This document shows positions 1 to 24,000 of a DNA stretch of 24,000 bases, in pieces (within the stretch, counting starts at the first letter, position 1; every line of letters begins with the position of its first letter). Below the pieces are notes generated by a model that made no database searches, had not been told where the DNA came from, and saw nothing but the letters and a program-made list of their open reading frames with translations. Source of the stretch: Microcoleus sp. BR0-C5 (GTDB lineage: Bacteria; Cyanobacteriota; Cyanobacteriia; Cyanobacteriales; Microcoleaceae); NCBI GenBank assembly GCA_036705045.1, contig JAUBTR010000001.1; one strand, written 5' to 3'. The position numbers were made by a program, and so were the translations under genes.

Positions 1-1
1 A

Positions 2-106
2 CTTAAAGAAGAACTCGAAAGCAACAGCAATCAAAGCAGACAGCTATCTTGGGCGGATATTAAATTTTCTACTCCCGATGTAGGAGATAAAAATAGCAAA
101 GATTAG
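2..106 (+). CDS. 3' end of an upstream CDS entering from the left edge (identity unknown; dndC is only a positional guess)
   Basis: An open frame runs from the window edge: LKEELESNSNQSRQLSWADIKFSTPDVGDKNSKD, then TAG at 104-106. There is no start codon in the window and 34 aa is too short to recognise. dndD and dndE follow on the same strand. Confidence 0.25.
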   Translation, partial: LKEELESNSNQSRQLSWADIKFSTPDVGDKNSKD

Positions 107-153
107 GTCAATAATGTCGATCGGGCGATCGGGCGATCGGGCTTTGGGGCATC

Positions 154-262
154 GGGCTAACCCGAAGATCCGCCGGGGATTCAAATCCCCGTCTCATAGC
201 AAAAGTCGGTTAAAACCGACTGAAGAACCAAATCACACGATCGCCGATTTCAGTCCTTTTGA
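154..262 (+). repeat. REPIN-like repeat, copy 1 (divergent, truncated in the second module)
   Basis: Carries the left module (CCGGGGATTCAAATCCCCGTCTCATAGCAAAAGTCGGTTAAAACCGACTGAAGAACC) and breaks off after CAGTCCTTTT. It is preceded by short GATCGGGC tandem copies at about 116-160. Confidence 0.7.
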
Positions 263-276
263 TAGCACTTTGGGGC

Positions 277-500
277 GATCGGGCTTACCCACAAGCCCGC
301 CGGGGATTGAAATCCCCGTCTCATAGCGAAAGTCGGTTAAAACCGACTGAAGAACCAAATCAAACGATCGCCGATTTCAGTCCTCTTCAAGAGGACTTCA
401 GCTATGAGACAGGGATTTCAATCCCTGTCGGACTCTCGGATCATGGGACACGCCGATCGACCCCGATCGCACTCAAGACCCCGATTGTCCTCTGCAAGTA
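277..500 (+). repeat. REPIN-like repeat, copy 2 (core 281-434 plus shared tail)
   Basis: The 154-bp core has two inverted ~50-nt modules. The tail CCGATCGACCCCGATCGCACTCAAGACCCCGATTGTCCTCTGCAAG is shared with copy 3. Confidence 0.85.
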
Positions 501-713
501 GATCGGGCTTACCCACAAGCCCGCCGGGGATTGAAATCCCCGTCTCATAGCGAAAGTCGGTTAAAACCGACTGAACAACCAGATTTAACGATCACCGACT
601 TCAGTCCTCTTTCAGAGGACTTTCGCTATGAGACAGGGATTTCAATCCCTGTCGGACTGTCGAACTCACCGATCGACCCCGATCGCACTCAAGACCCCGA
701 TTGTCCTCTGCAA
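501..713 (+). repeat. REPIN-like repeat, copy 3 (core 505-658 plus tail)
   Basis: By eye, 501-677 is identical to 714-890 (period 213 bp). Hairpins match those in the other copies. Confidence 0.9.
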
Positions 714-905
714 GATCGGGCTTACCCACAAGCCCGCCGGGGATTGAAATCCCCGTCTCATAGCGAAAGTCGGTTAAAACCGACTGAACAACCAGATTTA
801 ACGATCACCGACTTCAGTCCTCTTTCAGAGGACTTTCGCTATGAGACAGGGATTTCAATCCCTGTCGGACTGTCGAACTCACCGATCGACTCTCGATTGA
901 ACCTG
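714..905 (+). repeat. REPIN-like repeat, copy 4 (core 718-871), tandem duplicate of copy 3
   Basis: Perfect match to copy 3 through 890, then it diverges. It ends about 40 bp before the transposase ATG. Confidence 0.9.
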
Positions 906-946
906 AGTATTCGCTGACATCTATCTAAAAAAAAGGAAAAATCTTT

Positions 947-1399
947 ATGGCAATGTGGCGGCTGTACTATCATTTAGTTTGGGCAACAAAAGAGCGACAG
1001 CCTCTCATATCTCCCGCAAAAGAAACCGAACTTTACTCTTATATCACCGGCAAAGCAGACGCCATCAATTGCATCCTTCATGCGATCGGCGGCACAGAAA
1101 ATCACATCCACTTAATAGTTTCCATTCCTCCGACACAATCGATCGCTGAATTCGTTAAAAATATTAAAGGTAGCAGCAGCCGTTATCTCAATCAAACTTT
1201 GCAAAATCCCAATAAATTTTCGTGGCAAGAAGGATACGGAGTATTTTCTTTAGGACAAAAACAACTAGACTCAGCAGTCGCTTATGTGATAAATCAAAAG
1301 GAACATCACTTGCAAAAAACGACAAACTCACACCTCGAACAAATGACTCATCAAGACGATTCACCCACCCGGTGGCACCCAAATTCACCAGAGAATTAA
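947..1399 (+). CDS. IS200-like Y1 (HUH) transposase, RAYT-like
   Basis: 150 aa. N-terminal YYHLVWATKERQPLI, HUH motif HIHLIV, KGSSSRYLN, and a catalytic-Tyr region WQEGYGVFSLG. AAGGA lies upstream of the ATG. The gene is flanked on both sides by the same palindromic repeat. Confidence 0.8.
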   Translation: MAMWRLYYHLVWATKERQPLISPAKETELYSYITGKADAINCILHAIGGTENHIHLIVSIPPTQSIAEFVKNIKGSSSRYLNQTLQNPNKFSWQEGYGVFSLGQKQLDSAVAYVINQKEHHLQKTTNSHLEQMTHQDDSPTRWHPNSPEN

Positions 1400-1461
1400 T
1401 TGAAAAATATTGGCAGACTCCCCGATTTTCGGCATCTCCTGCTATCGGGACTCTTAGGGGC

Positions 1462-1652
1462 GATCGGGCTTACCCATAAGCCCGCCGGGGATTGAAATCC
1501 CCGTCTCATAGCAAAAGTCGGTTAAAACCGACTCAACAGCCAAATCAAACGCCCGCCGACTTCAGTCCTCTTTCAGAGGACTTCAGCTATGAGACAGGGA
1601 TTTCAATCCCTGTCGGACTATGAAACTCGCCGATCGACCCCGATCGCACCCA
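1462..1652 (+). repeat. REPIN-like repeat, copy 5 (core 1466-1619 plus partial tail)
   Basis: Same 154-bp core as copies 2-4 with a few substitutions. It lies downstream of the transposase and ends 35-65 bp before the dndD ATG. Confidence 0.85.
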
Positions 1653-1684
1653 CCAACTTTCATCCCATCTCAACAACATCTACA

Positions 1685-3682
1685 ATGCAATTCCTCGAAC
1701 TCGTCCTCAAAAACTTCGGCCCCTATGCAGGCACCCAAACCATCAATCTTCGCCCCGAAAAAGACGGAAATCCCTGCCCAGTCATTTTATTTGGCGGCAT
1801 GAATGGCGGCGGCAAAACCACCCTCATGGACGCCATTCGCCTCGCCCTCTACGGTGGCCGCGCCCAATGTTCCACCCGAGGCAATTTAAGCTACAGCGAC
1901 TTTCTCAATCAATGCGTCAACCGCCACACTCCCCCATTAGAAGATACCCGCGTCGAACTAACATTTGAACAAGTCCAAGATGACAAATTAGCTCAATTCA
2001 AAATAGTTAGATACTGGAAAAAATTAGACATCAAAGACACCTTAAGCATTCTCATATACAGCGAGATTGTCAGCGATTGGTGGTCGGACAAAGCAATTAC
2101 TAACACTTGGGACGAATACATCGAAACCCTTTTGCCCGTCGGGATATCTAACCTATTTCTGTTTGACGGGGAACAAGTAAAAGAACTGGCCGAACTCGAA
2201 ACACCGCCAGAGTTTGTCGTCGGGGCGATTAAATCTCTTTTAGGTTTAGAATTAGCAGAACGCCTCGCCGTCGATTTAGAAATTTTAGCCGGCCGCAAGC
2301 GGAAAGAAATTGCTGGCAAAAAAGACTTGGCTGCTTTAGAGAAAATTGAACAAACTTTTAAGAAGATTACTGATGAAATAGACTTAGCTAAGCAAGAACA
2401 AGCCAGCTTTAAAAACGAGTTAGATAAAGCTCAAAAAAATCAGCAACAAGCATCAGAAAAGTTTATTTATGAAGGCGGGAAAATTGCCGCCGATCGCAGT
2501 CAGCTAGACAGACAGCTAAACGACTACAGGAATCAGGCAGAAAAAACCCGTCAATCCATGATGGAAGTAGCCTCAAATACGCTCCCACTAGCATTAATTT
2601 CGCCCTTGCTAAGTGAAGCAAAAATTCAAGCAGAAACCGAAGCCAGCCAGCAGCAAGCAAAGATTGCCCAAAATGTTATCAAACAAAGAAGCGATCGCCT
2701 TCTAAACTATATCGCGGAAATCTCGTTAAATCCCCAACAGCTAGATAAAATTCAAGACTTCATCCGCCAAGAAAACCAAGAACTCGAACATCAAGCCGGA
2801 ACAGACTCCCCGCCCTGGATGAACGCCGACAACAACAGCATCCAGCAACTAGAAAACCTGCTTAGCTACCAAATCAAAGCCCAGCAAATTCTAGCCCGCG
2901 ACCAAATAGAAGAAATCAAAAGCATCGAAGCAGAAATAGACTTCACAGACAGACAACTCGCAGCCGCAGCTTCCCCCGAAGCCTACGAAAAACTAGAAGA
3001 TGAGGTCAGGAAAGCCCAAAAAGCAGTCGCTATCGCATCCGCAGCCTGCGAATCAGCCAACCGCCGCGTCGATGAATTAGAGAGAGAATTAGCCAAAAAC
3101 CAAAAAGAACTAGAAAACTACAGCAGCGAATACATCACCATCAGAAACAGCCAACACGTCATCGCTTCTATCGCCAAAGCCCAAGCTACGCTCAAACTCT
3201 TTAAAGAAAAACTCACCCTCAAAAAACTCAACAAACTCGAAATAGAAATTACCGACTGTTTCCGCTACCTGTTGCACAAAACCGACCTCGTGCACAGAGT
3301 TGCGATCGACACTGACACATTTAGCCTCTCAATTTACGATCCAGAAGGTAAACCGGTACCCAAACACCGACTTTCAGCCGGGGAAAAACAATTGCTGGCG
3401 ATCGCCTTTTTGTGGGGATTGGCTAGAGTATCGGGGAGACAATTGCCAGTGGCGATCGACACTCCCTTGGGCCGCCTCGACTCCTCCCACAGAAACAACC
3501 TAGTGGAACGCTATTTCCCCTCGGCCAGCCACCAAGTCATCCTGCTTTCTACCGATACGGAAATTAGAAAAGTAGAATACGAAAAACTCCAAGAATTAGA
3601 GGCGATCGCCCACAGCTACCTCCTCAAATACGACTCGACCAAACACCAAACCACGGTCGAAAAAGGTTACTTCTGGGAATAA
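1685..3682 (+). CDS. dndD: DNA sulfur modification protein DndD (SMC/ABC-type ATPase)
   Basis: MQFLELVLKNFGPYAG...ILFGGMNGGGKTTLMDAIRLALYG (Walker A), a long coiled-coil middle, LSAGEKQLLAIAF (ABC signature) and PVAIDTPLGRLD (Walker B/D-loop). The ORF-track start at 1589 lies inside repeat copy 5. ATG 1685 gives the canonical DndD N-terminus. Confidence 0.85.
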   Translation: MQFLELVLKNFGPYAGTQTINLRPEKDGNPCPVILFGGMNGGGKTTLMDAIRLALYGGRAQCSTRGNLSYSDFLNQCVNRHTPPLEDTRVELTFEQVQDDKLAQFKIVRYWKKLDIKDTLSILIYSEIVSDWWSDKAITNTWDEYIETLLPVGISNLFLFDGEQVKELAELETPPEFVVGAIKSLLGLELAERLAVDLEILAGRKRKEIAGKKDLAALEKIEQTFKKITDEIDLAKQEQASFKNELDKAQKNQQQASEKFIYEGGKIAADRSQLDRQLNDYRNQAEKTRQSMMEVASNTLPLALISPLLSEAKIQAETEASQQQAKIAQNVIKQRSDRLLNYIAEISLNPQQLDKIQDFIRQENQELEHQAGTDSPPWMNADNNSIQQLENLLSYQIKAQQILARDQIEEIKSIEAEIDFTDRQLAAAASPEAYEKLEDEVRKAQKAVAIASAACESANRRVDELERELAKNQKELENYSSEYITIRNSQHVIASIAKAQATLKLFKEKLTLKKLNKLEIEITDCFRYLLHKTDLVHRVAIDTDTFSLSIYDPEGKPVPKHRLSAGEKQLLAIAFLWGLARVSGRQLPVAIDTPLGRLDSSHRNNLVERYFPSASHQVILLSTDTEIRKVEYEKLQELEAIAHSYLLKYDSTKHQTTVEKGYFWE

Positions 3683-3712
3683 AAATTTGCCCTAAAAAAT
3701 AGCCGCAACCCC

Positions 3713-3741
3713 TTGACTTTGCTGTGGAGTTGCGGTAGTAT
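3713..3741 (+). promoter_or_regulatory. Candidate sigma70-type promoter (TTGACT-17 nt-TAGTAT) between dndD and dndE
   Basis: TTGACT at 3713-3718, a 17-nt spacer, then TAGTAT at 3736-3741. The predicted start falls at the foot of the 3749-3795 hairpin. Motif match only. Confidence 0.35.
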
Positions 3742-3748
3742 ATATATC

Positions 3749-3795
3749 ATAATGGGATGGTTGCGAAAATTTTATTTTTGCCACCATCCCATTAT
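3749..3795. repeat. Perfect 13-bp inverted repeat (hairpin) in the dndD-dndE spacer
   Basis: ATAATGGGATGGT (3749-3761) and ACCATCCCATTAT (3783-3795) flank a 21-nt A/T-rich loop. The function could be terminator, processing site or operator; it is unresolved. Confidence 0.6.
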
Positions 3796-3947
3796 TAAGG
3801 ATAAATCCTACTAAAAATACAATACCAAAAAACAACGTTTTTATCAAGTCGCGCCGTGTAAAAAAATGTTAATTATTTCGGGTTATTTAGAGGCTTTGCT
3901 TCCCCAAGATTAACACTTTTTACAATATACCAAACAATCTTAAACCT

Positions 3948-4349
3948 ATGGAACCACCAGTCGATCGCATCCGCCTCTCCCAAACAGGCAAAGACCAACT
4001 ATCAAAACTGAAACGATCGACCAAAATCGATCAGTGGAACATCCTGTGTCGGTGGGGATTTTGCCGATCGCTCGCCGAACCCAGCATCCCATCCCCAGTA
4101 CCAATTCCCAGCGACAGCAACGTCGAATTAAGCTGGGATGTCTTCGGCGGCGACATGGCCGATATCTTGATAATTGCCCTCAAGCAGCGGTGTCACAAAG
4201 ACAATTTAGGCACTGAAAAAGAAACTCTAGCCAAACAATTTCGCCTGCACTTGCACCGAGGGATTGGTTATTTAGCCGGCGATCCGAATATTAAGAAAAT
4301 CGAAGACTTGGTGGCGATCGCTTTATCGCCTGAAAAATTAAGAAATTAA
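3948..4349 (+). CDS. dndE: DNA sulfur modification protein DndE
   Basis: 133 aa. IRLSQTGKDQLSKLKRSTKIDQWNILCRWGFCRSLAEPSIP ... FRLHLHRGIGYL matches my recollection of the DndE family. Its position directly after dndD supports the call. Confidence 0.75.
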   Translation: MEPPVDRIRLSQTGKDQLSKLKRSTKIDQWNILCRWGFCRSLAEPSIPSPVPIPSDSNVELSWDVFGGDMADILIIALKQRCHKDNLGTEKETLAKQFRLHLHRGIGYLAGDPNIKKIEDLVAIALSPEKLRN

Positions 4350-4411
4350 ACGAACCGCGAAGACGCAAAGGACGCGAAGGAAGAAGGGAAGACAAGGGAT
4401 GAGTTCACAAT

Positions 4412-5221
4412 TTACTTCAGTAAAAGTGGGAAAAAATGACCTACTGGCCCTTGGCCTTCCCCAATATCCAAAGCATATTTGAGAGCAGTAGTAACATAAT
4501 CCTTAGCCAATGTCACCGCCGTCAATAAATCTTTACCTAATGCTAAATTAGCGGCGATCGCAGCACTCAAAGTACAACCAGTCCCGTGAGTATTCCCAGT
4601 ATCAACATTTTCAGTCTTCAACACATCCAACCGCGCACCATCAAACCAAACATCAATTCCCCGCAAATCTCCCGCCATCCCGCCGCCCTTCACCAAAACA
4701 GCTTTCGCGCCCGATCGATAAATCTGTTGCGCCGCCGATCGCATATCATCCACAGAATGAATCTCCAAACCGCTCAAAATAGTCGCCTCAAACCGATTCG
4801 GAGTCACGACAGCAGCCAAAGGAATCAAAACATCGCGCAAAAATGCGATCGCCCCGTCATCAATCAATCGATCGCCCGATCGTGAAACCATCACCGGATC
4901 GACAACCAAATTCCTGATTCCCAAAGCCTCAACCTGTGAAGCCACCGCCACCATAATTTCCCGATTCAGCAGCATCCCAGTCTTCATAGCATCCACCCCA
5001 ATATCCCCAACCACCGCCTCAATTTGAGCCGCCACAGCCTCAGCAGACAAAGCATCAACTCGCATCACCCCCAAAGTATTTTGAGCCGTCACGCAAGTCA
5101 AAGCACTTGTACCGTGCACGCAGTGAAACGCAAAAGTCCGCAAATCCGCCTGAATCCCAGCCCCGCCGCCGCTATCAGAACCCGCCACAGTCAAAGCCAC
5201 AGGAATCTTCAATTTAATCAT
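4412..5221 (-). CDS. thiD: Bifunctional hydroxymethylpyrimidine/phosphomethylpyrimidine kinase ThiD
   Basis: 269 aa. ALTVAGSDSGGGAGIQADLRTF, TSALTCVTAQNTLGV, VVDPVMVS and GTGCTLSAAIAANLALG are classic ThiD motifs. Confidence 0.92.
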   Translation of the reverse strand: MIKLKIPVALTVAGSDSGGGAGIQADLRTFAFHCVHGTSALTCVTAQNTLGVMRVDALSAEAVAAQIEAVVGDIGVDAMKTGMLLNREIMVAVASQVEALGIRNLVVDPVMVSRSGDRLIDDGAIAFLRDVLIPLAAVVTPNRFEATILSGLEIHSVDDMRSAAQQIYRSGAKAVLVKGGGMAGDLRGIDVWFDGARLDVLKTENVDTGNTHGTGCTLSAAIAANLALGKDLLTAVTLAKDYVTTALKYALDIGEGQGPVGHFFPLLLK

Positions 5222-5277
5222 CTTATTTCAACCGCAGATAAACGCCAACTTGAACCAGACAAATCCCAATCATATCT

Positions 5278-5365
5278 GTGGCACGGGCGTCCCGCCTGTG
5301 CTTCCCCGTGGCACGGGCGTCCCGCCTGTGCTTCCCCGTGGCACGGGCGTCCCGCCTGTGCTTCC
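5278..5365. repeat. 30-bp tandem repeat x3, each unit a hairpin
   Basis: The unit GTGGCACGGGCGTCCCGCCTGTGCTTCCCC starts at 5278, 5308 and 5338; the last copy is 28 nt. In each unit GCACGGGCG pairs with CGCCTGTGC (9 bp, one G-T) around a TCC loop. The array lies in the 203-bp divergent spacer between thiD and the MBL-fold gene. Confidence 0.9.
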
Positions 5366-5424
5366 GAAGGGGTTAAATTTCCCCAAACAAAATTAGCTAT
5401 GATTAAACCAAATGTAAAGAATTA

Positions 5425-6201
5425 TTGCAAACAACTGTGAAAGTCACCCGAATCGACCTCAACTCTTGGATCTTCCACATCGCAGGCCAAACCATCCTCG
5501 TCGATCCTTGGCTGGTCGATCCCCTCGTATTTTACGGTCAACCCTGGCTGTTCACCGCCTACCATAACACCCCTGTCGCCTTCACTCCCAGCACCTTACC
5601 GCCGATCGACCTCATCCTAATTTCCCAAGGATTAGACGACCACTGCCACAGACCAACACTCGAACAGCTCGATCGCACAATTCCCGCGATCGCCTCACCC
5701 ACCGCCGCCAAAGTCCTCAGCAGTTTAGGCTACACCAATATCACATCTTTAGCAAATTGGCAAGGATTTAATTATCAAGAAAAGTTACAAATTACTGCCG
5801 TACCCGGAGCCGAAATCCAGCCCGGACAAGAAGAAAACGGCTACTTGCTCAAAGATTTAAGCAGCGGCGAGACACTTTATTACGAACCGCACTTACCACC
5901 ATTAGAAAAAGTCAAACAGAAAATAGACACAGTAGACGTAGCCATCGCCCCAGTCATCGGTCAAATCTTCCCATTCCTCGGACAAGTCATCATCGGGCCT
6001 TCTGAAGCCCTCAGTCTCGCCCAAACACTGAAACCTCGGTTTTTCCTGCCTACTGCAGCGGGAGACATCCGAGCCACAGGCATTTTACCAATGTTAGTGC
6101 GATCGATCGGCAGCATCCCCGAATTTCGCGATTTACTAGCAAAATCGGGACTCTCCACCCAACTCCTCGAACCCGAACCAGGCCAAACCCTAGAAATTTG
6201 A
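5425..6201 (+). CDS. MBL-fold metallo-hydrolase family protein (conserved cyanobacterial)
   Basis: 258 aa. ILVDPWL, a degenerate HxHxDH region ISQGLDDHCH, and a beta-lactamase-fold-like alternation of strands. The start is uncertain: TTG at 5425 or GTG at 5437. Confidence 0.65.
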   Translation: MQTTVKVTRIDLNSWIFHIAGQTILVDPWLVDPLVFYGQPWLFTAYHNTPVAFTPSTLPPIDLILISQGLDDHCHRPTLEQLDRTIPAIASPTAAKVLSSLGYTNITSLANWQGFNYQEKLQITAVPGAEIQPGQEENGYLLKDLSSGETLYYEPHLPPLEKVKQKIDTVDVAIAPVIGQIFPFLGQVIIGPSEALSLAQTLKPRFFLPTAAGDIRATGILPMLVRSIGSIPEFRDLLAKSGLSTQLLEPEPGQTLEI

Positions 6202-6362
6202 GATTTGAGATTTGAGATTTGAGATTTTTTAGATTTTAGATTTTAGATGCTCGATATTTTCGATTTTTTACATGGGAGATTGGAGATTCAATGCCAAATC
6301 CCCAATCTAAAATCCAAAATCCCCAATCTAAAATCCCAAAATCCCCAATCTAAAATCTAAAA
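6197..6362. repeat. Heptamer-based tandem repeats filling the convergent MBL/ftsZ spacer
   Basis: GATTTGA x4, then GATTTTA copies on the + strand. AATCCCCAATCTAAAATC-type copies (the reverse complement of GATTTTAGATTGGGGATT) follow on the right. A 17-nt perfect inverted pair is at 6232-6248 and 6348-6364. Confidence 0.85.
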
Positions 6363-7637
6363 TCATCTTGGTGGGCGACGGTTACGCAAAAACTCAGGAA
6401 TATCCAATCCCAAATCCTGGGGCGGTTTCGCTTTCGGATCGGGTGTCTGTTGAGCAGGAGTCGTCGGCGCAGTTGCAGCCCGCCAAGGAGCATTAACATT
6501 TTGCGTCCGCCCCTGAGGCGGAGGCGACGGAACTTCTCCCGAAAAACCAGTAGCGATCACAGTAATCTTAATTTCGCCCTGAAGCCGCTCGTCAATCACC
6601 GCTCCAAAAATAATATTGGCATTCGGATCGACAACCTCGTAAATCGTCTCAGCCGCCGCATTCACCTCGTGCAGAGTCATGTCAGTACCGCCCGTGATGT
6701 TAAACACCACACCTCTAGCGCCCTCAATAGACGAAGCTTCCAGCAGAGGCGAAGAAATAGCCTGCATCGCAGCCTCCCTAGCCCGCGACTTGCCAGAACC
6801 CACGCCGATGCCCATCAAAGCCGAGCCCGCATCCGCCATTACTGCCCGCACGTCAGCAAAGTCAACATTCACCAAACCGGGAATAGTAATAATGTCAGAA
6901 ATACCCTGAACCCCTTGGCGCAGGATATCATCAGCAACTCGAAAAGCCTCTTGTACCGGCATTTGTTCCGAAATCACAGACAGCAGCTTGTCGTTAGGAA
7001 TTACGATCAGCGTATCCACCCGCGTTTGCAAAGCTGCAATCCCTTCCTCAGCTTGGCTGGTGCGCCGCCGTCCCTCAAACGTAAAAGGCCGCGTTACTAT
7101 GCCCACAGTCAAGGCGCCCATTTCCTTAGCCACCTCAGCCACGATCGGAGCCGCGCCCGTGCCCGTACCGCCGCCCATGCCGGCTGTGATAAATACCAAA
7201 TCCGCATGATTCAGAGCATTAGCAACCTCATCGCGAGATTCCTCCGCAGCCTTTTGACCGATCGCCGGATTGCCCCCCGCCCCCAAACCCCGCGTCAACT
7301 TCTGTCCGACTTGCAAGCGTTTCGGAGCATTTGAAAGAACCAGAGCTTGGGAATCTGTATTCACGCACCAAAACTCGACACCAGAAACCTCGCTAGCAAT
7401 CATCCGGTTAACGGCGTTGCCCCCACCGCCGCCGACGCCAATTACTTTGATTTTGGCAGCACTGCTGGGCATTATGTCTTTGGGATTGACCATAGGATCG
7501 ATATCAATACTATCTACATTTACATAACCAGACTTGCGTCTAAAGGGATTGGCGGAATCTGCCGCCACCGGAAAATTTTTTACTTCTTCCGAAGGGGGAC
7601 TGTCTTGGTCAGACCCCTGTCTATTATTAAGCTTCAT
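6363..7637 (-). CDS. ftsZ: Cell division protein FtsZ
   Basis: 424 aa. [52 protein letters not shown] and a C-terminal DIPEFLRNR peptide. The N-terminal extension is of the cyanobacterial type. Confidence 0.97.
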
Positions 7638-7959
7638 TAGAGTCGGGGATAGTAGATTACAACTCGTTAACTAAACGCCAATTCACAATCAACTATAGGC
7701 TAAGTTGCGCGAAAAACTAACACTGGTCGATGCTTAATGTTAGCAATCTCGGATTTTGCCGACCTCGCTAGCCCAGACCTCGCTTGACGCCATCCAGGTA
7801 CTTGACCGGATTAAGGCCGTTGTAAAGCAAGGCAACAGGAAAAACAATGGATACTAGCCCCAGACGCGGGGCGCTATCCAAAAACTCGGCTGATTTCAAG
7901 CCCTGCCTATCGATCCTTATGGGCAAAAATTCTGCCTATCGATCGATACCTTCTACCTT

Positions 7960-9256
7960 CTGTTGACAGAGAATCAATTCTGGGCGCGAGTGGGTGCGGG
8001 AGTTGAACTCTGCTTTGTCAAACTTACCCAAACTTTGCTAAAGCCACCTTTAGCCGCAATTCGGAGTTGACTTCCTGCGCTGTTGGGTGGTCGGCCATCC
8101 CAAGATAAGCAGGCTATCCCCCAATAGCCTTGGGTTCCCAATTTAAAATATTTAAACTGGCATTGAGATCGCGATCTATTGAGGAGCCACAAGCAGGACA
8201 ATCATAAGTCCGAACGCTTAGTGGCATATCTTTTTTATGCCCGCAATTCGCACAAGTCTTAGAACTGGGGAACCATCGATCCACCAGCACTAAATTCGCT
8301 CCATACATTTTGCACTTATAATTTAGCTGCCGCCTGAATTCGTAAAACCCTAAGTCGGATATTGCCCCAGCCAACTTGTGATTTGCCATTATTCCGCTTA
8401 CGTTCAAGTCTTCTATATTGATTGACTTGAAAGTTTTAGCTAAATAAGTCGTTAACTTTTGAAGGAAATCTTTGCGAATGCAAGCTATTCGTGCGTGAAG
8501 TCTGCCGAGCTTGTTGTAAGTTTTGCGCTGATTGTTTGAGGCTTTTATTTGTCTTGATGCCTTGCGCTGCAACCGTGCAAGCTTGGTTTTCGCTTGCTTT
8601 AATGGCTTTGGTGCATCAAACACTTGACTGTTTGACAGGGTAGCAAAATATTTAATACCCACGTCAATCCCTACAGAGCTTTCGGGTTGTTGAATTGGTA
8701 AAAGTTCCGCATCAACACAGAAAGAGACGAACCAGCGATTTCCTTCTTGTGAAATGGTAAAAGTTTGAGAGACAAAACCGCATTCCAGTGGCTCGTGAAG
8801 TCGAAAAGTTCCCAGCGTGGGAATCTTAATGGTGTTGCCAGCAGTTAGTAAAACTTTTCCATTAGACGAATCAACCGTGAATGATTGCCCATCCCGGCGG
8901 CTGGCAAATTTCGGATGATCGGCTTTTCCCAAGCGATACCGACTGAACGCATCTTTCAAGTCTATCAAAGCGTTTTGGTAAACTCGACTGGACAACTGGT
9001 TCATCCAAGCGCATTCAGGTTGTTTCTTGACGTGGTGGGTGAGAACTTTCTTGACTTCGTTGATGACCTTTGAGTCTGAAAAATTGCCCTCACCGTACAT
9101 TTGGACTCGCAAGCTCAATCCCATGTTAAATACTACACGCCGGAATCCTGCGTGTTTTGCCATCAAGGTTGCTTCCCTATTATTCAATTTGAGCGCTCGC
9201 TTGACGGCAAACATGGAACTTCCTCTCAACAATCAACTTTAGATAAGTTTAGCAAA
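7960..9256 (-). mobile_element. TnpB-only IS200/IS605-family element (boundaries approximate) between ftsQ and ftsZ
   Basis: tnpB plus about 150 bp of non-coding tail downstream of its stop. That tail is where the right end and omega RNA scaffold are expected by analogy to characterised TnpB elements. No tnpA is present. The left boundary must lie within 42 bp of the ftsQ stop. The ends were not determined. Confidence 0.55.
8114..9214 (-). CDS. tnpB: TnpB (OrfB) RNA-guided endonuclease, apparently intact
   Basis: RuvC triad contexts GIDVGIKYF, INIEDLNVSG and DRDLNASLNI, with zinc finger CANCGH...CPACG. The ORF-track start at 9232 is a TTG directly after a stop. ATG 9214 (MFAVKRALKLN) has GAGAGGAAG 5-13 nt upstream. 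Confidence 0.9.
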   Translation of the reverse strand: MFAVKRALKLNNREATLMAKHAGFRRVVFNMGLSLRVQMYGEGNFSDSKVINEVKKVLTHHVKKQPECAWMNQLSSRVYQNALIDLKDAFSRYRLGKADHPKFASRRDGQSFTVDSSNGKVLLTAGNTIKIPTLGTFRLHEPLECGFVSQTFTISQEGNRWFVSFCVDAELLPIQQPESSVGIDVGIKYFATLSNSQVFDAPKPLKQAKTKLARLQRKASRQIKASNNQRKTYNKLGRLHARIACIRKDFLQKLTTYLAKTFKSINIEDLNVSGIMANHKLAGAISDLGFYEFRRQLNYKCKMYGANLVLVDRWFPSSKTCANCGHKKDMPLSVRTYDCPACGSSIDRDLNASLNILNWEPKAIGG

Positions 9257-10144
9257 CTATTTAGCAATTAAGTCCGACTCCAAACTGCCGGGGAGTTCTG
9301 GCAAATGGACGATCGGCGAAGCAGGATTTTTCAAGTCAATGTAGGCTATGAGGCTTGAATCTATCTGTTTTGGCAATTGTCGCATTCGGTCTAAAACCTT
9401 AAGTTGCTCCGCAGTCTTGGAACTGTACGGCCCTAAGTGTACGGTACCGATCTCTGTTTTCAAGATCAAGTTGTTCGGGTTTTGCCAATTAATCTCAAAC
9501 ACTTTCACCGTCAAGCCGCTGAGTCCTTGGTAAAACTTCGGCCAAGAGGCGCGATACTGTTCCAAAGGCCCGATGACTTTTAAAGTGGGCAAAGAACGCT
9601 GAGGCTGCGTTCCCGGAATGCTGCCTGGCCCGATCGAACTATTCTGCGATCGTACAGCAGTATAACTATCCGACGGCATCCAACCTCCGCGAGCGTCCAG
9701 CCACCCCACTTTTTCCTTGTCACTGTTCGATCTCAACACCGCCGTCGGCTGCGCCACCGCCACCGGCAGCCGTTCTGCCACTTCTATAGTCAAACTCGGC
9801 GGAAACAAGTTACGAGTCACCTTCGCTTTAGCGATGGGTCCCGTTGACTCCAGCTTTTGGGCCAGCGCCTGCGGTTGAATCCCCCACAGCGACTGCGGGT
9901 AAGACAGCGGCACCAAAGACCGCACCGCCTTATCCGATAGCCACTGATTGCCCTCCACCTTCACTTGTTCCGATCGGGCAATCAACCAAGCCGGCTGCCC
10001 AATCCACCACAGCAAACCTCCGGCGATCGCGCTCGCTGCCAGCATTTGCCACACAACAGCCGCCAATCGAGCGCGACGGAGCTGCCGCAACTTTTGGCGT
10101 CTGCGCCCTAACTCTGTTTGAGAAACCGCTCCAAAACTAGCCAT
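9257..10144 (-). CDS. ftsQ: Cell division protein FtsQ/DivIB
   Basis: 295 aa. A basic N-terminus is followed by one TM helix (AAVVWQMLAASAIAGGLLWWI). A POTRA-like segment follows (VKVEGNQWLSDKAVRSLV...LTIEVAERLPVA). The gene sits upstream of ftsZ on the same strand. Confidence 0.8.
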   Translation of the reverse strand: MASFGAVSQTELGRRRQKLRQLRRARLAAVVWQMLAASAIAGGLLWWIGQPAWLIARSEQVKVEGNQWLSDKAVRSLVPLSYPQSLWGIQPQALAQKLESTGPIAKAKVTRNLFPPSLTIEVAERLPVAVAQPTAVLRSNSDKEKVGWLDARGGWMPSDSYTAVRSQNSSIGPGSIPGTQPQRSLPTLKVIGPLEQYRASWPKFYQGLSGLTVKVFEINWQNPNNLILKTEIGTVHLGPYSSKTAEQLKVLDRMRQLPKQIDSSLIAYIDLKNPASPIVHLPELPGSLESDLIAK

Positions 10145-10481
10145 CTACCTCTTGACAATATAGTAATTAAGCATTAGCACAAATTCAAAACTGTTTAATC
10201 TCTCTCTCTTGAACCCTGTTTTCCCCTACCATTTAACCAGATCCCCGCAAATTTACCCAGACTCCGGCGAATATCAGTAATATCACGGATACCGCTAAGT
10301 AATAAAAAATTATTAATTAAAAATTCCCAATTCCAGCGCCGGGAAAACCCCTTACCAGATCAAGGTTATTTGGGTATTTAGGGCATTACCCCACAGGGCA
10401 AAAGGTTACAAATCAAACTAAACTCAAGTAAAGAAAGTTTAGACTTTCGATTAACTTTTTAACTTTTATTCGGCTTCAATT

Positions 10482-11813
10482 GTGATCGCACTCGAATTAG
10501 ACAGATTCTATAAAGCCTGCAACCCCAGCAAGACCCTTGTTGCGGGAGACCCAGGGGATTATCAATACTACATTGATTTTGGTTCCGTGCGTGGCGGCAA
10601 AATCATTGAATCTTTACAGCGAACCATTACCCGCATCTCCCCCAACGAGCCAACCTGTCAGCTATTTACAGGACATATCGGGTGTGGCAAATCTACGGAA
10701 TTGTTTCGACTAAAAGCTGAGTTAGAGCAAGAGGGTTTTTGCGTCGTCTACTTTGAGTCTTCCCAAGACTTAGACATGGGGGATGTAGATATCAGCGATA
10801 TTTTGCTGAGCATTGCGCGCCAAGTCAGCGAAACTATGGAATCGGCTAAAATCAAACTCAGACCGAGCTATTTTACAAATCTGTTTGCAGAAGTGGCAGA
10901 ATTTTTGCAGACTCCCATAGATTTGTCAGCGGAAGCCGAGTTATCTGTAGGCATTGCTAGAGTGACTGCTAAAACTAAAGACTCTCCCAAACTGCGATCG
11001 CAACTTAGGCAATATCTCGAACCCCGCACCAACAGCATTTTGCAGTCCATCAACGAAGAACTCCTCAACAAAGCTAACGCCGAACTCAAGCAGCAAGGCA
11101 AAAAAGGGCTCGCAGTCATCGTTGACAACCTCGATCGCCTCGATGCCTCCCTCAAACCCAGCGGACGCACCCAGCCAGAATATCTGTTTTTAGACCGAGG
11201 CGAACAGTTGAAAAAACTTAATTGCCATGTTGTCTACACGATTCCCCTGACTTTGATTTTTTCCAACGACTTCGGCCGCCTCGCCAGTCGATTTGGAGTC
11301 AAGCCCAAGGTGATGCCGATGGTACCAGTGCAAGTGCGATCGGGCGACGACCACATTGAAGGAATGGCACTGCTGCGGCAGCTAGTATTAGCTAGAGCTT
11401 TCCCCGCAGTTCCTCCCCATCAACGCATCGATTTGATTTCCCAGGTGTTTGACTCTCCCGAAACTTTAGATCGGCTTTGTCGGATTAGTGGCGGTCACGT
11501 TCGCAATCTACTGATGCTTTTGTATAGCTGTTTGCAGCACGAAGACCCTCCCTTCTCTCGCGAATGCCTCGAAAGCGTCATTCAAGAATATCGCGATGAC
11601 CTTTTGGGAGCCATCAATGACCTGGAATGGGAATTGCTGTTTCAAGTCGTCAACCGACAAAGTGTCACCGGCGAAGAAGAATCTCAAATCTTGTTGCGAA
11701 GTATGTTTGTCTTTGAATACCGCGATCAAGAAGGTCGTTGGTTTGGGATTAATCCAGCCCTAGCAGAAACCAGAAAATATAAGGAGTGGCAGCAGCGCAC
11801 TGAAGCAAAATAG
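10482..11813 (+). CDS. P-loop NTPase, minimal STAND/ORC-like ATPase without a repeat or effector domain
   Basis: 443 aa with a GTG start. Walker A is GHIGCGKST (10671-10697), Walker B is LAVIVDNLDRLD (about 11111-11146), and a sensor/helical region includes ISGGHVRNLLMLL. I saw no TPR, WD40 or enzymatic domain. The family was not identified. Confidence 0.7.
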   Translation: MIALELDRFYKACNPSKTLVAGDPGDYQYYIDFGSVRGGKIIESLQRTITRISPNEPTCQLFTGHIGCGKSTELFRLKAELEQEGFCVVYFESSQDLDMGDVDISDILLSIARQVSETMESAKIKLRPSYFTNLFAEVAEFLQTPIDLSAEAELSVGIARVTAKTKDSPKLRSQLRQYLEPRTNSILQSINEELLNKANAELKQQGKKGLAVIVDNLDRLDASLKPSGRTQPEYLFLDRGEQLKKLNCHVVYTIPLTLIFSNDFGRLASRFGVKPKVMPMVPVQVRSGDDHIEGMALLRQLVLARAFPAVPPHQRIDLISQVFDSPETLDRLCRISGGHVRNLLMLLYSCLQHEDPPFSRECLESVIQEYRDDLLGAINDLEWELLFQVVNRQSVTGEEESQILLRSMFVFEYRDQEGRWFGINPALAETRKYKEWQQRTEAK

Positions 11814-11925
11814 TTGGGATTTTTGAGATAGCTTTGTGACTCTAAGAACCCTTAACCACGAAGGACTTAGAAAGTATTTAACTGAAAACTCATCGCTCAC
11901 ATATCCGAAATCTTACCATCCAATA

Positions 11926-11965
11926 CAGAAATCAGTCAGCGGTTTTTGCCACTGGCTGATTTCTG
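11926..11965 (+). other. 17-bp-arm imperfect hairpin downstream of the 443-aa gene
   Basis: CAGAAATCAGTCAGCGG, loop TTTTTG, then CCACTGGCTGATTTCTG (2 mismatches, one of them a G-U). No T-tract follows, so a terminator role is uncertain. Confidence 0.35.
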
Positions 11966-12384
11966 TTGAATGCTGGCTATAGGCGGTGAATGTTATTGCC
12001 GTGTAAAACTTTGCAGCCACTAAGGACTTTGCCCACTCTCAACTCTGATATCTGCAATGTCAGACCCCCTATGTCTGTTTTTTACCTGTTGCTCTTAATT
12101 TCAACTAATCCTATCCCAGAGGACATTTTTTTTGCGGTTGTGTTAAATGCCTGCTACAGATAAAGCGGACTTGTTTACTAATAGCTAGCCGTCGGTATGA
12201 TCGTGAACTTAGCGGTTGGCTATTTATGATCGGTAGTCCTTCTATATATAGCTGAATCAAAAAATCTAAGGGGACATTAAATTTTTATTGGGAAGTCTAG
12301 CATTCTCTGAGATTGAGAGGTATGATATCTTTACATTAGCTCTAATAACTATGTAAGTATTGATAGAAGAAGTACGGAAAACTA

Positions 12385-12447
12385 CGTATTTATACAGAGA
12401 GAAAGCGCCCAACAGAGACGGGTATCTCTGTAGAAATACGCTTTTTG
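12385..12447 (+). terminator. Terminator- or attenuator-like hairpin about 50 nt upstream of the giant ORF
   Basis: CGTATTTATACAGAGA (12385-12400) pairs with TCTCTGTAGAAATACG (12425-12440) at 15 of 16 positions, followed directly by CTTTTTG. A second ACAGAGA at 12412-18 can pair with the same TCTCTGT, giving alternative folds. Confidence 0.4.
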
Positions 12448-12497
12448 TCAGGAGTGGCGAGGGTTAGGTAATTGATTTATGCAAAAGAGGTGCACCC

Positions 12498-15400
12498 ATG
12501 ACCGATCTAATTAAGGTACAAGAAACTGCCAACTACAACGAGCGATCGCTCAAAACTCTGGTCAGGTCCATCACAATGTCTCAACACCAATTCTCGCTAA
12601 TTTTGGTGCGCTGCAACTACGAGCAGTTGCGGCAACAAATAGCGCAGCGGCTGCGAGAAGTGTCCCCAGTTCCAATTCAAGATCTCGTCCTGCCACCTTC
12701 AGTTAAAACCCTCTACACTACTCTGCTCTCAAGCACTTTCCACGAGGGGTACTCGCCTGTCGGTGCCGCCTCGGCTTTGATGGTATTCGGTTTAGAAACA
12801 GTAGTAGCGATCGACGAACTGATGGCTTCTACCAATCAAGTGCGAGACGAATTTCGCAAAAATTTTTCCTGCCCAGTGATTTTGTGGGTAACAGATGACA
12901 TCGTAACCAAAATGATTCGTCTGGCCCCGGATTTCAAAAGTTGGGCCGCCGCCACAATTAAATTTGAAATGGGCGTTGACGAATTAATTAATTTCCTCGC
13001 TAGGCGGGCCGATACTATATTTAAAATAGGCGAACTCAATCAAGAACTCGCCAGTAGCAACGTCAGCACCATCGCTAATTGTGAGACCTGCGAAACCCAG
13101 TGCGAAAAACGCGGCCTGGAGCGCGAAATCAGCCCTGGAGAACGCTTTCTAACTTTTAACTCAGAGCCTCAAAACCGACGACAATCAGATATCCACTCGT
13201 ATTCGCCGTTGAGTCCCGGCAATACCTTCGATTTGGCGATCGGCTCTTTGCCACGCCGAGAACTAGAATTAGCTTTAAGAGATTTACAAAATCGCGGTGA
13301 AGAATTAGAACCCGCCCTCAAAGCCAGCCTGCAATTCGTTCTCGGTCGAGATTACTATGTCAGCGACCAAACCGAAACTGCCTTAATTCACTACCAAGAA
13401 AGTTTAGTATTTTGGCAGCAGAAAACGGGCCACTGGGAACTGGAAAAGTTGGAACATTCCGAAAACCCAGAAACCTTCTCCTCCTTGTCGAATCCTGTCC
13501 CCAAAATTTTATTTTTAGAGAGAGAAGGCATAGTGCTGTTTCACATAGCCCTGTGTCACCGCTTGCAAGCAGCCAGAAATCCGGTAGCCAACCGCCACCA
13601 CTGGGAACAAGCTTGGATTTGCCTCGAACAATCTAGAAACGCTTTCTCTCTTGCATCACGCCTCGAATTGGTAGCTGAGGTGACAGCACACCTCGGAGAA
13701 GTGCTGCAGCGCCTGAAAGCTTGGGGAGAGTTGCAAGCTTTAGCTGAAAATTCTTTGCAGTTGCACTTCACTTACGGTACTCCCAGCCAACTAGCTCAAG
13801 ATTACGGCTTTTTGGCTGAAGTTGCCCTGCAAGAGTCGAGGTGGAGTCAAGCCCGCCAGCTAGCCGAGTTGGCTTTGGCGATTTTGGATCAAACGCCTAA
13901 TGATTTGAGATTGCTGATTGAAGATTTGAGATTGGGGTTTGAGGGAAATTATCCAGAATTTGTGGGCCCTAACGAGTCAAGTAACGAACTTAAATCTAAA
14001 ATCCAACATCCCAAATCCGACAGGAGTTCGTATCTTTTACTTTTAGCCCGCAGTTTGCGGCAGCTAGGCCAGTGGGAAGCGGCGGTTCATTCTTTGGAGT
14101 TGGCTCAATCTCAAAGCGAGCCGAAGTACGACCCCCGACTTTACATCGATATTTTGACGGAATTGCAAGCGGTTTATTTCGAGCAGGGAGAGTATCTTAA
14201 AGCGTTTCGGATTAAAAAAACCCAGCGTTCGATCGAATATCAATACGGATTTAGAGCTTTTATCGGAGCCAGCCAATTGCAGCAGCAGCGCCAAGCGGTC
14301 AATCCTTCAGGTCCCTCAGCTCAAAACCAAGCTGCCCTCGCAGCGTCCATGACAGCTTACTCGCGCCAAACAGATATCAATAGCTTGCTAGAAAGAATTA
14401 GCAGGGACGACCATAAATTAACTATTATTCACGGGCCCAGCGGAGTCGGGAAAAGTTCTCTAGTCAATGCCGGCTTAGTACCAGCTTTGAAAAATATTAC
14501 TCCGGGCGCGCGCGATACATTGCCCGTATTAGTCAAAGTTTACACTGACTGGCTGGTGGAGTTAGAAAATGCTTTGAACAGCGCACTGTACGACAAACAA
14601 GCCGAAGAGGAAAGTAAATTAATCTCGAAAGGACTACAGGAAATCCACAAAAAAAGTTGCTCGGTTATTCCTGCTCGCAGCTCGGAAGTCTCTTCTTTTA
14701 TTATAGAACAGTTGCGCGAAAATGCCACAAATAATTTGTTAACTGTGCTGATTTTCGATCAATTTGAAGAGTTTTTCTTTGTTTCGACTTCTGTGGCACA
14801 AAGACAACTTTTTTATAATTTTTTGCGTTTGTTTTTGAACTTGCCTTATGTCAAGATAATTCTGTGCTTGCGCGAAGATTATTTGCACTACTTACTAGAT
14901 TGCGATCGCTTCCCAAATCTTGACGCTATTAACAATAATATTCTCGACAAAAGCATCCGCTACCAACTGCGGAGTTTTTCTATCAAAGACGCGCGGGCTG
15001 TCATTGGACACTTAACAGAACGGGCGGAATTTTATTTAGAGCCGGCACTGATCGATGCCTTCGTAGAAGATTTAGCAGACGAACTGCAAGAAGTCCGACC
15101 AATCGAATTGCAGGTAGTAGGAGCGCAACTGCAAGAAGAAGGTATTACCAGTCTAGCACAATACCAGCAATTGGGGGACAATCCCAAAGCGGAATTAGTG
15201 AAACGCTCGCTCGAAAGAGTCATCTCTGACTGCGGGCCCGTTAACGAAGACGCAGCTTGGAAAATCTTGTTTTCCCTAACAGATGAAAGAGGCGTTCGAC
15301 TGATAAAAACCAAACACGAACTCTCGTTAGTTACAGGTCAGCAGCCGGCCGATGCCCGCGAAACCGAATTATCGGCGATCGGCAGAAACAGAATTTCCCT

Positions 15401-17972
15401 ACCGCGACAGTTCGCTGCATACCCTGAAAGCCGACCTAAGAAAACCGACAACCTAGACTTAATTTTAGACATTTTAGTTGGTCACGGTTTGCTATTTCTG
15501 CTACGGGAAGCGCCCGAAGACCGCTATCAATTGGTACACGACTATTTAGTGCGACCTATCCGCCAAAGATTCGGCTTAGAAGCCAGACTGCACAAAGCAG
15601 AAGCAGACAAAAAAATGAGTCAAGCACAGCTCTACCGAGCCAATACTTTTCTCAAACAACTGCTGGGATTAGCAGTGATCGGCGTCATGCTGCTAACCAG
15701 TTCCACCATCGCCGCCGTAAATTTTTGGTGGCGGGCTGTGGGTCAAAAACAGCTAGCTGTCGCTCAAACTCAGCGAGCCGAAATCAGTACCCTGACAGCC
15801 GCTTCGGAAGCACTTTATTTCTCAAACAACAAATTTGACGCCATGATGGAAAGTTTGAGAGCTGGTAAAAAGTGGAAACAGATCGAACACTCCCAACAAA
15901 TGTATACTCTTAAAGATACCGAAATTCTGATTTCTGCCGCCCTCCAGCAGGCAGTTTATGGAGTCAAAGAACGCAACCGCTTGGAAGGACACGGTGATGT
16001 AGTTTGGGGTCTTAGCTTCAGTCCAGACGGCGAAACAATAGCTTCTTCCAGTGTAGATAAAACCGTCAAACTTTGGCGGCGCGACGGCAGTTTGCTGGCA
16101 ACTTTCAAAGACCACACTAACAGTGTCTCCTCTGTCGCGTTCAGTCCCGATAACAAAACCATAGCCTCGGCAAGTTTAGATAAAACTGTCAAAATTTGGC
16201 AAACTGACGGCAGTTTGCTGGCTACTTTCAAAGGCCATACTAATAGCGTTACCAGCGTTGCTTTTAGTTCGGACGGTCAAACGCTCGCCACTGGATCTAC
16301 AGACAAAACTATCAAACTTTGGAAAACCGATGGCACGCTGCTGCGAACGATCGAACAATTTGCTCCCGTAAATTGGCTAAGCTTCAGCCGCGACGGCAAA
16401 ATAATAGCTGTGGCGAGCGATGACGGTACTGTGAAACTGTGGAGTTCTGACGGTAAGTTAATCGCTAATTTGTGGCACAGCGAAAACAGACAACCCTCGA
16501 AAATTTACACCGTCAGTTTCTCCCCCGATGGTGAAACGATCGCCAGTGCGGGTGAAGATAAAACGGTGAAAATCTGGAGCCTCGCTGCACTCAAACACCC
16601 AGCAACAGAAAATTCAACACAAGCAAAAAAAGGTGAACTGCTAACAACTTTGCGGGGACACAGCAAGTGGGTATTTGGTGTCAGTTTCTCCCCCGATGGT
16701 CAAACACTTGCTTCGGGAAGTGCAGACGGGACTGTCAAACTCTGGAGTCTTGCTGGTGTTGGCGACAAACGCCCAACCGATGCTAGCAACATTAAACCAG
16801 AGAGTCGCTTACTGAGAACTTTTGAGGGACACGCCGATCGAGTTACTCAGGTGAGTTTTAGCCCGGAAGGCAAAACCTTGGCTTCGGCAAGTTTTGACAA
16901 AACTATCAGGCTGTGGCGACTCGATGACGTGCCGCTCAAAACCCTCGACGGACACCAAAACCGGGTGCAAGGCGTGAGTTTTAGCCCCGACGGCCAAAGG
17001 CTGGCTTCTGCTTCTACGGACAACACTATCAAACTCTGGAGCCGCACGGGGGTTTTGCTGGAAACCTTGGAAGGACACACTCAGAGAGTCGCCAGCGTCA
17101 GTTTCAGCCCCGACGGCCAGCTACTTGCTTCTGGGAGTTACGACAAAACGGTGAAAGTCTGGAGTTTGACAGAAGATGGCATGAATAATATTCTCCCTTG
17201 TCCTTCGGCTCCCCTATTCCCGTGTTCGCCTTCTGTGCTGTTCACTATCGACGGCCACGCCGACAGCGTGATGAGCGTGAGTTTTAGCCCCGACAGCGAG
17301 GTTCTGGCAACGGCTAGCAAGGATAAGACTGTGAAACTCTGGACTAGAAACGGCAGGTTGATTAAGACTTTGACGGGACACACTGGCTGGGTAACTGGGG
17401 TGACTTTCAGTCCCGACGGCTCGATGCTGGCTTCTGCAAGCGATGATGGTACTCTCAAACTCTGGAATCGGGACGGTCGTTTGCTAAGAACGTTTGAAGG
17501 AGCTCACAACAGTTTTGTGTTGGGGGTTGCTTTTAGCCCTGATGGCAAAATGCTGGCTTCGGCTGGTTACGACAATTCGGTGAAATTGTGGAAGGTAGAT
17601 GGGACTTTGGTGGCGACGCTGCTGAAGGGTTCTAGCGACAGCGTGACTAGCGTTGCTTTTAGCCCGGATGGTTTGTTGGTTGCTTCGGGTAGTTACGATC
17701 ATAAGGTGAAACTGTGGAGCCGCAGCGGGACTTTGCTGAAAACTTTGACGGGTCACAAGGATAGCGTGATGAGTGTGAGTTTTAGCCCGGATGGGAAGGT
17801 TCTGGCTTCTGCTGGCCGGGATAATCGGGTGATTTTGTGGAATTTGGATCTTGATGATTTGCTGGTCAGGGGCTGTGACTGGGTGGGAGATTATCTGAGA
17901 ACTAATCCTAATGTGAGCGATCGCGATCGGCTTCTCTGTGAGGGGGTTGGGGCAAAACCAAATCGATTTTAG
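12498..17972 (+). CDS. Giant STAND protein: unassigned N-terminal module, helical (TPR-like) repeats, nSTAND1-like P-loop NTPase, one hydrophobic helix and 14 WD40 repeats
   Basis: 1824 aa with AAGAGG about 8 nt upstream of the ATG. Walker A is IIHGPSGVGKSSLVNAGLVPAL (about aa 646, nt 14433-14459) and Walker B is VLIFDQFEEFF (about nt 14748-14771). Also present are ILCLREDYL, PIELQVVGAQL and a winged-helix-like RYQLVHDYLVRPI. The hydrophobic helix is LLGLAVIGVMLLTSSTIAAVNFWW (about 15661-15735). Fourteen GH..V..V.FSPDG..LAS.S.D.TVKLW units span 15981 to about 17850, followed by the typical tail LDLDDLLVRGCDWVGDYL. Confidence 0.9.
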   Translation: MTDLIKVQETANYNERSLKTLVRSITMSQHQFSLILVRCNYEQLRQQIAQRLREVSPVPIQDLVLPPSVKTLYTTLLSSTFHEGYSPVGAASALMVFGLETVVAIDELMASTNQVRDEFRKNFSCPVILWVTDDIVTKMIRLAPDFKSWAAATIKFEMGVDELINFLARRADTIFKIGELNQELASSNVSTIANCETCETQCEKRGLEREISPGERFLTFNSEPQNRRQSDIHSYSPLSPGNTFDLAIGSLPRRELELALRDLQNRGEELEPALKASLQFVLGRDYYVSDQTETALIHYQESLVFWQQKTGHWELEKLEHSENPETFSSLSNPVPKILFLEREGIVLFHIALCHRLQAARNPVANRHHWEQAWICLEQSRNAFSLASRLELVAEVTAHLGEVLQRLKAWGELQALAENSLQLHFTYGTPSQLAQDYGFLAEVALQESRWSQARQLAELALAILDQTPNDLRLLIEDLRLGFEGNYPEFVGPNESSNELKSKIQHPKSDRSSYLLLLARSLRQLGQWEAAVHSLELAQSQSEPKYDPRLYIDILTELQAVYFEQGEYLKAFRIKKTQRSIEYQYGFRAFIGASQLQQQRQAVNPSGPSAQNQAALAASMTAYSRQTDINSLLERISRDDHKLTIIHGPSGVGKSSLVNAGLVPALKNITPGARDTLPVLVKVYTDWLVELENALNSALYDKQAEEESKLISKGLQEIHKKSCSVIPARSSEVSSFIIEQLRENATNNLLTVLIFDQFEEFFFVSTSVAQRQLFYNFLRLFLNLPYVKIILCLREDYLHYLLDCDRFPNLDAINNNILDKSIRYQLRSFSIKDARAVIGHLTERAEFYLEPALIDAFVEDLADELQEVRPIELQVVGAQLQEEGITSLAQYQQLGDNPKAELVKRSLERVISDCGPVNEDAAWKILFSLTDERGVRLIKTKHELSLVTGQQPADARETELSAIGRNRISLPRQFAAYPESRPKKTDNLDLILDILVGHGLLFLLREAPEDRYQLVHDYLVRPIRQRFGLEARLHKAEADKKMSQAQLYRANTFLKQLLGLAVIGVMLLTSSTIAAVNFWWRAVGQKQLAVAQTQRAEISTLTAASEALYFSNNKFDAMMESLRAGKKWKQIEHSQQMYTLKDTEILISAALQQAVYGVKERNRLEGHGDVVWGLSFSPDGETIASSSVDKTVKLWRRDGSLLATFKDHTNSVSSVAFSPDNKTIASASLDKTVKIWQTDGSLLATFKGHTNSVTSVAFSSDGQTLATGSTDKTIKLWKTDGTLLRTIEQFAPVNWLSFSRDGKIIAVASDDGTVKLWSSDGKLIANLWHSENRQPSKIYTVSFSPDGETIASAGEDKTVKIWSLAALKHPATENSTQAKKGELLTTLRGHSKWVFGVSFSPDGQTLASGSADGTVKLWSLAGVGDKRPTDASNIKPESRLLRTFEGHADRVTQVSFSPEGKTLASASFDKTIRLWRLDDVPLKTLDGHQNRVQGVSFSPDGQRLASASTDNTIKLWSRTGVLLETLEGHTQRVASVSFSPDGQLLASGSYDKTVKVWSLTEDGMNNILPCPSAPLFPCSPSVLFTIDGHADSVMSVSFSPDSEVLATASKDKTVKLWTRNGRLIKTLTGHTGWVTGVTFSPDGSMLASASDDGTLKLWNRDGRLLRTFEGAHNSFVLGVAFSPDGKMLASAGYDNSVKLWKVDGTLVATLLKGSSDSVTSVAFSPDGLLVASGSYDHKVKLWSRSGTLLKTLTGHKDSVMSVSFSPDGKVLASAGRDNRVILWNLDLDDLLVRGCDWVGDYLRTNPNVSDRDRLLCEGVGAKPNRF

Positions 17973-18091
17973 ATTTTAGATTGGGGGATTCAGTCGATTT
18001 TAGATTTTAGATTGGGGGATTCAGTCGATTTTAGATTTTAGATTTTAGATTTTAGATTGGGGGATTCAGTCGATTTTAGATTTTAGATCTT
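17964..18091 (+). repeat. 31-bp tandem repeat (about 3.5 copies) overlapping the stop codon of the giant gene
   Basis: The unit TCGATTTTAGATTTTAGATTGGGGGATTCAG starts at 17964 and 17995. The copy at 18026 has two extra ATTTTAG heptamers. A partial copy starts at 18071. Confidence 0.9.
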
Positions 18092-18110
18092 ACCGAAAAA
18101 TAGGGTCTAA

Positions 18111-18143
18111 AGCCTCGTCCTTCGCTTGACGGCTTTTTTTTTA
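18111..18143 (+). terminator. Candidate intrinsic terminator after the giant gene
   Basis: AGCC(TC)GTC, loop CTTCGCTT, then GACGGCT, followed by a T9 run at 18135-18143. The stem is short and bulged, and this could instead belong to the left end of the adjacent IS. Confidence 0.45.
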
Positions 18144-18298
18144 TCTTAAGGCTTCTAATAAGCTCCCTTAGAGCATCTGATTTCGATATCCCGGGTGATT
18201 CGCAGTAAGATTCTAGCTTCTCAAACTATTCATCATTCAGCCTAAAAAATACGCTTTCTTTTATGGAAAAGTATATCTATATGAGCTACAATAATAGC

Positions 18299-19433
18299 AT
18301 GAAAACCTTGAAGTTTAAGCTATATCAAAGCAAGCGGAATAGACACCTCAAGCGAAGTATCAATGCTGCCGGGGTGATCTACAACCATTGCATTGCACTC
18401 CATAAACGGTACTACCGGATGTGGGGAAAGCATTTGACTTGTGCAAAACTTCAATCGCATATTGCCAAACACAGAAAGCGTAAAGCGTTCTGGCAAACGG
18501 TCGGCTCTCAAGCTGTGCAGGATATCTGCCAACGCATCTCGATCGCCTACCAACTGTTTTTTAAGCATCACAAGAAAGGAGTTAGACCGCCCGGATTCAA
18601 GAAAGTTCGCAAATACAAATCGTTCACTCTCAAGCAAGCTGGCTACAAATTCTTAGGCGGCAATCGAATTAAGATTGGGAATCGCGTTTATCAGTATTGG
18701 AATTCCAGAGAGATAGAGGGGACGGTCAAGACGTTAACCATTAAACGCACGACATTAGGAGAGCTATTTATGGTTGTGGTCGTTGACAGCGTTGAAGAAC
18801 CTGAAACCAAAGTCGAGACGAGTAGAATCGCTGGCTTTGATTGCGGCTTAAAAACGTTTCTCACCTGCTCAGATGGAACGAAAATCGAATCACCGCAATT
18901 TCTGAAACAGTCCCTCAACGCTATTAAGAAAGCAAATCGTCAGCATTCCAAAAAACGGAAAGGCTCAGCGAACCGGGAAAGAGCAAGACTCAATCTAGTT
19001 CGCAAGTACTCCTGACGTAGTGAATCGTCGCTCTGATTGGTTCTGGAAATTGGCTCACGAACTAACTGATAAGTTCGACGTGCTGTGCTTTGAGACGTTG
19101 AATCTAAAAGGAATGCAACGACTTTGGGGACGTAAAATCTCAGACCTTGCATGCGGCGAATTTCTCCAAGTTCTCGAATGGGTTGCCAAGAAAAAAAATA
19201 AGCAGGTGATCTTTATTGATCAGTGGTATCCATCATCGAAGACTTGCAATCATTGTGGACACGTCCTACAAAAGTTGGATGTGAATACGAGAGAATGGCG
19301 ATGTCCGTCCTGTCAGAACGTGAACGACAGAGACGAGAATACAGCTAAGAATAACTTGCTTGTTTTCCTTGGTGGGGCATCAACCGTTAAGTTAGGCGAT
19401 GTTAGACAGGCTAGGCCTGCAATCGCTGTCTGA
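18299..19433 (+). pseudogene. tnpB: TnpB (IS200/IS605 family, unrelated to the first copy) disrupted by a 1-nt frameshift near 19005-19013
   Basis: Two ORFs in different frames (18263/18299-19015 and 19020-19433) together give a full TnpB. It starts MKTLKFKLYQSKRNRHLKR. RuvC contexts are GFDCGLKTF, CFETLNLKGM and DRDENTAKNN, with zinc finger CNHCGH...CPSCQ. Deleting one nt around 19010 restores ...RKYPDVVNRRSDWF. Confidence 0.85.
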
Positions 19434-19475
19434 GCTTAGAATCCCCCGTGCTTCAGCCGGGGGAGTATGTCAATC
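19434..19475 (+). ncRNA. Putative 3' stem-loop of the TnpB-associated omega RNA / right end
   Basis: TCCCCCG, loop TGCTTCAGC, then CGGGGGA (19442-19464), followed by GTATGTCAAT directly after the tnpB stop. Its position matches where omega RNA scaffolds end in characterised TnpB elements. The exact boundary is not determined. Confidence 0.35.
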
Positions 19476-19501
19476 ACCCCCTTGAGGATCTCGATCGCTA
19501 A

Positions 19502-19562
19502 TTTCTCCCCCCTTCCCCCCTTCCCCCTCTCCCCCTCCCCCCTCTCCCCCTCCCCCTTTCTC
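19502..19562. repeat. 61-nt pure polypyrimidine (C-run) tract
   Basis: TTTCTCCCCCCTTCCCCCCTTCCCCCTCTCCCCCTCCCCCCTCTCCCCCTCCCCCTTTCTC. The complementary strand carries at least 8 G-runs of 5-6. Confidence 0.9.
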
Positions 19563-19698
19563 AAAAACTATTTTTTCCTTCCCCTTGCTCTCGGCTTCCT
19601 GTAAAGTAAATAATTGTAAAGAAATATGAGTTTTCTCTTATCCTCTGGTTAAGACCGCCAGCTAGCATTCACAATTAAGACCCGGATTATAAGTTCCT

Positions 19699-20505
19699 AT
19701 GTCACAGCTTTTCCCGCGAAAATTTCTAGCCTCTGTTGCCGCATTTTTTCTGGCTTTGTCCGTGTGGACGATCGCACCTGCGGCCCACGCTTTCAATAAT
19801 CCCGATTTGTTGCCGTCAACTCAGACGCCGATCATTGATTTAGCTAAAGCCCTCACAGATATTGAAGAACAAAGTTTGGCAAAAAATTTAAAGGCATTTG
19901 AAGCCGAAACCGGCTGGAAACTGCGAGTGCTGACTCAGTACGATCGCACGCCCGGTTTGGCTGTCAAAAGCTATTGGGGGCTAGATGACAAGAGTGTGTT
20001 ATTAGTTGCTGACCCGCGAGGGGGCAATTTGCTCAATTTTAATGTGGGCGACTCGCTGTATCCGCTGCTGCCGCGCACTTTTTGGGTGGAACTGCAAACC
20101 CGCTACGGTAATCAATTTTTTGTGCGGGACAATGGCGAAGATCGAGCGATTATTGAATCTTTGGAGTCGATAGAAGGCTGTTTGCGTCAGGGCGGATGCC
20201 GCGTGGTTCCTGGTTTGCCGAGGGAACAGTGGGTTCTGACGTTAATTACGTCGGTGGTTGGCGGCGTCATCTGCGGGTTTGCCGCTCAGCCTCGGAAGCC
20301 GGGACAGGTTGTGGCTTGGCAGTGGGCGCTGATTTTTTCGCCGCTGTGGGGCATTCTGTTTTTCGCTTTCGGACTTGGGCCGGTGGTGACTCGGACTTCT
20401 GACTGGTTGCCTTTGGTTCGGAATGTGGCCGGTTTTGCGATCGGAGCTTTGGTGGCATTCCTGACTCCGGTGTTGGGCAAATCTTCTTCGTCGTCGGAAA
20501 CTTAG
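19699..20505 (+). CDS. TPM-domain protein with signal peptide and C-terminal TM helices (Psb32/TLP18.3-like)
   Basis: 268 aa. The signal peptide ends in APAAHA. A TPM-like core follows (IIDLAKALTDIEEQSLAKNLKAFEAETGWKLRVLT...VLLVADPRGG). Hydrophobic C-terminal helices are present. The Psb32 assignment is tentative. Confidence 0.6.
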   Translation: MSQLFPRKFLASVAAFFLALSVWTIAPAAHAFNNPDLLPSTQTPIIDLAKALTDIEEQSLAKNLKAFEAETGWKLRVLTQYDRTPGLAVKSYWGLDDKSVLLVADPRGGNLLNFNVGDSLYPLLPRTFWVELQTRYGNQFFVRDNGEDRAIIESLESIEGCLRQGGCRVVPGLPREQWVLTLITSVVGGVICGFAAQPRKPGQVVAWQWALIFSPLWGILFFAFGLGPVVTRTSDWLPLVRNVAGFAIGALVAFLTPVLGKSSSSSET

Positions 20506-20547
20506 TCAACAGCCAACAGCCAACAGTCAACAGTCAACAGTCAACAA
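20506..20547 (+). repeat. STRR-type heptamer tandem repeat (CAACAGT family) x6
   Basis: TCAACAG CCAACAG CCAACAG TCAACAG TCAACAG TCAACAA begins on the nucleotide after the TAG stop of the TPM gene. Confidence 0.9.
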
Positions 20548-20605
20548 ATGACTAAAAGCTGGTAAGCTGATACCTGACAACTCACAGGCGACAGCTATCC
20601 AACAA

Positions 20606-21229
20606 ATGGAATGGCACGTAAGCGATGCCCAGAGTCTGGGATTAATCGATAACGAAATTGGCGACCACGGTTTTTCAGCGGCGGAGTACGAAATAGTCCG
20701 CCGCGTGATTTATGCGACTGCTGATTTTGAGTACAAGTCTTTAATTAGTTTTTCCGATCAGGCTTTGCAGGCTGGGGCGGCAGCTTTGGCTGCTCGGACT
20801 ACGATCGTGGTAGATGTGCCGATGGTGCAGGTGGGCATTACGCCCTTGATCCAAAGTACCTTTGCGAATCCGGTTTACTGTTCGATGGAGGCTTTGACAC
20901 GCCCCCAAAAGGAAAGGACGCGGGCGGCTTGGGGGATTGAAACTTTGGCAAGACGCTATCCTGAAGGGATTTTTGTGGTGGGCCAGGCTCAAACTGCTTT
21001 GTCGGCGATCGTAGATTTGATTGAATCTGAGGAAATTCGGCCGGCTTTGGTGATTGGCACTCCTTCTGGGTTTGTGGGGGTTGACGTGGCTAAGTCGCGG
21101 CTGCACGATTCGATGATTCCTCACATTCGGATTGAGGGCCGCAAGGGCTCTGCCGTGGTAGCTGTGGCTATTGTTAACGGGCTGGTAGATTTGGCTTGGC
21201 AAGCTTACGGCCAAGAGGGGAACAGTTAA
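20606..21229 (+). CDS. cobH: Precorrin-8X methylmutase (CobH/CbiC)
   Basis: 207 aa. EYEIVRRVIYATADFEY, IVVDVPMVQVGI, VVGQAQTAL and VIGTPSGFVGV fit the CbiC/CobH family pattern. Confidence 0.85.
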   Translation: MEWHVSDAQSLGLIDNEIGDHGFSAAEYEIVRRVIYATADFEYKSLISFSDQALQAGAAALAARTTIVVDVPMVQVGITPLIQSTFANPVYCSMEALTRPQKERTRAAWGIETLARRYPEGIFVVGQAQTALSAIVDLIESEEIRPALVIGTPSGFVGVDVAKSRLHDSMIPHIRIEGRKGSAVVAVAIVNGLVDLAWQAYGQEGNS

Positions 21230-21233
21230 TCGA

Positions 21234-21268
21234 GAAGTCAGCAGTCATTAGTCATTAGTTATTAGTCG
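21234..21268. repeat. Heptamer tandem repeat (GTCATTA/TTAGTCA family) x5
   Basis: GAAGTCA GCAGTCA TTAGTCA TTAGTTA TTAGTCG. It starts 5 nt after the cobH stop and overlaps the last codons (LITND*) of the convergent DUF2442 gene. Confidence 0.85.
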
Positions 21269-21580
21269 TTCTGGATTATTTCGATCAGTCTTGCGGTTAA
21301 TTAACCAACTTTCAAACGATCGTTGACTTTCACTGCTGCGTCGGCCGGCTAGCAAACCTTCAACTCCAATATGTTCGTCTAAATCAACCCATTCAATGGC
21401 ATAACCATCTCCAAGTAGCTGCCAATTATGTCTTTCCTCCGGGGTACCGTCCAACAAACGGGGATACCAAGCTAAGGGCACGCTCAAACTGCGACCATCA
21501 ACTAAGTCCACAATTACTTTTTCATCTGTCACCGTGACTTTAATTACGAGGGGTTCTGTTTCAAGGATCAAAGTAGTCAT
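21248..21580 (-). CDS. DUF2442-family small protein
   Basis: MTTLILETEPLVIKVTVTDEKVIVDLVDGRSLSVPLAWYPRLLDGTPEERHNWQLLGDGYAIEWVDLDEHI. I prefer the internal ATG at 21580 to the ORF-track start at 21607. It overlaps the upstream gene by 20 nt. Confidence 0.7.
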   Translation of the reverse strand: MTTLILETEPLVIKVTVTDEKVIVDLVDGRSLSVPLAWYPRLLDGTPEERHNWQLLGDGYAIEWVDLDEHIGVEGLLAGRRSSESQRSFESWLINRKTDRNNPERLITND

Positions 21581-21797
21581 GCCAAGCCTCCAACAATATT
21601 TGTTCATATTCCTCTACAAGACGAGCAATCTGGTTTAATTCATGCTCTTTGAAGCCTCGATTTTTTTCTAGAGATACAGGATTCATCCAAAATTTGGCAA
21701 GTTGCCGATCGCGCTTAACATGAATGTGGGCTGGTTCGCCTGGATCGGAACTAAAAAAGATGAAACTGTAGGGGCCAACCTGAAGAACCGTAGGCAT
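21561..21797 (-). CDS. DUF4160-family small protein
   Basis: 78 aa. MPTVLQVGPYSFIFFSSDPGEPAHIHVKRDRQLAKFWMNPV is typical of DUF4160. The stop lies inside the start region of the DUF2442 gene (…CAT GAC TAC TTT GAT CCT TGA). Confidence 0.7.
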   Translation of the reverse strand: MPTVLQVGPYSFIFFSSDPGEPAHIHVKRDRQLAKFWMNPVSLEKNRGFKEHELNQIARLVEEYEQILLEAWHDYFDP

Positions 21798-21870
21798 TAG
21801 CTGCTATAAGAGTGAATTTTGTCCTAAGTTTAACTTGCGATCGCTCTTAAATTTGTCCCTACTATCCATA

Positions 21871-22602
21871 TTAATAATCAGCGGGCGATCGCCTTTTTAC
21901 ATCTCTGCTTTGATTAGTGCGATCGCGGTCTTTTTTCCTACCTTTTTTAATCTGTTGGCTCATCTCGACAAACAAATCTCTGCGTAAATAAGGATAGTCG
22001 CTCACCCACACGTCACGGCTGGGAATATAAATATCTGAAACTTTGGCAATTCTGCCTAAATCTTCTTGATTTGACATAATTAACATTAAAGCAGCTTGAC
22101 CGGGGACAATTCCTTGGTGATCTTTCCGCAATGGAGCTCGAAGTGTAGTAGTAAATCCGGTTTTGTCACCAACTTCTAAGTTGATGCGCGGTTCTAGGTT
22201 GTCAACTATTACGAGTTGTCCTTTTTGATTGACTGTTTCTTCTTGACTTGTGACTTCATCTGTAATATATATATCCAAAACTCTTCCTTGCCAAAAACCG
22301 CAGTATTGATATTTGCGACATTCTGCATTCCGCAAACTCGCCCACAGAATTGGCCCCCACAGCCAGTACAAACCAGCTATCAATCCGGTGATTAAAACTA
22401 GCGGCGCGACATCGGAACCGGCGAAGTTATAAACTACCAGGAGGAAAACTACGCTGACTGCAGATATTAACATTCGCCTCAAAAAATCGGGCGGTTTTCC
22501 CCAGATATATTTGTATTGCGCTCCCGTGGCGACGGCGGGAATTAGTTCTTGAAAGGTTTCGCGGGTTAAGGGAATTAGCATAGGAAGTTTGGCAACGAGC
22601 AA
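21871..22602 (-). CDS. Conserved hypothetical membrane protein (two central TM helices, basic C-terminal tail)
   Basis: 243-aa ORF. Hydrophobic segments are MLISAVSVVFLLVVYNF and APLVLITGLIAGLYWLWGPILWA, with a K/R-rich C-terminus. No family was recognised. The start could be Met8. Confidence 0.55.
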   Translation of the reverse strand: MLVAKLPMLIPLTRETFQELIPAVATGAQYKYIWGKPPDFLRRMLISAVSVVFLLVVYNFAGSDVAPLVLITGLIAGLYWLWGPILWASLRNAECRKYQYCGFWQGRVLDIYITDEVTSQEETVNQKGQLVIVDNLEPRINLEVGDKTGFTTTLRAPLRKDHQGIVPGQAALMLIMSNQEDLGRIAKVSDIYIPSRDVWVSDYPYLRRDLFVEMSQQIKKGRKKDRDRTNQSRDVKRRSPADY

Positions 22603-22846
22603 TGTACGGGATGCAACGGCTGTCTGTTCGGAAGCTGATTATATTAAGGCATTTAACAGATTTAACTGATTGATGTTTAAGTCACAAATCAGAAGTTATA
22701 TCATGTGCGATCGAGTGACCGCGATTAAAAGGGCGGGTTTTTGAGATTGTCAATTATTGGCTGATATTTTTCGTGAACCCGCCCCTACCGTATTAGGGGT
22801 AATCGACCGGACATAATATTAGAAGTCAGATTAATTCCACATTACC

Positions 22847-22874
22847 AATGACTAATGACTAATGATTAATGACT
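22847..22874. repeat. Heptamer tandem repeat (TAATGAC, reverse complement GTCATTA) x4
   Basis: CAATGAC TAATGAC TAATGAT TAATGAC abuts the dapB stop codon. Read on the dapB strand it is TAG TCATTAA TCATTAG TCATTAG TCATTGG. Confidence 0.85.
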
Positions 22875-23703
22875 ACAAGATTTTTTCCAGGCCGTAAACG
22901 AGCGATCGTAATTCAATGACTTTGCGTATAGACAGCAAGACTCCTGGCATATAACAAGCGCGATCACTCGTATCGTGTCGTAAAGTATAAACTTGACCGG
23001 CGCCACCAAAAATTACCTCTTGGTGGGCAATTAAACCGGGTAAACGGATGCTGTGAATGCGAATCCCTTCATCGGCCACTGAACCCCGAGCACCGGCTAA
23101 TTTTTCCGTTTCCTCGACTTCAGGCAGATTGAAAGTTTTTCCCATTTCTGCTAGCATTTGGGCAGTTTGAATTGCCGTACCGCTGGGGGCGTCGGCTTTT
23201 TGATTGTGGTGGAGCTCGATAATTTCTACGTGTTCAAAATACTGAGATGCCGTGACGGCGGCTTGTTGGAGCAAAACCATGCCGATCGAGAAATTGGGTA
23301 TGATCAAACAGCCGATGCTCGCTTTATCAGCGAATTCAGCTAAGTTTTCAATTTGCTTGCTGCTCAATCCGGTAGTGCCGACTACTGGGCGAATGCCGTA
23401 AGCTATTGCCGATCGCACGTTTTCATAAACTGACGAAGGGTGCGTAAAATCTACCATCACGCCTAACTGCTTTTCCTGAGCTGCTAATACCAGCATTCCT
23501 TGCAAGTCGTCAGTGATGGGAACTTCTAACGGGCCGCATCCGGCTAATTCGCCCGCATCGGCGTTGAGGCACTCAGGAGAGCGGTCTACAGCCCCAAATA
23601 AGGTCATGTCACTAGCATGGGCGATCGCCTTAATTACTTCGCGGCCCATTTTGCCTGCAGCACCGTTAACAATCACCGGAATCGGAAGTTGATTCGCCAT
23701 CAT
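22873..23703 (-). CDS. dapB: 4-hydroxy-tetrahydrodipicolinate reductase DapB
   Basis: [27 protein letters not shown] (NAD(P)-binding GxxGxxG), [16 protein letters not shown] and [15 protein letters not shown]. The 361-aa ORF-track version (to 23958) adds an implausible 85-aa extension, so the start is set at the ATG pair at 23700/23703. Confidence 0.92.
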
Positions 23704-24000
23704 CTCAAAAATATCCTGAAAGTTCGATCGACTAAATTTTAACGCTTGTGCGAATTTGGGGAAACAAGCAATGAAAGACAGGATTTGTCGGCAAATCTTC
23801 AAAAACCCGGTTCCCATTCGAGAAATACTTTGCCTGCATCGAGTAATTAGCTTAAAGAAACTCGGTTGTGGCACAAGTTCTGAAAAAATTACATTCAATC
23901 TCATATTAAGCTCAATTCTGTAAGAACAGACTTGTGCAAAGCTAATTTGCACCGACATATTTTTTCTGTGACTGCCAAATTCTCTCGAAATCTTCGATAT

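Follow-up and report, generated by a model that had tools for sequence, protein, structure and literature searches.

A single-copy Y1 transposase-like gene and its flanking two-hairpin repeats in Microcoleus: a probable REP/RAYT-like partnership

Results

A repeat-rich cassette with a Y1 gene lies between dndC and dndD

The window that we analyzed, a stretch of 24,000 nt from Microcoleus sp. BR0-C5, opens with the 3' end of dndC (C-terminal 218 aa versus TIGR03183 DndC, positions 320-446 of 447, E = 3e-41), followed by a cassette of repeats and a small gene, and then by dndD (E = 3e-194, 647 bits versus a cut-off of 246). Homology of the flanks with relatives ends at ~105 and ~1673 of the window, which marks the edges of the cassette. 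The features of the locus are as follows.

1-103, plus strand: 3' end of dndC (context; TIGR03183)
106-1672, plus strand: variable cassette (repeats and Y1 gene), spanning the whole gap from the dndC stop to the dndD start
169-220, plus strand: module singlet, part of a truncated first copy (nhmmer, 44 bits)
294-434: doublet 1, modules 294-347 (plus) and 379-434 (minus) (repeat search and nhmmer)
518-658: doublet 2, modules 518-571 (plus) and 603-658 (minus) (repeat search and nhmmer; predicted long-hairpin fold)
731-871: doublet 3, modules 731-784 (plus) and 816-871 (minus), exact tandem copy of doublet 2
947-1399, plus strand: Y1 HUH transposase-like gene, TnpA-Y1 subclass 1.2 (150 aa; single copy; Pfam PF01797)
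1479-1619: doublet 4, 3' of the Y1 gene, modules 1479-1531 (plus) and 1564-1619 (minus) (repeat search and nhmmer)
1685-3682, plus strand: dndD (context; TIGR03185)

An nhmmer search of the window finds nine modules, that is, one singlet and three doublets upstream of the Y1 gene and one doublet downstream. In a repeat search, the same elements appear as a 178-nt family at 276-453, 500-677, 713-890 and 1461-1638 (87-100% identical) with a partial copy at 149-326, in agreement with the places that an initial annotation of this DNA had given for its repeat. That annotation had also described a perfect tandem duplication and modules in inverted orientation, and both are borne out: 500-677 and 713-890 are 100% identical at a spacing of 213 bp, and every 178-nt copy consists of two inverted 41-nt arms that are 85-90% complementary.

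The repeats are built from 56-nt modules with two covarying hairpins

The initial annotation took a fixed 154-bp core as the repeat unit, but the repeats divide more naturally into 56-nt modules, each with two covarying hairpins and a conserved linker between them, and into inverted doublets of these (two inverted modules, 120-170 nt). Each module starts with a 5' foot, AGTCCGCC, in which there is no GT[AG]G, the guide tetranucleotide of class 2 RAYT repeats. The foot is followed by hairpin 1 (7-bp stem, TGAA loop), by the unpaired linker GTCTCATAGC-N-AAAGTC, and by hairpin 2, which has the form AGTC-stem-loop-stem-GACT. Of the local hairpins listed earlier, GGGCTT-ACCCAC-AAGCCC is limited to the copies beside the gene.

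The core is predicted to fold into one long hairpin, as had been suggested: as single-stranded DNA, 145 nt of it reach -43.4 kcal/mol versus -15.0 +/- 2.6 in shuffles (z = -11), and z is -5.2 and -5.7 for modules folded singly. The stems vary in a compensated manner. In hairpin 1, pair 13:20 is GC in 125 of the 220 copies and AT in 93, and pair 14:19 is TA in 144, AT in 65 and CG in 9, with only two non-Watson-Crick copies for each pair. The stem of hairpin 2 is perfect in 190 of the 220 copies, with at least four inner-stem variants. In other genera both hairpin stems differ, and the linker and foot are unchanged. The module structure is thus under selection. A search of positions 1-2000 of the window against Rfam 15 (E <= 1) gave no match at gathering score; sub-threshold matches to plant microRNA hairpin models were dismissed as generic hairpin matches.

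Modules are dispersed between genes throughout the genome

A census combining an nhmmer profile search with pattern scans of genomes revealed about 220 modules across many contigs of the 7.5-Mb genome (G000), grouped into 107 loci, 73 of which are doublets. Neighboring modules are strongly biased in orientation, with 93 "+-" pairs versus 10 "-+" pairs, and 23 doublets have a 12-nt spacer, mostly a variant of one sequence or of its reverse complement. The repeat had been expected to be dispersed and intergenic, and it is: long ORFs make up 74% of the genome yet hold only 7% of module bases. Modules are enriched in gaps between convergent genes (28% versus 19%) and depleted in those between divergent genes (11% versus 20%).

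A MITE of a DDE transposon, an alternative raised with the initial annotation, would be expected to show terminal inverted repeats and target-site duplications. It was rejected: of 70 doublets, none is flanked by direct repeats of at least 4 nt, and one is flanked by repeats of 2-3 nt, below the shuffled control. The 220 modules comprise 199 distinct sequences, the commonest in four copies; there is no dominant master copy among them, which counts against a recent burst. When seven G000 doublet loci were compared with five relatives, none was a clean insertion site, and mobility is therefore read from presence and absence rather than from exact junctions. In the relatives, the corresponding spacers are replaced, nested with other repeats, or cut to a single hairpin 1. 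At two sites, relatives have only one hairpin with both terminal arms in place of a full doublet; this single-hairpin form is seen in G024 and G074. The solo hairpin was ruled out as a common singlet class, with only one to three in G000.

The gene encodes a Y1 protein close to IS200-type transposases

The gene was annotated as IS200-like with HUH and Tyr motifs, and its 150-aa product indeed matches Pfam PF01797 (Y1_Tnp) with E = 8e-30 and contains an HUH motif NHIHLIV (H53-I-H55), SWQEGYG (W93-Q94) and a Tyr motif YVINQKEHH (Y113). Among 46 homologues, H53 and H55 are invariant and Y113 is nearly so (at least 90%). An AlphaFold model of the protein (pLDDT 78.7) matches IS608, ISDra2 and IS200 TnpA with E of about 1e-9; these occupy ranks 1-29 of the fold search, with 4ER8 at rank 30 and with no sequence match to 4ER8 at E <= 1. 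Judging from the sequence and this predicted structure, the Y1 fold and catalytic motifs are intact, and the closest proteins in both respects are IS608 and ISDra2 TnpA.

The NCBIfam IS200 model NF033573 is matched with 90 bits (cut-off 55), and the REP_Tyr_transpos model NF047646 with 26.4 bits (cut-off 80). This score, together with Y---Q--HH instead of Y---NP, led us to reject RAYT proper (class 2). The protein instead fits TnpA-Y1 subclass 1.2, the IS200-proximal group of Quentin et al. 2018 (PMC6006769), the motifs of which are kept across 120 homologues. Named homologues are from Microcoleus and other cyanobacteria.

The low copy number of subclass 1.2 is also found, with one copy in G000 and one in nearly all of the 22 genus genomes that have the gene. 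The closest paralogues in G000 are only 30% and 25% identical, which settles the copy-number question raised by the initial annotation in favor of a single copy. The few second matches elsewhere are never identical copies: those in G128 and G038 are diverged paralogues, and that in G044 is a partial fragment. In a phylogenetic tree, which had likewise been proposed as a check, the clade of the protein excludes the IS200-type genes that its host genomes also carry (support 95/100). Our literature search yielded no subsequent publication about subclass 1.2, no biochemical or genetic report of its activity, and none on REPINs or RAYTs in cyanobacteria.

Modules accompany the gene across the order

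Modules of this family adjoin the Y1 gene at all 26 orthologous loci inspected, in many genera of the order and at 59-95% identity, the module matches being weak at two of them (G126 and G150). Beside more distant Y1 genes, IS200-type or other, modules were found at 0 of 16 loci. A Y1 lineage at about 40% identity has its own, different two-hairpin module, and GTAG-tagged REPs accompany a class-2 RAYT-like gene on contig C190. Species differ in how many modules flank the gene and in what order, and the cassette therefore has no fixed left and right ends.

Co-occurrence points in the same direction. Among 93 genomes of other genera, four or more linker motifs are present in 14 genomes with the ortholog (five have fewer) and in four without it (70 have fewer). 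This corresponds to an odds ratio of 49 and a naive p = 2e-9, a significance that is overstated since related genomes are not independent. Within the genus, modules occur in 79 of 79 genomes and the Y1 gene in 22, with a median of 119.5 modules (minimum 48) in genomes with the gene and of 43 in those without it. The 57 genomes without the gene keep modules, and some such assemblies are rich in them (222 in G001, 160 in G018). Either the modules outlast loss of the gene by a long time or they need no gene.

The dndC-dndD spacer is a three-state hot spot

The position of the Y1 gene between dndC and dndD was seen directly in six other species, and, judging from adjacent contig coordinates, the total for the genus is thirteen species; the orthologs diverge in step with their hosts. 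In G038, from another family, the gene is also found between dndC and dndD, inverted. It is located elsewhere in G050, G043, G051, G086 and G009, and its distribution is patchy among very close relatives. The same spacer is unrelated and about 110 nt long in G068 and G007, and in G074, G081, G001 and G094 it is occupied by about 950 nt of inserted DNA that includes a GxxExxY gene. The spacer is thus a hot spot with three states.

This arrangement could suggest a role for the cassette in dnd phosphorothioation, such as that of a regulator or accessory nuclease, an idea favored by the recurrence of the gene at this position, G038 included. We largely discarded such a functional tie, which seems to us very improbable, because the ortholog lies away from dnd genes in several members of the genus and in most cases outside it. 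Moreover, DndD is found in 74 of the 79 genus genomes versus 22 for the Y1 gene, and the spacer accepts other, unrelated inserts.

Discussion

The REP/RAYT system is the leading example of bacteria co-opting a transposase along with a population of non-autonomous repeats and, to our knowledge, recognition of the repeats by the enzyme is understood in one case only, that of E. coli (PDB 4ER8). The cassette described here is, we believe, probably a REP/RAYT-like partnership that involves another branch of the Y1 (HUH) family and in which the enzyme would mobilize the repeats. Repeat structure, dispersal, the single-copy gene, linkage and co-occurrence form the demonstrated part of this reading, from which we infer binding, cleavage and mobilization by the Y1 enzyme, as well as any benefit to the host. 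Counting against this reading are the modules in genomes without the gene, the lack of a recent burst, the changes in gene position and the lack of clean insertions at the sites compared. The REPIN/RAYT-type arrangement proposed by the initial annotation is therefore upheld as regards dispersed repeats, a single-copy gene and their pairing, but not as regards the protein, which falls outside RAYT proper.

In such a partnership, the TnpA-Y1 subclass 1.2 gene at 947-1399 would encode a small endonuclease/ligase for single-stranded DNA and, since it occurs once per genome and at a fixed locus in many species, would no longer act as an insertion sequence. Its putative substrate is the 56-nt module, and the spreading unit would be the REPIN-like doublet, two inverted modules with a short spacer. 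The enzyme, presumably as a dimer, would bind the hairpins in single-stranded DNA, such as the lagging-strand template, and would then cleave and religate the DNA at conserved sites next to them; doublets could in this way be copied, moved or excised without target-site duplication. A bolder version, which is possible although we lean slightly against it, is that subclass 1.2 arose by an independent domestication of an IS200-type transposase, apart from class 2 RAYTs, with its own two-hairpin REPIN working via the linker rather than GTAG and with order-wide persistence. If this were true, sites with a doublet in one genome and a single hairpin in another could be excision footprints made by the enzyme, which would place its cleavage sites in or beside hairpin 1.

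It is unlikely, in our view, that we are dealing with a conventional tnpA-only insertion sequence of the IS200/IS605 type, in which the gene and its ends together form the mobile unit, present in one copy by chance, with the doublets as its non-autonomous deletion derivatives. An element of this kind would account for the score with the IS200 model (90 bits versus 55), for IS608 and ISDra2 TnpA as top matches in sequence and fold, for loci that differ between lineages and a patchy distribution in the genus (22 of 79), and for the exchange of the whole cassette for the dndC-dndD spacer as one block. It would not account for a gene that is single copy in the genomes searched and never has identical second copies, that holds the same locus in thirteen species and diverges alongside its hosts, that lacks fixed ends amid modules varying in number and order, and that groups separately from the IS200-type genes present in its own host genomes (95/100); Quentin et al. 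also list subclass 1.2 as without IS properties (PMC6006769).

We consider it decidedly unlikely that the modules serve the host in a structural or regulatory role (as terminators, mRNA stabilizers or protein-binding sites) and owe their spread to recombination or gene conversion. In that case, the Y1 gene would merely sit in repeat-rich hot spots, and the examined spacers are general hot spots that also gather other repeats and the GxxExxY gene; the preference for convergent over divergent gaps and the survival of modules in the 57 genus genomes without the gene fit as well. However, chance placement does not account for 26 of 26 flanked orthologs versus 0 of 16 other Y1 loci, order-wide co-occurrence is left unexplained, and Y1 HUH enzymes are known to recognize hairpins (IS608, ISDra2 and E. 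coli TnpA-REP; PDB 2VJV, 2XM3 and 4ER8).

How does the proposed REP/RAYT-like partnership compare with known systems? The protein resembles subclass 1.2 as defined by Quentin, Siguier, Chandler and Fichant (BMC Genomics 19:475, PMC6006769) in its length (about 148-150 aa), its motifs ((D/N)H[IV]H, WQ and Y---Q--HH, the latter YVINQKEHH here and YVKNQKAHH in the family consensus), its low copy number, its cyanobacterial host (the subclass is found in cyanobacteria or Bacteroidetes) and the lack of typical IS200 ends. It departs from the entry "REP: no" in their Table 1, since a dispersed two-hairpin repeat flanks the gene at 26 of 26 loci. Their automatic REP search needed a GTAG/GTGG tag 0-2 nt 5' of the hairpin, which our modules do not have. 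The flanking modules contradict the published "no REP" descriptor, not membership in subclass 1.2. The same study found, by manual inspection, "atypical secondary structures" for class 3 and subclass 2.6 TnpA-Y1; these are likewise structured flanking repeats other than GTAG, also high-copy in the genome, but they belong to other protein classes, phyla and repeat sequences.

IS200/IS605 elements (IS608, ISDra2, IS200) are closest in sequence and fold and share the lack of target-site duplication and, if the Y1 enzyme acts as we suppose, action on subterminal hairpins in single-stranded DNA. They differ from the cassette in that the latter is single copy at a fixed locus, without tnpB or a defined pair of ends, and is accompanied by hundreds of gene-less doublets. 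Genes of this kind are labeled "IS200/IS605 family transposase" in annotation, and the repeats break assemblies.

The parallel in lifestyle is with REP/REPIN-RAYT systems (E. coli TnpA-REP/YafM, PDB 4ER8; Pseudomonas, PMC3116915; Nunvar 2010; Bertels 2017, PMC5581495), which also have a single-copy Y1 gene in a largely fixed position, flanked by its own palindromic repeats, and hundreds of extragenic repeats in inverted doublets with a short spacer and no target-site duplication. In contrast to these systems, the protein here is of class 1 rather than class 2, the unit is a 56-nt pair of hairpins with a linker rather than one GTAG-tagged hairpin, and there is no abundant master sequence as in the REPINs of Bertels and Rainey 2011 (PMC3116915). 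The REP/RAYT lifestyle would thus now be found in the IS200-proximal subclass 1.2, earlier reported without partner repeats, and with a differently designed putative substrate, in which an invariant linker joins two covarying hairpins. This would offer a second, independent test case for Y1 recognition rules and REPIN-like population dynamics, for which the 79 sequenced species of the genus, 22 with the gene and 57 without it, provide a natural experiment on the fate of repeats after gene loss.

Architecture of the repeats and the Y1 gene

The spacer between dndC and dndD is filled by a cassette of inverted repeats and one Y1 transposase gene. The repeat copies, the 213-bp tandem duplication and the Y1 ORF were all recovered as described in the initial annotation.

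Features of the cassette and its flanks
upstream: end of dndC
149-326: partial repeat copy
276-453, 500-677, 713-890, 1461-1638: 178-nt repeat copies
947-1399, + strand: Y1 ORF, 150 aa (Pfam Y1_Tnp, E = 8e-30), between full copies 3 and 4
downstream: dndD (TIGR03185, 647 bits)

Every 178-nt copy contains two inverted arms of 41 nt each, and copies 500-677 and 713-890, spaced by 213 bp, are identical. Alignment of the repeat arms defines a module of ~56 nt, two of which, inverted around a short spacer, form a doublet.

Parts of the module
foot: AGTCCGCC
hairpin 1: 7-bp stem, TGAA loop
unpaired linker: GTCTCATAGC-N-AAAGTC
hairpin 2: AGTC-stem-loop-stem-GACT

When folded as DNA, single modules give z-scores of -5.2 and -5.7, and the doublet reaches -43.4 kcal/mol (z = -11). 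Among the 220 modules of the Microcoleus sp. BR0-C5 genome (G000), hairpin 1 displays compensatory variation, pair 13:20 being GC in 125 copies and AT in 93, and pair 14:19 TA in 144, AT in 65 and CG in 9, with two mispaired copies in each case. The stem of hairpin 2 is perfect in 190 of the 220 and exists with several alternative inner stems. Outside the genus, both stems differ again and the foot and linker are constant.

Dispersal and turnover of the doublets

The initial annotation likened the repeats to REPINs, and they are indeed dispersed and largely intergenic. An iterated nhmmer search of the 7.48-Mb draft genome identified the 220 modules at 107 loci, 73 of which are doublets, and only 7% of module bases fall within ORFs of at least 150 aa, which make up 74% of the genome. 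Convergent gene pairs have somewhat more module loci between them than expected, and divergent pairs fewer. Neighboring modules are oriented "+-" 93 times versus "-+" 10 times, and 23 doublets have 12-nt spacers, mostly variants of AATGAGTTCTTC in one orientation or the other; this shared spacer family argues that the copied unit is the doublet, not the single module. The population is diverse (199 distinct sequences among 220 modules), and none of 70 doublets shows a target-site duplication of at least 4 nt. Two outer flanks recur among the doublets, many of which carry one or the other; one of these flanks adjoins a separate GTAG-tagged palindrome. Doublets thus often lie nested within composite patches of repeats. 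A further family of GTAG-tagged palindromes, GTAG[AG]GA[AC]ACGGCA, has 61 copies in this genome (e.g., L048:520-1015), 18 of them within 150 nt of a module.

A comparison of seven loci with five relatives shows that some genomes have the doublet and that in others it is missing or replaced. At two orthologous sites (L045:601-722 versus L057, and L053:601-739 versus L090), where BR0-C5 has a full doublet, the corresponding 32 nt in the relative (G024 or G074) comprise hairpin 1 with a foot on either side and nothing more. Such solo hairpin 1 forms are scarce in BR0-C5 (1-3). The short forms at the two sites could result from deletion by slippage between the two copies of hairpin 1 or represent an excision footprint made by the enzyme, both origins being possible because hairpin 1 is palindromic. 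The count of tandem doublets on either side of the Y1 gene (in the window, 500-890) ranges from a single one to at least six depending on the species, with long arrays adjoining the gene in G105 and G143; arrays therefore grow and shrink fast.

Position of the cassette

The dndC-dndD spacer (window 104-1684; loci L031-L038) is found in three states among close relatives.

States of the dndC-dndD spacer
state 1: ~110 nt (G068, G007)
state 2: ~950 nt, with a gene for a 227-aa GxxExxY-family protein (TIGR04256, 87 bits) (G074, G081, G001, G094)
state 3: 1.57-kb Y1 cassette, window 106-1672 (G000 and twelve others)

By flank alignment, six other species of the genus have the cassette in the dndC-dndD spacer as well, and contig coordinates place the Y1 gene beside dndD in thirteen members in all, BR0-C5 plus twelve. 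A member of another family, G038, has the cassette inverted between the same two genes, and in G050, G043, G051, G086 and G009 the Y1 gene lies elsewhere. The cassette thus acts as one block at a hot spot of recombination and does not behave like an IS that multiplies.

Linkage and co-occurrence of gene and modules

Orthologs (59-100% identity) in 14 genomes, eight within the genus and six outside it, have modules on both sides at every locus; none of 16 loci of more distant Y1 genes is flanked in this way. Another twelve orthologous loci outside the genus each show module matches beside the gene, bringing the total to 26 of 26, although those in G126 and G150 are weak. In the phylogenetic tree, module-flanked Y1 genes form one clade (100/100), apart from IS200-type genes (95/100).

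Within the genus, all 79 genomes contain the module (6-313 copies; 0 for a reversed-pattern control) and 22 the ortholog. The median module number is 119.5 (minimum 48) where the gene is present and 43 where it is lacking; 32 of the 57 gene-less genomes have fewer than 48, yet G001 (222) and G018 (160), also gene-less, are module-rich. For other genera we used an order-wide set of 97 genomes, reduced to 93 by leaving out four intermediates (53-56% identity). At least four linker motif copies occur in 14 of 19 genomes with an ortholog and in 4 of 74 without, one of these four having a broken copy. The resulting odds ratio of 49 has a naive p of 2e-9, and such p-values are overstated because kin are not independent; the pattern still extends over many families.

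A second Y1 lineage, ~40% identical (G019, G012, G013; L015:947-2164, L016:60-1094, L017:1082-2071), is flanked on either side by a two-hairpin module of its own, unlike the one described above (GTCCGCGGAGGCGGAC, linker ATTGTTTGTGTAG, CCGCGGTTTCAACCGCCGGG). BR0-C5 lacks that gene and has nine remnants of the linker of this second module. Elsewhere in BR0-C5, contig C190 (1-1500) carries a class-2 RAYT-like gene with HVH, WQ and YIINNP motifs, like subclass 2.4, flanked by GTAG-tagged palindromes (GTAGGGGCGGGTTTCACCAAC...); this is a separate, classical REP/RAYT system. Each Y1 lineage thus has its own repeat.

Relationship to known Y1 systems

The Y1 gene is single copy in BR0-C5, as a REPIN/RAYT-type arrangement would have it, its next tblastn matches being IS200-type genes on contigs C31 and C182 with just 30% and 25% identity. 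No modules lie near these or the C190 gene. The REPIN/RAYT-type claim of the initial annotation holds for the build, a single-copy gene with linked, dispersed doublets, and probably for how the system works; we infer that the Y1 enzyme mobilizes the repeats.

Membership of the RAYT family, by contrast, was rejected. The protein scores 26 bits with the NCBIfam RAYT model (cut-off 80) and 90 bits with the IS200 model (cut-off 55). Its PDB sequence matches are IS608, ISDra2 and IS200 TnpA, with no match to E. coli TnpA-REP (4ER8), and the same three occupy fold ranks 1-29 for its AlphaFold model (pLDDT 78.7), with 4ER8 at rank 30. Its NHIH, WQ and YVINQKEHH motifs and its length fit TnpA-Y1 subclass 1.2, on which our literature search found no later paper than Quentin et al. 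2018 (PMC6006769). The present analysis contributes counts for the genus and for the order, the three hot-spot states and the sites with a solo hairpin. Subclass 1.2 was described without IS properties and listed with no REP (Quentin et al. 2018); the REP search in that study demanded a GTAG or GTGG tag, and the modules that accompany this subclass 1.2 enzyme are built without one.

Follow-up and report, generated by a model that had tools for sequence, protein, structure and literature searches.

Multicellular cyanobacteria encode many giant STAND/WD40 proteins, which are usually dismissed as variable 'conflict' genes without a known function. The definition of nSTAND1 NTPases comes from predicted counter-invader systems (Kaur, Iyer, Burroughs, Aravind 2021, PMC8195603), which have Death-like domains, effector-associated domains (EADs) or enzymatic effectors as their N-terminal part and are described as variable and mobile. 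An nSTAND2 system presented in the same work is a two-gene operon for two STAND NTPases (Kaur et al. 2021, Fig. 6C, PMC8195603), and Apaf-1-like WD40 sensors were reported in cyanobacteria in a 2026 survey (PMC13581612). The stretch of DNA analyzed here (the window; 24,000 nucleotides of Microcoleus sp. BR0-C5) contains two intact, co-oriented P-loop genes in its list of open reading frames, encoding a small ATPase and a giant STAND protein (Table 1). A preliminary description had proposed two such NTPase genes with intact Walker A and B motifs, and these were confirmed at the coordinates of Table 1.

Comparison with Described Systems

The pair shares with the nSTAND1 counter-invader systems (PMC8195603) a clear nSTAND1 module, the STAND layout and C-terminal superstructure-forming repeats, and it belongs to a family enriched in multicellular bacteria. 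The N-terminus of the giant, in contrast, is an unclassified alpha/beta domain followed by TPRs, and neither a Death-like domain, EAD or enzymatic effector at this end (Pfam) nor an EAD-effector gene among the window neighbors was found. Whereas those systems are described as variable and mobile, the present locus is chromosomal, fixed and slowly evolving beside ftsQ-ftsZ, with a conserved transmembrane-like helix before the sensor and a near-constant second ATPase gene. The nSTAND2 operon likewise has two genes, each for a STAND-like NTPase. It comprises two nSTAND2 proteins and is described as mobile and as associated with GT4 effectors, whereas the locus described here combines a KAP/ORC-like ATPase with an nSTAND1 protein, is core and has no recognizable effector.

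Apaf-1 of the apoptosome resembles the giant in having a STAND NTPase followed by WD40 repeats sufficient for two beta-propellers, and in possessing a conserved, non-diversifying sensor, a feature suggesting an endogenous ligand. Apaf-1 and CED-4 are also found among the fold matches of the small ATPase. In domain content, only the repeat count fits: Apaf-1 contains NB-ARC and CARD/caspase, whereas the giant contains nSTAND1 without CARD or caspase, and Pfam detected no NB-ARC or CARD in either protein of the pair. Furthermore, the membrane helix of the giant parts the NTPase from the propellers, and a separate second ATPase is required by synteny.

The KAP family (PF07693), including RdrA of RADAR, shows several similarities to the small ATPase, which passes the gathering cutoff of the family, contains a D-x-L-D-R type Walker B and has a helical insert of ~100 aa between Walker A and B at the KAP insert site. 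Profile matches to solved structures include 8fnu, a PDB 'KAP NTPase', and RdrA rings are among the fold matches. KAP NTPases, as Aravind et al. reportedly described them in 2004, carry transmembrane helices inserted within the P-loop domain. The small ATPase, in contrast, is only 443 aa long and has no such helices in its NTPase domain (no transmembrane helix was found, the best 19-residue window being +9.1 kcal/mol), and its fold matches are led by ORC/Cdc6 and archaeal ATPase_2 proteins. RADAR couples RdrA to the adenosine deaminase RdrB, whereas the pair has an nSTAND1 giant instead of an RdrB-like partner, and no deaminase occurs among the window genes. Avs and bacterial NACHT proteins share with the giant the tripartite order of N-terminal module, NTPase switch and repeat sensor. 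Unlike them, the pair has no effector domain and no match to a PADLOC Avs or NACHT model, lies outside defense islands, is vertically inherited and shows purifying selection on the sensor.

Table 1. Features of the two-gene locus and its surroundings, in window coordinates
Feature	Coordinates	Strand	Basis or remark
ftsZ	6363..7637	-	member of conserved four-gene block
ftsQ (POTRA_1)	9257..10144	-	conserved divergent neighbor
Divergent intergenic region, common to ftsQ and small ATPase gene	10145..10481	.	
Small ATPase gene	10482..11813	+	443 aa, GTG start
Small ATPase Walker A GHIGCGKST, aa 64-72	10671..10697	+	
Small ATPase Walker B AVIVDNLD, aa 211-218	11112..11135	+	
Spacer between small and giant genes	11814..12497	.	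684 bp; lineage-specific, roughly neutral evolution
Giant STAND gene	12498..17972	+	1824 aa
N-terminal alpha/beta domain, aa 1-176	12498..13025	+	AF2
TPR-like alpha-solenoid, aa 251-582	13248..14243	+	Pfam TPR_12 E 1e-11; AF2 helices
nSTAND1 NTPase, aa 621-969	14358..15404	+	PF20703
Giant Walker A GPSGVGKSS, aa 646-654	14433..14459	+	
Giant Walker B VLIFDQFEE, aa 750-758	14745..14771	+	
Transmembrane-like helix, aa 1055-1077	15660..15728	+	Hessa-scale energy
14 WD40 repeats	15960..17867	+	Pfam, motif count

The Small ATPase

The small protein is predicted to be a soluble AAA+ ATPase of KAP/ORC-Cdc6-like type that contains a winged helix. The Pfam family KAP_NTPase (PF07693) matches it by a small margin above the cutoff (24.3 bits against 20; E 2.2e-5) and is annotated in many of its orthologues, and ATPase_2, AAA_22 and AAA_16 gave sub-threshold matches. 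The KAP_NTPase match corrects the plain 'STAND-like' label given in the preliminary description. The Walker B motif is of the KAP-like D-x-L-D type, without a Glu directly after the Asp. In a family alignment of 98 sequences, D215 and L217 of this motif are nearly invariant, and G64, G67, G69 and K70 of Walker A are at least 90% conserved.

The AF2 model (pLDDT 96.2, pTM 0.94) consists of an alpha/beta core, the base, with a soluble helical insert (aa 104-204), a lid and a C-terminal beta-hairpin winged helix. Leipe et al. are said to have defined in 2004 a STAND class in which a helical lid and a winged-helix domain come after the NTPase core, and the model has this layout. The proposal that the protein contains NTPase and helical modules without repeats was thus borne out by AF2 and Foldseek, with the winged helix in addition. 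The top Foldseek matches in the PDB are Orc4, Cdc6, Orc1, PAB2304, SSO1545, Apaf-1, CED-4, TnsC and RdrA. Orc/Cdc6, Apaf-1 and CED-4 reach E values of 2e-6 to 1e-3 but TM-scores of only ~0.3-0.4.

The Giant STAND Protein

The giant is arranged as an N-terminal domain (N-domain), a disordered linker, TPRs, the nSTAND1 NTPase, a transmembrane helix and 14 WD40 repeats. PF20703 matches aa 621-969 with an E value of 1.9e-30 (107.2 bits; gathering cutoff 27.1), whereas NACHT remains below its cutoff (14.3 against 26.7 bits). nSTAND1 is also annotated in orthologues of the giant (precomputed annotation), and both Walker motifs are kept in a 77-sequence consensus. In the AF2 model, a low-confidence linker (aa 180-250) precedes the TPR solenoid, in which the TPR_12 matches of Pfam fall within aa ~396-540 and whose top Foldseek matches are the TPR domains of LGN/Pins and kinesin light chain. 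Pfam located the WD40 repeats in 14 stretches (E 6e-171), in agreement with a count of 14 'V..V.FSPDG' motifs, which would be enough for two seven-bladed propellers. These results confirm the anatomy first proposed for the giant (nSTAND1, one transmembrane-like helix and 14 WD40 repeats). Its orthologues (1598-1909 aa) keep the same order of parts in 72 of 73 informative species loci.

The preliminary description had found no effector in either protein, and a search with Pfam, NCBIfam and PADLOC agreed, revealing no caspase/CHAT, TIR, nuclease, protease or pore-former domain. No PADLOC system matched; there were only weak P-loop matches (PDC-S20 at 1e-4, mad8 and LmuB) and one match driven by WD40. 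The STAND layout that it had assigned to the giant holds for the NTPase switch and the repeat sensor. The 'variable' N-terminus does not, being a conserved family-specific domain followed by TPRs.

The single transmembrane-like helix, whose hydrophobic stretch falls at aa 1055-1073, has a summed Hessa-scale energy of -0.14 kcal/mol. A scan of 72 giant ORFs placed a hydrophobic helix 364-445 residues past Walker A in most of them. The position of this helix, not its sequence, is conserved in these and in all distant and plasmid giants checked, including a variant without WD40 repeats. In about 8 of the 72, which are truncated ORFs or a few Nostocales members, the best hydrophobic window lies elsewhere. 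Helix energies range from -2.1 to +2.5 kcal/mol across six representative or distant giants, Nostocales being marginal (+2.5). As K+R counts on either side of the helix are balanced and the helix is marginal in Nostocales, the membrane topology is ambiguous. If the helix spans the membrane, the WD40 repeats would be extracytoplasmic.

The N-domain is a conserved, unclassified, family-specific domain, present in every paired giant, including the distant and plasmid copies. Neither a Pfam match at E<=1 in aa 1-220 nor a PDB sequence or profile match was obtained, and no Pfam family is common to more than 4 of 24 N-domain orthologues. AF2 predicts it with a pLDDT of ~90-96 over aa 11-170 as a helix (alpha0) followed by five beta-alpha units without a P-loop, a layout that would fit an AAA+-like or flavodoxin-like core. 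Derivation from an inactive copy of either ATPase was rejected, as hhalign gave negative results with the profiles of the small ATPase and of nSTAND1 (probability <1%). Invariant residues include F32, L34, N113, R116, P126, P144, D145, S148 and W149. The domain also exists as stand-alone proteins of ~165 aa, and in the two lineages examined their genes are not fused to an effector, and an RlaP nucleotidyltransferase gene lies downstream of them.

Synteny, Inheritance and Selection

The distribution was investigated at 80 loci from species-representative genomes. This sample leans towards close orthologues because only best matches were kept. The giant follows the small gene at 72 of 73 informative loci, and ftsQ lies divergently upstream of the small gene at 72 of 75, with a median gap of 645 bp. 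A four-gene block is thus conserved in which ftsQ and then ftsZ lead away on one strand, and the small gene and then the giant on the other. The syntenic loci span Microcoleaceae, Trichodesmium, Lyngbya, Coleofasciculaceae and Nostocales, and the pair was found in all named genera sampled, which are mostly filamentous. The pair is also adjacent in five of seven distant lineages examined, with small-ATPase identities of 52%, 43%, 40%, 39% and 35%. Linkage to ftsQ-ftsZ was lost at L065 and L084, where the pair is kept, at L069, where the small gene is kept, and in all paralogues. In the window, the small gene is preceded by ftsZ, a TnpB gene and ftsQ, and the giant is followed by TnpB remnants, a TPM gene and cobH, so the housekeeping neighbors named initially (ftsQ, the TPM gene and cobH) were found as claimed. 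The gene downstream of the giant varies by family, being TPM/cobH, a psbO-like MSP gene or a molybdopterin oxidoreductase gene.

The counterparts in Anabaena sp. PCC 7120 are presumably all3856 and all3855, an assignment based on gene order, with all3854 being psbO. No study of the gene pair or of these presumed counterparts was found in the literature.

Small ATPases are 67-99% identical across the 80 species loci. Between Microcoleus and Nostocales, identity is 69-71% for the small ATPase, 67-72% for FtsZ and 37-48% for FtsQ. Phylogenetic analysis placed the ftsQ-linked copies in one clade that mirrors taxonomy, with plasmid, orphan and unlinked copies outside. The locus is evidently a vertically inherited core chromosomal block. 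A viral origin was rejected, as no relatives were found on IMG/VR viral contigs.

The spacing of the two genes differs among lineages. From the end of the small gene to the first tblastn match of the giant's N-domain, the gap ranges from -24 to ~1040 bp (median ~380). The called genes overlap by 4 bp, through their stop and start codons, at L094 and L111, and are 14-16 bp apart at L091 and L109. The functional linkage that had been proposed from adjacency in one genome, and the recurrence of the small ATPase beside nSTAND-WD40 giants in other genomes, which had been put forward as a check, are both upheld by the syntenic orthologues, the five distant lineages and these overlapping or closely spaced genes. 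Judged by gene order, the two NTPase genes are genuinely linked in function as one module.

Both proteins are under FtsZ-like purifying selection, and the sensor is not diversifying. The dN/dS ratio is 0.04-0.08 for the small ATPase, compared with 0.05-0.09 for ftsZ and 0.16-0.26 for ftsQ. Domains of the giant range from 0.08 to 0.4, with the lowest values in the longer comparisons. The lowest values in the giant, 0.02-0.08, belong to the transmembrane-linker in three within-Microcoleus comparisons (0.10 against Kamptonema). The WD40 region is not hypervariable, given its ratio of 0.11-0.13. The giant is intact and constrained, and not a degraded member of a WD40 paralogue family, as had been considered at the outset. 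FtsZ-like purifying selection and a non-diversifying sensor argue against a typical anti-phage sensor for the ftsQ-linked copy.

Proposed Mechanism and Rival Explanations

The gene pair, read as a two-component STAND switch, is widespread in cyanobacteria. The present locus is tentatively read as the core copy of such a switch, transmembrane and NLR-like, that senses an endogenous cue linked to the envelope or to division, a reading that we consider quite possible though short of probable. One component would be the soluble KAP/ORC-Cdc6-like AAA+ ATPase with its winged helix. The other would be a single-pass membrane protein with the N-domain, TPR platform and nSTAND1 module in its cytoplasmic half and the WD40 half beyond the helix. 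The propellers may bind a cue across the membrane, in the periplasm or envelope, and binding would license nucleotide-dependent oligomerization of the nSTAND1 module. Oligomerization would cluster the N-domain/TPR platform, which could then physically engage the small ATPase, as the output or as a loader or regulator. The small ATPase is a constant gene partner of the giants in the loci examined. The cue is most likely endogenous because the copy is fixed beside ftsQ-ftsZ across Nostocales, Microcoleaceae and Coleofasciculaceae, under FtsZ-like constraint and without a diversifying sensor. Candidate cues would be the condition of the envelope, of the septum or of the division site, and the output would most likely be physiological, either a conserved decision for regulated death or control over division, the septum or the integrity of the filament. 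Several observations count against this reading: the link to ftsQ-ftsZ is one of adjacency only, the membrane topology is ambiguous, the sample leans towards close orthologues, and the wider family displays hallmarks of conflict systems (TIR and CHAT + TRADD-N fusions, and plasmid neighbors). A bolder version, on the doubtful side in our estimation, would make the pair a core transmembrane NLR-like receptor of filamentous cyanobacteria, conserved at the level of FtsZ, with extracytoplasmic WD40 repeats, a membrane helix and a cytoplasmic nSTAND1 module. Together with the dedicated KAP/ORC-like ATPase, it would signal the status of the envelope or septum to the division machinery or to a decision on regulated cell death. 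It would be a housekeeping 'apoptosome-like' checkpoint of bacterial multicellularity, and the effector-linked, immune-type plasmid paralogues would derive from the core copy, or vice versa.

The same hallmarks lend some weight to an NLR-type anti-phage or abortive-infection system, whose effector would be encoded elsewhere and reached via the N-domain, much as EADs do, or in which the N-domain itself would be an unrecognized enzyme or a nucleotide-signal receptor. nSTAND1 was defined in predicted counter-invader systems (PMC8195603), small-ATPase paralogues carry a fused TIR_2 (E 1e-30) or CHAT + TRADD-N, and paralogous pairs also occur on cyanobacterial plasmids, one of them on a conjugative plasmid of Acaryochloris with CHAT, NB-ARC and TIR genes alongside. 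The KAP NTPase 8fnu among the closest relatives by sequence with a solved structure, the RdrA rings among the fold matches of the small ATPase, the resemblance of the stand-alone N-domain proteins to EAD logic (PMC7159879), and the invariant polar residues N113, R116, D145 and S148 would also fit. However, the position is chromosomally fixed and vertically inherited, purifying selection on the sensor equals that on housekeeping genes, and PADLOC systems are unmatched beyond weak P-loop/WD40 matches. The conserved block has housekeeping neighbors and no effector, and the stand-alone N-domains are unfused to effectors and adjoin an RlaP gene in the two lineages examined. An immune function is thus rated as rather unlikely, and strain-specific phage recognition by the ftsQ-linked copy in particular seems unlikely. 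Somewhat less credit is given to a housekeeping signaling or scaffolding module unrelated to division, for which the adjacency to ftsQ-ftsZ would be frozen synteny. Paralogous and distant pairs located away from ftsQ, the three lineages within the orthologous clade that lost the linkage (L065, L084 and L069), and the lack of a known division-related domain in either protein are in line with it, whereas survival of the four-gene block across orders, where local gene order is otherwise poorly conserved, is not. That the two genes are functionally independent neighbors is very improbable. The 684-bp spacer of Microcoleus, with its terminator-like hairpins and neutral evolution, and the orphan small ATPases at L095 and L105 could be cited in its favor, but the genes stay adjacent over identities of 99% to 35%, also on plasmids and where they are translationally coupled, and a co-occurring giant always has the same N-domain and nSTAND1 core.

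The pair stands apart from other STAND/WD40 giants in having one fixed locus and housekeeping-like constraint. As a monitor of the envelope or septum, the pair would represent a new class of bacterial transmembrane NLR-like receptor and offer a handle on division, filament integrity or cell-death control in a multicellular prokaryote. Should it serve immunity instead, several cyanobacterial orders would have fixed an NLR-type system as a core gene, which is rare. The analysis also yields three findings of wider use: a family of unclassified N-terminal domains, a branch of KAP-like ATPases that lacks transmembrane helices, and a gene pair of stand-alone N-domain and RlaP.

Paralogues, Spacer and Flanking Elements

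The N-domain and nSTAND1 occur in all paired giants, also in those with HEAT-like repeats in place of the WD40 repeats. In two proteins (P0260 and P0290), the small ATPase is joined to another STAND-like ATPase. These Rosetta-stone fusions give weak support for the pairing because this other ATPase matches nSTAND1 only weakly (hhalign E 9e-4 with a probability of 24%; Pfam 1e-4, below cutoff). The plasmid paralogues do show mobility.

The divergent intergenic region upstream of the small gene shows 95% identity to its counterparts at L009 and L017 and can be aligned end to end with those of L028 and L006 (72-73%). The 684-bp spacer shares 91% identity with that of L009, but its alignment to L028 or L006 is confined to fragments. 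It contains eight terminator-like hairpins, compared with a mean of 2.3 in shuffled sequences. An RNA or regulatory element in the spacer was rejected, as Rfam gave no match, promoter-like sites did not exceed the shuffled expectation and divergence is roughly neutral.

TnpB elements flank the locus on both sides, as the preliminary description had stated, although the downstream element covers 18263-19433 and not the slightly shorter interval first given. It is probably a pseudogene, being split into two ORFs. The elements had been taken as a sign of accessory insertion, which did not hold. They are missing in a 99%-identical relative (L009), and no compositional anomaly was detected at the locus, the base composition being native. 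An accessory island or recent insertion was rejected, since TnpB-free relatives keep the same vertically inherited block and the base composition is unremarkable. The flanking TnpB elements are later, secondary insertions.

Structure of the two proteins

The preliminary description had read the locus as two co-oriented genes for P-loop NTPases with intact Walker A and B motifs, and both the coordinates and the motifs bear this out (see the table of features). In an AF2 model of the 443-aa small ATPase (pLDDT 96.2, pTM 0.94), a helical insert of ~100 aa separates Walker A from Walker B of the P-loop alpha/beta core, and the model further includes a helical lid and a C-terminal beta-hairpin winged helix. 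A Foldseek search against the PDB matched this fold to Orc4, Cdc6 and Orc1, to the archaeal ATPase_2 proteins PAB2304 and SSO1545, and to Apaf-1, CED-4, TnsC and RdrA, with E-values of 2e-6 to 1e-3, yet TM-scores of only ~0.3-0.4. The Pfam KAP_NTPase profile barely passes its cutoff, the PDB "KAP NTPase" 8fnu is a profile match, and no transmembrane insert was detected on the Hessa scale (no window below +9 kcal/mol). "Minimal STAND-like ATPase" is a fair label; "TM-less KAP/ORC-like AAA+ with a winged helix" is a more precise one. Members of the family are fused to TIR_2 (homologue P0277), to CHAT and TRADD-N (P0295), to a second STAND-like ATPase (P0246, P0260 and P0290) or to an N-terminal extension of ~550 aa without a Pfam match that appears vWA-like by eye (P0245 and P0248), and these fusions connect the family with the domain network of apoptosis and immunity.

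Features of the window
Feature	Coordinates	Strand	Remarks
IS200 Y1 transposase	947-1399	+
DndD-like SMC/AAA_23 ATPase	1589-3682	+	697 aa
DndE	3948-4349	+	E 5.7e-44
ftsZ	6363-7637	-
TnpB, intact	8114-9232	-	inserted between ftsZ and ftsQ
ftsQ	9257-10144	-
Small ATPase gene	10482-11813	+	443 aa, GTG start (ORF list); Walker A GHIGCGKS, aa 64; Walker B AVIVDNLD, aa 211
Giant gene	12498-17972	+	1824 aa (ORF list); Walker A GPSGVGKS, aa 646; Walker B VLIFDQFEE, aa 750
TnpB, split	18263-19433	+	250-aa and 137-aa ORFs, downstream of giant
TPM-domain gene			downstream neighbour
cobH			downstream neighbour
DUF2442 protein	21248-21607	-	between cobH and dapB
ORF without Pfam match	21871-22602	-	243 aa, between cobH and dapB

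A separate scan of the N-terminal 1150 aa of the giant detected nSTAND1 (PF20703; E 1.9e-30, 107 bits against a cutoff of 27) and TPR_12 matches, with NACHT and nSTAND3 below threshold. Pfam found 14 WD40 stretches and a motif count gave 14 "V..V.FSPDG" units (aa 1169-1766), in line with the proposed arrangement of an nSTAND1-like NTPase, a TM helix and 14 WD40 repeats. In the AF2 model of aa 1-620 (mean pLDDT 80), a confidently predicted alpha/beta domain (N-domain; aa 1-176) comprises a long helix and then five beta-alpha units; a disordered stretch (aa 180-250) separates it from a TPR solenoid (aa 251-582) structurally comparable to LGN/Pins and kinesin light chain. The N-domain has no match in Pfam or the PDB and no profile similarity to the small ATPase or nSTAND1. 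Its conservation is strong (motifs FSLILVRCNY, NQxRD, FPxxLW and LAPDFKSWA), and it is also found as stand-alone proteins of ~165 aa that share the invariant residues F32, L34, N113, R116, P126, P144, D145, S148 and W149 with the giant. Searches of both proteins with Pfam, NCBIfam and PADLOC revealed no caspase/CHAT, TIR, nuclease, protease or pore-forming domain; "effector-less" is therefore to be read as no recognised effector. The N-domain could be an unrecognised enzyme, an adaptor or a ligand-binding module. In loci L097-L104 from other genomes, the stand-alone gene lies at ~8001-8498 and the next gene at ~8614-9389, about 115 bp downstream; in two different lineages this next gene encodes an RlaP (PF10127) nucleotidyltransferase, the two genes apparently forming a conserved and hitherto uncharacterised pair.

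The giant contains a single hydrophobic helix (aa 1055-1073; summed Hessa-scale energy -0.14 kcal/mol). A hydrophobic helix lies 364-445 residues past Walker A in most of 72 giant ORFs scanned, the best hydrophobic window lying elsewhere in about eight, made up of truncated ORFs and a few members of Nostocales. Every distant or plasmid giant that was checked has the helix as well, the HEAT-repeat variant among them. Counts of K and R on its two sides are balanced, so that its orientation cannot be read from sequence. As the NTPase needs cytoplasmic nucleotide, the repeat sensor would be extracytoplasmic if the helix spans the membrane.

Genomic context and core status

Homologues of the small ATPase number in the thousands; among the best 120, identity never falls below 69%, and these belong to Oscillatoriales, Trichodesmium, Leptolyngbyaceae and Nostocales. 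Gene maps of a Nostocales genome, Kamptonema and Microcoleus-like MAGs each show ftsZ and ftsQ diverging from the small ATPase gene, which is followed by the giant. For a survey with one genome per GTDB species, the best 80 of at least 598 loci were kept, a sample biased towards close orthologues; the closest among these was Microcoleus sp. Pol14C6 (99%). Some MAG labels (e.g., "Chroococcales", "Obscuribacterales") are probably unreliable. When synteny was scored by tblastn of the window proteins, the giant lay downstream in 72 of the 73 loci that extended 2.5 kb or more in that direction, and ftsQ lay upstream on the opposite strand in 72 of the 75 with sufficient upstream sequence (exceptions L065, L069 and L084). 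The sole informative species locus without a giant within ~5 kb downstream is L043, a Trichodesmium MAG contig (small gene 2010-3326), which could reflect loss, rearrangement or an assembly problem. The gene 3′ of the giant varies: TPM/cobH in Microcoleaceae, psbO-type MSP in Nostocales and molybdopterin oxidoreductase in Kamptonema.

The neighbours named in the preliminary description (ftsQ upstream, a TPM-domain gene and cobH downstream, TnpB on either side) are present; the accessory insertion that the TnpBs were thought to mark is contradicted by the synteny with ftsQ and the giant, by a GC content across the pair (0.42-0.52) like that of the flanks, and by L009, a 99% relative lacking both TnpBs. 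Its gaps (400 bp for ftsZ-ftsQ, ~200 bp for giant-TPM) indicate that both TnpBs are recent intergenic insertions and not island edges. The downstream TnpB is probably frameshifted. In a neighbour-joining tree of the small ATPase, all ftsQ-linked copies fall in one clade whose internal order tracks taxonomy, with two unlinked Coleofasciculaceae/Allocoleopsis loci nested inside and the plasmid, orphan and other unlinked copies outside. The locus is core, not accessory.

Pairing across lineages and plasmids

Seven distant representatives were looked up among 395 cluster representatives at E<1e-30, obtained with a homology search that used no word index. Giants with N-domain, TPR, nSTAND1 and WD40 follow small ATPases of 52% (L089), 43% (L091, a MAG labelled Crocosphaera; 14-bp gap), 40% (L107) and 39% identity (L109; 16-bp gap). 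At 35%, the apparently non-cyanobacterial, GC-rich L094 (3866-9519; 4-bp overlap) encodes an N-domain, nSTAND1 and TM giant with HEAT-like "ADPSLARPAFD" repeats in place of WD40. The two genes are translationally coupled in other lineages. Paralogues (24-65%) occur on ten plasmids, with the whole pair kept on all three inspected, and in unicellular Acaryochloris and the Crocosphaera-labelled MAG; no relatives were found on viral contigs. There are two orphan copies, in Microcoleus vaginatus and, adjoining dciA, in Pseudanabaena. The former (L095, 10001-11365; 454 aa, 65% identical) adjoins aroE (shikimate dehydrogenase) and has no nSTAND1 partner. On the conjugative Acaryochloris plasmid pMB06 (L111, 1015-16390), the pair overlaps by 4 bp directly after CHAT, NB-ARC, TIR and TPR genes; Nostoc ATCC 53789 pNsp_c (L112) carries an intact pair whose giant is misannotated "ribosome assembly protein 4", and Calothrix NIES-4101 plasmid4 (L113) also carries it.

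Functional linkage had been proposed from adjacency, with the 684-bp spacer as a caveat. In Microcoleus this spacer shows roughly neutral divergence and has no Rfam match, as might suit independent neighbours. Such independence is highly improbable: the giant is 3′ of the small ATPase in nearly all informative species loci, and the pair persists to 35% identity and on plasmids. The two genes form one module.

Selection and possible function

Identity to the window proteins and dN/dS (Nei-Gojobori; four comparisons, dS 0.1 to above 1)
Protein or region	Identity in Nostocales	dN/dS
Small ATPase	69-71%	0.04-0.08
FtsZ/ftsZ	67-72%	0.05-0.09
FtsQ/ftsQ	37-48%	0.16-0.26
Giant N-domain	36-45%	0.12-0.40 (highest in least diverged, noisiest pair)
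Giant TPR	35-42%
Giant nSTAND1	42-49%	0.08-0.14
Giant TM-linker		0.02-0.10
Giant WD40	45-54%	0.11-0.13

In these comparisons, no gene or region resembles a diversifying sensor as in immune NLRs. A reading of the giant as a decaying paralogue was rejected, as it is intact and under constraint.

nSTAND1 was defined within the NLR-like "conflict/apoptosis" domain network of multicellular bacteria (PMC8195603; PMC7159879). The entire family falls within this network, and some paralogues are mobile and placed with TIR or CHAT genes, as would be expected of a conserved module for immunity or abortive infection whose effector is unlinked. The window copy behaves as a core gene pair: its position by ftsQ-ftsZ is fixed, it is vertically inherited and constrained to the level of FtsZ, and its sensor does not diversify; we regard the immune reading as unlikely. 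A housekeeping module, for which adjacency to ftsQ is frozen synteny, seems slightly less probable still. We tentatively favour a two-component transmembrane STAND switch, in which the giant would sense an endogenous envelope or division-linked cue and the small ATPase may act as output or regulator.

The closest described analogue as a two-STAND operon is the nSTAND2 system, which is mobile and made up of different families. A 2026 survey recognised 589 clades of prokaryotic STANDs, 198 of them defence-associated, and noted Apaf-1-like WD40 sensors in cyanobacteria; the present module was not found by term searches of that survey (PMC13581612). Literature searches on KAP/WD40/STAND with cyanobacterial division returned no study of the pair, and searches for all3855 and all3856 gave no match. 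These presumed PCC 7120 genes were assigned from the gene order in locus L001 and from all3854, which we take to be psbO.

Other elements in the window

Three IS200/IS605-type elements occur in the window, namely the two TnpBs and the IS200 Y1 transposase. The DndD-like ATPase and DndE constitute the tail end of a cluster for DNA phosphorothioation (dnd). The relative L007 also has these dnd genes; L006 and L008 have a lipoxygenase region in their place, so that the stretch upstream of thiD varies between strains.

Follow-up and report, generated by a model that had tools for sequence, protein, structure and literature searches.

A conserved orphan domain of cyanobacteria, predicted to be a P-loop-less AAA+ core, and its pairing with an upstream ATPase gene

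A giant protein of Microcoleus sp. BR0-C5 carries at its N-terminus a domain (aa 1–180; in the following, N-dom) which represents a large, conserved orphan domain family of cyanobacteria. Genes for fused N-dom proteins are located immediately 3' of a gene for a dedicated P-loop ATPase of about 445 aa, in the same orientation; domain and ATPase share their genomes and have diverged in step. The best explanation, to which a probability of about 0.5 is assigned, would be that N-dom is a pseudo-AAA+ partner or adaptor for the upstream ATPase, with an adaptor or regulatory role rather than that of an enzymatic effector. Since the N-dom gene follows almost always directly after one small ATPase gene, the domain looks like the docking partner of this ATPase and not like a killing effector, and we infer a role as docking or partner subunit.

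Architecture and distribution of the domain family

The analysed stretch of DNA (the window) comprises 24,000 nucleotides; the positions of the relevant features are compiled in Table 1. The previously unassigned N-terminal 640 aa of the giant protein consist of three parts, namely N-dom, a spacer and a TPR array. They are followed by an active nSTAND1 NTPase module, a lone hydrophobic helix and WD40 repeats, which are likely the sensor or scaffold part of the protein. The Walker A motif of nSTAND1, GPSGVGKS, starts at aa 646 and is the single occurrence of GxxxxGK[ST] in the giant protein (regex search); Walker B reads LIFDQFEE. In the window the giant ORF is accompanied by ftsQ, two TnpB genes (one of them broken) and the gene for the 443-aa ATPase, and neither MoxR nor vWA genes were found among these neighbours. 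In several genera the ortholog group of the giant protein has a fixed position beside ftsQ-ftsZ, which is not a variable island.

Table 1. Positions of the giant gene, the parts of its product and the upstream ATPase gene (nucleotides of the window), with the predicted strands of N-dom that adjoin motif positions.
Feature	Residues (aa)	Position (nt)	Strand	Basis or remarks
P-loop ATPase, 443 aa, conserved partner gene		10482..11813	+	Walker A GHIGCGKST, Walker B VIVDNLDR, SGGHVRN
Giant ORF, 1824 aa		12498–17972	+	
N-dom, P-loop-less AAA+-like alpha/beta domain (predicted)	1–180	12498..13037	+	AlphaFold2, Foldseek, alignments
N-dom strand b1	33–38			then turn C39-N40-Y41 at expected Walker A site
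N-dom strand b3	93–97			then G98-L99-E100 at Walker B position
N-dom strand b4	126–131			then T132-D133 at sensor-1 position
Linker, disordered, unconserved	186–245	13053..13232	+	pLDDT 30–50
TPR superhelix	~250–585	13245..14252	+	Pfam TPR_12, AlphaFold2, Foldseek
nSTAND1 NTPase module, active	621–971	14358..15410	+	Pfam PF20703, E 1.9e-30
Lone hydrophobic helix, between NTPase and propeller	1055–1078	15660..15731	+	read from the sequence
14 WD40 repeats	~1164–1790	15987..17867	+	Pfam WD40, E 5.6e-171, 14 stretches

The peptides which the initial annotation had quoted from the N-terminal region were all located in their places: FSLILVRCNY... (aa 32–52), ALMVFGLE... (aa 93–108) and CPVILWVTDDIV (aa 125–136) in N-dom, CETCETQCEKRG (aa 195–206; nt 13080–13115) in the linker, and ALIHYQESLVFWQQ (aa 295–308) and YLKAFRIKKTQRS (aa 566–578) in the TPR array. 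The linker peptide is the Cys/Glu-rich stretch that had been described as a feature of its own. Identity of the linker in orthologs is 7–28%, as compared to 41–72% for the flanking domains, and its cysteines vary even within Microcoleus; being unconserved in the genus and disordered, the stretch is better regarded as filler. A metal-binding motif was rejected, since even close orthologs do not conserve the cysteines and disorder is predicted for the stretch.

The helical repeats thereafter had been thought to resemble TPR only loosely; AlphaFold2 and Foldseek yielded a regular TPR superhelix instead. About 14 helices are arranged in hairpins and make up 7–8 repeats, interrupted by a single disordered insert (about aa 481–505); pLDDT exceeds 90 in most of the helices. 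Pfam matches in aa 200–640 were to TPR models alone, the best being TPR_12 at aa 396–464 (E 1e-10, 42 bits, cut-off 30.1), besides weak matches to TPR_2 and TPR_7. Best Foldseek matches were the TPR domains of LGN/Pins and kinesin light chain (E 4e-7 to 1e-4). Residues 250–585 are an ordinary TPR array of the LGN/kinesin-light-chain type. Searches with aa 1–641 reported nothing outside the TPR region in NCBIfam and no match in PADLOC.

For aa 1–200 there were no Pfam matches even at E ≤ 10, NCBIfam and PADLOC did not recognise this part, and a profile of N-dom against PDB sequences gave a best E not below 0.08. No description of the domain was found in the literature searched, where papers in subscription journals were mostly outside the coverage, so that an earlier description is possible. 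Conservation of N-dom is nevertheless considerable: in the most distant orthologs identities are 52–56% for N-dom, 52–57% for nSTAND1, 41–50% for the TPR array and 7–13% for the linker. Poorly conserved filler, the objection foreseen in the initial annotation, does not apply to the domain itself.

With a limit of E ≤ 1e-3 the family numbers 2621 cluster representatives, with E ≤ 1e-30 still 561; N-dom is nearly always at the extreme N-terminus of these proteins. The carriers are cyanobacteria, mainly from the order of the window genome (named members mostly filamentous); among the 301 cyanobacterial genomes sampled, from 133 genera, the domain was present in 78 genomes and 49 genera, with 1–8 copies per genome. 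Public records label family members "WD40 domain-containing protein", "AAA family ATPase", "nSTAND1 domain-containing NTPase", "tetratricopeptide repeat protein" or "hypothetical protein".

Recurrence of the domain in other contexts, suggested initially as a signature of domain shuffling, was indeed observed. N-dom is a constant N-terminal module with varying C-terminal parts: it precedes TPR-nSTAND1 with or without WD40 (in the window, TPR-nSTAND1-TM-WD40), it has canonical TPRs as sole partner in 834 proteins, and it stands alone in proteins of about 165 aa (154–176 aa), encoded on contigs of up to 6.7 Mb. Two tandem N-doms in one protein were found as well. The stand-alone genes were considered as pseudogene remnants; this was rejected, as such genes are conserved with little variation in length across many genomes and genera and lie on long contigs. 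Other N-dom proteins contained TPRs or no further domain, and no recognisable effector. Paralogous N-doms within one genome are 27–54% identical.

Predicted fold and conserved residues

The AlphaFold2 model of N-dom (pLDDT 86.7, pTM 0.79; input, an alignment of 64 sequences) is built of five strands alternating with six or seven helices, with the topology a0-b1-a1-b2-a2-b3-a3-b4-a4-b5-a5, in agreement with the alternation of strands and helices noted from the sequence. The top 50 Foldseek matches in the PDB were nearly throughout AAA+/ASCE cores, for example RFC1, ORC2/Cdc6, Sec18/NSF, MuB, Skd3, RuvB, TnsC and RAD17-RFC (7z6h_K; E 2e-4, TMq 0.54); the nucleotide-free AAA+-like domain of Sir3 (3te6) and Orc2/Orc3 (7jpp, 8s0e) were also among the matches. 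A search of BFVD independently gave mostly AAA+ ATPases. TMq values were moderate (0.45–0.56), with probabilities of 0.9–1.0 and E values of 1e-4 to 1e-3; with TM scores of about 0.5, the assignment is thus based on the predicted structure together with the consistency of the matches. On these grounds we predict for N-dom an AAA+ (ASCE) P-loop NTPase core which is composed of five beta-alpha units and lacks the P-loop. The guess of an inactivated P-loop-like or novel domain was probably correct on both counts, since the predicted AAA+ core lacks a P-loop and is not covered by any Pfam, NCBIfam or PADLOC model.

The absence of GxxxxGK[ST] from aa 1–175, reported in the initial annotation, extends to the family: a Walker A motif was detected in the first 200 aa of none of 150 representatives, nor in those of the window protein (regex). 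The interval between b1 and a1 consists of three residues only and contains no Walker A. At the Walker B position, ALMVF-GLE, G98 and E100 are invariant and the aspartate of hhhhD[DE] is missing. Conserved polar residues in two alignments are C39, N40, E100, N113, R116, D133, R141 and D145, which in the model map at or just past the C-terminal ends of b1, b3 and b4, i.e., in the active-site and subunit-interface region of AAA+ proteins. Five of them (C39, N40, E100, D133, R141) are invariant or near-invariant and would form a cluster on top of the sheet. R141, which might correspond to the arginine finger by which oligomeric AAA+ proteins act on a neighbour's nucleotide, is conserved to at least 90% and lies towards the end of the helix that follows b4; a divergent paralog from the same genome (C100) has an Arg one residue off. 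Such a cluster would be just as compatible with ligand binding or catalysis.

Using hhalign, no sequence similarity of N-dom to the upstream ATPase was detected (probability < 1%), nor to the nSTAND1 alignment of its own protein (0.1%); N-dom is not a member of nSTAND1 (PF20703). In view of these values, the idea that N-dom arose by a recent duplication within the protein or is a decayed copy of the neighbouring gene was dropped, and descent from an NTPase is thus suggested by the predicted structure only. No structural matches to TIR, SIR2, nuclease, protease or other effector folds were obtained with Foldseek in PDB or BFVD. Nor did aa 1–175 show a relation to EAD, Death-like, CHAT or TIR domains, any of which would have spoken against novelty; EAD and Death-like domains have helical folds, whereas N-dom is alpha/beta without a helical bundle and does not belong to them. 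Since the literature ties nSTAND1 to EACC1 systems, EACC1 was considered as the identity of N-dom and rejected, as it is a single-TM mini-domain.

Pairing with the ATPase gene and possible functions

Pfam matches of the 443-aa ATPase were weak (ATPase_2, KAP_NTPase, AAA_16, nSTAND5), as were those in PADLOC (PDC-S20, E 1e-4; mad8, 2.5e-3). In a search of related loci with an alignment from which the divergent paralog was omitted, the ATPase gene was directly 5' of the N-dom gene at 75 of 80 loci; at four of the five remaining loci, the sequence extends less than 650 nt upstream. A manual comparison of the N-dom and ATPase match lists outside the genus of the window showed a same-strand ATPase match directly upstream for 82 of 90 long-ORF N-dom matches, the two overlapping by up to 13 nt or lying up to about 1 kb apart. 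Two paralogous pairs in the genome of the window are closely spaced, with a gap of 4 nt (C205) and an overlap of 4 nt (C100); the pair in the window is separated by a 684-nt spacer. The divergent clade with TPRs only has kept the pairing in Nodularia and Pseudanabaena. No ATPase gene adjoins the stand-alone N-dom genes or a giant paralog at C49:218104-223353. The phyletic distributions are nearly congruent: N-dom was present in 78 genomes and the ATPase in 80, with equal tallies per family. Identity matrices of 14 pairs were correlated with a Mantel r of 0.97, reached by none of 5000 permutations; any two genes that are passed on together would be expected to show such a value, which does not prove contact.

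By analogy with clamp loaders and ORC, where nucleotide-free AAA+-like subunits pack on active neighbours, N-dom may pack on the core of the ATPase. It could supply a residue acting in trans, such as R141, or could be clamped and released according to the nucleotide state of the ATPase. Via the flexible linker, the small ATPase would then be connected both with the TPR array and with a second switch, the active nSTAND1 module joined to the membrane helix and the WD40 propellers; the stand-alone proteins of about 165 aa might compete for, or buffer, the ATPase interface. A further-reaching proposal is less likely than not: ATPase and N-dom would be a new, cyanobacteria-specific two-component NTPase switch with a composite nucleotide site, gating the assembly of either a scaffold of TPRs or an Apaf-1-like nSTAND1-WD40 machine anchored in the membrane, in a logic comparable to that of MoxR-vWA; the ortholog beside ftsQ-ftsZ would suggest that the switch serves cell division or the integrity of the filament rather than phage defence.

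The initial annotation had placed the N-terminal 640 aa in the slot where STAND proteins carry their effector. An effector role was not supported: none of the evidence tested points to an enzymatic or death activity, N-dom is present also on proteins without an NTPase, and its tightest association is with the ATPase encoded by the separate upstream gene, which the initial annotation of this region had not covered. It is improbable that N-dom is a new kind of effector, enzymatic or ligand-binding, or a sensor, which reuses the old nucleotide pocket. It would suit the usual N-terminal position of effectors in STAND proteins (PMC8195603), as well as the near-invariant polar residues on top of the sheet, and neither the giant gene nor the ATPase gene contains another effector candidate (Pfam, PADLOC). 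However, Foldseek matches are overwhelmingly AAA+ cores and include no effector fold, the same N-dom heads TPR-only and stand-alone proteins, the ortholog group is fixed by ftsQ-ftsZ in several genera, and PADLOC matches are absent. The domain might also be a homotypic adaptor following the EAD principle, by which one domain occurs on several proteins of a genome and couples them through homotypic contact (Kaur et al.; PMC7159879). Contacts between N-doms would then join the stand-alone, TPR-only and STAND-WD40 forms, and the ATPase would act elsewhere, e.g., on the TPR array. The copy numbers and differing architectures per genome follow this logic, as do the tandem N-doms and the conserved stand-alone N-doms remote from any ATPase gene. 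Such a network is nonetheless rather unlikely: described EADs couple to effector domains, none of which was seen with N-dom, and the very divergent paralogs of one genome, each tracking its own ATPase paralog, fit cognate heterotypic pairs better.

It is quite unlikely, too, that N-dom is a client or switch which is remodelled by the ATPase in a MoxR-vWA-like manner, i.e., that hydrolysis shifts the conformation of N-dom and thereby releases or activates the rest of the protein, without a stable structural partnership. The genomic logic of MoxR-vWA, a constant NTPase gene beside a constant partner domain with variable C-terminal modules (PMC7159879), and the flexible 60-aa linker after N-dom are in accord with remodelling; the ATPase, however, matches models of the STAND, KAP and ORC types and none of MoxR-type, unfoldase-like AAA+ proteins, and the compact, confidently predicted fold is unlike that of a remodelling substrate. 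This explanation overlaps with the preferred one, that of a partner subunit of the ATPase, and sequence alone cannot separate the two.

Inactive NTPase modules are recurrent and poorly understood elements of STAND-based signalling and conflict systems of multicellular bacteria. N-dom defines a family of more than 2600 cluster representatives which is unrecognised by the libraries searched, and many cyanobacteria of the order of the window genome have several copies. Its recognition unites three architectures, links them to one dedicated ATPase family and provides a testable pairing. As to the "missing effector" of giant Apaf-1-like proteins, the N-terminus should perhaps be read as a device coupling to a second ATPase; the output of the system would then have to be sought elsewhere, or the system would be a signalling switch rather than a suicide module.

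Comparison with known systems

N-dom resembles subunits of the delta'/Rfc5 type in clamp loaders, Orc2/Orc3 and the AAA+-like domain of Sir3, with which it shares the predicted AAA+ core without a working P-loop and the coding alongside an active P-loop ATPase. It differs in having no detectable sequence relationship with them and no recognised lid domain after the core, and in its fusion to TPR, STAND and WD40 modules; the partner ATPase matches models of the STAND/KAP type and none of clamp loaders.

The modules iSTAND and iSTAND2 are derived from NTPases, possess eroded NTP-binding motifs and are constant parts of multi-gene NTPase systems in multicellular bacteria; hetero-multimers of active and inactive NTPase modules were proposed by Kaur, Burroughs, Iyer and Aravind (PMC7159879, PMC8195603). 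An inactive NTPase-like module as constant component beside active NTPases would be common to N-dom and these systems. However, the defining feature of iSTAND systems is a MoxR-vWA pair, of which the window contains none, and iSTAND was unified with STAND through profile searches, whereas profile comparisons of N-dom with nSTAND1 and with its partner ATPase revealed no similarity. Moreover, N-dom consists of no more than a core of about 180 aa, and the polypeptide that carries it contains a second STAND module further on, which is active. The FtsH-type component of the MoxR-vWA ternary systems is a tandem AAA+ protein with an inactive N-terminal copy; its two copies are adjacent and both recognisably of the FtsH type, while the two modules of the giant protein are unrelated in sequence, separated by linker and TPR array (about 400 aa), and the active one is nSTAND1.

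With EADs, small domains found on both an NTPase and a nearby effector-bearing protein, N-dom shares the occurrence in multiple copies per genome. With nSTAND1-WD40 or Apaf-1-like bacterial STAND proteins the giant protein has in common the central nSTAND1 and the C-terminal double WD40 propeller. The N-terminal effectors of those proteins are caspase-like, TIR or EADs; here, the N-terminus contains no protease, TIR, Death-like domain or EAD, but the putative pseudo-AAA+ N-dom and TPRs, and a dedicated gene for a companion ATPase is present.

Fold of the N-terminal domain

The giant gene is preceded by an AGAGG box about 8 nt upstream of its ATG, and the start methionine is common to the orthologs in the alignment. 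No Pfam matches were obtained for aa 1–200 even at E ≤ 10, and none in NCBIfam or PADLOC for aa 1–641. A profile of the N-terminal domain (N-domain, aa 1–180) had no matches among PDB sequences; comparisons by hhalign detected no similarity to the adjoining ATPase or to the giant protein's own nSTAND1 module. As judged by sequence, the N-domain is an orphan.

An alignment of the N-domain with diverse homologs (64 rows) was used as input to AlphaFold2 and yielded a confident model (mean pLDDT 86.7, pTM 0.79), with helix 2–27, strand 33–38, helix 42–55, strand 60–64, helix 72–82 and strand 93–97 in the first half, and helices 105–122, strand 126–131, helices 133–148, strand 150–155 and helix 160–184 in the second half. 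The top 50 Foldseek matches in the PDB were almost all AAA+/ASCE ATPase cores, e.g., RAD17-RFC (E 2e-4, TMq 0.54), RFC1, archaeal ORC2/Cdc6, Sec18/NSF, MuB, Skd3, RuvB and TnsC, and included the nucleotide-free AAA+-like subunits Sir3, Orc2 and Orc3; in an independent library of viral models, matches were again mostly AAA+ ATPases. Due to this consistency, an AAA+-like assignment of the predicted model appears fairly safe, at the level of the fold, to which it is limited since the scores were moderate (TM about 0.5).

The canonical order of AAA+ elements was placed on the model by inference. In this mapping, a three-residue turn (C39-N40-Y41) would stand instead of the Walker A loop, G98-L99-E100 would occupy the Walker B position and T132-D133 that of sensor-1; R141, conserved to at least 90%, would lie near the end of the helix after the sensor-1 position, which is the place of the arginine finger in AAA+ proteins. 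The initial annotation had proposed an inactivated P-loop-like domain; its quoted peptides were all recovered at their positions, and the sole Walker A motif of the giant protein is indeed located at aa 646. With AAA+ cores matched, the Walker A loop replaced and the motif present in none of 150 family representatives within the N-domain, that proposal gains structural support.

Linker and TPR array

A second AlphaFold2 run predicted disorder for aa 186–245 (pLDDT 30–50), then, between aa ~250 and ~585, an array of hairpins made up of about 14 helices (mostly pLDDT > 90), a disordered insert within the array near aa 481–505, and a second flexible stretch between the array and the nSTAND1 module. 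The helical part matched TPR domains of LGN/Pins and kinesin light chain (Foldseek, E 4e-7 to 1e-4) and is an ordinary peptide-binding TPR superhelix. Identity of the linker in orthologs was 7–28%, while the flanking regions hold 41–72%; the stretch CETCETQCEKRG is filler, since it has changed already among Microcoleus orthologs. In the most distant orthologs, identity of the N-domain (52–56%) resembled that of the nSTAND1 core (52–57%) and exceeded that of the TPR array (41–50%); the N-domain is under constraint.

Distribution of the domain and pairing with an ATPase

A profile of 15 N-domains was run against 1.84 billion representatives, a set without taxonomy which also covers lineages other than cyanobacteria. 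Its matches numbered 2621 proteins at E ≤ 1e-3, of which 561 reached E ≤ 1e-30. The domain occurred almost always at the extreme N-terminus, in proteins of 165 to 2062 aa. Among the best 150 representatives, each protein of sufficient length showed a TPR region and nSTAND1 after it, followed by WD40 repeats in most and by none in some. A metagenomic representative of 1193 aa (P0122) contained tandem N-domains (aa 12–164 and 165–322), then TPR and nSTAND1 modules. The TPR-only architecture forms its own large clade of 834 proteins (hosts Microcoleus, Nostoc, Anabaena, Calothrix, Nodularia and Pseudanabaena); with few exceptions, their records bear no label other than "tetratricopeptide repeat protein". 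As a stand-alone protein, the N-domain is kept at 154–176 aa in more than 100 clusters, on contigs of up to 6.7 Mb; ORFs of ~162–176 aa were present in many Microcoleus and Tychonema genomes, and proteins of 162–206 aa in many genera of a sample of 301 cyanobacterial genomes. In this sample, 78 genomes and 49 of 133 genera possessed the N-domain, with 1–8 copies per genome; they cluster in the order to which the window's genome belongs. This genome has five such genes, the window gene included; its stand-alone gene is situated just 3' of a PAS/histidine-kinase gene, near a TM-plus-TPR gene.

Features of the window and related genes in the same genome (C, contigs, with the window on C49; L, related loci)
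Feature	Location	Strand	Remarks
ftsZ	6363–7637	-	beyond ftsQ
TnpB gene	8114–9232		between ftsQ and ftsZ
ftsQ	9257–10144	-	divergent from ATPase and giant pair
P-loop ATPase, 443 aa	10482–11813	+	upstream of giant gene
Spacer, 684 nt	11814–12497		no ORF > 57 aa
Giant protein, 1824 aa	12498–17972	+	
TPR_12	aa 396–464 of giant protein		Pfam, E 1e-10; weak TPR_2/TPR_7 besides
nSTAND1	aa 621–971 of giant protein		Pfam, E 1.9e-30
WD40 (14 repeats)	aa ~1164–1790 of giant protein		Pfam
Second TnpB-like gene, split	18263–19433	+	directly 3' of giant gene
Giant paralog, 1749 aa	C49:218104–223353		no ATPase adjoining; 57% identity to window counterpart
N-domain paralog, 940 aa plus	C205		
N-domain protein, 696 aa	C100		N-domain 27% identical, then 13 canonical TPRs
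Stand-alone N-domain, 165 aa	C33:24984–25481 (= L004:1441–1938)		
Lone ATPase	C174:88719–90095		no N-domain gene adjoining; 66% identity to window ATPase
Divergent ATPase paralog	C100:13518–14864 (= L089:2522–3865)	- (L089)	

The partner ATPase contains Walker A (GHIGCGKST), Walker B (VIVDNLDR) and a conserved SGGHVRN, reminiscent of sensor-2; it matched ATPase_2, KAP_NTPase, AAA_16 and nSTAND5 weakly. In NCBIfam, the divergent paralog on C100 scored below the cut-offs with two models, "P-loop ATPase, Sll1717 family" with an E-value of 3e-7 and "DS41_1 anti-phage protein" with one of 6e-7, a hint at the wider clade of the partner ATPase.

An ATPase gene was found upstream of the N-domain gene in 75 of 80 related loci; in four of the five without a match, the upstream sequence was shorter than 650 nt. 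The C205 cassette has an ATPase of 55% identity and a gap of 4 nt to the N-domain gene, the C100 cassette one of 33% and an overlap of 4 nt; the spacer measures ~682–690 nt in many Microcoleus loci. ATPases of 30–34% identity precede the TPR-only genes of Nodularia and Pseudanabaena. Outside the window's genus, at least 82 of 90 long-ORF N-domain matches were immediately preceded by an ATPase match in the same orientation, a lower bound from comparing two match lists by eye. The ATPase profile detected 80 of the 301 genomes, with tallies per family and per genus essentially equal to those of the N-domain. The constant element is the pair of ATPase and N-domain; the part after the N-domain varies.

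Identity matrices of ATPase and N-domain over 14 pairs correlated with r = 0.97 (reached in 0 of 5000 permutations); this value is accounted for by their inheritance as one unit and thus reflects cassette integrity and not physical contact. The lone C174 ATPase and the lone C49 giant fall on the co-divergence line with their identities of 66% and 57%, suggesting that they may be one pair split in the genome; both lone arrangements recur in related genomes.

In 72 of the 80 loci (Microcoleus, Kamptonema, Lyngbya, Limnoraphis and Planktothrix), ftsQ and/or ftsZ were located upstream of the ATPase. This fixed location of the ortholog group, divergent from ftsQ-ftsZ, fits better with a resident signalling module than with a mobile suicide system. 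The split TnpB-like gene consists of two ORFs, of 250 aa (OrfB_IS605) and 137 aa (Cas12f1-like_TNB). A locus labelled "Actinomycetota bacterium MAG69" (L078, JBLNEP010000100.1) is probably a mis-binned cyanobacterial contig, since it carries a cyanobacterial-like ftsQ and the same cassette, 63–83% identical to that of the window.

Possible role and known precedents

On the most economical reading, the N-domain would serve the co-encoded ATPase as a pseudo-ATPase subunit that partners it, or as an adaptor, and via the flexible linker would couple this ATPase both to the TPR array and to the nSTAND1-WD40 machine. Arguments for this are the constant pair, the AAA+-like fold with its P-loop lost, and a conserved polar cluster on the face which corresponds to the contact between AAA+ subunits. 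Alternatively, the N-domain could be a homotypic EAD-like adaptor, or a client remodelled in the manner of MoxR-vWA. A true effector or a ligand pocket ranks lowest, because structural matches were nearly all AAA+ cores and included no effector folds, the N-domain also heads TPR-only and stand-alone proteins, PADLOC gave no match, and the ortholog group is fixed beside ftsQ-ftsZ. The initial observation of an unassigned N-terminus is confirmed; from its interpretation, the inactivated P-loop-like fold is retained and the effector slot is not favored; the domain shuffling that had been suggested as a check is present, with scaffolds, not effectors, as fusion partners. The N-terminus comprises a P-loop-less, AAA+-like domain of an orphan family, which has a dedicated ATPase as partner, then filler and an ordinary TPR array.

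Literature searches yielded no description of the N-domain. Inactive STAND modules are known (iSTAND, iSTAND2), a hetero-toroid has been proposed for a pair of active and inactive STAND modules, and there are FtsH-type proteins in which the N-terminal AAA+ copy is dead (PMC7159879, PMC8195603). These are precedents in kind; none of them corresponds to the N-domain or to its gene context.
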